Positions 1 to 55,299 of a stretch of DNA of 55,299 nucleotides are shown piece by piece (position 1 is the first letter of the stretch; each line of letters starts with the position of its first letter). The notes under the pieces were generated by a model. That model did no database searches. It was not told where the DNA came from and saw nothing but the letters and a program-made list of their open reading frames with translations. This DNA is from Myxococcota bacterium. GTDB lineage: Bacteria > Myxococcota_A > UBA9160 > PR03. The position numbers were made by a program, and so were the translations under genes. Where the stretch lies: the NCBI GenBank assembly GCA_041577695.1, contig JBFGIM010000002.1, positions 1-55,299 on the forward strand, written 5' to 3'.

Positions 1-31
1 CGGGCGGAACCCGGGGCGCCAGGGCGCGCCA

Positions 32-511
32 CTAGTCCACCATGCGCAGGCCGTCCATCAGCACCTGCTCGGCGCCGAGCAGGGTGTCGGGCTCGCGGTC
101 GTGGCGGATCGACTCCGAGACGAAGCGGAACGAGCCGTCGACCCAGCACAACAGCTCGAAGATCGTCTCGCGGGTGAGCAGGTCCTCGAGCTGTCGCAGC
201 TCCTCGCGCGGGAGGCTGCCGCTGGCCACCAGGGCAGCGGCCAGCGAGGTCCCCTCGCCGCGTTCGCGCTCCACGGTGGCGAGCTGATCCTGGGTCAGCA
301 GCCCACAGCGCACGGTCATGTCGCCCAGCGCCGCCTCGGACTTCGCCCGCACCGGCGCGGCGTCGACGATGCGCCCCTCGTCGAAGCGCAGCTCCATCTC
401 CTCGTGCTTGGCCTCGACCCTCAACACGCCGGTCTTGCGCTGCTGCCCGATCAGCTGGAAGACCTCGCCGATGCCGAAGTCGCCCAGATTTCCGTTGAGT
501 GCAATCGACAT
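32..511 (-). CDS. PATAN/DUF4388-domain protein (159 aa)
   Basis: Distal part of ORF 32..1885. The internal ATG at 511 gives MSIALNGNLGDFGIGEVFQLIGQQRKTGVLRVE..., the N-terminal signature I associate with PatA-N-terminal (PATAN/DUF4388) domains. GC3 is high. The start lies 2 nt after the upstream stop (514-516). Confidence 0.8.
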   Translation of the reverse strand: MSIALNGNLGDFGIGEVFQLIGQQRKTGVLRVEAKHEEMELRFDEGRIVDAAPVRAKSEAALGDMTVRCGLLTQDQLATVERERGEGTSLAAALVASGSLPREELRQLEDLLTRETIFELLCWVDGSFRFVSESIRHDREPDTLLGAEQVLMDGLRMVD

Positions 512-513
512 GC

Positions 514-2325
514 TCACCTCGCCCGGCGCAGCACGGCTGCCAGGAGGACGTGGAGGAGGGCCAGCGCCAGCGCCAGGCCGATGAAGGCCGCGGGACCGGC
601 CGCGCCGGCCGCCAGCGGGTCCGGCACCACCGCGTCGTGGCCCAACGCCAACAGCACGGCGCCGACCGCGGCCAGCAGGGCCAGCAGCCCGAGCTCGGGC
701 CGCACGCCCCGCGAGACCACGCCGGGCAGCAGCCATGCGATCGGCTGCGAGGCTCGCACGAGGCTGCGGCGCAGCTTCCAGACGGCGGCGGCCGCGCCCG
801 TGGGCCGCTCGGCGTGGGGACCGCATGCGGCGCACAGCACATCGCCGCTGCGGGCATCTTGACAGCGTTCGCAGATACGACCCCCGCACAGCGCACAGCC
901 GCGCGACGGCTCGAAACGAGCGCCGAACACCGCGGCGAGAGCTCCCGCCAGCGCGAACAGTCCTGCCGCCAGCAGCGGTTCGCGTCCCAGGATTCCCGGT
1001 GCGACGTGGGCGCGCAGCATCGCGCCCATGTCCGGAGGGCGGTCGGGCTCCATTCGCGCGCGGATCATCCGACCAGGAAGCGGCAGGTTGGCGACCCCCG
1101 AGCCGAGGCGGGCAAGTCGAGCGGTGAGCTCGCGGACTCGCGCCTCGTCGAGCGACTGCGCCATTTCGAGCGCGTCCTGGTGCTCGCTCGTGCGGAACTT
1201 GGCGGCGTAGGCCTGGGAGAGGTTGAACCAGACCACGGCCGATGCGTTGCTCTTCGTGGCCTGCTGGTACAGGGAGATGGCCTCGGCATCGAGCCCGAGC
1301 GCCAGCTTCACGTTGGCCGCATCGTTCAGCAGGCTTGCATCGATCTGATCTTCCGCGATCAGCGCCGCATAGAGCGTGTCGGCCAGCTCGAGCTGGCCGC
1401 TTCGGTGTGCGCGCCGCGCCAGCGCCCGCCGTCCCAGCGGATCCTCCGCCGCCAGCGCGTCGATGCGGGCGGCCGCCACCGGATCCAGCGCCCCGCGCTC
1501 GGCCCGCCACACGGCGTCGGCCAGCGGGTCCGCGTCCAGGGCGCCGAGCCGGACGCCGCTCCAGTGGGCCAGGGGATAGAGCGAAGCCAGCAGCAGCAGG
1601 GCGGCGACGAAGCCCGCGCGGCGCTCGCCGGCGCTGCCGTAGCAGATCGTCAGGGCGAACAGCAGCAGCGCGAAGCCGAGCACACCCTCGCCCAGCAGCC
1701 ACGGGATGCCGAGCAGCGCCGCCATCCAGGCCACGCGGCCGTAGCCCGGTGTGGCGCCCGGAAGCAGATCGCCCAGGTCGTGGGTCGCAGCGGGAAGTGC
1801 GCCCAGCGCCCGGAAGCCGAGGAAGAGCAGGCTCGCCACCACGAGGGAGAGCACGGCGAGCCAGCTGAGGGTGGCCGTCGCCCACGCCGACGCCTCCAGA
1901 TGCTGGGTCAACGCGACGAGAGAGCGCAGCCCGGCGCGCGCGGCGCCGGCCCAGTCACCGGAGTCGGCGCGCGCAGCGGCGAGCTGGGCCTGCGCCAGCG
2001 GCAGGTCGGGCGCCAGCTGGGCGGCCGCCTCGGCGCGCTCCACCGGGGTGACGCCGCCGGCTTCGAGCCGGAGCACGGCGCGCGCAAGGGTGTCGAGCGC
2101 CGCGAGATCCTGCTGGTGGGCGGCGCGGGTCGCCTGCTCCACACGCACCGCCAGGGACTGCCCGGGGGCTCGCCAGGCCTGCATCACCCGGTCCTGGCTG
2201 GCGGGCAGGACTTCGAGAGCCCCGTTCCCCGAGGGGGCTACCGCGGCTTCCCCTGCGATGGCGGGCGCCACGCCCAGGGCGAGGGCTCCCAGCAGCACGA
2301 AGGCCGCGATTCGCACCAGACTCAT
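514..2325 (-). CDS. polytopic membrane protein with signal peptide, TPR-like helical segment and embedded Cys-rich zinc-ribbon-like motif (603 aa)
   Basis: ATG at 2325 inside ORF 514..2529 gives MSLVRIAAFVLLGALALGVAPAIAG (signal peptide). There are several long hydrophobic helices. It has a helical repeat stretch (LADTLYAALIAEDQIDASLLNDAANVKLALGLDAEAISLYQQA...) and a Cys cluster CALCGGRICERCQDARSGDVLCAAC. Confidence 0.7.
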   Translation of the reverse strand: MSLVRIAAFVLLGALALGVAPAIAGEAAVAPSGNGALEVLPASQDRVMQAWRAPGQSLAVRVEQATRAAHQQDLAALDTLARAVLRLEAGGVTPVERAEAAAQLAPDLPLAQAQLAAARADSGDWAGAARAGLRSLVALTQHLEASAWATATLSWLAVLSLVVASLLFLGFRALGALPAATHDLGDLLPGATPGYGRVAWMAALLGIPWLLGEGVLGFALLLFALTICYGSAGERRAGFVAALLLLASLYPLAHWSGVRLGALDADPLADAVWRAERGALDPVAAARIDALAAEDPLGRRALARRAHRSGQLELADTLYAALIAEDQIDASLLNDAANVKLALGLDAEAISLYQQATKSNASAVVWFNLSQAYAAKFRTSEHQDALEMAQSLDEARVRELTARLARLGSGVANLPLPGRMIRARMEPDRPPDMGAMLRAHVAPGILGREPLLAAGLFALAGALAAVFGARFEPSRGCALCGGRICERCQDARSGDVLCAACGPHAERPTGAAAAVWKLRRSLVRASQPIAWLLPGVVSRGVRPELGLLALLAAVGAVLLALGHDAVVPDPLAAGAAGPAAFIGLALALALLHVLLAAVLRRAR

Positions 2326-2499
2326 CGGGCCTGACGGGCTCAAACGCTCCCCTCCAGCGACACGCATCCCCAGGGCGTATCGGACAACACCGCGAGGCGA
2401 TTGAGGCCAGAGCCGCCGTGGCGGGTCCTGCCCGCCGCCACTATGTTCCGCCCCTCTCCAGCGCCCCCGAGTGGCGCCGGACGCCGTCGAGGAGCCCGC

Positions 2500-2763
2500 T
2501 TGGCCAACCACAAGTCCGCCATCAAGCAAGCCCGTCAGGACCTGAAGCGGCGCGAGCGCAACCGCGGGGTCAAGAGCCGCGTCCGATCGCTGGTGAAGGC
2601 GCTCCGCCAGGACCTGGCGGAGGACAAGGCTGAGCCGGAGCAGGCACGCGACGTCGAGAAGGCGCTGCGCAAGGCGGCGAGCAAGGGCGTCATCCCCAAG
2701 CGGCGCGCCAGCCGTCAGGTGTCGCGCTTGGCGCGGCAGGTCGCCAAGAACGCCAAGGGCTAG
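2500..2763 (+). CDS. rpsT: 30S ribosomal protein S20
   Basis: In-frame TTG at 2500 inside ORF 2401..2763 gives (M)ANHKSAIKQARQDLKRRERNRGVKSRVRS..., the canonical S20 N-terminus. Length 87 aa. Confidence 0.9.
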   Translation: MANHKSAIKQARQDLKRRERNRGVKSRVRSLVKALRQDLAEDKAEPEQARDVEKALRKAASKGVIPKRRASRQVSRLARQVAKNAKG

Positions 2764-3740
2764 GCCGAGAGGCCGATCACCAATCTCTCCAGGGCCAACG
2801 TGGACGGCACTGCGCCCTGCCCCTTCAACAGTTCGTCGGTTTCGTGGATGGCGCCGAGGCAGCGCTCCAGTCGCGGCGGCGTGTAGCGTTGGGCCTGGCT
2901 GCGCAGCTTGCGGACCACGAAGGGCGGACCCGCGGCGGCTTCGCCGTGGCGCAGGCGCAACAGCTTGCGGAAGTGCGCTGCCAGGGAACCGAGCAGCACG
3001 GGCGCGGGCGCGCCGGCGTGCAGCAGCTTGTCGAGCACGGCCAGGGCCTCGCCGCTACGGCCGGCGCCGATCGCGTCGGTGAGGTCCCAGATCGGCTCCT
3101 CGGCCACGTCTGCCACCGCGGCACGTACGTGTGCCGCAGTTGCACGGGCCTCGGTTCCCGCCAGCAGCGCGATCTTCTCCAGCTCGCGGCGCAGCAGCAT
3201 CAGCTGGGGCCCCACGCGCTCCACCAGCGCCTCGACCGCATCCGCTTCGATGGCCAGGCCCTGGCGGGCGGCCTCTCCGCGCACGAACGCGCTCAGGTCG
3301 CGAGCCCGCGGCGGCTCGCACAGCACCAGCGCGGCCGGATCGCGGAAGGCCTTCACCCAGGCCAGCCGTCGATCGAGTGCACCTGCACTGACCACCAACA
3401 CCGTCTCCGCCGCCGGGTCGAGGGCGGCCACGACCTCCGGCAGGGCCGTGGTCGTCGTCTTCCACGCGGCGCGCCCGACGTTGCCCACGGGCTCGCGCAG
3501 CAACACCAGCCGGCGCCGGGCCATGACCGGGAGTGTCCGCAGCGCGTCGCGCAGCGCACCCGGTGTGGTGGCCTCGCCCTCGAGACGATCGAAGTTGAAG
3601 TCCGCGGGACCGCCGGCCAGCACGGCGTCTCGCAGGGCCGCCAGGGCGTCGTCTCGCAGCAGCGCCTCGGTGCCTGCCACCAGATAGGCGGGCCGCAGCT
3701 CGCCGCGCTCCAGCTCGCTGCGCAGCTCGTCCGGGTTCAC
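2760..3740 (-). CDS. holA: DNA polymerase III delta subunit
   Basis: 326-aa ORF. N-terminus ...LRPAYLVAGTEALLRDDALAALRD... and overall length fit HolA. The GTG start at 3740 overlaps the stop of the upstream lptE-like gene (GTGA). lptE-holA is the usual synteny. Confidence 0.85.
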   Translation of the reverse strand: MNPDELRSELERGELRPAYLVAGTEALLRDDALAALRDAVLAGGPADFNFDRLEGEATTPGALRDALRTLPVMARRRLVLLREPVGNVGRAAWKTTTTALPEVVAALDPAAETVLVVSAGALDRRLAWVKAFRDPAALVLCEPPRARDLSAFVRGEAARQGLAIEADAVEALVERVGPQLMLLRRELEKIALLAGTEARATAAHVRAAVADVAEEPIWDLTDAIGAGRSGEALAVLDKLLHAGAPAPVLLGSLAAHFRKLLRLRHGEAAAGPPFVVRKLRSQAQRYTPPRLERCLGAIHETDELLKGQGAVPSTLALERLVIGLSA

Positions 3741-4312
3741 CGGCGCAGCTGCTCGGCCAGCGACTCGTGCACCCGCTGAGCGAGCACGTCGGCCAGGCGG
3801 CGCACCGCCTCGCTGCGGTTCTTGCGGGCCGCTTCGACGTCGGGGCTGGTGAGGTAGAGCTCCCAGGCCCGGGTCTGGCCCGCGGGGAGCGCCAGCGTGG
3901 TGCCGTCGCGGCGGCGGGCCGTCAGCTCGAGTTTGAGCTCCAGCTCGTACTCCAGCACCAACGAGGCAGACGATACGCTGCCGCGGCGCAGCCCGAGCGG
4001 CAACACGATGCCGGAGATGAAGAGGTCGGCCGCCGCCGGGTCATCGGTCAGCCGGACGCCGCCGTGGCGAACGAACTCGCGGGCCAGCGCGTCGGTGACG
4101 ACCACCTCGACGCCCGGCTCGTAGGAATCGTTGCGCAGCGTCTGGATCGCCACGTGGCCGACGCCGCCGAGCGATTCGTCGAAGCGCACCCACCGATAGC
4201 CGCAGCCGGCGCCGAGCAGACCCGCGACCAGGACGGCCACGATCCAGGCGCAGGGCCTCCGCCGCGCGATGCGCCCGCGCAGCCGCGCGCCACCGTGTTC
4301 CCCGGCCGTCAT
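3737..4312 (-). CDS. lptE: LptE-like outer-membrane lipoprotein (191 aa)
   Basis: ATG at 4312 in the tail of ORF 3737..6007. Lipobox LLGAGC followed by GYRW. Size and position immediately upstream of holA match lptE. The family call rests mostly on synteny. Confidence 0.6.
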   Translation of the reverse strand: MTAGEHGGARLRGRIARRRPCAWIVAVLVAGLLGAGCGYRWVRFDESLGGVGHVAIQTLRNDSYEPGVEVVVTDALAREFVRHGGVRLTDDPAAADLFISGIVLPLGLRRGSVSSASLVLEYELELKLELTARRRDGTTLALPAGQTRAWELYLTSPDVEAARKNRSEAVRRLADVLAQRVHESLAEQLRR

Positions 4313-4374
4313 GGCGGGGAGGGATAGCAAAGCCGCGGGCAAGAAGCTGAACGCGCGGGGTGATTCCCTGGGGA

Positions 4375-4752
4375 CTATTCGAGCTTCAAGAGGCTCCGGA
4401 CCAGCCGCAACAGCTGGTTGGCCTGGACCGGCTTGGTGACGTACTCGTTGGCCCCGAGAGCCATGGCCCGCTCGCGGTCCTCCTGGCCGCCCTCGGTCGT
4501 GATCACCACGATGGGCATGTCCTGGAGACTCTCCTCTTCCCGGATCAGCCGGATCAGCTTGAGCCCGTCCATCACCGGCATGTTGATGTCGATCAGCGCC
4601 AGGTCGAAGGGGTCGCTGGAGAGCTTGCGCAAGCCGTCCATGCCGTCCTGCGCCTCGACCAGGTCGACGTCCTTGAGACGTTTGAGCGTGAAGACCAGCA
4701 ACTGCCGCATGGTCGGACTGTCTTCGGTGATCAGGATGCGATGCCGAGCCAT
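4375..4752 (-). CDS. single-domain CheY-like response regulator
   Basis: ATG at 4752 preceded by GGGGGAGTGAGG. Receiver motifs are present: ILITEDS, DLALIDINMPVMDG, PIVVITTEG, YVTKP. Confidence 0.9.
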   Translation of the reverse strand: MARHRILITEDSPTMRQLLVFTLKRLKDVDLVEAQDGMDGLRKLSSDPFDLALIDINMPVMDGLKLIRLIREEESLQDMPIVVITTEGGQEDRERAMALGANEYVTKPVQANQLLRLVRSLLKLE

Positions 4753-4791
4753 CCTCACTCCCCCCTGCGCCGGCGCGCCGGCGAAGCGCGT

Positions 4792-5589
4792 TCAGTCGGT
4801 GAGCAGTTCCAGGAAGCCGCGGATCGTCTGGAGCTTCCGCGCCGATTGCGAATAGAGCTGGGCTGCGAACATGGCGGTCGCCGCATGGGCGGCGAGCATG
4901 GTGAAGAGCTCGTAGTCCAGCGCGCTGAAGCCCTCTTTCTGCTGCAACAGCTTCTCGATCGAGATCGCGCCGATCGGCCGATCCTGCACCCGCAGCGGGA
5001 TGCAGACCAACGGGCCCACCCCCTCTGCCTCGGCACAGTGGATCTCTCCGGAAGCCACGGCGGACCCGATCGGGCCCTCGCCCAACGGCACCTCGCCGAA
5101 GCTCTCGAGGTCGGCTCCCTCCGCTGCGACGGGAGCGAGCATCCCGCTGTTCTCGTCGAGGGCGAAGATGGCGAAGACCTCGGCGCCGATCAGGTTGATC
5201 ACGATCTCCACCACGATCGTCAGCACCTCGGCCAGGTCGAGGGTGGAATGCAGCTGGTAGCTCGCAACGTAGAGATTGACCAGCTGGTTGTTCTCGTCTT
5301 CCACCTCGAGATAGCGCCGGGCGAAGTTGTCGTTCTCCGCCTCGGCCAGCTCCAGTCGCGTGAGCGCCTCGCGGCGCTCGCGCTCGAGGCCCTCGACGCG
5401 CGAGACCAGCTCGCTGCGCAGCCTCTCCCAGCCGGCATCCTCGGACGTCGCCGACTCGAGTGTCTCGAGCTCGGCGACCTTGCGGCGCAAGCGCTCGTTC
5501 TCGCCGAGCAGCTCGCGGGTGAACTCCGCGCCGCGTCGGAACAGCCCGAGGACGTCCTCCGCGCGCGAGAAGAGCTCGCGTTCCTTCAT
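4792..5589 (-). CDS. coiled-coil + GAF-domain protein (265 aa)
   Basis: ATG at 5589 overlaps the cheB stop (ATGA). The N-terminal heptad-rich stretch (ENERLRRKVAELETLE...RVEGLERERREALTRLELAEAEN) is followed by a GAF-like core (LAEVLTIVVEIVINLIGAEVFAIFALDENSGMLAPVAAEG...PIGAISIEKLL). Confidence 0.8.
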   Translation of the reverse strand: MKERELFSRAEDVLGLFRRGAEFTRELLGENERLRRKVAELETLESATSEDAGWERLRSELVSRVEGLERERREALTRLELAEAENDNFARRYLEVEDENNQLVNLYVASYQLHSTLDLAEVLTIVVEIVINLIGAEVFAIFALDENSGMLAPVAAEGADLESFGEVPLGEGPIGSAVASGEIHCAEAEGVGPLVCIPLRVQDRPIGAISIEKLLQQKEGFSALDYELFTMLAAHAATAMFAAQLYSQSARKLQTIRGFLELLTD

Positions 5590-6671
5590 GTCCGTACTCC
5601 CATGCCGGCGCCCGATCCGAGGTCTGCGGCCAGCGCATCGCGAATCGCTCCGGCGATGCTCCACAGCGGGAGCACCGCATCCACCATTCCGGTGCGCACG
5701 GCCTGGTCGGGCATCCCGAATACCACGGCGGTCTCCTCCGATTCGGCCAGCACGGCACCACCGGCGGCCTTGATCGCGGTCGCGCCGGCGCGCCCATCGT
5801 CGCCCATGCCGGTGAGCACCACGCCCAGCAGGTCCTCTCCCACGTGTTTGGCCGCCGACTCGAAGAGCCTGTCCACAGAGGGCGCGTAGCGGTCCGCACC
5901 GCTTGCCGGACAGACTCGCAACGCGGTGCGACCCGCGCGGCGCTCGAACTCGAGATGGCAGCCGCCGGGCGCCACCAGCACCACCCCCGGCTCGCAGACG
6001 TCGCCACTCTGGGCCTCCCGCGCGTCGAAGAGGGTCAGGCGATCGAGGCGCTCCGCGAAACCCTCGGTGAAGCCGGCGGGCATGTGCTGGGCCACGACGA
6101 CCGACAGCTCCGGCCGCTCGACGAAGCCGCCCAGCACGCGCATCAACGCCGTCGGCCCCCCGGTCGATGCGCCGAAGACCGCCACCCGCGGCGCGCGCCG
6201 CAGCGGTGAAACCCCGCGCGGAGCCTGGGGCGCCGCTTCGAGGCCCTCGCGCACCTTCTGGATGCGGAGCTGGCGGATGGCGTGGACTTTGCGCAGCAGC
6301 GACTGCTCGATCTGTTCGAGCTCGGGCGTCGCGCGCGGTGTCGGCTTCGCAACGAAGTCGACAGCGCCGAAATCGAGCGCGCGGAACAGGTCCTGGTCGT
6401 CACAGCGGGCGCTGATCACGATCACCGGCGTGGGCAGGCGGCTCATCACCAGCCGCAGGAAGGTGAAGCCGTCCATGCGCGGCATCTCGAGATCGAGCGT
6501 GATCAGGTCGGGTCGCAGCTCCATCACCTTGCGCAGCGCTTCCTGACCGTCGCCGGCGTTGCCGATCACCTCGACCAGTGGCGACCGCTGCAGCATGCGG
6601 GTGATGGCGCGGCGGCTGAACGGCGAGTCGTCCACGACGAAGGCCCGGATCGGCGTTCGCACGCTCGTCAC
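5586..6671 (-). CDS. cheB: chemotaxis response regulator protein-glutamate methylesterase
   Basis: GTG at 6671 overlaps the cheR stop (GTGA). Receiver motifs (AFVVDDS, DLITLDLEMPRMDG) are followed by the methylesterase domain (VFGASTGGP, AQHMPAGFT, VVLTGMGDDG). Confidence 0.9.
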   Translation of the reverse strand: MTSVRTPIRAFVVDDSPFSRRAITRMLQRSPLVEVIGNAGDGQEALRKVMELRPDLITLDLEMPRMDGFTFLRLVMSRLPTPVIVISARCDDQDLFRALDFGAVDFVAKPTPRATPELEQIEQSLLRKVHAIRQLRIQKVREGLEAAPQAPRGVSPLRRAPRVAVFGASTGGPTALMRVLGGFVERPELSVVVAQHMPAGFTEGFAERLDRLTLFDAREAQSGDVCEPGVVLVAPGGCHLEFERRAGRTALRVCPASGADRYAPSVDRLFESAAKHVGEDLLGVVLTGMGDDGRAGATAIKAAGGAVLAESEETAVVFGMPDQAVRTGMVDAVLPLWSIAGAIRDALAADLGSGAGMGVRT

Positions 6672-7576
6672 CAGTCCGGCTCCTCGTCCAGCGCCTCCAC
6701 CGCCTGGCGGGCGGCGCGCTGCCATGCCGACTCCTCGGGCGGCCGGTGGTAGACCATGTCGTTCTCGAGGTGGCGCAGTTCGAAATCGCGCGACAGCTGG
6801 ATGAGCGACTCGGAGTGACCCAGCAGCAGGTAGCCGCCCGGGCGCAGCTTCTCGTGGAAGAGGCGCACCGCGCGACGCTTGACCTCCAGGTCGAAGTAGA
6901 TCAGCACGTTCCGGCACAACACGACGTCGATCGCGCCGAGCAGGCCGGTGCGTTCGGTGTCGAGCAGGTTCAGGTGGGCGAAGTGAACGTGCTTGCGGAC
7001 CTCGTCTGAAATGCGGTGTAGACCGTCCATCGGCTCGAAGTAGCGCCCGATGATCGATGGCTCGGTTTCGCGGAACGAAGCGTCGCGGTAGAGACCCCGG
7101 CGCGCCTTGCGCAGCATCGGCCTCGAGATGTCCGAGGCGTAGACGCGGAAGTCGCGGCCTGGCTCCAGGCCGGCTTCGAGCCCGAGCATCACGACGGAGT
7201 ACGGCTCCTCCCCGCTCGAGCAACCGGCCGACCAGATCGAGACCGGCCGGTCCTGCCCGTCGGGCTCGGCGCGCAAGGCGGGGATGACCTCGTCGATCAG
7301 CGCGCGCAGCTGCTTTCGCTCGCGCAGGAAGTAGGTCTCGTTGGTGGTCAGGACGTCGATCGCCCAGCCCATCTCACCGTCGCCGGATTCGTCACGCCTC
7401 AGCAGGTAGTGATAGGCCGTGAAGCTCGGCAGGGAGAGCTCCGTCACCCTGCGCGCCAGGCGCCGCTCGACCAGGTAGCGCGACTCCGGGCCGAAGTGCA
7501 GTCCGCAGCGTCGGCGCACCAGGTCACCGATCATGCGAAACTCAGCGTCGGTCATGCGGACGTCGCCGTTCCCCAT
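6668..7576 (-). CDS. cheR: chemotaxis protein methyltransferase
   Basis: ATG at 7576, 8 nt after the upstream stop. CheR motifs are present: LTTNETYFLRE, IWSAGCSSGEEPYS, VLCRNVLIYFD. Confidence 0.9.
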   Translation of the reverse strand: MGNGDVRMTDAEFRMIGDLVRRRCGLHFGPESRYLVERRLARRVTELSLPSFTAYHYLLRRDESGDGEMGWAIDVLTTNETYFLRERKQLRALIDEVIPALRAEPDGQDRPVSIWSAGCSSGEEPYSVVMLGLEAGLEPGRDFRVYASDISRPMLRKARRGLYRDASFRETEPSIIGRYFEPMDGLHRISDEVRKHVHFAHLNLLDTERTGLLGAIDVVLCRNVLIYFDLEVKRRAVRLFHEKLRPGGYLLLGHSESLIQLSRDFELRHLENDMVYHRPPEESAWQRAARQAVEALDEEPDW

Positions 7577-7584
7577 GGCGCCGC

Positions 7585-9675
7585 TCAGGGCTCCAGCCGA
7601 TCGAGGGCACGCAGCAACACCTGGCGCACGTACTCGTCGCGTTCCTGCTCGAGATTGCGAAGCATCGCCGGCACGGCCGCGGCCACCCGCCGCTCGGCGA
7701 GTGCCTCGATGGTGTCGGCGCGCACACCCCAGTGCGGATGCGCGACCAGCGGAATCAATTGCGCCAGCTCGTCGGATCCGGCGTGGCGACGCCAGACTCC
7801 CACCAGCGCCTGGACCAGCTCCGGATCGGGCCGGTTGATCAGGGCGCCGAGCGGCGCCAGCGACACCGTCGAGCTCAACCCTGCGAATGCCTCCACCGCG
7901 GACAGCGCCACCGGCGCCTCGTCGTCGAGGGCGCACTCGAGCAGGCGGCGCAACTCCTCACGCAGGGATTCCTCTGCACGCACCGCCAGGGTGCCGAGCG
8001 AACGCACCGCCGCCGCGCGTACCAAGACATCGTCGTCGGCCAGCATGTGTTCGAGATCGTGCAGCACCGCCGGCGCGTCGATCTCACCGAGCGCCGCGGC
8101 CACGGCGCGGCGCACGTCGGGCGACTCGTCGGCCATGGCCAGGTGCAGGTCTTCGGGCACCCGGCCGGAAGCGATGCGCGCCAGGGCACGCGCCGCCTCC
8201 GCCCGCACGCGCGGACTGGGGTCCTGGATCAGGAGCGCGATCAAGGCACCGTGCTCGGCGCCGCCGACACGACCCAGGATCTGTGCCGTGGCCAACCGCA
8301 GCGGCTCGGCGCCATCGGTGAGGGCCTCGCGCAGACGGCCGAGTACGGTCCGCGTCGCCGTGGGCGTCGCCTGCGCCAACGCGCCGAGTGCTTCGGTCAG
8401 CGCCTCGCGTTCCTCGACCCAGTCGGGCTCGTCGTCGGCGACCAGGGCCCGAAGCTGGAGCACCAGCGGTTCGCAGGCCACCGGGTCGGCCCGCCGGCCG
8501 AGCGCGCTGGCGGCTGCCGTGCGCACCTCGGGATCCTCGTCGCCGAGCGCGATCAGCAGCCGGTCGAGGGTGCGCGGCGAGCCGGCGCCACCCAGCAACT
8601 CGCAGGCCAGTCGGCGCCCATCGCTGTCGAGACCCTCCCATGCCTCGTCCAGTACGTCGGCCGCTCCGTCCGCGAAACCCTCGAGGGCGCCGAGTACCAC
8701 GTCGCGCAGCGCCTCGTCGCGCCCGGCGCGCAACATCGGCACCACGGCGCGCGGGTTGCGCAGCAGACCCAGGAACTGGACCCAGAGCAGGCGCGTCGTC
8801 AGCTCGCCACTCTCCAATCCGTCGAAAGCATCGTCCAGCAGGCGCGGGCTCTCCTGCGACGTCTCGCGGATGCGCGCACAGAGCCGCTCGACCTCGTTCG
8901 CCTCGATCGCTCCGACCAGCTGCACGAGCGCCTCGACCGCAGCCTCTCGGGCCGACCGGGCCGAGAGCTGGAGGCCCTTGAGCAGGGATTCGGCGGCTTC
9001 GGGATCGCCGGACCGACCGAGCACGGCGAAGGCGGCCGGTCGCAGCAGCGGATCACTCAAGACCCCGGCCAGCGCGTCGGCGCTGAGCGGCATCTCGAGG
9101 CGCGCCAGCCCGCGCAGCGCCGACAGCCGCACCAGCGTGTCTTCACCTTCGCGCAGCGCCAGGCGCTCCAGCTTGCGTTCGGAATCGTGCCCACCGATCG
9201 CGCCGAGAGCATCGGCAGTCGCCGCGCGCACGTTGGTATCGGGGTCGCGCAGCAGCTCGCCGAGCCGAGGGACGGCCTCCAGGCTCCCGATGCCCGCCAG
9301 CGCATCCACTACCAGCTTTCGCACGTCCACACAGGAGTCGCGGCTGGCATCGATCAGCAGCGGGACCATGATCCGGCCACGCCGCACCAGGGCGTCGACG
9401 GAGGCATTGCGGCGGCCCGCGTTGTCCTCGTCGGCGAGAGCTTCGATCAGCGCCCGGCCGGCCAGGACGTCGTCGGCCACGCCGACCATGCCATCGATGG
9501 CGGCCTTGCGGACGCGCCAGCTCGGATCGCCGAGGCTGGCGCTGAGGAACGGCACGGCCGTGAGGGACGACAGCAACGCGGCGCGCTCCACCGCAAGTCG
9601 TCTCGCTTCGGCGTCGGGGCTCGCCAGGTCCTCGCGGATCTGGGCGAGGTCGCGCGGATCCTCGCCCGTGTTCAC
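7585..9675 (-). CDS. HEAT-repeat (PBS-lyase-like) protein, 696 aa
   Basis: About 15-18 copies of the motif L.D.D..VR.AAA.ALG... (e.g. LRDPDTNVRAATADALGAIG, LGDEDPEVRTAAASALGRR, MADESPDVRRAVAAALGEI). The GTG start at 9675 overlaps the upstream stop (GTGA). Confidence 0.85.
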   Translation of the reverse strand: MNTGEDPRDLAQIREDLASPDAEARRLAVERAALLSSLTAVPFLSASLGDPSWRVRKAAIDGMVGVADDVLAGRALIEALADEDNAGRRNASVDALVRRGRIMVPLLIDASRDSCVDVRKLVVDALAGIGSLEAVPRLGELLRDPDTNVRAATADALGAIGGHDSERKLERLALREGEDTLVRLSALRGLARLEMPLSADALAGVLSDPLLRPAAFAVLGRSGDPEAAESLLKGLQLSARSAREAAVEALVQLVGAIEANEVERLCARIRETSQESPRLLDDAFDGLESGELTTRLLWVQFLGLLRNPRAVVPMLRAGRDEALRDVVLGALEGFADGAADVLDEAWEGLDSDGRRLACELLGGAGSPRTLDRLLIALGDEDPEVRTAAASALGRRADPVACEPLVLQLRALVADDEPDWVEEREALTEALGALAQATPTATRTVLGRLREALTDGAEPLRLATAQILGRVGGAEHGALIALLIQDPSPRVRAEAARALARIASGRVPEDLHLAMADESPDVRRAVAAALGEIDAPAVLHDLEHMLADDDVLVRAAAVRSLGTLAVRAEESLREELRRLLECALDDEAPVALSAVEAFAGLSSTVSLAPLGALINRPDPELVQALVGVWRRHAGSDELAQLIPLVAHPHWGVRADTIEALAERRVAAAVPAMLRNLEQERDEYVRQVLLRALDRLEP

Positions 9676-10928
9676 CCGCTCCTCCGGTTCTCGGCGGCGC
9701 GAACCAGCTCCTCGGCGAGATAATCGCGCTCCTCACACACCCGCGCTTCGATGCGGTCCGCGAAGAGCGAGCGGCCCTCGGCCAGCTCGTCCTTCAGCGC
9801 CTCGAGCACGCGGTCGTCGGCCACGGCGGCCGCGAACTTCTCCGGGTTGTAGAGCACGATGTCCGAAACGATGATGCGCGCCAGCCGCTCGGCGCGAGCG
9901 CGCTCGTCGGCGAGCGGATCGGGCGGCCCGGGCGCGGGGGGCGGCTCGGCTGCCGGCTCCGGCTGGGGTGCCGACTCCGGCTCGGGGGGAGCCGGCTCGA
10001 AGGAGGGCTCCGGCATGTCGAGCTCGATCGGCTCCGACGGGTCCAGGGCGAAGTCGCCCGCGGGCGACTCCCTATCGAGCGTCGGCAACGCGGGCTTGCG
10101 GTCGATCGCGGGCTCCGGCGCCGGCGGCAGTGACGTGAAGCTGCTGCTCGACGACCCGAACTCGAACTCGGGTTCCGGCTCCGGGTCCGGGTCCGGATCC
10201 GGCGCTTCGATTTGCGGCTCGACCGGGATCGGCGCGGGCGGCGCGGGCTCGGACACCACCGGGCCCGCGGAGTCCTGCACGCCGAAGCGCTCCAGGAGGT
10301 TCGGCAACGCCTCGGGCAGCTGGCGCGGCTCGACGTACGCGTCGGCGCCGTAGAGTTCGCTGGGTGCGCGACGGTAGCGGCCCTCCTTGTGCAGGGCTCC
10401 CACCAACACCACCGGGATCGAGCTCAAGCTCTCGTTGCGCTTCATCAACTCGCAGATCTGGAAGCCGAACATCTTGGGAAGGGCGGCGTCCAGCACCACC
10501 AGCCGGGGCAGCGTGCGCTGAACGGTGAGGATCGCCTCGACCCCATCGTGGGCCACCACGACCTGCAGGCCGCGCGCCTCGAGCTGGTCACCCAGCTCCT
10601 TGCAGGCGCTCGCTTCGGGGTGCGCCACCAGGACCAGCCGCTCGCGGTCGAAGCGCGGCTCGGCCGGCGACCCGGTCGGTGCAGCCTCGGACTCGGTCGT
10701 AACCGTCGGACCCTGGGCGGGACGCTCCGCCGGCTTCGCGGCGGAGACCGGCGCCGGCTCCTGGGGAGCCGGGGCGCGCGCCGGCGCGCCGGCCTGGCCG
10801 CGCGTCTCGGGCGGTCGTACCCGGAACACGGCGCTACAGCGACTGCACCGCAGGCGCAGACCGTCGCCCTCGAGCTGATCGGGACGGATGCGGTAGCGCG
10901 TTCGACATTTCGGACAGGCCGCAATCAT
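9672..10928 (-). CDS. zinc-ribbon (MJ0042-type) + receiver domain + Pro/acidic linker + conserved C-terminal helical domain protein
   Basis: N-terminus [37 protein letters not shown] (CxxC...CxxC). Receiver-like core LVLVAHPEA...[13 protein letters not shown]...PVVLVG. Low-complexity [15 protein letters not shown] linker. The ATG at 10928 overlaps the MCP stop (ATGA). Confidence 0.85.
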
Positions 10929-13546
10929 TTCGACTCCCTCGGGCCGTCAGCCGCGTGCACGACAGCCTCCAACTCCCCTACATCGGCGTCTCGCCCTGCG
11001 GACTGAGGCTCGGGCGGGTGCGAAATCCGGAAACGGGCGATGCCCTCCCGCAGCGCGGCGGCCTGGTCCAGCAGATCGCGACCTGCGGCACGCATCCGGG
11101 ATGCATTCCCCTCGTTGGCGTGTGTATTCTGCAACACCTCCGCCATCGACTCCGCACTTTCGGTGCAGGCGGCGCTCTGCTCCTGGAGCGCCGCGTCGAT
11201 CGTATCGACCGCCTGGCGCACCCGCTCGACGCCCTCGCGGATCCGGGACCCGCCGCGACTCTGTTCGCGGGTGGTCCGGTCGAGCTGCTGGGACACCTCG
11301 CGCAGCGTCCTCACCGCGCTCAGCACCTGCGCGCTCCCGGTGCCCTGCTCCGCCGTCGCCCGTTGGAGCGACTCGACGGCGCCCCGCACCCGATCCATCT
11401 GGGTGGCCACGTGGGTCGAGACCCCTGTCTGCTGCTGCACCGCCGCGACGATCTCCGCGATCCGAGAGCCCGATTCGCGTGCGGTGCGCGTGATCACCTC
11501 CAGCGACTCGCCGGCCTGGGCCGAGCGGCTGACCCCGTCGAGCACGCTGGCGCTGCCCTCCTCGATGGCGGTGACGGCCGCGGCCGTCTCTGCCTGCACC
11601 GCGCCGACCAGCGCTCCGATCTCCTTGGTGCTGGACATGACCCGCTCGGCCAGCTCCTTGATCTCGTCGGCCACGACGGTGAACGCGCGACCGTGCTCCC
11701 CGGCCTGGGCCGCGATGATGGCGGCGTTGAGCGCGAGCAGGTTGGTCTCGTCGGCGACGTCGTCGATCACGTCGACCACGGCGCCGATCTCCTCGGTGCG
11801 GACGCCGAGACCCCGGATCACCGCCTGGGCGGTCTCCGTCGCGTCGCGGATCGCCTCCATTCCGGCGATCGTCTCCTGCACACGGTGGCGACCCCCCTCG
11901 GCCACTTCGACCACCTGGAGCGAGAGGCGCGCGGTCTCCGAGGCATTTGCGTCCACGTCGCGCATGGAGCCGGCCATCTCTTCGATCGAGGAAGAGGTCT
12001 CGATCGAGGCCTCCCGCACGCCGTCCACCTGGGCCTGCATCGAGGCGACGCCCGCCAACATCTGCTCGAGCGCGGAGGACACGCTCTCCATCTGCTCCGA
12101 CAACACGCCCGCCGTCTGCGAGAGCTGCTCGCCAGCGGCGCCCATTTCGAGTACCGAGCTGGACGATTCCTCGACCGTCTGCGACAAGCCCTGCGCCGAT
12201 CCGGCGATGCCGCTGACCTGTTCGCGCACCGCGTCGGTGCGACGGGTCGCCTCGCGCACGCCGCGCACCTGGGCTTCGGTGGCGTCCGAAACGCCCCTGC
12301 CGATGCCCACCAGCTCCGCCGCCGCCGCCTCGACACCGTCGGCCGTCGCCGCCACCCGCTGCACCATCATCCGCAGGTTGTCGCGCATGGTGACGAAGAC
12401 GCGACCCAGATCGCCGAGCTCGTCGTCGGACGCGAGGGCGTCGCCGCCGCTCAGGTCGCCGCCGGCGATGCGCTCGGCCTCGGAGCGAAGCCGTCCCGCC
12501 ACGCCGGACACGTCGCGGGCAAAGAGCGAGGCCACCAGGGCGGAGACGAGCCCCACCACGGCGAGCAGCAGGCCGAACACGGGACCGATGCGACCCGTGT
12601 GCGCCGCCAGGCGTTCGAGCGGCAGCCAGGCGATCGCCGTGCGCCCGTCCGCGAGGCGCCGCCAGGTGAAGCAGTGAGGCGAGTCGAGCACGGTGCTCTG
12701 CCCCGCTTCGGGTGAGCGCTCGATCGAGCGCCGTTCCTGGGGGGTGAGCGGCAGTGCGGGGTCGCTGGACGGATCGGCGCTGAGGTGCAGCGTGCCCAGC
12801 CCCAGCTCGCGTGCCGCCTCGCCGATCGCGTGGAAGTCTGCGCCGGGCTGGATGCCGCTGTGCAGCATCCGGAGCTGCAGCTCGGCGGTCTGCGATTCGA
12901 GCGGCCGCTCGGCGCGCACCTGGGCCAGCATCACCGAGAAGAAGACGGTGGAGAGCGCCACGCCGCTGAGCGCCGTCAGCAGCTTGGTGGAGAGCGGAAT
13001 GCGGGTGTGCTCGGCCAGCTCGGCCCCCGGAAGCCGGGAGAGAATCTCGACGATGGGAGCGCACAGCCGCTTCAACGTGAAGTACTGGACGGTGTTGGCG
13101 AGCAAGCCACCCGAGAACGCCGACACGGCGACGCGCATGAAGGCCTCGCCGCGCAGCTCCGGATAGGTCCACTCCAGCCCGCTGCCGATCATGGCGCCGG
13201 CGGCGCCGAAGGAACACGCCAGGTAGAAGACGGTGCGGACCGGGAGCCGTCCGGCTTCGGTCAGGGCCGCCGCCACCTGCTCGCGGGTGGCGTGCTCTGG
13301 GGCGTCGAGCCAGGCGCGGAGGTTGCGGTGCTGCCGCCGCGCCCACCCCTCGCTCACGATCGTCGAGAGTACGGCGTAGCCGGCCACCAGCCACAGAAAG
13401 GTCTTCCACTGGTCCGGACTGAAGCGCACCAGTGCGGTGAGATAGAAACTCACCAGCACGGCGGCCATGCCGCCGATCGCGGCCTGGGCGGCCACGAAGC
13501 GCCGGTGGAAGGCGGCCCCGCTCTCGGGCAGATGCTCGCTCAGCAC
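10925..13546 (-). CDS. methyl-accepting chemotaxis protein with multi-TM N-terminal module and HAMP
   Basis: Signalling hairpin [39 protein letters not shown]-like segment ([17 protein letters not shown]). Several N-terminal hydrophobic helices. GTG start at 13546. Confidence 0.9.
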
Positions 13547-14034
13547 GCAGCCTCCTCGCCGGCGGAGCGATGGACGCTCTCGACCAGGTCCTCCAGGGAG
13601 AGCACCAGCAACGGCGGCTCTCCCTCGCGCCGCACCACGGCGCGCACGGCCTGACGTCCAGCGCGCGTCACCAGGTCGGGCGGCGCCTCGACCGACGCGG
13701 AGGGCAGCGTCAGGACGTCGGCGGCGCCGGAGACGCGCAGCCCGAGCGTGAGCCCCTCCGTCTCGACGACCACCAGGCGGCTGGCGGGCGAACGCTCCAC
13801 CGGCTTGCCTTCCAGAGCGCGCCCGAGGTCCACCACGGGAACGATGCGTCCGCGCAGGTCCACGACGCCCTCGACCAGACCCGGCGCGCGGGGAAGCGGC
13901 GTAGTCGGCTGGTCGCGAACGATCTCGCGGATCTGGCGCACGTCGATCCCCAGCGTCCGGCCGCCGAGCTCGAAGGAAGCCAGCTGGATCTCGTCCCGGG
14001 CGATCGTTTCGGTCGTGGGCAGATCGACTCGCAC
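13540..14034 (-). CDS. cheW: chemotaxis coupling protein CheW
   Basis: 164 aa. Motifs [22 protein letters not shown]...[18 protein letters not shown] are typical CheW. Confidence 0.9.
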
Positions 14035-14038
14035 CGCT

Positions 14039-14554
14039 TCACTCCTGGTCCAGATCGAGCAAGCGGTCGACGTCGAGCAGCGAGACGAAGCGTTCGTCGA
14101 GCGGACAAAGCGCCTCGACCAGCTCGCCCTGACCGGTGTTGGGGCTGATCATCTGCGACTCGAGCACGCGCATCACCTGACTGACGCGATCGACCCAGAG
14201 CCCGGCGAGCTGGGCCTCGGCCGTGTGGAGCACGACGATGCGCTGGCGGCGGGGCGCCAGACCCGAGCCCTCGGGAAGCCCGAGGCGCCGGCGCAGGTCG
14301 ATCACCTGCAACACCTCGCCGCGCAGCGAGATCACGCCTCGCACGGCCGCGGGCACCCGTGGCAGCGGCGTGAGATCCCGACTGCGCACGATCTCGCGCA
14401 CGCGTTCTACGGGAAGCGCGTAGAGATCGTCGCCGATGCCCAGCAGCAGGAGCTCGCGCCGCAGCTCGGCCCTCGGTGCCGGCTTCGTGCCGGCTGCGCG
14501 CGCCAGCGCATCCCAGCTCTGCGTTCCGGTGCCGCCGGCGGTTGCATCGCTCAT
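14039..14554 (-). CDS. cheW: chemotaxis coupling protein CheW (second copy)
   Basis: ATG at 14554 overlaps the cheA stop (ATGA). Motifs LLLLGIGDDLYALPVERVREIV...VRGVISLRGEVLQVIDL. Confidence 0.9.
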   Translation of the reverse strand: MSDATAGGTGTQSWDALARAAGTKPAPRAELRRELLLLGIGDDLYALPVERVREIVRSRDLTPLPRVPAAVRGVISLRGEVLQVIDLRRRLGLPEGSGLAPRRQRIVVLHTAEAQLAGLWVDRVSQVMRVLESQMISPNTGQGELVEALCPLDERFVSLLDVDRLLDLDQE

Positions 14555-16611
14555 GCCACCTCCCGGCGTCTGAGGGTGTCCTCGGCGAGGGCGGCCACGT
14601 CCATCACCAGGACCGTGCCGCGCGCGCCGAGATCGGTGGCTCCCGCGATGCCCCGAACGCTTCCGATCGGGCCCTGGATCGGCTTGATCACCGCATCCTG
14701 CTGCTCTTCGAGCTGATCGACCAGCAGTCCGACCCGCGCGTCTCCCAGGGCCACCACCACGACCGCCAGGTTCGCGTCGGGCGCCGGCGGCGGCAGCTCG
14801 AACTCGGCGTGCACGCGGCGCAGCCACAGCGGCTCCCCGCGCAGACGCAACAGTTCGCGCCCCTGCGAGTGCTGGATCTCGGCGGGCGAGATCTGCAGCG
14901 TTTCGAGCACCGACGTCAGCGGTACGGCGAAGCGCTGACTGCCGACGCGGACCGCAAGTGCCTGGATGATTGCCAGGGTGATCGGCAGGGTCAGCGAAAT
15001 GGAGGTCCCGGCGCCGGGCTCGGACTCGATCCCGACCGAGCCTCCCAGGGCAGCGGCGTTTTCGCGCACGATGTCCATGCCGACACCGCGCCCGCTGGTC
15101 GCGCTGACCTCGGCGCTCGTCGAGAGTCCCGGCTGGAACACCAGGTCCAGCACCTCCTTGCGCGACAGATGGGCGTCGGTGCCGACGGAGCCGTCGGCGA
15201 TGGCGCGGGCGAGGATGGCGTCGGTGTCGATGCCCCGACCATCGTCCGAGACCCGGACCACCACGTGATGTCCGCGCTGGAACGCCTCGAGACGGATGCA
15301 ACCCTCGCGCGGCTTGCCGGCAGCGCTTCGCTCGTCGGGCGTCTCGATGGCGTGGTCGAAGGCGTTGCGCACCACGTGCATCAACGGATCCACAAGCTCC
15401 TCGACCAGCAACTTGTCCAGCTCGGTGTCGCCACCCCGGATCTCGAGCTTCACCTCCTTGCCGGAATCGCGTCGGAGCCGCCGCACCACCCGCGACAGCT
15501 TCTCGAAGACCTGGCGCATCGGCACCATCCGCGCCTCGAGCACGCCGGCTTGCAGATCCTGGAGCTTGCGGTCGATGTGCTTGTGAAGCCCGGCGAGTTC
15601 GGCACCCGCCCGCGCGGTGGCGGGATCGGCGCGCAGCCGCGTCGCCAGGGCACCGAGTGCGCCACGTTGGATCACCAGCTCCCCGACCAGGTTCATCACC
15701 TCATCGAGCTTGCGGATGTCCACGCGCACGGTATCGCTGATCGACTTCAGCGACTCGAGCTCGGCCGGGGCTGCGGGGGATGGCGGCGGCGGGGTGGCCG
15801 ACCTCTCCGCGGAACTCGCGCCGGCCGCCGGCGTCCCGCCTGCGGCCTCGCGAAGCACCCGGACCTCCGCTTGCGGCACCTCGAGCCGCACGCGTGCTGC
15901 GGGGTCGTCGAGCTCGCTCGCGGCGAGCAGCGAGAAGCGGATCTCGGCCTCCGGTGAGCCGCCGGGCGCGGGCAGCGTCGAGATCACCTCGCCCGCGTCG
16001 CGCACGGCGCGGGTGAGCTCGGCGAGGCCCTCCTCGAACGCGAGCATCGGGAAGCTCTGCTCCACCAGCAGCAGGCAACGCCCGAGTCGCAGGTTCTCGT
16101 GCAGCCGGTGCTCCTCGTACTCGGTGAGCGCGCGCAGCACGCTCTCCTCCAGCCCCGCCAGGCTCGTCGACGTGGCCGGGCGCGGACTCGCCTCGAGCTT
16201 TTCGCGGATGCGGTCGATCAGCTGCTGCAGGCCCTGGGGCGGCGCGTCGAGCGCTCCCGCCTCCCCCAGCTGCGTCAGCAGCGAGGCGATCCACTCGACG
16301 GACTCGTCGAGCAGATCGAGGGCGGGGGCGTCGGGTCCCAGCCGTCCCAGCCGGAGGCCGTCGAGGATGTCCTCCAGGTGGTGTGCGAGCTGGGTCACTT
16401 CGTCCAGCCCGAACATCCCGGACAGACCCTTCAGGGTGTGGGCCGAGCGGAACAGCCGGTTGGTGCGTTCGGGGTCGAGTGCGCCGCGAGCGCGCTCGTC
16501 GGCCAGATCGGCGAGATCGCTCCGCAGGCGCTCGAGGATCTCCTCGACCTCGGAGACGAACTCGCGCGCTGCCTTGGTGCGTGCACGCGGAGCTTTGCGA
16601 CGCGCCGCCAC
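14551..16611 (-). CDS. cheA: chemotaxis histidine kinase CheA
   Basis: HPt motif FRSAHTLKGLSGMFG. HATPase motifs (HVVRNAFDHAIE, DDGRGID, GRGVGMDIV). C-terminal CheW-like domain. GTG start at 16611. Confidence 0.95.
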   Translation of the reverse strand: MAARRKAPRARTKAAREFVSEVEEILERLRSDLADLADERARGALDPERTNRLFRSAHTLKGLSGMFGLDEVTQLAHHLEDILDGLRLGRLGPDAPALDLLDESVEWIASLLTQLGEAGALDAPPQGLQQLIDRIREKLEASPRPATSTSLAGLEESVLRALTEYEEHRLHENLRLGRCLLLVEQSFPMLAFEEGLAELTRAVRDAGEVISTLPAPGGSPEAEIRFSLLAASELDDPAARVRLEVPQAEVRVLREAAGGTPAAGASSAERSATPPPPSPAAPAELESLKSISDTVRVDIRKLDEVMNLVGELVIQRGALGALATRLRADPATARAGAELAGLHKHIDRKLQDLQAGVLEARMVPMRQVFEKLSRVVRRLRRDSGKEVKLEIRGGDTELDKLLVEELVDPLMHVVRNAFDHAIETPDERSAAGKPREGCIRLEAFQRGHHVVVRVSDDGRGIDTDAILARAIADGSVGTDAHLSRKEVLDLVFQPGLSTSAEVSATSGRGVGMDIVRENAAALGGSVGIESEPGAGTSISLTLPITLAIIQALAVRVGSQRFAVPLTSVLETLQISPAEIQHSQGRELLRLRGEPLWLRRVHAEFELPPPAPDANLAVVVVALGDARVGLLVDQLEEQQDAVIKPIQGPIGSVRGIAGATDLGARGTVLVMDVAALAEDTLRRREVA

Positions 16612-16616
16612 GGGAT

Positions 16617-17000
16617 CTACTCGCGAGGTGCCCGGTCGAGCAGGTCGCGCGCGATGATGCGCAGGGCCTCCGGGTCGAAGGGCTTGACCAGGTACGCGTC
16701 GGCACCCAGCTCGAGGGCCTTGGTGCGGTCGCGCTCACTGCCCTCGGTGGAGATCACCAGCAGCGGGATGTCGCGATAGGCCGGGTTGCCCTTGATGAAC
16801 GAGACCAGCTCGAGGCCGTTGATGTCCGGCATGTTGATGTCGGTCACGACCAGGTGGAAGCGGCGACGCGGCAGCAAACGAAGTGCCTCGAAGCCGCTGG
16901 GCGCCTCGGTCATCTTGAGGTCGCCCCCGAGCTCCTCGAGACTCGAGACGACCAGCGAACGCATGGTCGAGGAATCTTCGACGATCAGGACGTCGTGCAC
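16617..17000 (-). CDS. cheY: CheY response regulator
   Basis: GTG at 17000 preceded by GGGGAGG. Motifs VLIVEDS, LVVTDINMPDINGLE, LLVISTEG, YLVKP. Confidence 0.9.
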   Translation of the reverse strand: MHDVLIVEDSSTMRSLVVSSLEELGGDLKMTEAPSGFEALRLLPRRRFHLVVTDINMPDINGLELVSFIKGNPAYRDIPLLVISTEGSERDRTKALELGADAYLVKPFDPEALRIIARDLLDRAPRE

Positions 17001-17116
17001 GGAAGCCTCCCCAGGGTGGAGAGCTCACGCGGGTGCAGCGGGCGTGAACTCGGCCAGCAAGTAGATCGGCCAGCCCTGCGCTTCGCTTGAGACAATCCAC
17101 CAGCGGGCGGACGATC

Positions 17117-18265
17117 TCAGGGGCGGCTCGCGCCCCCCTGGGCCGCGTTCCGCACCGCGCCGCGCAGCGCCTCGGCGAGGGCCGCACGTTGCTCGCTCGC
17201 CCGGGGATCGAAGAGGGTCGTGGGTCGCGGCTTCTCGCTGCGCGCGTCGGGTTCGGCACCCGCCGGCGGCTGGAGCATTACGGCCTCGGGGTCGGCGAGC
17301 AGCACGACCCGCAACTGGGGCACCTGGGCCCGCAGCCGCGCACTGATCTCGGCCCAGTTGGCCGCGCCGCTCACGGGATCCGCCGGCGTCTCGGTGCTGA
17401 GCAACACCAGCGGCCGCTCGGCCCGCGTCAGGTACTGCCGGATCCGGTTGATCGCCTGCTCCGAGCGCTGGAACACGTGCACCTTGGTCTGCAGCTCCTC
17501 GAGGGAACCCTTGATCCACTCGAGCATCGGCAGCTCGGGATCGATCGCCACCACGGGTGCGCTGAAGTGAGCGGCGTCGCCGCCCCGAGCGACCGGCACC
17601 GCGTCGGGCAGTGCTGCGGACGCCTGCTCCTCGGTTTCGGGCTCGGCCAGTACGGCCTCGAACTCCGCGGCAGAAGCCACGGCCTCCGCCGCCGCGGGAG
17701 CCTCGCGGTCGGATCCGGATGGGCTGCAAGCGGCGTCTTCGTGCGCGCGCAACTCCTGCTCCGCCTCGACGCCGCCCGCCTCGTCGCTCATGCGCGTTCC
17801 TTCCAGGGCCAGGAACTGGGCGTTGTTGCCCGGCGTCAGCAACAGGCCGCCGCTCTCCATCTGCCCGGGCGCGCCGTCCTCGATCGCGAAGGTGAAGTCG
17901 CCGCTGTTCCAGCTGAACATGGCGAGAACGGCGTTCTCGATGTGCTCGCGCCGGAGCTTCTCGTGGCCGGCGGCGTCGAGGATGTCCGAGGCCAGCACGG
18001 CCTCCTCGACCGAGGCGCCGCCGTGCACCCGGGTGCGCAAGGTCTCGAGCGCGGCCCCCTGCGCCAGGCCGGCCCGCTCGATCAAGTCGATCAGGTCCAC
18101 CGGCCCCTGGCGCAGCTGTGCACTTCGGATCAGGCCGCGCTGGAACAGCAGCCGGCCCTCGCCGGTCTTCGACTTGAGGCGCAGAACTCCGGATTTTCCG
18201 GACAAGCTCAGGATCTGGAGAATCTCTCCCAGACCCAGATCCTCGAGGTTTCCGACCAGGCTCAT
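17117..18265 (-). CDS. PATAN/DUF4388 domain protein with C-terminal degenerate receiver-like domain (PatA-like architecture)
   Basis: ATG at 18265. N-terminus MSLVGNLEDLGLGEILQILSLSGKSGVLRLKS (PATAN signature, paralogous to the 32..511 product). The C-terminal alpha/beta pattern VVAIDPE...PLVLLSTE...LRVVLLAD resembles a receiver. Confidence 0.8.
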   Translation of the reverse strand: MSLVGNLEDLGLGEILQILSLSGKSGVLRLKSKTGEGRLLFQRGLIRSAQLRQGPVDLIDLIERAGLAQGAALETLRTRVHGGASVEEAVLASDILDAAGHEKLRREHIENAVLAMFSWNSGDFTFAIEDGAPGQMESGGLLLTPGNNAQFLALEGTRMSDEAGGVEAEQELRAHEDAACSPSGSDREAPAAAEAVASAAEFEAVLAEPETEEQASAALPDAVPVARGGDAAHFSAPVVAIDPELPMLEWIKGSLEELQTKVHVFQRSEQAINRIRQYLTRAERPLVLLSTETPADPVSGAANWAEISARLRAQVPQLRVVLLADPEAVMLQPPAGAEPDARSEKPRPTTLFDPRASEQRAALAEALRGAVRNAAQGGASRP

Positions 18266-18394
18266 CCGACCACCAACTTCGGCAGCGACGCGGGCCGACG
18301 GACCACGCGCACGGGTATGGGAGCGCCGCGAACGGGCTCCGGCGCCTACGGATGAAGGATCGGCTCTCAGGCCGGCAACTTGACTCGGATCGAC

Positions 18395-19012
18395 CTAGTG
18401 GGAGCTGCCCGGTGAGGCTCCCGGCTGGGAGCGACCTCCCGGCGTCCGAGCCGCGGCCGGGGCGCGGCGCTCGCGGGTGCGCGGCAGCGAGACCCCCCCC
18501 GTGGGGTGACCGGCGAGCGCGCGCTCCAGCGCCACCCGGCCGAGGGTCTCGGCCTCGGGATCCACGGCCACGAACACCTGGAGAGTTCCCCGCACCTGCT
18601 CGCGGGCGTCGTGGAGGCCCCGCACCAGGGCATCGGCACCGCCGTCGTCCAGGCCCGGCCCGGGCAGGTGGAGCCGCAGGGTCGGCGCCCCGAGGCCCAC
18701 CGCCTGGCGCGCCGCTTCGCAGACCCGCTGGCGATAGCGGTCGGCATCGTCGTCGCCCCGTTCGCCGAGCCCCAGCAGGAGCAGGCGCGGAGACGCGAGC
18801 CGCGCTTCGCTGGGCAACAGCGCGCGCTCGCCCAGCTCGCCGGCAAAGCTCCGCTCGACCAGCAGCCGTGACAGCCCGCCACACAGGCGCCAATCCGCCA
18901 GTCCGGCGCCGCCGCGCAGCGGCCGCTCGTCGCGAAACACGCCCACCGCGATCAGCGCCGCGCGCGAACGCGCCAGGGGCGTGCACTCGACGTCGAGGGT
19001 CCAGCCGCTCAC
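18395..19012 (-). CDS. conserved hypothetical protein (205 aa)
   Basis: GTG at 19012 overlaps the nusB stop (GTGA). GC3 is high. There is a globular part of about 165 aa (VSGWTLDVECTPLARSRAALIAVGVFRDERPL...) that weakly recalls the N-terminal domain of M17 aminopeptidases. A low-complexity tail follows a C8 run. Function unknown. Confidence 0.55.
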   Translation of the reverse strand: MSGWTLDVECTPLARSRAALIAVGVFRDERPLRGGAGLADWRLCGGLSRLLVERSFAGELGERALLPSEARLASPRLLLLGLGERGDDDADRYRQRVCEAARQAVGLGAPTLRLHLPGPGLDDGGADALVRGLHDAREQVRGTLQVFVAVDPEAETLGRVALERALAGHPTGGVSLPRTRERRAPAAARTPGGRSQPGASPGSSH

Positions 19013-19455
19013 GCGTCGGCCGCCAGTCCGCGGGCCACGCCGTCGAGCACGCCGTTGACGAAGGCGGGCGAACGCTCGCTGCCGAAGCGGCGCGCCAGCT
19101 CCACGGCCTCGTCGATCACCACGCTGGGCGGCGTTCCGATGTGGCGCATCTCGAAGGTGGCGAGCCGGAGCAGGTTGCGGTCGACCGCCGCCATGCGCTC
19201 GACCCGCCAGTGGGTGGCCGAGCGGGCGATCTCCCGATCGAGTTGTTCGAGTCGATCGCGCACGCCGTTCACCAGCTCCTTGGCGAAGGCGCGCGCACCC
19301 TCGGGAAGCTCGAAGTGATCGCCGGCGGCCGCGAAGGCAGCCTCCGCGTCGGAGACCCCGCCCTCCGCCGCACCGGCGGTGAGATCGAGGGCGTACAGCA
19401 CCTGGAGCGCCGCCTCCCGCGACCGGCGGCGCGACGCACGACGCGGGACACTCAC
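19009..19455 (-). CDS. nusB: transcription antitermination factor NusB
   Basis: GTG at 19455 overlaps the ribH stop. Motifs REAALQVLYALDL...DRNLLRLATFEM...VVIDEAVELARRFG...FVNGVLD. Confidence 0.9.
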   Translation of the reverse strand: MSVPRRASRRRSREAALQVLYALDLTAGAAEGGVSDAEAAFAAAGDHFELPEGARAFAKELVNGVRDRLEQLDREIARSATHWRVERMAAVDRNLLRLATFEMRHIGTPPSVVIDEAVELARRFGSERSPAFVNGVLDGVARGLAADA

Positions 19456-19937
19456 GACGACTCCGCGGGCGGCTCGGGGAGCGCGCGGAGCAGATGCGCC
19501 ATCTCGAGCGCCGCCAGCGCGGCCTCGCCACCCTTGTTGCCGTCGCCGTCGCCCGCGCGTGCCAGCGCCTGCTCGGCGTCGTCGGTGGTCAGGACGCCGA
19601 ACGCCACCGGCACACCGCTGTCGCGAGCGGCCTCGCGTACACCGTCGGTGACGGCGCGACATACGTAGTCGAAGTGCGGCGTGCCACCGCGGATCACGAC
19701 GCCGAGGGTCACGATCGCATCGTAGCGCCCGCTAGTAGCCAGGGCGCGAGCGGCCTGGGGAATCTCGAAGGCGCCGGGCACCCACGCCACGTGCAGGTCC
19801 TCGTCGCGCGCGCCGCGATCGCGCAGCGTGCGCTCGCAGCCTTCGAGCAGACGCACCGAGACCAGATGGTTGAAGCGCGACACGACGATGGCGAAGCGCA
19901 GCCCCTCGGCATCACAGCGACTCGGGTAGCTCTTCAA
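19452..19937 (-). CDS. ribH: 6,7-dimethyl-8-ribityllumazine synthase
   Basis: TTG at 19937 overlaps the ribD stop (TTGA). Motifs FAIVVSRFN...VPGAFEIP...LGVVIRGGTPHFDYV...FGVLT. Confidence 0.9.
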   Translation of the reverse strand: MKSYPSRCDAEGLRFAIVVSRFNHLVSVRLLEGCERTLRDRGARDEDLHVAWVPGAFEIPQAARALATSGRYDAIVTLGVVIRGGTPHFDYVCRAVTDGVREAARDSGVPVAFGVLTTDDAEQALARAGDGDGNKGGEAALAALEMAHLLRALPEPPAESS

Positions 19938-21058
19938 CGCCGCCCTCCTCTGGGACGCGGCCGCGCCCGGATCAGCCAGTCGTCGCCCAAGCGCCGCACG
20001 GTCGGCTCCTCCAGCTCGATCGCATCCCGGAGCCGCAGGGTACCGAGTGGCGCCACCGCCGCCCGGCCGTCGCCCCCGATCAGGCGTGGCGCGGCGAACC
20101 AGAGCAGCTCGTCCACCAGTCCGGCGCCCAGCAGACCCGCCGCGAGCCGGCCGCCGCCCTCGACGAGGACGGTGCCCAGGCCCTCGCTGCCGAGACGTCG
20201 GAGCGCGCGGTCGAGTCGCAGGTGTCCCTCGTGCGCGGCGACCGGCAGCAGGCGCACACCCCGCGCCACCAGCGCACGCCGGCGCCGTTCGGGCGCGCTG
20301 CGGCCGCAGAGCACCCAGGTGCGCTCGGGGTCCTCGGTGCGGAAGATCCGCGCACCGGTCGCGACGGCGAGCTTCGAGTCCACCAGGACCCTCACGGGTC
20401 GGTGCACCACGCGGCCCGCGCGTCGCGCGGTGAGGTCGGGATCGTCGGCGCGTGCCGTGCCCGATCCGATCAGGATGGCGTCGCTCTGAGCGCGCAGGGC
20501 GTGGACGTGGGCGCGCGCGGCGGAGCCTGTGATCCAGCGCGACTCGCCGCTGGCGGTGGCGATGCGCCCGTCCAGCGTCGCCGCGAGCTTGAGCGTGACG
20601 AAGGGCCGGCCCCGTTCGAGCACCGAGAGGAAGCCGCGGTGCTGCTCGCGGCAGGCCGCCTCCAGCACCCCGATCCGCGCCTCGACGCCGGCGCGGCGCA
20701 ACCGGCGCAGCCCGCGCCCGCTGACCTCCGGGTTCGGATCGCGGTGCCCGACCCAGACCCGGGCAATGCCATGCTCGACGATGAGATCGGCGCAGGGACC
20801 GGTGCGGCCGTGGTGCGAGCAGGGCTCCAGGGTCACCGCCATCGACGCGCCGCGCACGGCGCGGCGCCCGTGGCGCCGCTCGGCGCGCTCCAGCGCAACC
20901 ACCTCGGCGTGGGGACCGCCCGCGGGACGCGAGTAGCCGCGACCCAGGATGCGATCGCCGCGGAACACCACGGCGCCGACCGGAGGATTCGGGAAGGTGC
21001 GGCCGCGGGCGCGGCGCGCCTGGACCAGCGCGGCCCGCATCGCGGTCTCGGGATCCAC
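19934..21058 (-). CDS. ribD: bifunctional riboflavin biosynthesis deaminase/reductase
   Basis: Motifs PNPPVGAVV, HAEVVAL, TLEPCSHHGRTGPC, and a reductase half (KLAATLDGRIA...ILIGSGT). Confidence 0.9.
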   Translation of the reverse strand: MDPETAMRAALVQARRARGRTFPNPPVGAVVFRGDRILGRGYSRPAGGPHAEVVALERAERRHGRRAVRGASMAVTLEPCSHHGRTGPCADLIVEHGIARVWVGHRDPNPEVSGRGLRRLRRAGVEARIGVLEAACREQHRGFLSVLERGRPFVTLKLAATLDGRIATASGESRWITGSAARAHVHALRAQSDAILIGSGTARADDPDLTARRAGRVVHRPVRVLVDSKLAVATGARIFRTEDPERTWVLCGRSAPERRRRALVARGVRLLPVAAHEGHLRLDRALRRLGSEGLGTVLVEGGGRLAAGLLGAGLVDELLWFAAPRLIGGDGRAAVAPLGTLRLRDAIELEEPTVRRLGDDWLIRARPRPRGGRR

Positions 21059-21070
21059 CGCGAGCCGGCC

Positions 21071-21541
21071 TCAGCTCTTGGCGCGCGCCGAGTCGCGCTC
21101 CAGTGCGCGGAAGAACACCGCGTAGTCCTCGGCGCTCTGGAAGCCGCGGAACACCGAAGCGAAGCGCGCCGCGGCCAGGGCGTCCACCGCCGACAGCTCG
21201 GCGAGCACGCACTGGCCGAGCCAGGTGCTGTCGAGCTCGGTCTCCCCGGCCTCCTGGAGCCGCTTCTCGACCCGGTCACTCAGCCGCTCCAGGGCGTCCG
21301 CCGGGATCGGTCGCTTGGCGCTCGCCTTCTCCAGGCTCACCATCAGCTTGCGGCGATCGAACTCCTCCCGGCGCCCGTCGCGCTTCACCACCTTGGGGAG
21401 CACGTCCTCGACGCGCTCGCGGGTGGTGAAGCGCCGGTTGCACTCCTGACACTCGCGGCGGCGGCGGATCTCCGCCTCGTCGCGCGCCAGCCGCGAGTCC
21501 ACCACGCGGTTCGCGGTATCACCGCAGTAGGGGCAACGCAC
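21071..21541 (-). CDS. nrdR: transcriptional repressor NrdR
   Basis: MRCPYCG...VVDSR...RRRRECQECNRRFTTRE zinc ribbon plus ATP-cone. GTG at 21541 directly abuts the glyA stop. Confidence 0.95.
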   Translation of the reverse strand: MRCPYCGDTANRVVDSRLARDEAEIRRRRECQECNRRFTTRERVEDVLPKVVKRDGRREEFDRRKLMVSLEKASAKRPIPADALERLSDRVEKRLQEAGETELDSTWLGQCVLAELSAVDALAAARFASVFRGFQSAEDYAVFFRALERDSARAKS

Positions 21542-23266
21542 CTAGTCCCTCTCGCTCCAGCGGCCGGGGTAGAGCGGGAAGCGCCGGGCCAGCGCTTCGA
21601 CCTCGGTCCGCACCGCATCGAGGCCGTCGACGTCGCCGGGCCGCTCCAGCACCCGGGCGATCAGGCCGACGATCTCCTCCATCTCGGGCTCCTTCATGCC
21701 GCGGGTGGTGACCGCGGGCGTTCCGATCCGCACGCCCGAGGTGACGAAGGGCTTGCGGTTGTCGAAGGGCACCATGTTCTTGTTGGTGGTGATCCCGGCG
21801 CGGTCGAGCGCCAGCTGGGCCGCCTTGCCGGTGGTGTCGCGTTCCATCAGCGACAGCAGGAACAGGTGGGTGTCGGTGCCGCCCGACACGATCCGGAAAC
21901 CCCGCTGCGCCAGGCCCGCCGCCAGGGCCCGCGCGTTGGCGACCACCTGGGACGAGTACTCGCGGAACTCGGGCTGGGCGGCCTCGCGGAACGCCACCGC
22001 CTTGCCGGCGATCACGTGCATCAGCGGTCCGCCCTGGCCGCCGGGGAAGACCGCGCTGTCCACCCGCTTGGCCCAGTCCTGGTCGCACAGGATCAAGCCG
22101 CCGCGTGGGCCGCGCAGCGTCTTGTGGGTGGTGGTGGTCACCAGCTGGGCGTAGCCCACCGGCGACGGATGCACGCCGCTCGCCACCAGGCCGGCGATGT
22201 GGGCGATGTCGGCGAAGAGCACTGCTTCCACCTCGTCCGCGATCTCGCGCAGGATCTTGAAATCGATCACCCGCGAGTAGGCGGTGGTGCCGCACTGGAT
22301 CAGCTTCGGGCGGTGCTCGCGCGCCAGACGCCGCATCTCGTCGTAGTCGATCTGCTCGGTCTCGCGGCTCACGCCGTAGGGGACGATCGTGTAGAGCTGG
22401 CCGGAGAAGTTGACCGGGCTGCCGTGGGTGAGGTGGCCGCCGTGGTCGAGGTTCATGGCCAGGATGGTGTCGCCCAGATCGAGGGCAGCGCGGTACACCG
22501 CCTCGTTGGCCTGGGAGCCGGCGTGGGGCTGGACGTTGGCATGCTGGGCGCCGAACAGCGCCTTGGCACGCTCGATGGCGAGGGTTTCGACCTCGTCCAC
22601 CACCTCGCAGCCACCGTAGTAGCGCCGGCCGGGATAGCCCTCGGCATACTTGTTGGTGAGGACCGTTCCGACCGCTTCGAGCACCGCCTCCGAGACGAAG
22701 TTCTCCGACGCGATCAGCTCGATGCCCAGCGCCTGGCGCCGCGCCTCGGCGCGCACCAGCCCGGCGATCTCCGGGTCCGAGGCGCCCAGGGCGGTGGCGC
22801 CGCGCAGCGTCTCGCCCCAGACCTCGCGCGCGACCTGGTCGATCTTCTCGACCCGGCGCGTGTGGCGGCCACCCTCGAACGGGGTGTCGAGCCAGCGTTC
22901 CAGCAGTGACCAGGCCTGGGCCTCGTCGATACGATCTCCGGCCAGGGCGAGGACGTTGGCGTCGTTGTGGCGCCGAGACGCCTCCGCCATCTCCAGGTCC
23001 TGCACCAGGGCGGCGCGCACGCCGGGGAAGCGATTGGCGGTGTAGGTGACTCCGAGCCCCGAGCCGCAGATGATCAACCCGCGCTCGACCTCGCCGCGGG
23101 CCACCGCGGCCGCGGCGGGTCCGACGTGGTCCGGGTAGTCCGCCGCGTCGGTACCCGAAGTGCCGAAGTCGACCACCTCGTAGCCGGCCCGCTCCAGGCG
23201 CGCCTGCAGCGCGCTCATCAAGGGGAAGCCCCGGTGGTCGCAAGCCGTCGCGATTCGCTTCGCCAT
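21542..23266 (-). CDS. glyA: fused ribose-5-phosphate isomerase B / serine hydroxymethyltransferase (574 aa)
   Basis: One uninterrupted ORF. Residues about 1-145 are RpiB/LacAB-like ([30 protein letters not shown]). From about residue 165 it is canonical SHMT ([37 protein letters not shown]). Confidence 0.9.
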
Positions 23267-23273
23267 TCGCCCT

Positions 23274-23381
23274 CCGCCGACCCAGCAGCGCCGCGTCGAG
23301 CCCGCCGAAGCCCATGGCGTTCGAGGGCATCACTCGCGCGTTCGCCGTCCGCGGCTCGTGAGCGACGGGGTCGAGCGCACA
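23274..23381 (-). pseudogene. relic of the 3' end of a beta-ketoacyl-ACP synthase (fabF-like)
   Basis: In the 153-nt acpP/rpiB spacer one frame reads [36 protein letters not shown]. This matches the KAS C-terminal pattern ..LD.V.NE.R....ALSNSFGFGG.NA.L.F.R. No upstream KAS body exists. Confidence 0.45.
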
Positions 23382-23419
23382 GGCGGGGGTCCGGCCGGTC
23401 GGCAGCCGGTCCCCAGGGC

Positions 23420-23659
23420 TCACGATCCCGCGGCGCGTTCCTTCACGTAGGAAATCGCATCCGCGATCGTCTGGATCTTCTCCGCGTCTTCGTCGGGAAT
23501 CTCGATGTCGAACTCTTCTTCCATCGCCATCACGAGCTCGACGATGTCGAGCGAGTCGGCGCCGAGATCATCGATGAACGAAGCCTCGGGAACGACCTCC
23601 TGCTTCGACACACCCAGCTGCTCGACGATGATCTCGCTGACGCGCTGTTCCACGGCCAT
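23420..23659 (-). CDS. acpP: acyl carrier protein
   Basis: ATG at 23659. Contains [30 protein letters not shown] with the phosphopantetheine Ser in the DSL motif. Confidence 0.95.
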
Positions 23660-23725
23660 GGAGCGACTCCTTCGGAACGATCCCAAACGCCGCCGGAAAG
23701 CTAGCCGAACGGACCACGGCCCGCC

Positions 23726-24667
23726 TCAATCCTCGGCGACGAAGGCCACCGCGGCGTCGAGCGCCTCGGCGCCGTCGAGGCCGGCGCGGGCCAGCTTGCG
23801 ATCGATGCGGGCGACGAGGCCGCAGAGCACCCGGCCCGGCCCGACCTCGAGCACGCGGTCCACCCCCAGCGCCCTAAGACGCTCGACGCTCTCGGTGAAG
23901 CGCACCGGCTCGGTCACCTGGCGTCGCAGCAGCTCGGGGACGCGTGCCGCGCGGCTCTCCGGCTCGGCGGTCACGTTGTGCACGACCGGCGGCGCAGCGT
24001 CGCGAAAGACGACCGAAGCCAGATCGGCGGCCAGTCGTTCAGCGGCCGGCGCCATCAGGGCGCAGTGGAAGGGGGCCGAGACCGGCAGCGACAACGCGCG
24101 TCGAGCGCCCGCCTCGATGGCGGCGGCGCAGGCTGCGGCTACGGCCTCGGCGTCGCCGGAGATCACGATCTGTGCCGGTCCGTTGTAGTTGGCGGGCTCC
24201 ACCCAGCCGCCGGTGTCGTGGCGGACCCGTTGGCACACCGTCTCGATCACGGCGGGCTCGGCGCCGAGCAGCGCCGCCATGGCGCCCACGCCTTCGGGCA
24301 CGGCCTGCTGCATGTAGCGCCCACGCGCCCGGACCAGCCGCAGCGCGTCCTCCAGCTCGAGCGCGCCGCCGGCCACCAGTGCGCTGTACTCGCCGAGGCT
24401 GTGGCCGGCCAGGTACGCCGGCCGCGGCGCGGTCCGCTCCTGCAGCGCGCGCAGCAACGCGACGCTGGTGGCAAGGATCGCGGGCTGCTGCACCTCGGTG
24501 GGGAGCAGCGCCTGTTCGGGTCCTTCGAAGCAGAGCCGCGTCAGGTCGATGCCGAGGGCGCGGTCGGCGCGCTCGAACACCTGGCGGGCAGCGGGCGACG
24601 TCTCGAACACGTCGCGGCCCATCCCGACGACCTGGGATCCCTGGCCGGGAAACAGCAGTGCGAGCAC
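23726..24667 (-). CDS. fabD: malonyl-CoA:ACP transacylase
   Basis: GTG at 24667 gives (M)LALLFPGQGSQ. Also GHSLGEYSAL and a downstream PFH motif. Confidence 0.9.
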   Translation of the reverse strand: MLALLFPGQGSQVVGMGRDVFETSPAARQVFERADRALGIDLTRLCFEGPEQALLPTEVQQPAILATSVALLRALQERTAPRPAYLAGHSLGEYSALVAGGALELEDALRLVRARGRYMQQAVPEGVGAMAALLGAEPAVIETVCQRVRHDTGGWVEPANYNGPAQIVISGDAEAVAAACAAAIEAGARRALSLPVSAPFHCALMAPAAERLAADLASVVFRDAAPPVVHNVTAEPESRAARVPELLRRQVTEPVRFTESVERLRALGVDRVLEVGPGRVLCGLVARIDRKLARAGLDGAEALDAAVAFVAED

Positions 24668-24675
24668 GGCTCGCC

Positions 24676-24861
24676 CTACTCCTCGTCCGTGATCTCGATC
24701 CGGGTCTCGCCGCGGTAGGTGCCGCAGGTACCGCACACGCGATGAGGGGCCTTCGCCTCACCGCACTGCGGACAGCTCGAGCGGGCGGGCGCCGTCAGCG
24801 CGTCGTGGGCGCGGCGCTTGTTCTTGCGGCTCTTCGAAGTCCGCCGCTTGGGTACCGCCAT
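24676..24861 (-). CDS. rpmF: 50S ribosomal protein L32
   Basis: [19 protein letters not shown]...CPQCGE..HRVC..CG. Confidence 0.95.
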
Positions 24862-25439
24862 CAGGATTCTCCTTCGCTGGCGCGATCGCGCAGCGCTTGC
24901 AATGCAGCGAACGGGGAGGCAGTCCGCTCGTCCGCGCAGTCACAGCTCTCCCGGTTGCGGTCCACGCCACAACGGGGACACAGCCCCTGGCACTCCTCTC
25001 GGCACAGCGGCTGCACCGGCACGGCCAGCGCGATCACCTCGAGCACGAAGCCTCCGAGGTCGATCTCCGCACCCCGGTACCAACCCAGCTCCAGCTCGTC
25101 TCCCACGCACATGCCGTGGCTCGCCAGCGACCGCACCGCCTCCGGCTCGGAGGGCATCCGGGTCCCGACGGGCTCGAGAACGAGCCGGAAGGGTTCGCGA
25201 AGCGGCTGACGATAGCGCGCCAGGCAGCGGGCGCATCCGAGCTCCAGGGCGCCCTCGACGATGCCCTCCAGGTAGAGCGTCTCGCCCATGCGGTGGGCCG
25301 AAAGCTCCACGACCGGGGCCTCGGCGAGCCCGCCGGCGAGCTCGGGGACCGTCTGGAGGGCGGTGTCGCCCCAGGCCGGGTCGGCCTCCAGGCGGTACGG
25401 GACCGGGCTGTCCCCGAGACGCTCGATGAGAAGCTTCAT
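24861..25439 (-). CDS. yceD: DUF177/YceD-family protein
   Basis: 192 aa immediately upstream of rpmF. C-terminal Cys cluster [17 protein letters not shown] typical of YceD. Confidence 0.85.
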
Positions 25440-25549
25440 CGCAGCCCGGGCTAGCAGAGGGCTCCGAGCGCCGTCAACGGCACCGACCGGTCGGGCCGCT
25501 CCGGAGCCACGGGAGGATTCGCCGGCGGGGCCCTAGACTGCTCGCCGCC

Positions 25550-26962
25550 ATGGAAACCCCGCGCACCCGCTTCTCGCCCAGCCCGACCGGATTCCTCCAC
25601 ATCGGGGGCGCCCGCACCGCCCTCTACAACTGGGCCTTCTCGCGCCGCCACGACGGGCACTTCGTGCTCCGCATCGAGGACACCGATCGCGAGCGGTCCA
25701 CCCGCGAGGCCGAGGCGGCCGTGATCGAGGGCCTCCAGTGGCTGGGCATCACCTGGGACGAGGGGCCCGTCCGGCAGAGCGCGCTGGCGGACCGCCACCG
25801 GGAGGCGGTGGAACGCATGCTCTCGGCGGGCCGCGCGTACCGCTGCGTTTGCAGCGCCGAATCGCTGGAAGAGCGCCGCGCGGCCACCATCGCCCGCGGT
25901 GAGAAGTGGACCTACGACGGCCGCTGCCGCGATGCGGATCTCGGTGCCGGGTGCGGCCCCCACACGGTGCGGCTGCGCATGGCCGCGGAAGGCCGCCTCG
26001 ATTGGGACGACGGCGTCTTCGGCCCCAGCGGCCAGGAGGCCGTGGAGATCGGCGACCGCATCATCGTGCGCAGCGACGGTGCCCCACTCTATCACCTGGC
26101 GGCGGTGGTGGACGATCTCGCGATGGGCATCACCCACGTCATCCGCGGCGCCGACCACCTCAACAACACCTCGTTCCACCTGGCGCTGTACCGGGCCCTG
26201 GACGCCGAGCCTCCCCACTTCGCCCACGTGCCGCTGATCGTGGGCGCCGACGGCAAGAAGCTCTCCAAACGCCGCGATCCGGTCTCGGTGCAGCACTACC
26301 GCGACGCAGGCTTCCTGCCGGAGGCGCTGGTCAACTGGCTGGTGCGGATCGGCTGGTCGCACGGCGACGACGAGATCTTCTCGCGCGACCAGATCGCAGA
26401 GCTCTTCTCGTTGGAGGCGGTGCACCGTGCCCCGGGGCGCGCCGAGCCGGAGAAGCTGTTCTGGCTCAACCAGCACTACCTCAAGGAACGGCCCCGCGCC
26501 GAGCTGCTGGCAGCGCTGGCGCCCTTCGTGGAGGCCGATCTCGGCGGGCCGCCGGCGCATCCGGAACGACTCGAATCCGGCGTGGACCTGCTGCGCGAGC
26601 GCAGCAAGACCCTGGTCGAGATGGCCGAGCGCGGGCGCTTCCTGGCGGTGGCCGACGACGGACTCGAGTACGACGAGAAGGCCGTGGCCAAACACTGGAA
26701 GGCTGCCGCGCGTCCCCTGCTCGAGGCCCTGCGCGCCGAGCTGGCGGGGCTCGCGGCCTGGGACGAAGCCGGGCTCGAAGCGGGCTTCGAAGCCGTGCGC
26801 GAGCGGCAGGGCGTCGGCCTCGGCAAGCTTGCGCAGCCGGTGCGCGTGGCGGTCACCGGCAGCGGCGCCTCTCCGGGCATCTACGAGACCCTCGCCGTGC
26901 TGGGCCGCGACTCGACGCTGGCCCGCATCGATCGCGCACTCGAGCAGATTCCGCGCGCTTGA
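25550..26962 (+). CDS. gltX: glutamate--tRNA ligase
   Basis: RFSPSPTGFLHIGGARTALYNW (HIGH motif), LRIEDTD, KLSKR (KMSKS motif). Confidence 0.95.
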   Translation: METPRTRFSPSPTGFLHIGGARTALYNWAFSRRHDGHFVLRIEDTDRERSTREAEAAVIEGLQWLGITWDEGPVRQSALADRHREAVERMLSAGRAYRCVCSAESLEERRAATIARGEKWTYDGRCRDADLGAGCGPHTVRLRMAAEGRLDWDDGVFGPSGQEAVEIGDRIIVRSDGAPLYHLAAVVDDLAMGITHVIRGADHLNNTSFHLALYRALDAEPPHFAHVPLIVGADGKKLSKRRDPVSVQHYRDAGFLPEALVNWLVRIGWSHGDDEIFSRDQIAELFSLEAVHRAPGRAEPEKLFWLNQHYLKERPRAELLAALAPFVEADLGGPPAHPERLESGVDLLRERSKTLVEMAERGRFLAVADDGLEYDEKAVAKHWKAAARPLLEALRAELAGLAAWDEAGLEAGFEAVRERQGVGLGKLAQPVRVAVTGSGASPGIYETLAVLGRDSTLARIDRALEQIPRA

Positions 26963-26997
26963 GAAGAGTGGGCCGCTCCGTTATAGAACGGGGGCGG

Positions 26998-27071
26998 TCC
27001 CCGGTCGTCTAACGGCAGGACAACGGGTTCTGGCCCCGTCAATGGAGGTTCGAATCCTCCCCGGGGATCCA
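26998..27071 (+). tRNA. tRNA-Gln (anticodon CUG), CCA encoded
   Basis: Hand-folded cloverleaf. Acceptor TCCCCGG/CCGGGGA, D arm GTCT..GGAC, anticodon stem ACGGG/CCCGT with loop TTCTGGC, T arm GGAGG-TTCGAAT-CCTCC, discriminator T plus CCA. 74 nt. Confidence 0.9.
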
Positions 27072-27143
27072 TGAGCCGCCCCGCCCCTTCCCCCCGCGTC
27101 TGCGTCGCGACCTTCCCTACCCTAGGAAGACGGGGGGATCTTC

Positions 27144-28004
27144 ATGCTGATGGACTGGGTGCGGTTGGCGCGCCCGCGCGACTGGGCCAAGTCGGTCTTC
27201 GTGCTGCTGCCGGTGCCCTTCGCGGTGCGGGCGGGCGCGCGTCTCGAGCCGATCGAGCTGGGCCTGGGCGTGCTGGCGTTCTGCCTGACGTCCTCGGCGG
27301 TCTACGTCTTCAACGACCTGCGCGACGTCGAGGCCGATCGGGCCCATCCCCAGAAGCGCCAGCGACCGATCGCCTCGGGCGCCATCTCGCCCACCGGCGC
27401 CGGCCTCTACGCAGCCGGACTGCTGGCTGCGGGCATCGCACTGGGCTGGGCGTCGGGTCACCCGACGGTGGTGCTGCTGCTGGCACTCTACGTGGGGCTG
27501 AACCTGATCTACAGCCTGGGCGCCAAGCACCAGCCCCTGGTGGACGTCTTCCTGCTGGCCTCGGGCTTCCTGCTCCGCGTACTGGCGGGCTGCGCGCTGA
27601 TGGGCGTACCGCCGTCGAACTGGCTGCTCACCTGCACGCTGTGGGTGGCGCTCTTCCTGGCCTTCGCCAAGCGCCGCGCCGACCTCTCGCGCGGAATGGG
27701 CGCGGCCCAGCGGCCGGCACTCAAGGGCTACAGCCTCAACTTCCTCGACCACGCCATGAGCCTCTCGGCCGGAATCTGCCTGCTCTCCTACGGTCTCTAC
27801 AGCCAGGACGCGGGCATCTTCGTGCCGGGCCGCGAGCTGGCGGGCATGCCCTTCGTCGCCTTCGGTCTGCTGCACTACCTGCGGCTGGCACAGGTCGACC
27901 AGATCGAGGTGTCGCCGGTCGAGATGGCGTACGGCTCCCGCGCGCTCCAGATCTGTTCGCTCGGCTGGCTGGCGGCGACGGCCTGGAGCCTGGGCTGGTT
28001 CTGA
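27144..28004 (+). CDS. UbiA-family prenyltransferase, decaprenyl-phosphate phosphoribosyltransferase-like
   Basis: Polytopic. Motif FNDLRDVEADRAHPQKRQRPIASG (NDxxDxxxD followed by HP.K..RP.A.G), which I associate with the DPPR-synthase branch rather than UbiA/MenA proper. Confidence 0.75.
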   Translation: MLMDWVRLARPRDWAKSVFVLLPVPFAVRAGARLEPIELGLGVLAFCLTSSAVYVFNDLRDVEADRAHPQKRQRPIASGAISPTGAGLYAAGLLAAGIALGWASGHPTVVLLLALYVGLNLIYSLGAKHQPLVDVFLLASGFLLRVLAGCALMGVPPSNWLLTCTLWVALFLAFAKRRADLSRGMGAAQRPALKGYSLNFLDHAMSLSAGICLLSYGLYSQDAGIFVPGRELAGMPFVAFGLLHYLRLAQVDQIEVSPVEMAYGSRALQICSLGWLAATAWSLGWF

Positions 28005-28006
28005 CC

Positions 28007-29464
28007 GTGACGCGGCGGCGATGCAGCCCGTTCGGCGCCGGCCTGCTGACCGCGATCCTCGTTGCGGGGGGACTCGGCTGTGACTCGGCGGGCACCGGGG
28101 AAGCTCCGCCCCCGATCCTGCTGGTGGTGCTCGACACGGTGCGCGCCGACCGCACCTCCACCTACGGCTACGCCCGTCCGACCACCATCCAGCTCGACGC
28201 GGTGGCCGACGCCGGCGTCGTGTTCCGGGACGCGACGGCGCCGGCCTGCTGGACCTGGCCCAGCCACGCTTCGCTCTTCACCGGCACCCCGCCGTGGGTC
28301 CACGGCGCGCGACTGATCGGCGGCGCCGCGAGTGGTGGCGCCGGTGTCGAGGGTCTCGAGGTGAGCGCGCTGCGCCCGGAGCTGCCGACGCTGGCCGAGC
28401 GACTGCGCGCTGCTGGCTACGATACGCGCGCCGCCGTGGCCAACGAATGGCTCCGCCCCGAGCTGGGTCTGACCCGCGGCTTCGAGCGCGTGGTCCACCA
28501 CCCGGCGGATGCCGAGGTAACCCGGGTGGCCGAGGACGAGATCGTGCGCGAGCGGGCGCGGCCGCTGTTCCTGTTCGTCAACTACCTGTCCGCCCACAGC
28601 CCGTATCGCGAGGGGCCGGGTCCCTGGAGCGCGGACGGACGGCTCGACCCGCCGAGTCCCGGCCTCGAGCCCTACCTCACCGAGGACGCGCCGCGCGGCA
28701 TCAACCTGGCGCGTCGGGCCGAGGGCGACGACCGCGACGGCTACACCCGCTTCCTGGCAGGCGAGCTGCAGCTAGTACCGCGCGACCTCGAGACCCTGGG
28801 CGCGCTCTACGACGCCGGCGTGCGCGGCGCCGACTTCTCGCTGGGCCGCCTGCTGACCGCGTGGACCCGGCGCTTCCCGGACGGCGTCGTGGCGGTGACG
28901 GCTGACCACGGCGAGGCGCTGGGGGAGCACGGACAGCTCTACCACCTGGGCAGCGTCTATCCCGAGGTGCTGCGCATACCGCTGGTGCTGGCGGCGCCCG
29001 GGCGCCTGCCCGCCGGCGTCGAGGTCGCCGCGCCGGTACAGCTCCAGGACCTCTACGCGACGCTGCTGGAGCTGGCTGGCGTCGAGCGGAGCGAGGGTTC
29101 GCTGTTGCGCGCGATCGAGGCGGCCGAGGCGGGCGAAGCCTGGTCGCGCCCCGTCGCCGCGGCGGCGTGGCCGAACGCATTCTGGGCCTCGGAGCTGGGC
29201 GGGCGCTACCGCCACGCCTGGCGCCTCTACCGCGAGCCCGGCTACGCGCTGGTCTGGAGCGACGAGGGAGACGCCGAGCTCTACGACGCGCGCCTCGACC
29301 CCGGAATGCTCCGCGATCTGGCCGCCGAGCAGCCGGAGCGAACGGCCGAGCTGTTGACGCGGGCCCGCGAACACTTCGGAGAGGTGGAGACGGTGGAGCC
29401 CCAGGCGCTCGAGATCTCCGATGAGCTGCGGGAGCAGTTGAAGGCGTTGGGCTACGGGCACTAG
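28007..29464 (+). CDS. alkaline-phosphatase-superfamily (sulfatase-like) lipoprotein
   Basis: GTG at 28007, 2 nt after the ubiA-like stop. Lipobox VAGGLGC. Metal site LLVVLDTVRAD. The sulfatase signature position reads CWTWPSHASLFTG. Confidence 0.8.
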   Translation: MTRRRCSPFGAGLLTAILVAGGLGCDSAGTGEAPPPILLVVLDTVRADRTSTYGYARPTTIQLDAVADAGVVFRDATAPACWTWPSHASLFTGTPPWVHGARLIGGAASGGAGVEGLEVSALRPELPTLAERLRAAGYDTRAAVANEWLRPELGLTRGFERVVHHPADAEVTRVAEDEIVRERARPLFLFVNYLSAHSPYREGPGPWSADGRLDPPSPGLEPYLTEDAPRGINLARRAEGDDRDGYTRFLAGELQLVPRDLETLGALYDAGVRGADFSLGRLLTAWTRRFPDGVVAVTADHGEALGEHGQLYHLGSVYPEVLRIPLVLAAPGRLPAGVEVAAPVQLQDLYATLLELAGVERSEGSLLRAIEAAEAGEAWSRPVAAAAWPNAFWASELGGRYRHAWRLYREPGYALVWSDEGDAELYDARLDPGMLRDLAAEQPERTAELLTRAREHFGEVETVEPQALEISDELREQLKALGYGH

Positions 29465-29495
29465 CGCGACGGCCGACCCGGTGGAGGCGCTGGGT

Positions 29496-30362
29496 CTAGA
29501 CAGGAACGAAGCTCGCCAGGGGCACCAACAGCGCAAACAGCGCGCCGAGAGCGAGGGCCGGGCCGAAGCCGAAGGGGGCGGCGAAGTTGCGGCGGACCAG
29601 GGCCCAGATCAGACCCAGCGCCAGGCCCAGCACCGAGGCGGCGAGCAGGGTCTGGACGACCCCGGCGGGGCCCAGGAAGGCGCCGATCATGGCGAGCAGC
29701 TTCACGTCACCGAAGCCCATGCCCGGAAACCAGGTCCAGTAGTCGAGGCTGGACGGCCGCGGGAAGTCTTCGTCGCCCTCGGGCCAGTGTTCGAAGCGGC
29801 GCCCGCTTGCCGCCGAGAGCCGCGCGTGGCCGAAGCCCACGATCCACAGCAGGCCCCCCCCCAGCAGCGCGCCGAGCCCCGCCTCGAGCCAGGCCGCTCC
29901 GGCCGGGACCGAGGCGCCGAAGACGCGCAGCGCCGGCCACAGCGTGAGCCCGAGCACGAGCCCGCCCAGCGAGATCTCGTCGGGAATCAGCCGGTACTCC
30001 AGGTCGATCAGCGCGGCGGTGAGCAACGCGGCACCGAAGGCCATCCACACCGGCGCTTCGAGGGTCGGCCCGAAGCGCAGCGCGATCCAGCCGAAGAGCA
30101 GCGCCGTGGCCGCCTCCACGGCGGGGTAGCGCGCCGAGATCGCGGCACCGCAATCGGGGCAGCGCCCGCGCAGCCACAGCCAGCCCAGCACCGGCACGTT
30201 GTGCCAGGGACGGATCGGGTGCAGACACGCCGGACAGCGCGAGGCCGGCCGCAGCAGCGATTCGCCGCGGGGCCAGCGGTGCGCCACCACGTTGAGGAAG
30301 GACCCGATGATCGCGCCGAGCACGACCGCGAGAATCGCGAAGGTCCAGGGATCGATCTGCAC
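29496..30362 (-). CDS. pilD: prepilin peptidase / N-methyltransferase (A24 family)
   Basis: N-terminal CPAC...CPDC zinc motif, polytopic, GFGDVKLLAMIGAFLG catalytic motif. Confidence 0.9.
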   Translation of the reverse strand: MQIDPWTFAILAVVLGAIIGSFLNVVAHRWPRGESLLRPASRCPACLHPIRPWHNVPVLGWLWLRGRCPDCGAAISARYPAVEAATALLFGWIALRFGPTLEAPVWMAFGAALLTAALIDLEYRLIPDEISLGGLVLGLTLWPALRVFGASVPAGAAWLEAGLGALLGGGLLWIVGFGHARLSAASGRRFEHWPEGDEDFPRPSSLDYWTWFPGMGFGDVKLLAMIGAFLGPAGVVQTLLAASVLGLALGLIWALVRRNFAAPFGFGPALALGALFALLVPLASFVPV

Positions 30363-30371
30363 GGCGGCAGG

Positions 30372-31148
30372 CTAGCGGAAGTCGCGGCGCTGGAAGAGCA
30401 GCGTGGCGCCCAGGAGCAGCAGCGCGGCGTAGCCGAAGCCATAGCCCAGCGGCAGCCACAGGTCCGAGGCGGCCAGCGGCAGCTGGTGGCTCGCGTGCAG
30501 GGTGAGATCGAAGGCCTCGAGATCGGGGAGCGTGTGGTAGAGCCACTCGGTGACGCGCCGCGTTCCCTCGGAGTCGGAGTGCGCGCCCCGGGCGCGCAGG
30601 TCCCGGGTCAGGTGGCCGATCAGCCACACGCTGCCGGTGAAGAACGCCGCCAGCATCGGCGTCGAGAACGACGAGAAGAGCAGCGCCACGGCCACGACCA
30701 CCGCCACCTCGACACCGATCAGGAACATCGCGGCGGCATGGCCGGCGCCGATCGGCGCGCCGGCGCCGAAGGAGACCGCCACGAAGACCAGCGCCATGAT
30801 CCCGATCTGGAGCCAGAGGGTGAGCACCAGGCCGAGGTACTTGCCCACCAGGAACTCGCTGCGCGAGATCGGCTTCGACAGGATCGTGAAGATGGTGCGG
30901 CGGTCCACCTCGCGGTGCACCAGCCCGATCCCGACGAAGATGGCGAGCAGGACGCCGAACACGCGGATGGCGCCCAGCCCCACGTCCTGGAGGATGCGCT
31001 CGCGTTCGACGTAGGAGAGCGTCGAGAGCAGCACGCCGGTTCCGATCAGGGCCACTGCGAAGAAGAGCAGCGCGTAGAGCACGCGGTTCCGGACCGCCTC
31101 GCGCAGCGTGTTGTGGGCGATGGCGACGATGCGACGCAGCGAGTTCAC
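30372..31148 (-). CDS. pilI: ABC-2-type transporter permease (PilI-like)
   Basis: Six hydrophobic helices. The GTG start overlaps the ATPase stop. Its position between pilH-like and pilD matches Myxococcus xanthus pilG-pilH-pilI-pilD. Confidence 0.75.
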   Translation of the reverse strand: MNSLRRIVAIAHNTLREAVRNRVLYALLFFAVALIGTGVLLSTLSYVERERILQDVGLGAIRVFGVLLAIFVGIGLVHREVDRRTIFTILSKPISRSEFLVGKYLGLVLTLWLQIGIMALVFVAVSFGAGAPIGAGHAAAMFLIGVEVAVVVAVALLFSSFSTPMLAAFFTGSVWLIGHLTRDLRARGAHSDSEGTRRVTEWLYHTLPDLEAFDLTLHASHQLPLAASDLWLPLGYGFGYAALLLLGATLLFQRRDFR

Positions 31149-32083
31149 TCGGCTTTCTCCTCGATGGCGTCCAGGAAGATCGACTCGAGCGAGGCGCGAT
31201 GCGGCGTCACCGAGACCAGCTCGGCGCCCTCGGCCAGCGCTCGGCGCAGAACGTCGGCCACGTCCTTCTGGGGCAGCCGCAGCTCGACACGTTCACCGAT
31301 CCCGCGCAGCCTCGAGCCGTAGCGCGACGCCAGCTCTTCGCCCAGCTCCGCAGCGATCCCGGTCATGACCAGATCGGCCTCCTCACCCTCGTCGAGGAGC
31401 GGATGCGGGCTGCCTTCGTAGCGGATGCGGCCGTTGGCGATGATCGCGACGCGATCGCACAGCATCTCCACATCGCTCAGGATGTGGGTGCTCATGAAGA
31501 CGGTCTTGCCCTCCTCCTGGAGCTTCAGGATGAGGTCGCGGATCTCCTTGCGCCCCACCGGATCGAGACCGCTCATGGGCTCGTCGAGGAACACCACCTG
31601 CGGATCGTGCACCAGCGCCTGGGCGATCCCGACGCGCTGGAGCATGCCCTTCGAGTAGGTGCGCAGCCGCGCATCGCGAGCGTGCGCCAGTCCCACCGCT
31701 GCGAGCAGGGTGTCGATGCGCCCTTCGCGCGCGCGACCGGCCACGCCGCAGACGCGGGCGTAGAAGCGCAGGAACTCGGCGCCGGTCAGGTAGTCGTAGA
31801 AGTACGGCGCCTCGGGGAGGAAGCCCACGTGGCGCCGGAACTCGGTCTCGCGCACGTCGCGTCCCAGCACCTGGGCGGTGCCCGCGGTCGGCCGGATCAA
31901 CCCCATCAGGGTCTTCAGCGTGGTGGTCTTGCCGGCGCCGTTGGGCCCGACGAAGCCGAAGACCTCGCCGCGGCGCACCTCGAAGGACACGCCGTGCAGT
32001 ACACGCCGGGTGCGGAAGAAGCCGGGGCGGAAGTCCTTCACCAGCCCCTCGACGCGAATCACCACGTCGGGTCGATCAGCCAT
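31145..32083 (-). CDS. pilH: ABC transporter ATP-binding protein (PilH-like)
   Basis: Walker A GPNGAGKTT, signature YSKGMLQR, Walker B VVFLDEP. Confidence 0.85.
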   Translation of the reverse strand: MADRPDVVIRVEGLVKDFRPGFFRTRRVLHGVSFEVRRGEVFGFVGPNGAGKTTTLKTLMGLIRPTAGTAQVLGRDVRETEFRRHVGFLPEAPYFYDYLTGAEFLRFYARVCGVAGRAREGRIDTLLAAVGLAHARDARLRTYSKGMLQRVGIAQALVHDPQVVFLDEPMSGLDPVGRKEIRDLILKLQEEGKTVFMSTHILSDVEMLCDRVAIIANGRIRYEGSPHPLLDEGEEADLVMTGIAAELGEELASRYGSRLRGIGERVELRLPQKDVADVLRRALAEGAELVSVTPHRASLESIFLDAIEEKAE

Positions 32084-32996
32084 CGCTCTTCTCCTGCTGG
32101 GTCGCGAGCTGCTCCTGGAAGCGTTGGCGCCGCTCGCGGTCGCGCTCGTGCAGATTCAGCTGGTAGCGACGGCCGTAATAGGACGAGACGATCCGGCCCT
32201 TCTCGTCGAGCGCCCACTCCCAGCCGTGTGGCTCGGGTGGCAACGAGCGCAGCACACGCTCGGGGCCGCGTACCAGCTCGTCGAGCTCGGCGATGTCGCG
32301 ACCGTTGCGCTCTCGGAAGACGTCGCGGGCCTGGTCCAGGAAGCGGGCGCGGCGCTCGGTCTCGATCTCGTCCAACGCCTTTTCGTACTCGGCACGTGCC
32401 CACTCGTCGGGCGCGTCGCGCAGCAGCTCCTCGAGATAGGCCGCCGCGGCCTCGAGCCCGCCGCTGTGGGAGCGCAAGCGCGCCAACAGCCTGCCCAGGT
32501 ACTGGGGGGCCCCGGGCAGATCGACGGCGGGCTCGAGAACCTCGGCGGCCAGGGCCTCGTCCCCCAGATAGAAGAAATGGTTGAAGCTCAGGTAGAAGCG
32601 GTTGCGCCAATCGCGCGGGTGGTAGGCGATGCCCCGCTCCATCAGCCGGTTGCCCTGCTCCACGCGTTCGGCGCTGTCGGTCAGGAAGAGCGTGGCAAAG
32701 CGATAGGGGTGATCGACCCAGGGATCCAGCAGGGTCACCGTCTCGATCAATCGCGCGATCGAGGCGGTTTGGCGCGGCTGCACCCGCTGGTCGCGACCCA
32801 CCAGCTGGACGGCCTGGAGCCAGTGATAATCCGCCACCAGGGCGTCGAAGCCCAGGGCGGCCACGCGGGCCGTTTCGGGTCGCAGTGCGAACACGCCCTC
32901 GTCGGCGTCCCCGACCTCACCCGACTTCGGGTGGGCCCAGGCCACCAGGGCCAGCCCGATCACTGCAACGCAGATGCGGATGCTCAGCGAGCGCAA
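32076..32996 (-). CDS. pilG: secreted helical-repeat protein, PilG-like by position
   Basis: TTG start. Signal-like N-terminus LRSLSIRICVAVIGLALVAWA. It overlaps pilH-like by 8 nt. The assignment is by synteny only. Confidence 0.5.
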   Translation of the reverse strand: MRSLSIRICVAVIGLALVAWAHPKSGEVGDADEGVFALRPETARVAALGFDALVADYHWLQAVQLVGRDQRVQPRQTASIARLIETVTLLDPWVDHPYRFATLFLTDSAERVEQGNRLMERGIAYHPRDWRNRFYLSFNHFFYLGDEALAAEVLEPAVDLPGAPQYLGRLLARLRSHSGGLEAAAAYLEELLRDAPDEWARAEYEKALDEIETERRARFLDQARDVFRERNGRDIAELDELVRGPERVLRSLPPEPHGWEWALDEKGRIVSSYYGRRYQLNLHERDRERRQRFQEQLATQQEKSDG

Positions 32997-33038
32997 GACG
33001 GCGTCCCCCCCGAAACGCAGCTCGTGCTGGAAGGAGTC

Positions 33039-33599
33039 CTAGAAGTCGTCGGCCGCCCGTTGGTGCGCGGGCGACTCGAGAATGTCCGTGCCGTCGCCCG
33101 CCGTCGGCGGCGGGTGGCCCGTGACTGCAGTCGGGCAGACGCCGCCGGCCGCATCGGGCTTCACGTAGCTCGCCACCGCGAGCATGCCGTCACCGTCGAT
33201 GTCGCCATAGGCGGAGGCGGTGAAACAGGTCGGGCACGGGCACGGGTTCAGCGACGGTCCACCGGGTGCGTTCACGTCGTAGTCGAAGTAGACCAGGCCC
33301 TCGGGGCGCCAGCCCACGGCGGAGAAGGCTGCCTCGGCCAGCGGAGTCCACGCACGGGGCGCCGCTCCAGGCGCCGGCCCCGGCATCGAGGGCGCGCCCA
33401 GATACACGCCGGATTCGGCGAAGTAGGCGTTCTCGACGCCTGCGATCGCCTTGAGATTGTAGAGCGCCTCGCTGCGCCGGGTGCGGTTCTGATAGTTGCT
33501 GTACGCGACCGTGGCGGTCGACGCGAGAATGCCGATGATCGCCACCACGATCATCAGCTCGATCAGAGTGAAGCCTGCCAGGGTTCGGTTGCGATCCAT
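33039..33599 (-). CDS. type IV pilin (second, divergent copy; 186 aa)
   Basis: ATG at 33599. Class III signal MDRNRTLAG/FTLIELMIVVAIIGILA with Gly-1, Phe+1 and Glu+5. Confidence 0.9.
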   Translation of the reverse strand: MDRNRTLAGFTLIELMIVVAIIGILASTATVAYSNYQNRTRRSEALYNLKAIAGVENAYFAESGVYLGAPSMPGPAPGAAPRAWTPLAEAAFSAVGWRPEGLVYFDYDVNAPGGPSLNPCPCPTCFTASAYGDIDGDGMLAVASYVKPDAAGGVCPTAVTGHPPPTAGDGTDILESPAHQRAADDF

Positions 33600-33646
33600 C
33601 GCTGTAAAGCCTCGGCGGTCACGGAGTATGGAAGAAGAGAGAATGC

Positions 33647-33676
33647 GGGGGGGTCGGACCCCCCGGCCCGACCCCC
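33647..33676 (-). terminator. GC-rich hairpin between the two pilin genes (possible attenuator/terminator)
   Basis: GGGGGTCGG (33649-33657) pairs with CCGACCCCC (33668-33676). An alternative GGGGGGTC/GACCCCCC pairing exists. On the minus strand it is followed by a pyrimidine-rich stretch with scattered T, not a clean T-run. Confidence 0.35.
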
Positions 33677-33693
33677 ACGCATGGGACGAATCC

Positions 33694-34299
33694 CTAGAAC
33701 ACGCTCCGTCCGGAGGTGCTGTCACAGGGACCCACGGTCTCGAACAGGTCGGTCGTGGTCGTGACCGGGTTGTACACGCCATTCGCGGTGCAGCCCAGAC
33801 TGCCGGCCACGGCGTTGGTGCCGAGCGGATCGGTGCCCTTGACGTAGCCCCACGTGTTGAAGTTCACACCGTCGGCGTCGATGTCCGACAGGGCGTCGGC
33901 GGTGTAGACCTCGAAGGTGAGCGGGTTGGCGTCCGCGTTGGCCGCGGCCACCGCGTACTGGTAGTAGACCTCGCCCTCCGGCGCGAAGCCGGTGATGCAG
34001 AAGCCGTGGGCCATGTCGACGCCACCGCAGTCGGTCAGACCCCAGTCACCCTTCGAACCGCCGGGCAGCACTGTCGGCTCGATAGCCGAGACTACGTAGG
34101 TGCTGAACTCGGCAGCATAGCCTTCCTGCGAGACGCTGATCGCCTTCAGGTTGGTCTTGCCCTCACTCGCCTTGGCGCGAAGCTGGAAGCGAATGAAGTT
34201 GGGGATGGCGATGGCCGCCAGGATGCCGATGATGGCGACGACGATCATCAGCTCGATGAGCGTGAAGCCGCCGCGCCGCTTGTGAAGTAGAGCTCTCAT
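33694..34299 (-). CDS. pilA: type IV major pilin (201 aa)
   Basis: ATG at 34299 preceded by AAGGAGA. Signal MRALLHKRRGG/FTLIELMIVVAIIGILAAIAIPNF. First gene after the sigma54 promoter. Confidence 0.9.
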   Translation of the reverse strand: MRALLHKRRGGFTLIELMIVVAIIGILAAIAIPNFIRFQLRAKASEGKTNLKAISVSQEGYAAEFSTYVVSAIEPTVLPGGSKGDWGLTDCGGVDMAHGFCITGFAPEGEVYYQYAVAAANADANPLTFEVYTADALSDIDADGVNFNTWGYVKGTDPLGTNAVAGSLGCTANGVYNPVTTTTDLFETVGPCDSTSGRSVF

Positions 34300-34438
34300 T
34301 TCTATCCGTCTCCTTGCATCGATGCTTGTGAGCGCCCTGCCGAATCCACCGAGAAGCTCCCTGCTTCCGGTCGGCGCCGACCTGGGGGGCTCCCGACAGT
34401 CGGCGTGACGCTCGTTCCCGATTCCTGGCTCTTCCATA

Positions 34439-34455
34439 AGCAACGCTCGTGCCAG
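34439..34455 (-). promoter_or_regulatory. sigma54 (-24/-12) promoter of pilA
   Basis: The minus strand reads CTGGCACGAGCGTTGCT, a perfect TGGCAC-N5-TTGC. It lies about 140 nt upstream of the pilA ATG. Confidence 0.75.
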
Positions 34456-34676
34456 GGCTCGGGGATGCTCCTCTCAGGTCGGCAGGAGCAGGAGTCAACT
34501 TGAGCGGGAGTGGGTCTATCCCCGCGCCGCTGCACCCCTCTGGCGGGCGGGGCCGCCCCCCCTCTGAGTGACGATCTGCGGCGCTCCGGGAGACGCGTTC
34601 CGTCACCGGTTCAAGCGGCGAGCGCCTGCGACCGACCCATCACCCGGGTGCATCACGTGCGCACGACGGAGGGCCA

Positions 34677-37600
34677 ATGACCCGACGCTGGTTGCTGATC
34701 GGCTGTCTCGTCTTCTCGGGAATGGCCGCGCTGGTGTACCAGATCGTCTGGACGCGGCTGCTGGGCCTCTCCTTCGGGACCACCACCGAGGCGATCGGCA
34801 CCGTGCTCGCGGTCTTCTTCGGCGGGCTGGCACTCGGCAACCTGTTGGCGGCGCGCACGCTCGATCGGATCCGGCGACCGCTCCGGGTCTACGCCTGGCT
34901 CGAGCTGGGCATCGGCGCCTTCGCGCTCGCCAGCCTGCCGCTGCTGCTGCGGCTCGACGACGTCTTCGCCTGGGTGGGCGCCGACCACGGGCCCTGGGCG
35001 ATGACCGCCATCCGCGCCGGCGTCGCCGCCGTCGTGCTGCTGCCGCCCACCGCCGCCATGGGCGCCACGCTGCCCGTGGTGGCCCGCGGCCTCGTCGAGC
35101 AGGACGCCACGCTGGGGCGCTGGAGCGCCTGGCTCTACACGGCCAACACCTTCGGCGCCGTGCTGGGCGCCTACCTGTGCGGCTTCTGGGCGATTCCCCA
35201 GCTGGGCCTCACGCACACCGTATGGACCGCCAGCGCCGTCAACCTGGGCGTGGCAGCCCTGGTGCTGCTGGGCGCAGGCGGCCTGCGATCCGCGCCGGCC
35301 CTGGCGGCGGCGCCATCCAACCTCGTGGAGTCGGCTGCGCCCGCCCGCGGGCGCGGCTGGTTCCTGCTCTTCTTCGGCATCTCGGGCTTCGTGGCGATCG
35401 GCTACGAGATCGTCTGGTCGAAGATCTTCTCGATCGTGATGGAGGGGACGCTCTACGGCTTCGCGGCGGTGCTCTCCACCTATCTGCTGGGCATCGGCCT
35501 GGGCAGCCTGGCGGTTTCGCGCTGGGTGGACCGGGTGCGCGACCTGCCCCGCCTCTTCGGCCTGCTCCACCTGGCCATCGGCGCCAGCGTCGCGCTCGGA
35601 ATGTTCTGCGTGCCGCTGCTCCCCTTTGCGTTCCAGTCGCTGGCGCGTTGGGCGGGCAGCGAGGACGCCGTTCACCTGCTGCTGTTGCTGGTGGCGCCCC
35701 TGATCCTGGTGCCCACGGCGCTCTTCGGTGCGGCCTTCCCGGTGTTGATCCGCATCTATGCGCGCCGCGCCGACCGGGTCGGCCAGGGCATGGGTGTGGC
35801 CACCGCGGTGAACACCGCGGGCAGCATCGCCAGCAGCCTCCTGGTGGGCTTCGTCTGGATCCCGGAGCTCGGCATCGACGCGAGCCTCTACCTGTTGCTG
35901 ATGATCGACCTAGGCGTCGGCTTCCTGGTCGTACTCGCCTTCCGCGACGAGGGCGGGGCGCGACGGCTGACCACCGGCGGCGCCGGCCTGCTGCTGGCGG
36001 CGGTGGCGCTCTCCTACAACGGCGTGCGGGTGGAGCAGGCGGTGGCCGGACGCTGGCTCGCCGCGCCGACCCTGGCGCTGTACCGGGCCGGCCTCGGGCA
36101 GGCGACCGACGAGACCGAGTGGATCGCCGAGGGCCGCACCTCGATCGTGACGGTGCACGAGAACGCCTGGGGTCGGCGCTTGCGCACCAACGGCATGCCC
36201 GAAGCGGGTCGCCGCTTCTCGGCCCCGCACTTCTCGTTGGAGAGCCAGCTGCTGGGCGCGCTGCCCTACCTGCTGGCCGAGGAGCCGCACCGCGCGCTCG
36301 CGATCGGCTACGGAGGCGGAGCCACCGTCAGCGCGCTCGCCCAGACCGACGTCGAGACGATCCGCGTGGTCGAGCTCGAGGAGCGGGTGATCGAGGCGGC
36401 TCGGCTGCTCCATCCGGCCCAGGAGGATCCGCAGCGCGACCCGCGGGTCGAGGTGCGCATCAACGACGGCCGCAACGAGCTGCTGATGGAGCGCTATCGC
36501 GACGCCCCGCGCTGGGACCTGATCTCCTCGCAGCCGAGCCACCCCTGGCTGATGGGCGCCGCGAACCTCTTCACCGAGGAGTATTTCGATCTGATTCGCG
36601 AGCGGCTCACACGCGGCGGCGTCTTCGCGCTCTGGGTGAACGGCTTCCGCACCGACCCAGAGTCGGTGCTCGCGATCCTGACCAGCTTCGAGCGGATCCT
36701 GCCGGGCGGCGTCGTGCTGGCCGGCGGCGGTTCGGACGCGCGCTCGTCCCTGCTGCTGCTCGGTGGCCGCAAGCCGCTGGTGTGGGATCTCGACCGGATG
36801 TCGGAGCGGCTGGCGGAGCCGGCGCTGGCGGCGCGGCTCGAGCAGCACGGTGTTCGGAGCGTGGCGCAGCTGCTGGCCCGGGCGGAGGGGCCCGTCGACG
36901 TATTCGCGCGGCTCGAGCCGACGGCGGCCAACACCGACGACAACGCCTTCATCGAGACCCGCGTGCCGCGACGGCTCGCCTGGGAGAACCTGGAGTTCGC
37001 GGCGATCGAGACGCGGGTGGCGCCGGACGCGCCGCTGCTGCCTCCCGTCCGGGGTTCGGCCGACGTGACCGAGGTGGCCCGGGCGATCCTCGAGCTGCCC
37101 GCCGGCCCCGGTGCCTGGCCCTACGCCGCCAAGCTCGACCGCCTGCTGCGCGTCCACGGCGCCGCTGCGCCGGCCCACGAGCGGGTGCTGCTCGCCGCCA
37201 TGGGCGCGTTGCGCGACCCGGCCCGCGCGAACGCGGGCGTCGAAGCGCTTCGCAAGCTGGCGGCCCGAGCGCCGGACGATCCCGAACCGCTCCGGCAGCT
37301 CGGTCTCCATTGGGGCGCCCGCACCCGTGAGTACGCCGCGGCGGCCGCTGCCTTCGAAGCCGCCTGGCAACGCTCGGGCGCGGCGCGCGACGCCTACGAC
37401 GCGGCCCGCTCTTGGCATCATCTCGACCCCGAACGCGCCTGGCAGTGGGCAGCGCGCGTCGGGGCCGCCGAGCGTCACCACTTTCCGCGGCTCGCGCTCT
37501 ACGATGCCGAGCGCGCGCTGGCCGAGGGCGCTCCGCCCGAGGCACTCGAGATTCGCTACCGCGATCTGCTCGCGTACCGCGCCACTGACGCGGGACGCGG

Positions 37601-37988
37601 ACTGCCCGGCGTGGACGCCACCCTCGCCAGCCTCGCCGACGCCCTGGGCCTCACGACCGCCGCGCGCGGCTTCCGCGATGCGGATCGCGAGCTGCGCCAG
37701 TCGAGCGTGGAGCCGCTGCTCCAGCAGGCGCGCCGGGAGCTCGGCGCGGGAAATCCGGACGCCGCGGAGCAGCGGGTGAACGAGGCGCGTGCCCTGGTTC
37801 CCGGATACCGCCCGACCCTCGAGCTTGCGGCGGAGATCGCCGCGCAGCGTCGCGACCGGTCCGCCTTCGAGGAAGTGCTCGACAGCGCCGCGCGCTGGGC
37901 CCCTACCCGCGCCGCGGGGATCTCGACCCAGATCCGCTGGCGCGAGCGCTGGGACTGGCAGCCGGTAGCGCCCGCGAGCCGCGGTTGA
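34677..37988 (+). CDS. fused polytopic membrane / spermidine-synthase-like methyltransferase-fold / TPR protein (1103 aa)
   Basis: ATG preceded by GGAGGG. The N-terminal roughly 420 aa has many TM helices. The middle has an IGYGGGAT...VVELE...INDGRN...DLISSQPSHPW SpeE-like fold. The C-terminal part is TPR-like helical repeats. Confidence 0.85.
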   Translation: MTRRWLLIGCLVFSGMAALVYQIVWTRLLGLSFGTTTEAIGTVLAVFFGGLALGNLLAARTLDRIRRPLRVYAWLELGIGAFALASLPLLLRLDDVFAWVGADHGPWAMTAIRAGVAAVVLLPPTAAMGATLPVVARGLVEQDATLGRWSAWLYTANTFGAVLGAYLCGFWAIPQLGLTHTVWTASAVNLGVAALVLLGAGGLRSAPALAAAPSNLVESAAPARGRGWFLLFFGISGFVAIGYEIVWSKIFSIVMEGTLYGFAAVLSTYLLGIGLGSLAVSRWVDRVRDLPRLFGLLHLAIGASVALGMFCVPLLPFAFQSLARWAGSEDAVHLLLLLVAPLILVPTALFGAAFPVLIRIYARRADRVGQGMGVATAVNTAGSIASSLLVGFVWIPELGIDASLYLLLMIDLGVGFLVVLAFRDEGGARRLTTGGAGLLLAAVALSYNGVRVEQAVAGRWLAAPTLALYRAGLGQATDETEWIAEGRTSIVTVHENAWGRRLRTNGMPEAGRRFSAPHFSLESQLLGALPYLLAEEPHRALAIGYGGGATVSALAQTDVETIRVVELEERVIEAARLLHPAQEDPQRDPRVEVRINDGRNELLMERYRDAPRWDLISSQPSHPWLMGAANLFTEEYFDLIRERLTRGGVFALWVNGFRTDPESVLAILTSFERILPGGVVLAGGGSDARSSLLLLGGRKPLVWDLDRMSERLAEPALAARLEQHGVRSVAQLLARAEGPVDVFARLEPTAANTDDNAFIETRVPRRLAWENLEFAAIETRVAPDAPLLPPVRGSADVTEVARAILELPAGPGAWPYAAKLDRLLRVHGAAAPAHERVLLAAMGALRDPARANAGVEALRKLAARAPDDPEPLRQLGLHWGARTREYAAAAAAFEAAWQRSGAARDAYDAARSWHHLDPERAWQWAARVGAAERHHFPRLALYDAERALAEGAPPEALEIRYRDLLAYRATDAGRGLPGVDATLASLADALGLTTAARGFRDADRELRQSSVEPLLQQARRELGAGNPDAAEQRVNEARALVPGYRPTLELAAEIAAQRRDRSAFEEVLDSAARWAPTRAAGISTQIRWRERWDWQPVAPASRG

Positions 37989-38035
37989 CACGCCGCAGCC
38001 CGGCTGGTTACGTTGCCGCCGCCTCTCGGCAAAGC

Positions 38036-38111
38036 GCTCCCATCGTCTAGCGGTCTAGGACGTGGCCCTCTCAAGGCCAAGACACGGGTTCGATTCCCGT
38101 TGGGAGCGCCA
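38036..38111 (+). tRNA. tRNA-Glu (anticodon CUC), CCA encoded
   Basis: Hand-folded. Acceptor GCTCCCA/TGGGAGC, D arm GTCT..GGAC, anticodon stem TGGCC/GGCCA with loop CTCTCAA, T arm ACGGG-TTCGATT-CCCGT, then G plus CCA. 76 nt. Confidence 0.9.
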
Positions 38112-38214
38112 CGCCGGAGCCCGGCTCCCGGCGGCGCCTTCCGGTCCACTGAGCGTGCCAACCCCAGGGGAGCTGGCGCGCCCCCGATCGGGGCGGGTGC
38201 ACCGGAGGCTGAGG

Positions 38215-38778
38215 TTGTCCAAGTTCGCGTTCGCCTTCCTGGATTGTGAATTCGGCGGCCTCGACCCCGAGCTCCACGACATCACCGAGATCGGCGTCAT
38301 CACCACCGACTACCGGCTGGCAGAGCTCGACTGCCGCGAATGGAAGGTGCGCGCCCGCCCCGAGCGCATCACCCCGGTCGCCGCCGAGATCTCGGGCTAC
38401 GACGCCAAGGTCTGGGAGGCCGAGGCCGTGCCGGTCCGGAAGATGTTGACCGAGGTGACCGAGATGCTCCCCAAGGGTGTCAAAGTGGTGCCCGCCGGCC
38501 AGAACGTGCGGATGGACGTCCAGTTCCTGGAGCGCGCCTTCAAGCACTGCGAGATCGACTACCCCTTCGACTACCACGTCATCGACCTGGCCACGCTCTT
38601 CTACGCCTGGTCGCTGGTGACCGGTGAGACCGTGCCGGCGCTGTCGCTGCGCCAGGCGGCCACGACGGCCGGGCTGGCCGACGGAGCCGTGCCGCACCGG
38701 GCGCTGGCCGATGCGCGGCTGACGCTCGATGTGTTTCGGCACTACGTGGGGCGGCTGGCGCCGCGGGCAGGAGAGTAG
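38215..38778 (+). CDS. DEDDh 3'-5' exonuclease (DnaQ/epsilon-like), stand-alone
   Basis: TTG at 38215 preceded by GGAGGCTGAGG. ExoI FLDCEFGGLD, ExoII GQNVRMDVQFL, ExoIII HRALADARLT. Confidence 0.8.
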   Translation: MSKFAFAFLDCEFGGLDPELHDITEIGVITTDYRLAELDCREWKVRARPERITPVAAEISGYDAKVWEAEAVPVRKMLTEVTEMLPKGVKVVPAGQNVRMDVQFLERAFKHCEIDYPFDYHVIDLATLFYAWSLVTGETVPALSLRQAATTAGLADGAVPHRALADARLTLDVFRHYVGRLAPRAGE

Positions 38779-38791
38779 GCGGAGAAGTTGC

Positions 38792-38848
38792 CGAGGCGCA
38801 GGCAGCTCTGTGGATCTCCGTTCGCCTGCGGCTCACTGCGCGCGCGGC
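38792..38848 (-). repeat. 57-nt repeat, copy A (inverted relative to B and C)
   Basis: The reverse complement reads ...GCGCGCGCAGTGAGCCGCAGGCGAACGGAGATCCACAGAGCTGCCTGCGCC. It shares GCGCGCGCAG and a 17-nt identical core CGGAGATCCACAGAGCT with copy C. Confidence 0.75.
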
Positions 38849-39061
38849 TCGAGGTGCCGAGACCTCTCCGCTTTCGAGGGCCGCGCTTGCCGGCGGGCAG
38901 CCCCCGAGCCGCAACCCACCCCCAAGCGTCCGTACATCTCCCAAACCCCCCTCGATCCGCGAACGAAGCTCCAACGCAGCCTGGAAGCCGGCGCGAAGGC
39001 AAGCAGGCCTAGGCCGGCAAGCGCCGCCTACAGCTGCACGAAAGCTCTAGTCCGAACGAGC

Positions 39062-39118
39062 GGCGCGCGCAGCGAGGCGAAGCCGAGCGGAGATCCACAA
39101 AGCTTGTGCTCGCACGGC
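39062..39118 (+). repeat. 57-nt repeat, copy B
   Basis: GGCGCGCGCAGCGAGGCGAAGCCGAGCGGAGATCCACAAAGCTTGTGCTCGCACGGC. 54/57 identical to copy C. Confidence 0.85.
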
Positions 39119-39129
39119 AACCCAGCCGC

Positions 39130-39186
39130 GGCGCGCGCAGCGAGGCGAAGCCGAGCGGAGATCCACAGAGCTTGCGCCCGCACGGC
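39130..39186 (+). repeat. 57-nt repeat, copy C (tandem to B, period 68 nt)
   Basis: GGCGCGCGCAGCGAGGCGAAGCCGAGCGGAGATCCACAGAGCTTGCGCCCGCACGGC. Confidence 0.85.
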
Positions 39187-39197
39187 TAGCGCCCGCG

Positions 39198-39767
39198 TCA
39201 TTGCAGCCGATCCTGCCACTTTCGGAGCGCTCCCAGGTCGATCCACGCCAGCAGCGGAAGGATCCACCGGTGCGCCCAGCTTCCCGGGCGAAAGCGGATG
39301 GCGGAGGCGAAGTCGATCAGGATCGGATCGCCGTCCTCGCCGATCATCACGTTGCTGCGATGGCGCAGGTCCAGGTGGACGACGCCCCGCTCGTGCATGC
39401 CCCGGATGGCGCCCTCGAGCGCGGCCGGGAAGCCGGGCGAGATGCGGCCGCGCAGGCGACGCGTCATGCGACGGCCGGGTCGGTACTCGACGGCGAAGGC
39501 GAGCGGGTCGATGGCGCCGATCAGCTGGGGCACGGCCGCGTGGTCGGCCAGCGCGCGGTAGGTCGCCATCTCGTTCCAGATGCTGAAGCGACCCCAGGTC
39601 GAGCGGATCCAGCGGCCGCGCGGCTGGAAGTCCTTGACGACGATGTGCTTGCCGCCGAGGGCCACCAGGTACACGTCGGGATTGCGGCGGTTGCCGCGAT
39701 TCAGCACGGAGACGGTGTGTTTCCCGAGCTCCTCGCGCCGCAGCGGCGCGAGCGGGGCCTCGGTCAC
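39198..39767 (-). CDS. minimal protein-kinase-like fold protein (RIO/Kdo/LPS-kinase-like, 189 aa)
   Basis: GTG start at 39767. Lys in HIVVKDF, Glu in WNEMATYRAL, catalytic-loop-like VVHLDLRHRSNVMI, DFG-like LIDFAS. GC3 is high. Confidence 0.7.
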   Translation of the reverse strand: MTEAPLAPLRREELGKHTVSVLNRGNRRNPDVYLVALGGKHIVVKDFQPRGRWIRSTWGRFSIWNEMATYRALADHAAVPQLIGAIDPLAFAVEYRPGRRMTRRLRGRISPGFPAALEGAIRGMHERGVVHLDLRHRSNVMIGEDGDPILIDFASAIRFRPGSWAHRWILPLLAWIDLGALRKWQDRLQ

Positions 39768-40027
39768 TAGTCGCTCGCGATCGGCGGCTTCCGGTTCCCG
39801 GTCTCGAGCTCCTGGAGCCGGGACCAGAGCCGGGCGCGCAGGCGGGCCTTGAAGAGCGGATCGATCGGCACGGGGCCGTCGGCGGCGTTGACGAACTCGG
39901 CGAACTCCACGGGATCGAAGTCCACGCAGGCATCCGGCCGGGAGTCGACCTCGTGATCGGACCGATGGGAATAACGACTGCGATTGGCCAGTAGCCTACG
40001 CAGACCCCTCGCGATTCCGGGCTTCAC
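39767..40027 (-). CDS. small hypothetical protein (86 aa if GTG 40027; at least the last 52 aa are coding)
   Basis: The 3' part (VDFDPVEFAEFVNAADGPVPIDPLFKARLRARLWSRLQELETGNRKPPIASD) has near-100% GC3. GTG at 40027 is preceded by GGAGGA at 4-5 nt. An alternative GTG at 39925 lacks an SD. The ATG at 40120 is unlikely because GC3 is low there. The stop overlaps the kinase-like start by 1 nt. Confidence 0.5.
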   Translation of the reverse strand: MKPGIARGLRRLLANRSRYSHRSDHEVDSRPDACVDFDPVEFAEFVNAADGPVPIDPLFKARLRARLWSRLQELETGNRKPPIASD

Positions 40028-40311
40028 CAGATCCTCCGCGGGGGGCGGTCCGCAACATACTCGACTCGTACTCGAAGAGACACCGTGCCACTCCCGGTCC
40101 TGGCGGGACTGCCGCATCACCGCCCATGGAATCTCTGCAGGAGGGCTGAACTGCAGATGGGTCGGGGCCGCGGATCTTCATCGAAGCGATGCGTCCCCTG
40201 GAGACGGGTTGCATCGCCATCGACTACTAAGTGGGTCGCAGCACCGATTCGTGGCAGGGTATTGCCGAGAAAACGCCCGAGGGGACCGATTTTTTTCACC
40301 CCAGGGGAATC

Positions 40312-40345
40312 GCCTTCCCCGGGTCGGCGCCTTCCCCGGGTCGGC
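40312..40345. repeat. perfect 17-bp tandem duplication GCCTTCCCCGGGTCGGC x2
   Basis: Read directly at 40312-40328 and 40329-40345, just downstream of the ECF sigma stop codon. Confidence 0.9.
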
Positions 40346-40367
40346 GGGTTGGGACCTCCGCTGGCGC

Positions 40368-41015
40368 CTAGGGCCGGAGGAAGGCCTCGAGACCCGGAGC
40401 CGACTCGGCCAGCGTGCGGCGCATCCGGTAGAGGTTCGCCTTGATGGCGTCCTCGGACTTGCCCAGGGCCTGGGCGATGGCGCGAATGGGCTGCCGGCGC
40501 AGATGCTTCAGGTGGAAGATGCGCCGCTGGAGCGGCGTGAGACGGTCTGCGATGACAGTGTCGCAGCGGTCGAGCATGCGCCGGGCGTCCACGGCGCGCT
40601 CGGTCGAGGGCTCGCGAGCGGGGATCGCCTCGGGGCCGAGGTCGGTCAGCGACTCCAGCCGGGGCCGGTTGCGACGGAAGCGGCGATTGACCTTGTTGCG
40701 GGTCACCCCGAACACCCAGACCAGCAGGCTGGACTCGCCGCGATAGCTCGGCAGCGCCTGGAAGACGGTCTCGAAGACCTCCTGGGTGACGTCCTCGGCT
40801 TCCGCGGGATCGCCGAGTCGCTTGAGGGCGAAGCGGTAGACGCGTGGGAAGTACGACTCGTAGAGCTCGTCGAAATGGGCCCTGCTCCCCGCCAGGATGT
40901 TGCGAACCAGCTCCCGATCGCGCGCGGCGGCCGTGCGCACCGGGTCCGACGAGGCTTCCGAGGGGTTGCTGGTCGCCGGAGGCACGCCAGCGGACGTGGG
41001 GGCCGGGAGGGCCAC
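40368..41015 (-). CDS. ECF-type RNA polymerase sigma-70 family factor
   Basis: Region 2 FDELYESYFPRVYRFALKRLGDPAEAEDVTQEVF. Region 4 LTPLQRRIFHLKHLRRQPIRAIAQALGKSEDAIKANLYRMRRTL. The start is uncertain: GTG at 41015 where GC3 rises, or alternatives at 40940 or 41078. Confidence 0.85.
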   Translation of the reverse strand: MALPAPTSAGVPPATSNPSEASSDPVRTAAARDRELVRNILAGSRAHFDELYESYFPRVYRFALKRLGDPAEAEDVTQEVFETVFQALPSYRGESSLLVWVFGVTRNKVNRRFRRNRPRLESLTDLGPEAIPAREPSTERAVDARRMLDRCDTVIADRLTPLQRRIFHLKHLRRQPIRAIAQALGKSEDAIKANLYRMRRTLAESAPGLEAFLRP

Positions 41016-41153
41016 CCGAAGATGGGGGGGATGATGTCGCACGCGAACCCAAGCTCCCTGGCAGCCGGGTCGCCCCACCGGGGGGGGGCTGGGCGACGCG
41101 GCATGTTGAGGTCTCTCCGAAAAGGGTGGACTCGATGTCCGTTATATCGTTGG

Positions 41154-41170
41154 AGCAATGGGCATGCCAG
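41154..41170 (-). promoter_or_regulatory. sigma54-type (-24/-12) promoter upstream of the ECF sigma gene
   Basis: The minus strand reads CTGGCATGCCCATTGCT, i.e. TGGCAT-N5-TTGCT with correct GG/GC spacing. It lies about 140 nt upstream of GTG 41015. Confidence 0.5.
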
Positions 41171-41347
41171 AGCCGGCGTGGCTTGCAGGTAGCCCCGCAT
41201 CCCCCCTCCCCTGTTGGGGATTTGGCGCTAGCCGCGGGCCGGCCCACGACCGTGGGGGACGCGCGGCGCTAGGTAAAGGTTTGCCCATTCTCGGCAGGGG
41301 GGTTCACCTACGCGCGCGGGTGGCAACGAAGTGGCAGCGGAGCGATC

Positions 41348-41830
41348 TCAGGGAGCGGAGACGCGGCTCGCTTGGCCCGGCTGGATCCACCACTGCCCCG
41401 CCCGGCGCACCCAGCGATCCTCGCGCTCCAGGTGGGTCTTCCACCAGCGCAGTGGCAGGGCGTTATCGCCGCGCAGGTGAACCCGCACGCTCGCCCGGCC
41501 GGGACCGTCCACCAGGAACTCGGCGATCTCGGTGTGGATCGGCCGGCTGCGCTGGAAATGCGCCTCGAGCAGCGCTTCGGCGAGGTCGGCGTAGTAGTCG
41601 GAGAAGGATTCCTCGTCGCGGAAGTACTCGTGCAGCCCGGCATCTCGGAAGGTGACGATGCTGTTGAAGCGACGACCCTCGAGCCGTCGGTAGAACACCG
41701 TGGCGCGCTCGTAGAAGTCCAGCACCCCGGGCGCCTCGACCCGCTCGAGACCCGCCTCCGGATCGGGAAGCGGCGCGTCGGACCCACCCGCGCAGCCGAG
41801 CGCGAGGACCGCAGTCAGCACCAGTGCCAC
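41348..41830 (-). CDS. hypothetical lipoprotein (160 aa)
   Basis: GTG at 41830 preceded by GAGG, 5 nt after the ppdK stop. Lipobox LALGC. GC3 is high. Confidence 0.7.
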   Translation of the reverse strand: MALVLTAVLALGCAGGSDAPLPDPEAGLERVEAPGVLDFYERATVFYRRLEGRRFNSIVTFRDAGLHEYFRDEESFSDYYADLAEALLEAHFQRSRPIHTEIAEFLVDGPGRASVRVHLRGDNALPLRWWKTHLEREDRWVRRAGQWWIQPGQASRVSAP

Positions 41831-41835
41831 GGACC

Positions 41836-44577
41836 TCAGCGCCGGGTCCTCCGGCGCGCCGGGGCGCGTCGCGGGCGCGCCGGGCGCTTGCTGCGCGGCG
41901 GCTTGGGCGCCGGAGCGCGCAGCGCCGCCTGGGCCGCGGCCAGCCTCGCAACGGGCACGCGGAAGGGCGAGCAGGACACGTAGTCGATCCCGATCTCGTG
42001 GCAGAAGGCGACGCTCTTGGGATCGCCACCGTGCTCGCCGCAGAGGCCCACCTTCAGATCGGGGTGCGTCTCGCGGCCCTTGGCAACTCCGATCCGCACC
42101 AGCTCGCCGATTCCGTCCGGATCGATCGAGACGAAGGGATCGTCCTCGAGGATGCCGGTCTCCATGTACTCGGGCAGGAACTTGCCGACATCGTCGCGCG
42201 ACAGCGCGTAGGCCATCTGGGTCAGGTCGTTGGTGCCAAAGGAGAAGAAGTCGGCGTGTCTGGCGATGGCGTCGGCGGTGAGAGCGGCGCGCGGCACCTC
42301 GATCATGGAGCCGATCTGGATCTTCACACCCTTGGCTCCGGCCACCACCCGCGCGACCTCGTTCTGCACCAACGCGCGCAGACGCTCCAGCTCTCCGACG
42401 TGGGACACCAGGGGGATCATGATCTCGGGACGCACCTTCACGCCGGTCTCGGCCACGCGGCAGGCGGCCTCGGCGATGGCGCGCGCCTGCATCTGGTAGA
42501 TCTCCGGAAAGGTGATGCCGAGTCGGCAGCCGCGGTGCCCCAGCATGGGGTTGAACTCCCTGCGCTCCTCGACACTGGCGCGCACCGTGGCCAGGTCGCT
42601 GCCCAGGGCCTCCGCCACCTCGCGGATACCTTCCTCCTCGTGGGGAAGGAACTCGTGCAGCGGCGGGTCGAGCAGCCGGATCGTGACCGGCAGACCCGCC
42701 ATGGCGCGGAAGATCCCCTCGAAGTCGCCGCGCTGCATCGGCAGCAGCTTCTCCAGCGCGCGGCGGCGTTGGTGCTCGTCGGTGGCCAGGATCATCCCGC
42801 GCACGACGAGGATGCGATCCTCCTCGAAGAACATGTGCTCGGTGCGACAGAGGCCGATGCCCTCGGCGCCGAACTCGCGCGCCACCTTGGCGTCGTGGGG
42901 CGTGTCGGCGTTGGTTCTCACCGCCAGACGGCGAGCCTTGTCGGCCCAGCGCATCAGCTGGCCGAACTCGGCGCCCAGCTCCGGGGTCACCGTGGCGACG
43001 CGGCCCAGGATGACCTCGCCACTGCCGCCGTCGATGGTGAGCTCGTCACCCGCCTTCACCACGCGGTCTTCCACGCGCATCTCGTTGGCCTCGTAGTCGA
43101 TGCGCAGGGTGCCGCAGCCCACCACGCAGCACTTGCCCATGCCGCGGGCCACCACCGCCGCGTGGGAAGTCATGCCGCCCCGCGCGGTCAGGATCCCCTC
43201 GGCAGCGTGCATGCCGTGGATGTCTTCGGGCGAGGTCTCGATCCGCACCAGAACGATCTTCTCACCGGCCCGCGCGCGCGCCTCGGCCTCGTCGGCGGAG
43301 AAGACCACGTTGCCACAGACGGCGCCCGGCGAAGCCGGCAGGCCTTTCGCGATCACCTGCTTGGTCGCTTCCGGGTCGAGCGTGGGATGCAGCAGCTGCT
43401 CCAGGCTGCTGGGTTCCACGCGCAACACCGCCTCGTTTTGGGTGATCAGCCGCTCGCGGACCATGTCGACCGCGATCTTGACCGCCGAGCGCACGGTGCG
43501 CTTTCCAGTGCGGGTCTGGAGCATCCAGAGCTTGCCGCTCTGGATGGTGAACTCGAGATCCTGCATGTCTCGGTAGTGGCGCTCGAGGGTGCGGCGATTG
43601 CGCAGCAGCTCGCGGTAGGCGCGCGGCATCTCCTCTTCGAGGGTGGGCAGGTGGGCGTGGTCGGGGCTGCGGCTCTCCTTGTTGAGCGGCTGCGGCGTGC
43701 GGATTCCCGCCACCACGTCCTCGCCCTGGGCGTTCTTCAGGTACTCCCCGTAGAAGATGCGCGCCCCGGTGGAGGGATCGCGGGTGAAGGCTACGCCGGT
43801 GGCGCAGTCGTCGCCCATGTTGCCGAAGACCATCGACTGCACGTTGACCGCGGTGCCCCAGTCGTTGGCGATGTCGTTGAGCCGGCGATAGCGGACGGCG
43901 CGCGGGTTGCCCCATGAGCGGAATACCGCTCCGATCGCACCCCAGAGCTGCTCCTCGGGATCCTGGGTGAAAGGCGTGCCCGTCTCCTCTTCGACGATCT
44001 CGAGATACTCGGCCACCAGGCCGCGCCAGTCGTCCGCCGAGAGCTCGGTGTCCAGCATCGTGCCGCGCCGGCTCTTCAGCAGCTCGAGCCGGTGCTCGAA
44101 ACGGTCGTGGGGCACGCCGAGCACGACGTTGCCGTACATCTGGACGAAGCGGCGATAGCTATCGTAGGCGAAGCGCCCATCCGCCTGGCGGGACAGGCCC
44201 TCGACGGTGATGTCGTTCAGGCCCAGGTTGAGCACGGTATCCATCATGCCTGGCATCGACACCCGCGCGCCCGAGCGGACCGACAGCAGCAGCGGCCGGT
44301 CGCGGTCGCCGAAGCCCGCCTCCATCACGCGCTCCACCTTGCGCAGCACGCGGCGCACCTCGGTCTCCAGGGACCGGGGCATGCGACCGCCGCGCCCCTC
44401 GTACTCGGCGCACACCTCGGTCGCGATGGTGAAGCCCGGCGGAACCGGCAGCCCCAGCCGGGTCATCTCGGCCAGGTTGGCCCCCTTGCCGCCCAGCGTG
44501 TTGCGCAGGCTGGCGCGGCCGTCGGCCTTGCCGTCGCCGAAGAAGTAGACGCGCCGCTTGGTGCGCTTGGCGGTCAC
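41836..44577 (-). CDS. ppdK: pyruvate, phosphate dikinase
   Basis: GTG at 44577 overlaps the glyQS stop (GTGA). Motifs GGKGANLAEM, GGMTSHAAVVARGMG (catalytic His), GLCRTEHMF, CGEHGGDP. Confidence 0.95.
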   Translation of the reverse strand: MTAKRTKRRVYFFGDGKADGRASLRNTLGGKGANLAEMTRLGLPVPPGFTIATEVCAEYEGRGGRMPRSLETEVRRVLRKVERVMEAGFGDRDRPLLLSVRSGARVSMPGMMDTVLNLGLNDITVEGLSRQADGRFAYDSYRRFVQMYGNVVLGVPHDRFEHRLELLKSRRGTMLDTELSADDWRGLVAEYLEIVEEETGTPFTQDPEEQLWGAIGAVFRSWGNPRAVRYRRLNDIANDWGTAVNVQSMVFGNMGDDCATGVAFTRDPSTGARIFYGEYLKNAQGEDVVAGIRTPQPLNKESRSPDHAHLPTLEEEMPRAYRELLRNRRTLERHYRDMQDLEFTIQSGKLWMLQTRTGKRTVRSAVKIAVDMVRERLITQNEAVLRVEPSSLEQLLHPTLDPEATKQVIAKGLPASPGAVCGNVVFSADEAEARARAGEKIVLVRIETSPEDIHGMHAAEGILTARGGMTSHAAVVARGMGKCCVVGCGTLRIDYEANEMRVEDRVVKAGDELTIDGGSGEVILGRVATVTPELGAEFGQLMRWADKARRLAVRTNADTPHDAKVAREFGAEGIGLCRTEHMFFEEDRILVVRGMILATDEHQRRRALEKLLPMQRGDFEGIFRAMAGLPVTIRLLDPPLHEFLPHEEEGIREVAEALGSDLATVRASVEERREFNPMLGHRGCRLGITFPEIYQMQARAIAEAACRVAETGVKVRPEIMIPLVSHVGELERLRALVQNEVARVVAGAKGVKIQIGSMIEVPRAALTADAIARHADFFSFGTNDLTQMAYALSRDDVGKFLPEYMETGILEDDPFVSIDPDGIGELVRIGVAKGRETHPDLKVGLCGEHGGDPKSVAFCHEIGIDYVSCSPFRVPVARLAAAQAALRAPAPKPPRSKRPARPRRAPARRRTRR

Positions 44578-45944
44578 CGCTCGTCCTCCAGCCGGTCTCG
44601 CAGGTAGGTGGAGATGGCGTCGATGGCGATCCGCTCCTGGGACATGCTGTCGCGCTCGCGCACCGTGACGCACGTGTCCGTCTCCGAGTCGAAATCGTAG
44701 GTGACGCAGAAGGGAGTGCCCGCCTCGTCCTGGCGCCGATAGCGCCGGCCGATGTTGCCGGACTCGTCGTAGAAGACCGCGTGGTGGCGACGCAGGTCGG
44801 CAGCAATGCGCCGTGCCGCCTCGCCGAGCTTCTTCGAGAGCGGCAGCACCGCCACCTGGATCGGCGCCAGCGCCGGGTGCAGCCGTAGCACGGTGCGGCT
44901 TTCGCCGCCCTCGAGCGCCTCCTCCTGGTAACCATTCACCAGCAGCGCCAGGCAGGTGCGATCCACGCCCACCGAGGTCTCGATGACGCAGGGGTGATAG
45001 CGCTCCTTGGTCTCCTCGTCGGTATGGCTGAGATCCTTGCCCGAGTACTCGCTGTGGCGGCGCAGGTCCCAGTCGCCCCGATCGTGGATGCCTTCGATCT
45101 CCTGCCACCCGAACGGGAACAGGAATTCCACATCGCTGGCCTGGCGCGCGTAGTGGGCGAGCTCGTCGGGCTCGTGGGGGCGCACCCGCAGCCGGTCGTC
45201 GGCGAAGCCCAGCTCGCGGTGGAAGGCCAGTCGCTGCTCCAGCCAGTGGTCGAACCAGCGCTGGCGTTCGCCGGGCGCGACGAAGAACTCGAGCTCGGCC
45301 TGCTCGAACTCGCGCGAGCGGAACGTGAAGTTGCGCGGATTGATCTCGTTGCGGAACGCCTTGCCGATCTGCGCGATGCCGAACGGGATCTTCTGCCGCG
45401 CGCTCTCGCGCACCCGCTTGAAGTCGAGGAAGATCGACTGGCAGGTCTCGGCGCGCAGGAACGCCACGCTCGACGCGTCCTCGGAAGCGCCCACGTGGGT
45501 CTGGAGCATCAGGTTGAAGCTGCGCGGATCGGTCAGCTCGCAATCGGTCAGCTGGCGCTGGGCCGGGGCCTCGGGGCACGGCTGACCCTCGAGCTGGTCG
45601 GCCCGGAAGCGGCGCTTGCAGGTGCGGCAGTCGACCATCGGATCGCTGAAGTGCTCGACGTGGCCGGACGCCTCCCAGGTGCGCGGATGCGCGATGATCG
45701 AGGAGTCGAGACCCTCGACGTCGTCGCGCTCGCGCACCACGCGCTGCCACCACAGGGCCTTCAGGTTGTTCTTCAGCTCGACCCCGAGCGGACCGTAGTC
45801 CCAGAAGCCGTTGATCCCGCCGTAGATCTCGCTGGACTGCCAGATGAAGCCGCGCCGGGCGCAGAGCGACACCACGTCTTCCATGCGAGCCGGGGACGAC
45901 CCGGCGTGCGACGGGGCCGGCTGGACTTCCGCGTCGGCGGTCAT
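44574..45944 (-). CDS. glyQS: glycine--tRNA ligase (alpha2, GlyQS type)
   Basis: RRGFIWQSSEIYGGINGFWDYGPLG, FRNEI.PR..FRSREFEQAE, and a C-terminal anticodon-binding domain. ATG at 45944 is preceded by GAGGAG. Confidence 0.95.
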   Translation of the reverse strand: MTADAEVQPAPSHAGSSPARMEDVVSLCARRGFIWQSSEIYGGINGFWDYGPLGVELKNNLKALWWQRVVRERDDVEGLDSSIIAHPRTWEASGHVEHFSDPMVDCRTCKRRFRADQLEGQPCPEAPAQRQLTDCELTDPRSFNLMLQTHVGASEDASSVAFLRAETCQSIFLDFKRVRESARQKIPFGIAQIGKAFRNEINPRNFTFRSREFEQAELEFFVAPGERQRWFDHWLEQRLAFHRELGFADDRLRVRPHEPDELAHYARQASDVEFLFPFGWQEIEGIHDRGDWDLRRHSEYSGKDLSHTDEETKERYHPCVIETSVGVDRTCLALLVNGYQEEALEGGESRTVLRLHPALAPIQVAVLPLSKKLGEAARRIAADLRRHHAVFYDESGNIGRRYRRQDEAGTPFCVTYDFDSETDTCVTVRERDSMSQERIAIDAISTYLRDRLEDER

Positions 45945-46043
45945 GGGCGCTCCTCGAGGGCCGGCCCGGGCGAAAGCACCCGTCGAGAACGGGCCGGCTC
46001 GGGAGGCGAGGTCGGGGGATGGTTGCCTCCGTCCCCGGAGGTG

Positions 46044-46832
46044 TCAAGCCGTCGCGCGCCCCGCGGGCTCGGCCAGCATCGCGTCGAGAATGCGCTCGCT
46101 GCGCAGCTCCAACCCGACATGGAAGCGCAGGAAGCGCGCGAGGAGCACGCGCGCCTCGGCGAGCGCCGAGGCGGACAGCGACAGGCGCTCCAGATGTGCG
46201 AGGGGCAACGCCAGGCTGCGATCGAGCGCGCGCAGCGTCCCCAGGTGGACGGTGACCAGCGCGTCGGCCACCGCGCTGCACTCGCCGCACAGCGGGCCGC
46301 CCTCCCCCACGTGGAAGTCGATGCGCGCCTGGCTGCCGGGATCGCGGCCGCAGCGCACGCAGCGGCGCAGCTCGGGACGCAGGCCGAGGGCGTCGAGCAG
46401 GCGGAGCTCGAGCAGCACGCGCAGCCGGCCGTCGGGTGCGCGCTCGGCGACGGCGCGGAGCACGGCCAGGGTCGTCTCGAAGAGGCTGCGCGCCTCGGCA
46501 CCGCCGGCGCCTTCGGGCGCGAGCCGACCGACCAGCTCCACCAGATAGGATCCCAGTGCGAAGCGTCGCGGGTCGCGCCGCAGCGCGGGAAACGCATCGA
46601 CCAGCCGCGCCTGTTCGAGCCGCGCCATCGACTGGGGTCGGCGCCGTTCGGCGCGGATCCGGATCCGGTTCATCAGGTCGATTGCGCCCGAGAAGCGTTT
46701 GTGGCTTCGCTTGGCCCCCTTGGCGATGGCGGTGAGCCGGGCCGTGGCCGGCGTGAGCAGGTGGAGCACGACGTCCGACTCGCCGAACTCGACCACCCGC
46801 AGCACCAGGGCGTCGGTCTCGAGGGTCGCCAC
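46044..46832 (-). CDS. recO: DNA repair protein RecO
   Basis: GTG start. DALVLRVVEFGESDVVLHLLT OB-fold N-terminus and the CVRCG...CGEC zinc motif. Confidence 0.9.
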   Translation of the reverse strand: MATLETDALVLRVVEFGESDVVLHLLTPATARLTAIAKGAKRSHKRFSGAIDLMNRIRIRAERRRPQSMARLEQARLVDAFPALRRDPRRFALGSYLVELVGRLAPEGAGGAEARSLFETTLAVLRAVAERAPDGRLRVLLELRLLDALGLRPELRRCVRCGRDPGSQARIDFHVGEGGPLCGECSAVADALVTVHLGTLRALDRSLALPLAHLERLSLSASALAEARVLLARFLRFHVGLELRSERILDAMLAEPAGRATA

Positions 46833-46837
46833 GGCTG

Positions 46838-47437
46838 CTAGGGCCCGGGCTCGGCCGGCGCGGGGGGGGCGGCGTCCCCAGGGCTCTCCGGCGGCGGAGC
46901 CTCGGCCGGGGTCGGCTCCTGGGGCTGGCTGCCCACCTCGCTCGCCAGCTCGCGCACCGCGTCACGCCGGTAGATCCAGTCGCCCGTGGGCCGCGGCGCC
47001 TCCGAGCCGGCCGGCGCGGTCCAGGCGATCCACAGGGCGTAGCCGCCGGCGATCGCCACCACGGCGAAGGCTCCGAGCACCAATCGCAGGCCGATGCGAG
47101 CGCCCACGCCGGCGCTTGCGGCCGAGGCGTCCACCTCGGGCAGCATGCGCGACAGGGTCTCCTCTGGAGGCAGGCCCAGCGCGCGGGCCACGGTCCGCAC
47201 GAAGCCGCGCACGAAGCCGTCGGGATCGTCGTCGAAGGCGCCGGACTCGAGCCGCTCGAGCGAGCGCAGCGGGATTCGGGTGGTGGCGGACAGCTCCTGG
47301 AGGCTGATGCCCCGCAGCCTCCGCTCGCGAGCCAGGTGGCGTCCGATCGATTCGACGGCACCCGGCGCCGAGGGCCCACCGGGTCCGTCGGGTGCTACTT
47401 CAGGCGCTCCAGGCTTTCCTCGCTGCGTTTGCCCCAT
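46838..47437 (-). CDS. RodZ-like HTH + single-TM protein
   Basis: XRE-type HTH IGRHLARERRLRGISLQELSATTRIPLRSLERLE, FVRGFVR motif, TM IGLRLVLGAFAVVAIAGGYALWIAW, Pro-rich tail. ATG at 47437 is the only in-frame start and overlaps the upstream gene by 43 nt. Confidence 0.7.
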   Translation of the reverse strand: MGQTQRGKPGAPEVAPDGPGGPSAPGAVESIGRHLARERRLRGISLQELSATTRIPLRSLERLESGAFDDDPDGFVRGFVRTVARALGLPPEETLSRMLPEVDASAASAGVGARIGLRLVLGAFAVVAIAGGYALWIAWTAPAGSEAPRPTGDWIYRRDAVRELASEVGSQPQEPTPAEAPPPESPGDAAPPAPAEPGP

Positions 47438-48201
47438 GTTCCGTCGGGCCGCTGATCGCGTGCCTGGCTCAGGTGGACGATGGCACGCTGGCGCTCCCCG
47501 AGTGCCTCGTGGATCTCGGCCAGACGATAGTGCACTTCGGACTCGGCGTGCGGACCGGGCTGGTCCGCCAGGACTTCTTCGAGCAGCTCGATGGCGAGCT
47601 TGGGATTCCCCGCCGCCGCCTCGACGATGCCGAGATTGAGCCGGGCTCGCCAGTAGTGCGAACGGTAGTCGAGGGCCCGGGTCAGCTCGCGACGCGCGTC
47701 TTCGAAGCGACCCAGCTTGTAGGCGGCCCAGCCGAGATTGGTGTGGGCCGTCCAGGGAGCGTCGAAGGTGGCGTCGTCGATCAGCATCTGGAGCTGCGCG
47801 ATCGCCTGCTCGTAGCGCTCGGTCTGGATGTAGAAGGCGGCCAGGTTGTTGCGGGCGCTGTGCATGCTGGGTGCGATCTCGAGGGTCCGGAGCAGGTGCT
47901 CCTCGGCCTCGGGCATGCGGCCTCGATACCAGTAGGCCTGAGCCAGGGCCAGGTGTACCGAGGCTTCGCTCGGTGTGAGCCGTGCCGCCTGGAGCAGCTC
48001 GCGGATGGCCGCGCCCGGCTTTCCCTCCTGCAGGTAGGCCGCGCCCAGGTCGTAGTGCACCTGCGAGCGCCGGGCGGCGTCGATCCTGGCCTGCTCCTCG
48101 GCGCTGGGCGCAGGCGCGCGAGCGGGACCGGTGGCGCAGCCGGCCTGCGCCAGGGCGATGACAACGAACGGCGCGATCAAGCGGCTTCGGATGCGGAACA
48201 C
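47395..48201 (-). CDS. TPR lipoprotein (PilW/PilF/Tgl-like)
   Basis: GTG start. Lipobox LAQAGC. About 6 TPR units. Sitting directly upstream of a RodZ-like gene is the pilF(pilW)-rodZ synteny known from proteobacteria. Confidence 0.75.
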   Translation of the reverse strand: MFRIRSRLIAPFVVIALAQAGCATGPARAPAPSAEEQARIDAARRSQVHYDLGAAYLQEGKPGAAIRELLQAARLTPSEASVHLALAQAYWYRGRMPEAEEHLLRTLEIAPSMHSARNNLAAFYIQTERYEQAIAQLQMLIDDATFDAPWTAHTNLGWAAYKLGRFEDARRELTRALDYRSHYWRARLNLGIVEAAAGNPKLAIELLEEVLADQPGPHAESEVHYRLAEIHEALGERQRAIVHLSQARDQRPDGTWGKRSEESLERLK

Positions 48202-48229
48202 TTCGATCCCTCCTGATGGGAAGCAGGTT

Positions 48230-48871
48230 TCAGAACCAAGAGCGCAGTCTCAGCACGGGTCCCGGGGCCTCGCTCTGTGCCCTCCGGCGCACCGGACGCA
48301 CCCGACCCAGCAGCCGGCGACCCAGTCCCAGCACGCTGCGCGGCTTCGCTGCGGTCTCCGGCGCGACCTCGGCCCTGGCCGGCTCGGCGCGTTCCACGGG
48401 CGCGGGACCGGGAACCCGCAGGCGGAACCGGCTCAACGAGACGGGAGGCGGCGGCTCGCGGGCGGCCAGCTCGTCCAGGAGGATCTCGGCACCGACGGCG
48501 TCGGCGGTGTCTCCCAGCAGCTCGCCGAGAGTCGCCAGCGTCTCGGCGCCCTCCTTCGAGGCCGCGTCGAGCTGGGCCTCGTCGTCGAACAGGAAGCCCA
48601 TGCTCTCGGCGAAGGAGAGGCTGGCGTCGAGGGCCACATCGTCGGGCAGGTCCGGCTCCTCCAGGCGGTAGAGCGCCGGGCGGCCTTCGCGCACCGGCCG
48701 CACCACCACGGTGTGGAACCGTACGCCGCCCTCGCGGTGCACCACGATCGCCGCGCGCGCCGGACCGGGCGCGACCTCGGCCGTCGAGACCACCGGCTGG
48801 TTGAGCGAGAAGCGCACCAGCTCGAGCTGGCCCGGAGCGAGGTCCAGGGGCTGGCTGAGCGGACTGAACAT
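48230..48871 (-). CDS. hypothetical protein (213 aa)
   Basis: ATG at 48871 in the tail of ORF 48230..49408. GC3 is high. It has a globular N-terminal part of about 100 aa, an acidic middle and a basic C-terminus. I recognise no family. Confidence 0.55.
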   Translation of the reverse strand: MFSPLSQPLDLAPGQLELVRFSLNQPVVSTAEVAPGPARAAIVVHREGGVRFHTVVVRPVREGRPALYRLEEPDLPDDVALDASLSFAESMGFLFDDEAQLDAASKEGAETLATLGELLGDTADAVGAEILLDELAAREPPPPVSLSRFRLRVPGPAPVERAEPARAEVAPETAAKPRSVLGLGRRLLGRVRPVRRRAQSEAPGPVLRLRSWF

Positions 48872-49010
48872 GACCTCTATTCGGCGTCCGGGAGGTGCGG
48901 CTTGAGGTTCACCGAGACGCAGGGCGCCGCTGGAAGGGCCCGCGAACGCGGGAAGATTCCAGGGGAGCCTCCCCGGGGGCCTTTCGCCGCGGAAGCCGCC
49001 GGATACACTC

Positions 49011-50894
49011 GTGTCTGAGTCGGAGCGCCAGGAGCCCCGCTCGGAGAGCAGCTTGACCCAACAGGAGCGGAAACGGACGGAGCGCCTGGAGCGCGTGGCG
49101 ATCCGCTTTGCCGGCGATTCCGGCGACGGCGTCCAGCTGACCGGCACCAAGTTCACCGAGTCCACCGCCCTGGCCGGCAACGATCTCTCCACGCTGCCGG
49201 ACTTCCCGGCGGAGATCCGCGCGCCCGCCGGCACGCTGGCCGGCGTGTCGGGTTTCCAGATCCACTTCGCTTCGGATCTGGTGCGTACGGCGGGCGACCA
49301 GCCGGACGTGCTGATGGCCTTCAATCCGGCCGCCCTGCGCGCCAACATCGAGGACGTGCGCTCCGGCGGCATGGTCCTGATCAACTCGGACTCCTTCACC
49401 GAACGCACCGTGGAACGCGCGGGCTACAGCGAGGATCCGCTGCCGGCGCTGCGCGAGCGCTTCCAGCTGGTGGAGATCCCGATCACCCGGCTCAACCTCG
49501 AAGCGTTGAAGGATCTGGGTCTCTCGCAGCGCCAGGCCGCGCGCTGCAAGAACTTCTTCGCGCTGGGCTTGATGTACTGGCTCTACGATCGCCCGCTCGA
49601 ATCCACCGAGCGTTGGATCGCTTCCCGCTTCCAGGGTCCGCTCAGCGAGGCCAACCGACGCGTACTGCGCGCCGGATACCATTTCGGTGAGACCAGCGAG
49701 CTCTTCCCGGTATCCTTCGAGGTGCCGCGCGCGAAGATCGAGCCGGGCATCTATCGCAACATCACCGGCAACACCGCCCTGGCCTGGGGTGCCGTGGCGG
49801 CGAGCGTGCGCATGGAGCGCCCGCTCTTCCTGGGCGCCTACCCCAACACCCCGGCCAGCGACGTGCTGCACGAGCTGGCCAAGTTCCGCAACTTCGGCGT
49901 CAGGACGTTCCAGGCCGAAGACGAGATCGCCGCGGCCTCGGCCGCGATCGGCGCCTCCTTCGCCGGACTGCTCGGCATGACCGCGACCAGCGGCCCCGGC
50001 TTGCTGCTGAAGCAGGAGGCGCTCAACCTGGCGGTAGTGGCCGAGCTGCCGCTGGTGGTGGTGGACATCCAGCGCGCGGGCCCGTCCACCGGGATGCCCA
50101 CCAAGGTGGAACAGGCCGACCTGCTGACGGTCCTGTTCGGACGCAGCTCGGACAGCCCGATGCCGGTGCTCGCCCCCGCCACCCCGGGCGAATGCTTCGA
50201 GGTGATGCTCCAGGCCTTCCACCTGGCCGTGCGCTTCATGACGCCGGTAGCGGTGCTCTCGGACAGCTATCTGGCCAACAGCGCCGAGCCCTGGCGGATC
50301 CCCGACGTGGAGGCCCTGCCCCGCCACCCGGTCGCGTTGTGGCAGGAGGTCGAGGGGTTCGCACCCTACCGGCGCGCTCCCGAGACGCTGTCGCGCCCCT
50401 GGGCGGTGCCCGGAACGCCCGGGCTCGAGCACCGCATCGGCGGGCTCGAGAAGCAGGACGGCACCGGCAACGTGTCGTACACGCCCGAGAACCACGAGCG
50501 CATGACCCGACTGCGCCACGAGAAGGTGGCTGGCATCGCGAGCGAGCTGCCGCCGGTCGAAGTGAACGGTCCCGAGCGCGGCAAGCTGTTGGTGCTCGGC
50601 TGGGGCGGAACCTTCGGCGCCATCACGTCGGCGGTGGAGGAGGCCCGTGCGGAGGGCCGCTCGGTGTCTTCGGCCCACCTGCGGTCGTTGAATCCCTTCC
50701 CGTCCAACCAGGCCGGTGTGCTGTCTAGCTTCGAGCGGGTGCTGGTGCCGGAGCTCAACACCGGCCAGCTGGCGCGCCTGGTGCGGGCCGAGTTCCTGGT
50801 GCCGGCCCAGAGCCTGCCCAAGGTGCAGGGCCAGCCCTTCAAGGTGGCCGAGATCCGGGCCCGCATCGACGCGATGCTCGGTGAGGAGGCGTGA
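49011..50894 (+). CDS. korA: 2-oxoglutarate:ferredoxin (acceptor) oxidoreductase, alpha subunit
   Basis: GTG start. RFAGDSGDGVQLTG gamma-like N-terminus fused to the alpha domain (TSGPGL..., GPSTGMPTK). Confidence 0.9.
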   Translation: MSESERQEPRSESSLTQQERKRTERLERVAIRFAGDSGDGVQLTGTKFTESTALAGNDLSTLPDFPAEIRAPAGTLAGVSGFQIHFASDLVRTAGDQPDVLMAFNPAALRANIEDVRSGGMVLINSDSFTERTVERAGYSEDPLPALRERFQLVEIPITRLNLEALKDLGLSQRQAARCKNFFALGLMYWLYDRPLESTERWIASRFQGPLSEANRRVLRAGYHFGETSELFPVSFEVPRAKIEPGIYRNITGNTALAWGAVAASVRMERPLFLGAYPNTPASDVLHELAKFRNFGVRTFQAEDEIAAASAAIGASFAGLLGMTATSGPGLLLKQEALNLAVVAELPLVVVDIQRAGPSTGMPTKVEQADLLTVLFGRSSDSPMPVLAPATPGECFEVMLQAFHLAVRFMTPVAVLSDSYLANSAEPWRIPDVEALPRHPVALWQEVEGFAPYRRAPETLSRPWAVPGTPGLEHRIGGLEKQDGTGNVSYTPENHERMTRLRHEKVAGIASELPPVEVNGPERGKLLVLGWGGTFGAITSAVEEARAEGRSVSSAHLRSLNPFPSNQAGVLSSFERVLVPELNTGQLARLVRAEFLVPAQSLPKVQGQPFKVAEIRARIDAMLGEEA

Positions 50895-51919
50895 CGGTGG
50901 CGAGCGCGAAGCTGACCAAGCGGGACTTCGAGACCGACCAGGAAGTGCGCTGGTGCCCCGGCTGCGGCGACTACTCGGTGCTGGCCAACGTCCAGCGCGT
51001 GATGCCGGAGCTGGGCGTGGCGCGCGAGAACGTGGTGTTCGTGTCGGGCATCGGATGCTCGAGCCGCTTTCCGTACTACATGAACACCTACGGCTTCCAC
51101 ACCATCCACGGCCGCGCGCCGGCCTTCGCCACCGGCATCAAGCTGTCGCGGCCGGAGCTGTCGGTCTGGGTGATCACCGGCGACGGTGACGGCCTGTCGA
51201 TCGGCGGCAACCACCTGCTGCACGCTCTGCGCCGCAACGTGGACCTGCAGATCCTGCTGTTCAACAACCGCATCTACGGTCTCACCAAGGGCCAGTTCTC
51301 GCCCACCTCGCGGCTCGGCATGAAGAACAAGGCGGTGCCCCAGGGCGTGATCGACGCGCCGATCGACCCGCTGGCCTTCGCGCTCGGCGCCGGGGCCACC
51401 TTCGTCGCCCGCACCGTCGACGTCGATGCCAAGGGACTGCAGGACGTGCTGCGCCGCGCCCACGAGCACCGCGGCACCGCCTTCGTCGAGATCCTCCAGA
51501 ACTGCCCGGTCTACAACGACGGGGAGTGGGAGGCGATCGAGGACAAGAAGACCCGCGTCGAAGTCGGCCTGCCACTGCTGCAGGGCGAGCCGCTGGTCTA
51601 CGGACCGCCGGGGCAGCGGCGCGGCATCCGCCTCGAGCACGGCGTGCCCCAGCTGATCCCGCTGGGCGACGGCGAGGACCCGGTGGCCAAGGGGGTCAGC
51701 GTGCACGACGAGCGGCACGAGAGCCCCGGCTACGCCTTCCTGCTGGCCAGCCTGCAGCCCCCGCAATTCCCGATTCCGGTGGGGGTGTTCCGGGCGGTGG
51801 AGCGGCCCAGCTACAACGCGCTGCTCGACGGGCAGATCGCGGCAGCCACCGAGGCGCGCGGCGCCGGCGACCTGCACGAGCTGCTCCACTCGGGCGATGT
51901 CTGGACCGTCGAGGGCTGA
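50891..51919 (+). CDS. korB: 2-oxoglutarate:ferredoxin (acceptor) oxidoreductase, beta subunit
   Basis: [27 protein letters not shown] (TPP site). The start overlaps the korA stop. Confidence 0.9.
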
Positions 51920-51943
51920 GCGCCCGGGCGGATTCGGCGCTCG

Positions 51944-52822
51944 TCAGCCCACCAGCTCCGGACAGCGCTTGGCCAGGGTCTCGCCGAGCTCGGCCGGCGA
52001 CGGCGCGACCGCGACACCGGCAGCCTCGAGCGCCGCGATCTTGTCGGACGCCTTGCCCTTGCCGCCGGCGATGATCGCCCCGGCGTGGCCCATGCGCTTG
52101 CCGGGCGGCGCGTTCTGGCCGGCAATGAACGACACCACCGGCTTGCTCATGTGGTCGCGCACGTATTCGGCCGCTGCTTCCTCGGCGCTGCCGCCGATCT
52201 CGCCGATCATGATCACGGCGCGTGTCTCGGCGTCCTTCTCGAACAGCGCCAGCGCGTCGATGAAGTTGGTGCCGATCACGGGATCGCCGCCGATGCCCAC
52301 GCAGGTGGACTGGCCGACGCCGATACGCGAGAGCTGGTCCACCGCCTCGTAGGTCAGCGTACCCGAGCGCGAGATCACGCCGACCGGGCCCGGCCGGGTG
52401 ATCTGCGCCGGCATGATGCCGATGCGACACTGGCCGGGCGTCACCACGCCGGGGCAGTTCGGTCCGAGCAGTCGGGTGCCGCCGCCGCGCAGCGCGCGCT
52501 TGGCGCGCATCATGTCGAGCGCGGGGATCCCCTCGGTGATGCACACCACCAGGTCGAGGCCGGCGTCCGCTGCCTCGAGGATGGCGTCGGCCGCGCCGGA
52601 CGGGGGCACGAAGACCACCGACGCGTTGGCGCCCGTGGCCTCCACCGCCTGCCGCACGGTGTCGAACACCGGGATGTCGTCGACGGTCTGGCCGCCCTTC
52701 CCGGGCGCCACCCCGCCGACCACGTGGGTGCCGTAGTCGAGCGAGAGCTTGGCGTGGTAGCGGCCCATGCGGCCCATGCCCTGCACCAGCACCGACGTGT
52801 TCTTGTCGCAGAGGATCGCCAA
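51944..52822 (-). CDS. sucD: succinate--CoA ligase alpha subunit
   Basis: TTG start. Motifs [25 protein letters not shown] (catalytic His). Confidence 0.95.
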
Positions 52823-52825
52823 CGG

Positions 52826-53992
52826 TCAGGCCCCCCGCGCGGCGGCAACCGCGCGCTCGCCCGCTTCGCGGAAGGTCTCGGCGGGGGTGATGTCGAGACC
52901 GGATTGGTCGAGGATGCGCCGCCCCTCCGCAGCGTTGGTGCCCTGCAGCCGCACCACCAGGGGAACGTTGACCGCCTGCTCCCGTGCGGCGGCCACCACG
53001 CCCTCGGCGACCAGGTCGCAGCGGACGATGCCGCCGAAGATGTTGACCAGGATCGCCTTCACGCCCGGGTCCTCGAGGATCAGCTTGAACGCGGCGGCGA
53101 CGCGCTCCTGGTTGGTTCCGCCGCCGACGTCGAGGAAGTTCGCCGGCGCGCCTCCCGCCACCTGGAGCATGTCGAGAGTGGCCATGGCCAGGCCCGCGCC
53201 GTTCACCAGGCAGCCGATGTCGCCGTCGAGGCCGACGTAGGCCAGGTCCAGCTCGGCGGCCTCGGCCTCGCGCGGGTCCTCCTCGTCGGGATCGCGCAGA
53301 CCGCTCAGGTCGGCGTGACGGAAGAGCGCGTTGTCGTCGAAGTTCAGCTTGGCGTCGAGCGCCAGCAGGTCACCGGAGCCGGTCACCACCAGCGGGTTGA
53401 TCTCGGCCAGCGATGCGTCCTTCTCGGTGAAGAGCCGGTACAGACCGCTGAGGAAGACCTCGAGTCCGGGTATCGCGTCGGCACCCAGGCCCAGACCGAA
53501 GGCGACGCGCCTCACGTGGAAGGCCTGGAGCCCGGTCGCCGGGTCGACGTGCACGGTGAGGATCTTCTCGGGCGCGCGGGCCGCGACCTCCTCGATCTCC
53601 ATGCCCCCCTCGGTCGACGCGATCACCGCCAGGCTCTCGGCGGCCCGGTCGAGGACGACGGCCAGGTAGAGCTCGCGGGCGATGTCGCAACCGGCCTCGA
53701 CGTAGACCTTGCGCACCAGCTTGCCCTCGGCGCCGGTCTGGTGCGTCCGCAGCGTCATGCCGAGGATCTCGCTGGCGCGCTGCTTGGCCTCGGACGGCGT
53801 CGGGGCCACCTTGATGCCGCCGCCCTTGCCGCGGCCGCCGGCGTGCACCTGCGCCTTCACCACGGTGAGGCCGCCGCCCAGGGCGCGCGCCGCGCTCTCG
53901 GCCTCGGCCGGCGTGGTGGCCAGATGGCCCTCCGGCACCGGAACCCCATAGGAGCGCAGCAGCTCCTTGGCCTGATACTCGTGGACGTTCAT
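52826..53992 (-). CDS. sucC: succinate--CoA ligase beta subunit
   Basis: MNVHEYQAKELL, ATP-grasp, NIFGGIVRCD. Confidence 0.95.
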   Translation of the reverse strand: MNVHEYQAKELLRSYGVPVPEGHLATTPAEAESAARALGGGLTVVKAQVHAGGRGKGGGIKVAPTPSEAKQRASEILGMTLRTHQTGAEGKLVRKVYVEAGCDIARELYLAVVLDRAAESLAVIASTEGGMEIEEVAARAPEKILTVHVDPATGLQAFHVRRVAFGLGLGADAIPGLEVFLSGLYRLFTEKDASLAEINPLVVTGSGDLLALDAKLNFDDNALFRHADLSGLRDPDEEDPREAEAAELDLAYVGLDGDIGCLVNGAGLAMATLDMLQVAGGAPANFLDVGGGTNQERVAAAFKLILEDPGVKAILVNIFGGIVRCDLVAEGVVAAAREQAVNVPLVVRLQGTNAAEGRRILDQSGLDITPAETFREAGERAVAAARGA

Positions 53993-53995
53993 CGC

Positions 53996-55299
<1,304 letters not shown>

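Follow-up and report, generated by a model that had tools for sequence, protein, structure and literature searches.

A twelve-gene chemosensory cluster of a Myxococcota bacterium resembling Che8 and Esn in gene order and flanks

To which chemosensory family does a che cluster with PATAN, zinc-ribbon, HEAT and GAF proteins belong, and through what does it pass on its signal? The cluster in question occupies positions 4375-18265 of the window, a 55,299-nucleotide stretch of Myxococcota DNA.

Gene content of the cluster

The cluster consists of 12 tightly packed genes on the minus strand. GC3 frame analysis and Pfam scans confirmed these genes and the domain order given for them by an earlier sequence-only reading, and the PATAN, Zn-ribbon-REC, HEAT and GAF accessories that it named were all recovered by Pfam. 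The genes are listed in the direction of transcription, followed by the flanking genes that lie outside the system.

G1, 17117-18265, minus: PATAN protein (PatA_N/DUF4388; Pfam DUF4388, 7.5e-20)
G2, 16617-17000, minus: CheY1, single-domain receiver (Response_reg, 5e-26)
G3, 14551-16611, minus: CheA with P1 (Hpt), P3, P4 and P5 (Pfam Hpt, H-kinase_dim, HATPase_c, CheW)
G4, 14039-14554, minus: CheW (a) (CheW, 1e-33; ATGA overlap with cheA)
G5, 13540-14034, minus: CheW (b) (CheW, 1e-30)
G6, 10925-13546, minus: membrane MCP with about six hydrophobic segments (Pfam HAMP and MCPsignal)
G7, 9672-10928, minus: three-module protein (Pfam Zn_ribbon_4/5 and Response_reg; AlphaFold model)
G8, 7585-9675, minus: HEAT-repeat protein of 696 aa, PBS-lyase/alphaRep type (HEAT_2, 2e-66, 8 stretches)
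G9, 6668-7576, minus: CheR methyltransferase without TPR (CheR, 1.6e-52; CheR_N)
G10, 5586-6671, minus: CheB methylesterase with N-terminal receiver (CheB_methylest, 2e-56; Response_reg)
G11, 4792-5589, minus: coiled coil and GAF (GAF_2, GAF_3, GAF)
G12, 4375-4758, minus: CheY2, single-domain receiver (Response_reg, 1.7e-27)
Upstream flank, 18395-18973, minus: M17_N ORF (Peptidase_M17_N, Pfam)
Upstream flank, 19009-19440, minus: nusB (Pfam)
Upstream flank, 19452-19910, minus: ribH (Pfam)
Downstream flank, 3737-4312, minus: lptE, synteny marker (Pfam)
Downstream flank, 2760-3740, minus: holA, synteny marker (Pfam)
Downstream flank, 2335-2763, plus: rpsT, synteny marker (Pfam)

The joints were said to be mostly overlaps or gaps below 10 nt, which is correct for nine of them. 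Start and stop overlap by 4 nt at G3/G4, G6/G7, G7/G8, G9/G10 and G10/G11 and by 7 nt at G5/G6, and there are gaps of 5 nt (G2/G3), 4 nt (G4/G5) and 8 nt (G8/G9); the two remaining gaps are larger, with 116 nt at G1/G2 and 33 nt at G11/G12. Such overlaps are a sign of translational coupling. Every one of the 12 ORFs is intact and has high GC3 (0.84-0.92 across the whole stop-to-stop frame in eight, 0.78-0.94 just downstream of the start in the remainder). As previously noted, none of the 12 proteins matches CheZ, CheC, CheD or flagellar families in Pfam scans, and the cluster is not linked to flagellar genes. Type IV pilus genes are located about 11 kb from the cluster, inside the window.

Both CheY proteins possess the canonical residues when read from the sequence (E9 D10, D54, T85 and K106 in CheY1; E12 D13, D57, T87 and K109 in CheY2). 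CheY1 is 64-76% identical to its homologues in related loci and 60% in Geobacteraceae, and CheY2 is 71-82% identical in related loci. CheA has neither a P2 nor a fused REC domain in Pfam, and the NCBIfam CheA models score under their cut-offs. In the MCP, a HAMP domain (about residues 345-393) is followed by a long signalling hairpin whose tip is E617. The protein is structured up to about residue 841, which gives 224 + 224 residues; homologues can be aligned only as far as this residue, and residues 323-843 are proline-free. These lengths would fit 64 heptads, a class that is read from the lengths alone. Two methylation-like motifs occur at 490 and 518.

Accessory proteins

G1 comprises a PATAN domain (residues 1-162), a disordered linker and a C-terminal receiver-fold domain (residues 238-376). 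The last is a (beta-alpha)5 domain in the AlphaFold model (pLDDT 84), and its best Foldseek matches in the PDB are REC domains, including that of FrzS (E 2e-4, TM 0.6-0.8). Its earlier designation as a pseudoreceiver is thus borne out by the predicted fold but not by sequence profiles (hhalign against a CheY profile, probability 4%). The phospho-acceptor position lacks Asp. Most orthologues are about 550-650 aa long and carry an additional weak GAF_2 domain at the C-terminus, absent from G1 of the window, and a distant homologue in locus L084 has a canonical REC. The sequences point to an ancestral form with PATAN and a true REC, the receiver having degenerated in the lineage of the window. 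In Synechocystis, PilB1 and PilC are binding partners of the PATAN domain.

G7 is an adaptor-like protein of three modules: residues 1-37 form a GltJ/ZitP-type zinc ribbon (C5, C8, C28, C31), residues 98-214 a receiver-like domain and residues 340-417 a helical domain resembling RomX. The zinc ribbon matches those of GltJ (PDB 7zok ZnR, 2e-5) and ZitP (1e-3), which are localisation/interaction modules; the one in GltJ recruits MglB. The receiver-like domain aligns with CheY (hhalign 98.5%) and retains D147, yet the acidic pair, Thr/Ser and Lys are absent, and it appears to be degenerate. RomX (8zna) matched G7 at 3.6e-11 with the single sequence and was the top match at 6.7e-14 with the family profile. 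RomX residues R11, R14 and D19 align with R348, R351 and D356, which are invariant in the G7 family. In RomX, all three are required for MglA-GTP-dependent exchange activity, and two have been shown to bind MglA-GTP. G7 is too short to reach the region where RomX has its helix-3/Trp87 interface for RomR-REC, and shows no evident counterpart of it.

Relatives of G7 are encoded in 281 species genomes. Three loci (L032, L059, L060) have lost CheA, CheW, CheR and CheB but retain PATAN and an intact zinc-ribbon adaptor, and the adaptor is present alone in two others (L081, L085). We infer that the adaptor functions without an array. In L085, one genome, the orphan adaptor is situated directly upstream of groES-groEL.

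G8 has weak NblB/CpcE matches under the cut-off and alphaRep matches in the PDB, and is probably a scaffold. The HEAT gene is directly 5' of CheR in all loci, and the two form one ORF in two distant lineages, L083 (Dadabacteria, 912 aa) and L084 (653 aa). Such fusions point to an adaptation role and speak against HEAT as an output. G11 is very strongly conserved across 56 orthologues, with the motif NLYVASxQLHSTLD. Its identity is about 50% even in Geobacteraceae, Dadabacteria and a 45%-GC locus, exceeding that of CheA; the PDB gives weak GAF matches only.

Conservation and candidate output

Order was compared in 43 related loci spanning PATAN to holA. All 12 gene families are kept in 34 of the 43 and the order is identical in 22, with the MCP shifted to the end in seven and an extra MCP in five; GAF is absent in three loci and six are reduced. 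Order is conserved in dozens of species from at least three phylum-level groups, which places the arrangement far beyond chance. The accessory proteins and the che core are thus conserved as a set. No mglA, mglB, romR or pil genes were found within the cluster or in 88 loci (for mglA, with an approximate query sequence), and GGDEF, EAL or DNA-binding genes are not linked in any locus examined.

Output domains of the DNA-binding or enzymatic kind are absent from all proteins of the cluster; the output would have to run via protein-protein contacts, a conclusion we regard as likely. Modules present in the accessory proteins are known from other systems to bind the cell-polarity GTPase and the motor of the pilus. 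From family knowledge, the MCP with its very long signalling hairpin, the two CheW proteins and the P2-less CheA would form an array, CheR and CheB would provide methylation-based adaptation, and CheA would phosphorylate CheB and both single-domain CheY proteins. Candidates for the output are the PATAN protein, the zinc-ribbon/receiver-like/RomX-like adaptor, the HEAT scaffold with CheR and the coiled-coil GAF protein. Phospho-CheY may alter the engagement of these proteins with the machinery of cell polarity and type IV pili. An MglA-type GTPase could be the partner of the RomX-like domain, a polar factor such as MglB that of the zinc ribbon and the pilus motor that of PATAN, and signals from the receptor would in this way guide surface behaviour or colonisation. 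As a whole, a Che8/Esn counterpart with adaptor-mediated output is the best explanation and a probable one; that the controlled process is polarity, pilus function or surface colonisation is a tentative proposal. If it is true, a receptor signal directs surface behaviour through polarity or type IV pilus machinery. The pathway had been called non-motility, a label that lacks support: PATAN, the zinc ribbon of GltJ type and the domain resembling RomX all point to polarity or type IV pilus machinery.

The accessories might instead be built into the array, with HEAT tethering or regulating CheR in the manner of the TPR part of CheR-TPR fusions, the adaptor and PATAN placing or assembling the array at a cell site, and an unlinked response regulator as output. 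HEAT-CheR adjacency and fusion in unrelated lineages favour this, as do the localising zinc ribbons of ZitP and GltJ and the CheR-TPR fusions, which PMC3447774 describes as characteristic of che clusters that serve alternative functions. Yet PATAN and the adaptor survive the loss of the core, the adaptor even alone, and the invariant RomX exchange-activity residues suggest effector contact, which makes this arrangement rather unlikely. Output through unlinked second-messenger enzymes or transcription factors, the accessories merely modulating input, is less likely still. Chan et al. proposed that EsnABC acts on EsnD (GSU3376), a cyclic-dinucleotide synthase, and the two GAF-type domains of the ancestral system could bind nucleotides. 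M. xanthus CheA8 was pulled down with MXAN_4468, an orphan receiver controlling groEL, and its deletion mimics that of MXAN_4468; the orphan adaptor beside groES-groEL fits the same picture. However, the M. xanthus authors call this link non-cognate cross-talk, a pair of canonical, dedicated CheY proteins is a conserved part of the cluster, and genes for such enzymes or regulators are not linked in any locus examined. The groEL link also speaks against an adaptor output, and the known Geobacter phenotypes (biofilm on electrodes) and the published cyclic-dinucleotide hypothesis speak against a polarity or pilus output.

Che7 had been proposed as the nearest system, and a Che7-like developmental or stress pathway of novel architecture would make HEAT a direct phospho-CheY partner, as in Cpc7-CheY7. 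A PBS-lyase-type HEAT protein within a che operon agrees with this; Che7, Che8 and Dif share one phylogenetic group, and CheA (686 aa, dimerisation domain, no REC) resembles both CheA7 (683 aa) and CheA8 in length and domain layout. Unlike Che7, the window has no desaturase, two CheW and two CheY proteins, and a membrane-bound MCP where Mcp7 is soluble. Gene order and both flanks match Che8 and Geobacter rather than the MXAN_6957-6966 region, and the architecture is already catalogued; synteny largely refutes this pathway, leaving it very improbable. Hardly credible is a decaying remnant or chance adjacency of signalling genes. Deletion scars occur in L065, L033 and L028 (partial CheY1 abutting partial MCP), and G1 of the window has lost its GAF-like domain. 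Against this stand 12 intact ORFs of high GC3, in which frameshifts or missing catalytic residues were not found, the canonical residues of both CheY proteins, the coupled joints and the wide conservation of order. The adaptor-mediated Che8/Esn counterpart remains our preferred explanation.

Comparison with Che8 and Esn

Judged from sequence and gene order, the cluster is very probably the Myxococcota counterpart of Che8 of M. xanthus, which goes by the name of beta-group che cluster in delta-proteobacteria and of Esn (the GSU2220-2224 region) in G. sulfurreducens. A gene-order comparison with the M. xanthus che systems singles out Che8, which reads CheY8b(4759)-CheA8-CheW8b-CheW8a-[4755]-[4754]-CheR8-CheB8-CheY8a(4751). 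Beside CheY8b (MXAN_4759) are MXAN_4760 (M17_N), 4761 (nusB) and 4762 (ribH), with acpP at 4769. The window likewise has acpP and a ribH-nusB-M17_N run, M17_N being directly upstream of G1. By position only, MXAN_4754 and MXAN_4755 are predicted to be the zinc-ribbon adaptor and HEAT.

The Geobacteraceae locus L087 reads Era-EngA-PatA_N-CheY-CheA-ATPase-CheW-CheY-CheW-ZnREC-HEAT-CheR-CheB-GAF-CheY-leuS-lptE-holA-rpsT. Its homologues are collinear for 11 of the 12 window proteins, the MCP excepted, at 30-60% identity, and the window shares the lptE-holA-rpsT run after the last CheY. This gene run agrees with G. sulfurreducens GSU2220 (CheW, esnB), GSU2221 (ATPase), GSU2222 (CheA, esnC), GSU2223 (CheY), GSU2224 (response regulator) and GSU2225 (EngA). 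The shared flanks, this collinearity and the intact set in most loci indicate that the accessory proteins are an ancient part of the system. The literature describes che8 as conserved in both Anaeromyxobacter and G. sulfurreducens.

The cluster had been taken for an undescribed variant. Its type was catalogued in 2008, the beta group spanning Geobacter and myxobacteria, and mutant phenotypes are known for three genes of the Geobacter cluster: mutants in esnB and esnC are unable to colonise electrodes, and a GSU2224 insertion alters the oxygen tolerance of biofilms. Beta-cluster knockouts alter the extracellular matrix (cited as unpublished work). The family is therefore already described; its accessory proteins are uncharacterised.

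The likeness is positional and compositional, and the form in the window is complete, with its own receptor. An mcp gene is missing from the published beta-group and Che8 clusters, and the M. xanthus gene order leaves no place for PATAN or GAF. As far as checked, the particular set of 12 genes, with MCP, PATAN and GAF inside the cluster, differs from that of M. xanthus. The Geobacter form has an additional AAA ATPase, and L087 also an additional CheY. The cluster in the window is thus a variant, not a copy, of the known Che8 and beta-group clusters.

The chemosensory operon and its surroundings

The window encodes twelve chemosensory genes on the minus strand (4375-18265). Raw ORF lists are noisy at a G+C content of ~71%; third-position GC and inspection of start sites isolate the genes. 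Pfam assigns them, in operon order, to PATAN/DUF4388 (G1), CheY (CheY1, G2), CheA (G3), two CheW (G4 and G5), MCP (G6), Zn-ribbon plus receiver (G7), HEAT (G8), CheR (G9), CheB (G10), coiled-coil GAF (G11) and CheY (CheY2, G12). Every domain named in the sequence-only reading is thereby borne out, and so is the tight packing it described: of eleven junctions, all but two are either overlaps of 4-7 nt or gaps no longer than 8 nt. The operon is intact and translationally coupled, and it carries a complete receptor-kinase-adaptation core. A promoter and terminator scan gave no informative signal in this 71% GC DNA.

The 686 aa CheA has Hpt, dimerisation, ATPase and CheW-like domains in Pfam, but neither a P2 domain nor a fused receiver. 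CheY1 and CheY2 are single-domain proteins that each retain the complete canonical residue set. The MCP (873 aa) bears a HAMP domain that ends near residue 393, and no proline occurs between residues 323 and 843. With the hairpin tip at E617 and conservation ending at 841, two arms of 224 residues result; this is the length of a 64-heptad hairpin, a class predicted from lengths only. The four accessory proteins (G1, G7, G8 and G11) contain no enzymatic or DNA-binding domain, and no NCBIfam model is specific to any of them.

Four further features of the window touch on the accessory genes or on type IV pili:

32-505, minus strand: second PATAN/DUF4388 gene (3e-25), 30% identical to the PATAN domain of G1 and running toward the window start
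29496-30371, minus strand: prepilin peptidase pilD, belonging to a partial type IV pilus gene set
30372-32155, minus strand: ABC-2 permease and ABC ATPase that resemble M. xanthus pilI/pilH
33039-33863 and 33694-34473, minus strand: two pilin-like genes with N-methyl motifs

The pilin genes adjoin a plus-strand ORF of 1138 aa (34572-37988) that combines an MFS transporter-like N-terminus with a spermidine-synthase-like domain. Elsewhere, a single minus-strand frame (21542-23329) spans ribose-5-phosphate isomerase B (residues 26-163) and serine hydroxymethyltransferase (residues 183-557). Either the two are genuinely fused (rpiB-glyA), or the stop-to-stop call has run a pair of neighbouring genes together; in the related locus L081, glyA is a separate 414-aa gene.

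Relationship to Che8, the beta group and Esn

The cluster very probably belongs to the family that comprises Che8 of Myxococcus xanthus, the beta group of delta-proteobacteria and the Esn system of Geobacter sulfurreducens. The tables of Moine et al. list M. xanthus Che8 as CheY8b (MXAN_4759), CheA8, CheW8b, CheW8a, the unnamed 4755 and 4754, CheR8, CheB8 and CheY8a (4751), with no MCP in the cluster. This core order is that of the window minus the MCP, GAF and PATAN genes. By gene position only, MXAN_4754 and MXAN_4755 are predicted to be the HEAT and the Zn-ribbon protein, respectively. Both systems have a CheA with a dimerisation domain and no fused receiver, and a CheR without TPR. The flanks agree as well. 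A published M. xanthus annotation table gives MXAN_4760 as Peptidase_M17 N-terminal, 4761 as nusB, 4762 as ribH and 4769 as acpP, and upstream of the window PATAN gene lie a Peptidase_M17_N ORF (18395-18973), nusB and ribH, with acpP further on. By this common M17_N-nusB-ribH flank, the window cluster is the positional counterpart of Che8, not of Che7.

Che7 of M. xanthus (CheY7, CheA7, CheW7, Mcp7, Des7, Cpc7, CheR7 and CheB7) is the system to which the cluster had initially been likened. Part of this likeness stands. Both operons include a HEAT (PBS-lyase-like) protein, and the window protein (696 aa; HEAT_2, 2e-66; PBS-lyase/alphaRep type) resembles Cpc7 in domain type. Both also encode a P2-less, REC-less CheA of ~685 aa, and Che7 and Che8 fall in the same broad phylogenetic group. 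The remaining features separate the two. The window lacks a Des7 counterpart, no desaturase family being found by Pfam among the twelve proteins, and has two CheW and two CheY where Che7 has one of each. Its MCP is membrane-bound with ~6 hydrophobic segments, whereas that of Che7 is soluble, and it carries extra PATAN, Zn-ribbon adaptor and GAF genes at another genomic location. As nearest relative, Che7 gives way to Che8, which matches the window in both flank and gene order.

A Geobacteraceae MAG locus (L087) extends the comparison. It reads Era, EngA, PatA_N, CheY, CheA, AAA ATPase, CheW, CheY, CheW, Zn-ribbon receiver, HEAT, CheR, CheB, GAF, CheY, leuS, lptE, holA and rpsT, and the lptE-holA-rpsT flank is common to it and the window. 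Its proteins are collinear with those of the window, including all four accessory proteins and both terminal CheY, and are 30-60% identical in tblastn (PATAN 39%, CheY1 60%, CheA 43%, Zn-ribbon adaptor 30% over its full length, HEAT 34%, CheR 48%, CheB 50%, GAF 51% and CheY2 59%). The gene list agrees with that published for G. sulfurreducens: GSU2220 CheW (esnB), GSU2221 ATPase, GSU2222 CheA (esnC), GSU2223 CheY, GSU2224 response regulator and GSU2225 EngA. By this gene list, the family includes the Esn genes and GSU2224.

An AAA ATPase gene (AAA_16/AAA_22, ~270 aa) lies between CheA and CheW in L087 (7491-8291), in L084, a 45%-GC metagenome contig (6276-7094), and in L088, a locus with 41% GC (5766-6575). 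It matches GSU2221, which scored in Tn-seq of Geobacter. In the window and its Myxococcota relatives the gene is absent, as cheA and cheW overlap there by 4 nt.

The cluster had been taken for an undescribed variant, but its type has been on record since 2008, and phenotypes are known for three genes of the Geobacter homologue. Tran et al. 2008 described the beta group of delta-proteobacterial che clusters as having no mcp and reported a preliminary link to the extracellular matrix, and Thomas et al. found che8 conserved in Anaeromyxobacter and G. sulfurreducens. Esn genes are required for electrode colonisation in Geobacter, and disruption of GSU2224 alters the oxygen tolerance of biofilms; both phenotypes are known from the Geobacter form only. 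For Che8 itself, the function reported in M. xanthus is cross-talk of CheA8 to MXAN_4468.

Accessory proteins and their conservation

The accessory protein G7 is predicted to fold into three modules, with disordered linkers rich in proline between them: a Zn-ribbon, a receiver-like and a RomX-like domain. Cysteines 5, 8, 28 and 31 of the N-terminal ribbon are invariant in an alignment of G7 homologues (A1). Among solved structures, the ribbon matches the zinc-ribbon domains of GltJ/AgmX (E 2e-5), with which it shares identical four-Cys spacing, and of ZitP. The GltJ ribbon recruits MglB in M. xanthus, and ZitP binds PopZ. The middle domain is genuinely homologous to receivers (hhalign 98.5% versus CheY) and keeps the Asp (D147) alone; A102/H103 replace the acidic pair, G177/A178 the Thr/Ser and E200 the Lys. 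This residue loss is family-wide, from Myxococcota to Geobacteraceae and Dadabacteria.

The C-terminal helical domain of G7 matches RomX (PDB 8zna) with an E-value of 3.6e-11 from the single sequence, and the family profile returns RomX as the best PDB match (E 6.7e-14). This link comes from sequence searches with the isolated domain; Foldseek on the whole G7 model gave receiver matches only. RomX and the receiver protein RomR form an exchange factor for the polarity GTPase MglA. Exchange activity depends on RomX helix-1 residues R11, R14 and D19, and binding of MglA-GTP on R11 and R14. The three residues align to R348, R351 and D356 of G7, which are invariant in 20 sequences of A1. An equivalent of RomX helix 3 and Trp87 is not evident in G7, which ends ~15 residues past the aligned part. 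G7 and RomR-RomX both bring a receiver-type domain together with a RomX domain, the RomR receiver pairing with RomX. What sets G7 apart from RomR-RomX and from GltJ/ZitP is that a single protein, encoded in a che operon, combines all three modules, each of which is tied elsewhere to the MglA/MglB polarity switch. The paper on the RomX structure mentions in passing AlphaFold DB proteins that combine a RomX-like fold, a receiver and a zinc finger; a link of this architecture to Che8, Esn or a chemosensory cluster was not found in the literature searched.

More than 1,000 G7 homologues occur in public protein data, the closest being merely 51% identical to the window protein. A profile scan with A1, using one genome per species, found relatives in 281 species. 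The best 80 loci of that scan all come from uncultured Myxococcota or "Deltaproteobacteria" MAGs. These 80 loci were searched by tblastn with the twelve window proteins and flanking genes. Forty-three loci span the PATAN gene to holA, and 22 of these show the exact window order; others have the MCP at the end (7), an extra MCP at the end (5), no GAF gene (3) or a reduced cluster (6). The MCP takes its window position in 22 loci and in L088, and is absent from L084 and L087. The nrdR-ribD and holA flanks are likewise conserved. Contrary to the possibility of absent co-conservation raised in the sequence-only reading, the accessory genes travel with the che core. An apparent fusion of G7 and HEAT homologues in L086 was discounted as a product of the many frameshifts in that contig.

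Some reduced loci retain deletion scars in which a partial CheY1 abuts a partial MCP (L065, L033 and L028), and three others (L032, L059 and L060) have lost the whole che core; in all six, the PATAN and Zn-ribbon genes are intact between ribD and holA. Retention of the Zn-ribbon gene in reduced loci follows from the search design, whereas retention of the PATAN gene does not. Loss of the core with both genes kept suggests that the pair of PATAN and Zn-ribbon/RomX-like proteins can work without its own array. The Zn-ribbon/RomX-like gene also occurs as an orphan, in L081 (10001-11059) by itself in the place of Che8, flanked by M17_N and holA, and in L085 (9266-12445) directly upstream of groES-groEL. 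The L085 neighbourhood recalls the cross-talk reported in M. xanthus between CheA8 and the receiver MXAN_4468, which is encoded upstream of groEL2.

G1 opens the operon with a PATAN domain (DUF4388/PatA_N, 7.5e-20 in Pfam). Its C-terminal domain shows no profile similarity to receivers in hhalign. Structure prediction confidently gives it a (beta-alpha)5 fold, with receiver domains, including that of FrzS, as the best structural matches. At the phospho-acceptor position, four residues before a conserved Pro, the window protein has S290 and its orthologues S, T or A. The predicted fold supports the label of pseudoreceiver, and the phospho-acceptor Asp is lacking. The window protein (17117-18265, minus strand) has 382 aa, whereas most orthologues in a second alignment (A2) have 550-650 aa and an extra weak C-terminal GAF-like domain. 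The short form also occurs in a few other genomes (P0136, P0150 and P0180), so that loss of the GAF-like domain is real and recurrent. The homologue in L084 has a fully canonical receiver, from which the ancestral head gene appears to have been a PatA-type regulator.

The second PATAN gene lies ~2.2 kb downstream of holA, past rpsT and a 671-aa ORF without a Pfam match. Searched by tblastn, it has matches in 45 of the 80 related loci, a number that possibly includes G1-type PATAN genes. In L081, the gene has a 628-aa TPR-like gene on one side and PhoH on the other.

The HEAT protein is joined to CheR in a single ORF in L083, a Candidatus Dadabacteria MAG (1815-4553, 912 aa), and in L084 (9929-11890, 653 aa). 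Fusion in two lineages argues that the HEAT protein works with the methyltransferase, and it may couple CheR to the complex. The GAF protein is the best-conserved accessory component, at ~50% identity across phyla and above CheA; a PDB search returned no informative structural relative. These homologues show the four accessory genes to be an ancient and conserved part of the system in Myxococcota, Geobacteraceae and Dadabacteria alike.

Possible output and comparison with known systems

We propose a pathway in which the receptor array would signal through phospho-CheY to the adaptors, and these would act on cell polarity, type IV pili or surface colonisation. The accessory modules have homologues among proteins that interact with MglA/MglB, with polar organisers and with the pilus motor, so that the earlier label of a non-motility pathway no longer fits. 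The PATAN domain of Synechocystis serves as an output module and binds the pilus proteins PilB1 and PilC. We give polarity, pilus or surface behaviour somewhat less than an even chance of being the controlled process. Less probable still is a specific version, in which G7 and the PATAN protein would constitute the missing output of the Che8/Esn class. The array would then have an MglA-type GTPase and the type IV pilus motor as its direct targets, the RomX-like exchange domain being gated by phospho-CheY. If so, Che8 and Geobacter electrode colonisation would share one mechanism, chemosensory control of cell polarity.

The polarity and pilus reading is weakened by the genomic context. None of the loci examined has an mglA or pil gene in linkage with the cluster, and an approximate MglA query found no MglA-like gene in the window or in 88 related loci. 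The partial pilus gene set of the window (29496-34473, minus strand) lies ~11 kb from the che cluster with housekeeping genes in between, so that even a conserved linkage of the two would carry little weight. Other outputs have also been published for relatives, namely cyclic dinucleotides in Geobacter and an orphan regulator of groEL in M. xanthus. Control of polarity, pili or surface behaviour offers a testable hypothesis for Che8 function, since the G7-type adaptor and the PATAN protein are conserved in Che8/Esn systems. The gain is at the level of the family, whose Esn members decide electrode colonisation in Geobacter; the window alone holds an intact, unremarkable member of it from an uncultured myxobacterium.

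The Tax/Pix systems of cyanobacteria (Tfp class) resemble the window in the first two genes of the operon, which encode a PATAN protein and then a single-domain CheY (PixG, PATAN-REC, and PixH). They differ in that the receiver of the window PATAN protein is degenerate and the window has CheR and CheB, and Tax systems are without the Zn-ribbon adaptor, HEAT and GAF genes.

The Geobacter form differs from the window in having an AAA ATPase between CheA and CheW, with a third CheY in L087, and no mcp in the cluster, its receptor EsnA being encoded elsewhere. Its head protein has a PATAN and a GAF-like domain in L087, and GSU2224 is annotated as a response regulator.

Relative to Che8, the window has an additional MCP gene that separates CheW from the accessory pair, and an additional GAF gene that precedes the final CheY. 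The M. xanthus locus tags leave no room for PATAN between CheY8b and M17_N, nor for GAF between CheB8 and CheY8a. CheA8 is also longer (862 aa versus 686 aa). The 873-aa MCP between CheW and the Zn-ribbon adaptor departs from the mcp-free description of the Che8/beta group (Tran et al. 2008). With its in-cluster MCP, PATAN and GAF genes, the window form is fuller than the M. xanthus model.

Follow-up and report, generated by a model that had tools for sequence, protein, structure and literature searches.

The locus analyzed here, on the minus strand of a 55,299-nt stretch of Myxococcota DNA (the window), is best explained as a two-tier transcription module accompanied by a passenger enzyme, a reading that we judge somewhat likelier to be right than wrong. 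All five of its elements (sigma-54 element, ECF sigma gene, spacer, small protein and mini-kinase) are genuine and conserved at the positions given in Table 1, and comparison with about 90 related loci revealed conservation above chance in uncultured Myxococcota for the module elements. In their gene neighborhoods, the small protein travels with the sigma genes and the mini-kinase with a membrane methyltransferase; with each tied to a different partner, the kinase looks like a downstream envelope enzyme and not like a sigma switch. An earlier interpretation derived from the letters of the window (the sequence-only reading) had proposed kinase control of the sigma factor. Its sigma-54 promoter, lack of an anti-sigma domain and minimal kinase stand, but kinase control and the novelty assigned to the cascade do not, and the proposed kinase-regulated ECF is here reassigned to a conserved cascade leading from sigma-54 to an ECF factor in a lineage of uncultured Myxococcota, which is more ordinary but better defined.

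Table 1. Features of the module, with positions in the window and the evidence used to define them.
Feature	Position	Strand	Basis
Sigma-54-type -24/-12 element TGGCAT-N5-TTGCT, TGGCATGCCCATTGCT	41154-41169	minus	pattern match and conservation
Leader start: short hairpin (GGACATCGAGTCC) followed by CCCTTTTCGGAGAG	41113-41140	minus	alignment of seven close loci
ECF sigma factor (sigma1), ~190 aa from GTG	40368-40940	minus	Pfam, TIGR02937, alignment
340-nt spacer	between sigma stop (40368) and small-protein start (40027)	minus	ORF boundaries
Internal element TGCCAC-N16-CCACTTAG	40227-40256	minus	spacer alignment; position-specific
GGAGG ribosome-binding site of the small gene	40033-40037	minus	conserved GGAG in seven loci
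Small soluble protein, 86 aa, GTG start	39767-40027	minus	conserved start, ribosome-binding site, family
Minimal protein-kinase-like enzyme, 189 aa, GTG start	39198-39767	minus	homologues, motifs, AF2

The sigma-54-type promoter and the ECF sigma gene

The sequence upstream of the sigma gene carries the GG and GC doublets of a sigma-54 promoter at -24/-12 with the exact spacing (TGGCAC-N5-TTGCW). The pattern TGGCAY-N5-TTGCW is found twice in the window, against 0.03 occurrences expected from shuffled sequences. Of 56 orthologous loci, 53 carry TGGCAY-N5-TTGCT no more than 500 nt ahead of the sigma gene, a degree of conservation that bears out the promoter assigned in the sequence-only reading; in two further loci the element sits just beyond 500 nt, and the promoter flanks have diverged while the element itself has been kept. 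Alignment of seven close loci also revealed that the hairpin and the adjoining CCCTTTTCGGAGAG at the start of the leader are conserved in the sub-clade of the window, in the region where a sigma-54 transcript would begin.

The longest ORF of the sigma gene spans 40368-41078, within which the GTG at 40940 is the likely start, chosen because of the alignment with close relatives (seven loci) and giving a protein of 190 aa. The product, sigma1, matches Sigma70_r2 (3.4e-17), Sigma70_r4_2 (1.8e-6) and TIGR02937 (97 bits, cutoff 42.9), and it contains sigma-2 and sigma-4 domains only, within the length of about 170-200 aa expected of an ECF (group 4) sigma-70 factor. No specific NCBIfam ECF subgroup reaches its cutoff for sigma1, which is 56-81% identical to its syntenic orthologues. 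A second ECF paralog (sigma2) is present in most relatives and absent from this window. As the sequence-only reading had maintained, neither the small protein nor any of the flanking genes matches an anti-sigma domain of Pfam or NCBIfam. A lipoprotein gene, hyp160, was considered as a hidden anti-sigma factor and rejected, being a member of the PPDK operon that persists in L023/L024 without sigma genes.

In the first tier of the proposed mechanism, transcription of the ECF sigma gene would start at the sigma-54 promoter, whose activity is presumed on the strength of its conserved sequence, and would pass through a leader of about 200 nt. Such a promoter requires an enhancer-binding activator, which would be encoded elsewhere, and neither the 55-kb window nor the first 84 of the related loci yielded a GAFTGA-containing ORF. 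The suggestion that a cascade from sigma-54 to an ECF factor would be undescribed proved wrong, since both HrpL/ECF32 (PMC8999054) and rpoEP2/QseF of E. coli (PMC6358824) are already on record. An Rfam scan of the window returned two tRNAs only, and scans of positions 38700-41400 for sigma-70 promoters and intrinsic terminators found neither. The whole region from glyS/PPDK to RNase T is syntenic across the clade, and adjacency within it is therefore weak evidence for function.

The internal element and the small sigma-linked protein

The spacer that separates sigma1 from the small gene has no Rfam match and no unusual RNA fold (z = -0.94), and it contains a position-specific element. When 2.2 Mb of sequence were searched for matches at a minimum of 12 of 14 positions, 24 of the 48 strong matches fell in the approximately 490 nt after sigma1 and five more, all with the 16-nt spacer, lay between sigma1 and sigma2 in L085-L089, bringing to 29 the number located in the short stretch after sigma1. 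Textbook ECF promoter motifs read AAC / CGT, and the element is unlike them. It is a candidate promoter (possibly of ECF type) or a regulator-binding direct repeat; it includes two GCCAC repeats 22 bp apart and could instead be a binding site built of these. In the second tier of the mechanism, this element most likely initiates the downstream transcript, which in most relatives would carry sigma2, the small protein, a PEMT-like membrane methyltransferase and the mini-kinase, and in the lineage of the window just the small protein and the kinase. Where kinase genes have separated from the sigma operon, searches of their upstream regions for TGCCAC-N16-CCACCTAG gave background scores only, so that membership of kinase genes in this regulon is not general.

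The start of the small gene is well defined, with GGAG located 5-7 nt ahead of a conserved GTG-AAG-CC start in seven related loci. The resulting protein has 86 aa, and alternative starts giving 52 or 117 aa are unsupported. Its N-terminus is basic, and its conserved core, EFxEFLxADxxxxxxDPxFKxRLRxxLW, is acidic and amphipathic. The family comprises 109 clusters, and 495 representatives (about 500 clusters), almost all of them stand-alone proteins of 50-120 aa; the few long matches that might have indicated fusions of the domain to larger proteins are gene-calling or assembly artefacts. Neither Pfam (31 members, E up to 10) nor a sequence search of the PDB returned a match, and a suspected likeness to the N-terminus of RseA was rejected, given an hhalign probability of 0.1 against RseA residues 1-70. 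The protein hence matches none of the known anti-sigma domains (zf-HC2, RskA, RseA_N, NepR, others); the sequence-only reading had named a standard anti-sigma domain in this ORF as fatal to its proposal, and that outcome did not arise. Modeled alone with AF2 (pLDDT 62), it shows two helices in a mostly low-confidence chain, a model compatible with a protein that folds on binding to a partner.

The genomic distribution of the small gene closely follows that of the sigma genes. An HMM of the small protein identified 54 loci, 52 of which have a sigma gene alongside; the other two are cut at a contig end, and none of the 54 could be shown to be without a sigma gene. The small gene usually follows sigma2, whose stop it overlaps by 4 nt in L088/L089, and in L005 and L085, where an inversion has moved the kinase block, it has stayed beside the sigma genes. 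In one sub-clade, a TetR gene separates it from sigma1. The classic layout for an anti-sigma factor places a small gene immediately after the ECF gene. Because of this strict co-occurrence, position and translational coupling with sigma genes, the small protein is proposed to be a sigma-linked partner and a candidate new soluble, unconventional anti-sigma factor; as an anti-sigma or sigma-modulating factor, it would be largely disordered and fold on binding.

Two other accounts of the small protein were weighed against this proposal. According to the first, the sigma, small and kinase genes would be three functionally unrelated units held together by inherited synteny only, and the role of the small protein would be unrelated to sigma. 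The synteny of the clade from glyS and PPDK to RNase T, the lack of a detectable domain in the small protein and the detachability of the kinase all fit such an account, which is nonetheless unlikely: it does not anticipate that every uninterrupted locus of the small gene includes a sigma gene, that the small gene has followed the sigma genes through two independent rearrangements, that it overlaps the sigma2 stop where noted above, or that a position-specific conserved element precedes the sigma2/small unit. According to the second, the small protein would be a positive factor (a sigma co-activator, an RNA polymerase-binding adaptor or a chaperone of the ECF pair) and the TGCCAC/CCAC repeat the site of a separate DNA-binding regulator. 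The charge pattern of the protein, with its basic N-terminus and acidic, amphipathic core, the paired GCCAC repeats and the TetR gene found in that position in one sub-clade are consistent with it, whereas the location of the small gene directly after an ECF gene speaks for an anti-sigma role, and we regard a positive factor as improbable.

The mini-kinase and its methyltransferase partner

The sequence-only reading had described the product of the last gene of the module as a mini-kinase retaining only the core kinase motifs, and the predicted structure agrees. AF2 predicts with confidence (pLDDT 91, pTM 0.86) a protein-kinase-like fold of RIO/Bud32 size, bilobal and equipped with the beta-3 Lys, the alpha-C Glu, the catalytic-loop Asp/Asn and the metal-binding Asp; a PDB comparison gave 1235 kinase matches (E up to 0.001), the nearest structures being LanKC kinase domains, RIO2, PknB and PRPK/Bud32 (TM ~0.6). 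More than 700 homologues were found, and across 28 homologues the motifs VVKDF, NE, HLDLRHRSN and IDF show little or no variation. The model ends in a single helix after the DFG-like motif, without an activation loop or a substrate-binding C-lobe, and the protein is not of Hanks type, scoring 23 bits against Pfam Pkinase (cutoff 31.7). It reaches no curated family threshold: the match to NCBIfam PRK12274 (1e-10) is weak and far below cutoff, and the Kdo/WaaP family PF06293 does not match the window kinase and matches 10 of the 28 homologues weakly (best 0.005).

The neighborhoods of kinase orthologues point to an association other than that with sigma. A PEMT-like gene lies directly upstream of the kinase in Myxococcota, Thermodesulfobacteriota and Planctomycetia, and just downstream of it in one Victivallales locus, so that the PEMT-like methyltransferase is its deepest partner, across four bacterial lineages. 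No sigma gene accompanies the orthologues of Thermodesulfobacteriota, Planctomycetia and Lysobacter, several of which are located in LPS-type clusters. In Thermodesulfobacteriota the PEMT-kinase pair closes such a cluster, the full order (WaaP-like kinase, ArnT-like PMT, GT2, LAB_N, PEMT, kinase) being seen in six of 16 loci of this type and mostly present in four more, with the remainder cut short. Thermodesulfobacteriota, Planctomycetia and Victivallales share the kinase-PEMT pair with the Myxococcota.

Within the Myxococcota, the linkage of the kinase to the sigma genes is also broken in some loci. The kinase is inverted away from them in L005 and L085 and stands without a sigma gene in L004/L015 and L023/L024, and L089 retains sigma2 and the small protein with the kinase missing, while L088 ends before its presence can be judged and none is called in L090. 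Conservation of the three-gene neighborhood, a check set by the sequence-only reading, is therefore limited to one clade and incomplete there. Its test for discarding the kinase as a regulator came out largely against the kinase, with LPS-type contexts and broken linkage as foreseen, although the kinase sequence does not group specifically with Kdo/WaaP kinases.

These observations bear on the account in which the mini-kinase takes the place of an anti-sigma factor, as in ECF43 (EcfP/PknT), by phosphorylating the ECF sigma factor or its partner, either jointly with the small protein or by way of it. In its favor, the small and kinase genes are translationally coupled in the window, the TAG that ends the former having a single base in common with the GTG that opens the latter; most loci of the Myxococcota clade preserve the order from sigma to kinase; and no catalytic residue has been lost. 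Several ECF groups lack anti-sigma factors and are associated with Ser/Thr kinases, and in the Victivallales locus the kinase and PEMT genes lie 2 kb from another ECF pair. Against kinase control stand the orthologues without sigma genes outside and inside the Myxococcota, the loci in which sigma and the small protein occur without the kinase or with the kinase on the other strand, and the missing activation loop and substrate-binding C-lobe. The search for a phosphorylatable Thr/Ser in sigma region 2 also failed to favor it: the acidic EAED motif of region 2.2 is kept in all sigma1 orthologues, the Thr that follows it varies to Ser or Ala, and no Ser/Thr is conserved across the two sub-families of the small protein. 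Replacement of the anti-sigma factor by the mini-kinase is consequently unsupported, and we consider it very improbable.

The kinase is better regarded as cargo, an output gene that closes the operon, and not as a sigma regulator; whatever gene stands in front of it, the kinase start overlaps the stop of that gene. Its normal role would be to act jointly with the PEMT-like enzyme on a lipid or glycolipid of the envelope, an assignment made because of the PEMT pairing in four lineages and the LPS-type clusters. A further point in favor of this view is that MBOAT and AlgX-like genes occupy the place of the kinase in L001, L002 and L008. A more ambitious reading, which we consider doubtful, would make the family of about 500 small-protein clusters a new class of soluble factor, anti-sigma or sigma-modulating, dedicated to two ECF paralogs that sigma-54 switches on in uncultured Myxococcota, with an operon delivering a hitherto uncharacterised two-enzyme envelope modification in which the minimal kinase would phosphorylate a lipid or glycolipid and the PEMT/ICMT-like enzyme would methylate the same molecule.

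The locus brings forward two uncharacterised families with testable roles, the small sigma-linked protein, which is invisible to current anti-sigma detection, and the minimal kinase paired with a PEMT-like methyltransferase. Soluble anti-sigma variants of such a kind had been anticipated by the authors of the ECF classification (PMC7826278). The case also calls for caution in gene-neighborhood inference, since adjacency within one syntenic clade may suggest a regulatory link that vanishes with more distant genomes.

Comparison with known systems

HrpL-like systems (ECF32) have adjacent enhancer-binding activator genes and no anti-sigma partner. In Pseudomonas syringae hrpRS adjoins hrpL, whereas here no gene with a GAFTGA motif is found in the window or the loci searched, and a conserved small partner, usually together with a second ECF paralog, follows the sigma gene, in contrast to both HrpL and rpoEP2. 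Systems of the ECF43 type (EcfP/PknT, EcfK/PknS) resemble the locus in combining an ECF sigma factor that lacks a recognisable anti-sigma domain with a nearby kinase-fold gene. What defines the ECF43 group, however, is a region 2.2 that no longer has the acidic DAED motif and carries a phosphorylatable Ser/Thr instead (PMC8999054), while region 2.2 here retains its acidic motif, the kinase is a 189-aa minimal fold and not a Hanks kinase, and its linkage is unconserved outside one clade and broken within it.

The kinase itself is similar to RIO2, Bud32/PRPK, the LanKC domain, Kdo/WaaP and PRK12274 in consisting of the N-lobe and catalytic core only, with Lys, Glu, Asp-Asn and the DFG-like Asp present, and it recalls the Kdo/WaaP LPS kinases in that its distant relatives reside in LPS-type clusters beside a WaaP-like kinase. 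It remains below every curated threshold for these families, with a structural TM of only ~0.6, and differs from them in forming a conserved pair with a PEMT/ICMT-like methyltransferase, a pairing that to our knowledge is undescribed for any of them. The small protein differs from NepR, CnrY and the N-terminal domain of RseA in lacking sequence or profile similarity to them, as well as a PhyR-like partner and a membrane anchor. It nonetheless resembles these short anti-sigma factors in its length, in being encoded directly behind an ECF gene, in the two helices predicted within a mostly disordered chain, and in its strict linkage to sigma (52 loci, plus the two at contig ends).

The sigma-54 element and the sigma1 transcript

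As described in the sequence-only reading, a sigma-54 element, an ECF sigma gene, a small ORF and a 189-aa kinase-like ORF are present on the minus strand. The ECF sigma gene, designated sigma1 together with its syntenic orthologues, reached no specific NCBIfam subgroup at its cutoff. In an alignment of relatives, sigma conservation begins at approximately residue 47 of the longest ORF, where a GTG recurs, making 40940 the likely start of a 190-aa protein. Most relatives encode a second ECF paralog, sigma2, approximately 35% identical to sigma1.

The pattern TGGCAY-N5-TTGCW was matched twice in the 55-kb window, against 0.03 matches expected from shuffles. Of 56 orthologous loci, 53 carry TGGCAY-N5-TTGC(T) no more than 500 nt ahead of the conserved region of sigma1, and two more have it just beyond that distance. 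The sequence around the element has diverged between loci with orthologous sigma1, and the retention of the site while its flanks diverge provides strong comparative evidence that the sigma-54 promoter proposed in the sequence-only reading is functional. A search for the GAFTGA motif in the window and those related loci found no encoded enhancer-binding protein. Given a sigma start at 40940, the leader following the promoter would span approximately 200 nt; the sigma-54 transcript would begin with a short hairpin and a U-rich stretch, which could stabilise or attenuate the mRNA. The window has a second perfect sigma-54 element, with an equivalent site in most related loci; in L001-L004, loci for which genes were called, that site stands just 5' of a pilin-like (N_methyl) gene.

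Features of the window and of related loci (L numbers), with coordinates in the respective sequence
Feature	Location	Strand	Remarks
ECF sigma ORF	40368-41078	-	Sigma70_r2 3.4e-17; Sigma70_r4_2 1.8e-6; TIGR02937 97 bits (cutoff 42.9)
Sigma-54-type element TGGCATGCCCATTGCT	41154-41169	-	pattern TGGCAY-N5-TTGCW
Short hairpin, then U-rich stretch	41113-41140	-	conserved in the window's sub-clade, in the first ~30 nt of the leader
TGCCAC-N16-CCACTTAG	40227-40256	-	inside the spacer
Small gene	39767-40027	-	
Kinase gene	39198-39767	-	
tRNA-Glu (CTC)	38036-38111	+	overlaps longest ORF of RNase T-family gene
RNase T-family gene, longest ORF	38062-38778	+	
Spermine-synthase-like gene	34677-37988	+	1103 aa
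Second perfect sigma-54 element TGGCACGAGCGTTGCT	34439-34454	-	
Variable slot, example	L001 3403-6004		
Variable slot, example	L085 7456-8811		
TetR-family gene	L051 6110-6811		between sigma1 and small gene
Spermine-synthase-like gene	L004 2586-5936		directly 5' of kinase
speE	L081 6869-7723		Lysobacter, directly before kinase homologue
WaaP-like cluster, example	L070 4374-8612		
Kinase, PEMT-like gene and different ECF sigma	L079 7950-11979		Victivallales MAG

Linkage and features of the small gene

Gene order was compared across 80 genome loci fetched using the kinase as anchor, plus loci from exact-protein look-ups. The window has a G+C content of 71%, and homologues come almost entirely from Myxococcota or 'Deltaproteobacteria' MAGs. 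The Myxococcota order, with variable members in brackets, is glyS, PPDK, a lipoprotein-like gene (hyp160), (PilZ), sigma1, (sigma2), the small gene, (a PEMT-like membrane methyltransferase, or MBOAT plus AlgX-like), kinase and a convergent RNase T-family gene. Sigma2, PilZ and PEMT are all missing from the window and from six close relatives. In the window, the kinase GTG (39767-39765) and the small-gene TAG (39769-39767) overlap by one base.

An HMM of the small protein identified it at 54 loci, with a sigma gene alongside in 52 and a contig end cutting the other two, and found no small protein at loci with a kinase but no sigma gene. Where the kinase/RNase T block has been inverted or moved (L005, L085), the sigma genes are still followed by the small gene. 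In L088 and L089 the small gene and sigma2 overlap by 4 nt at the sigma2 stop; RNase T directly follows the small gene in L089, where the kinase is absent, the L088 sequence ends soon after it, and no kinase gene was seen in L090. Conversely, L004/L015 and L023/L024 have a kinase but no sigma gene, the kinase being preceded by a spermine-synthase-like gene in the former pair and by hyp160 in the latter. The small gene thus stays with the sigma genes while the kinase is separable, which points to the sigma pair as the probable partner of the small protein. In one sub-clade (L032, L040, L042, L051, L052, L054, L056), sigma1 is separated from the small gene by a TetR-family gene in place of sigma2. 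Envelope-related genes that vary by lineage (MBOAT plus AlgX-like, PEMT-like, sulfatase) fill the slot separating the small gene from the kinase or RNase T gene.

The 340-nt spacer between sigma1 and the small gene has no Rfam match, and its RNA fold is not unusual. Matches to at least 12 of the 14 positions of its TGCCAC-N16 element number 48 in 2.2 Mb of loci: sigma1 is followed within approximately 490 nt by 24 of them; a further five, all with a 16-nt spacer, occupy the sigma1-sigma2 interval of L085-L089, and most of the others fall in coding sequence. The element stands 5' of sigma2 wherever sigma2 is present, and in relatives a T-rich stretch often precedes it; kinase genes no longer linked to the sigma operon lack it. 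We infer a promoter of the downstream unit, possibly ECF-recognised; two GCCAC repeats spaced 22 bp apart could equally well form a regulator-binding site.

Alignment of the spacer and small gene in seven close loci revealed a conserved GGAG followed by GTG-AAG-CC, which places the start at 40027 (86 aa). The family falls into 109 clusters at 90% identity and is represented by 495 sequences at 50%, nearly all stand-alone proteins of 50-120 aa sharing the core (E/D)ELxEFLxAD-x6-DPxFKExLRxxLW; the few longer matches, examined as fusions, were artefacts. The proposed lack of a known anti-sigma domain was borne out, with no Pfam match, no PDB sequence match and no profile similarity to the RseA N-terminus. 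The ECF classification paper (PMC7826278) considers it probable that some soluble anti-sigma variants have escaped detection. The AF2 model shows two helices and an otherwise low-confidence chain, which is compatible with, and not evidence for, folding on binding.

The kinase family and its genomic partners

The kinase family comprises more than 700 homologues of approximately 200 aa with invariant VVKDF, RE, HLDLRHRSN and LIDF motifs. No curated family threshold was reached by the kinase, and per-member Pfam matches were weak (Pkinase in 28 of 28 members, APH 15, ABC1 11, Kdo 10, RIO1 4). Its AF2 model is confident (pLDDT 91), with an N-lobe, a catalytic core and a single C-terminal helix, and the nearest solved structures are LanKC kinase domains, RIO2, PknB and PRPK/Bud32 (TM ~0.6). 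The fold gives no substrate; the gene neighbourhoods suggest a lipid or glycolipid of the envelope. In many homologues the C-terminus extends into a tail that ends with a conserved RGASRPT; the window kinase stops short of this tail.

A PEMT-like gene immediately precedes the kinase in each of the 16 Thermodesulfobacteriota-type loci and in one Planctomycetia locus; in Victivallales L079 it lies just downstream instead. Six Thermodesulfobacteriota-type loci have the full order WaaP-like LPS kinase, ArnT-like PMT, GT2, LAB_N, PEMT and mini-kinase, with domains confirmed by Pfam; four more have most of it, and others are cut short or differently flanked. Three Lysobacter relatives (34-37% identity) adjoin speE, two of them also facing an Acyl_transf_3 gene. 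The PEMT pairing and the LPS-type clusters without sigma suggest that the kinase's deep partners are the PEMT-like methyltransferase and envelope-modification genes.

The loci with all or most of the WaaP-like cluster come from Thermodesulfobacteriota and Syntrophaceae MAGs and lie among L063-L076. In L079, another ECF sigma gene lies approximately 2 kb downstream of the kinase and PEMT-like gene and is followed by a gene whose cysteine-rich N-terminus resembles a zinc-binding anti-sigma domain. Many Myxococcota loci have a spermine-synthase-like gene close to the kinase/RNase T block, and the Lysobacter neighbour is an ordinary speE, an association that could be either recurrent or coincidental. 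The RNase T-family Pfam match starts at residue 59 of the longest ORF, and the real start of this gene is therefore downstream of tRNA-Glu.

Proposed module and known systems

The favoured model is a sigma-54-triggered ECF module with the small protein as dedicated partner and the mini-kinase as terminal cargo gene. New here are two uncharacterised families, the small protein and the mini-kinase, with clear and testable roles. The kinase had been proposed to control sigma in an anti-sigma factor's place. In ECF43 sigmas a phospho-acceptor replaces the acidic DAED of region 2.2 (PMC8999054), whereas the window's sigma and its orthologues retain the acidic motif as EAED throughout, the adjacent Thr being Ser or Ala in some. 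Together with a sigma-kinase linkage broken in both directions, this makes direct control of sigma by the kinase very improbable. The proposed sigma-54-to-ECF cascade is supported and is not new in kind: sigma-54-dependent ECF genes are known in HrpL (ECF32), activated by HrpRS (PMC8999054), and in E. coli rpoEP2, activated by QseF (PMC6358824).
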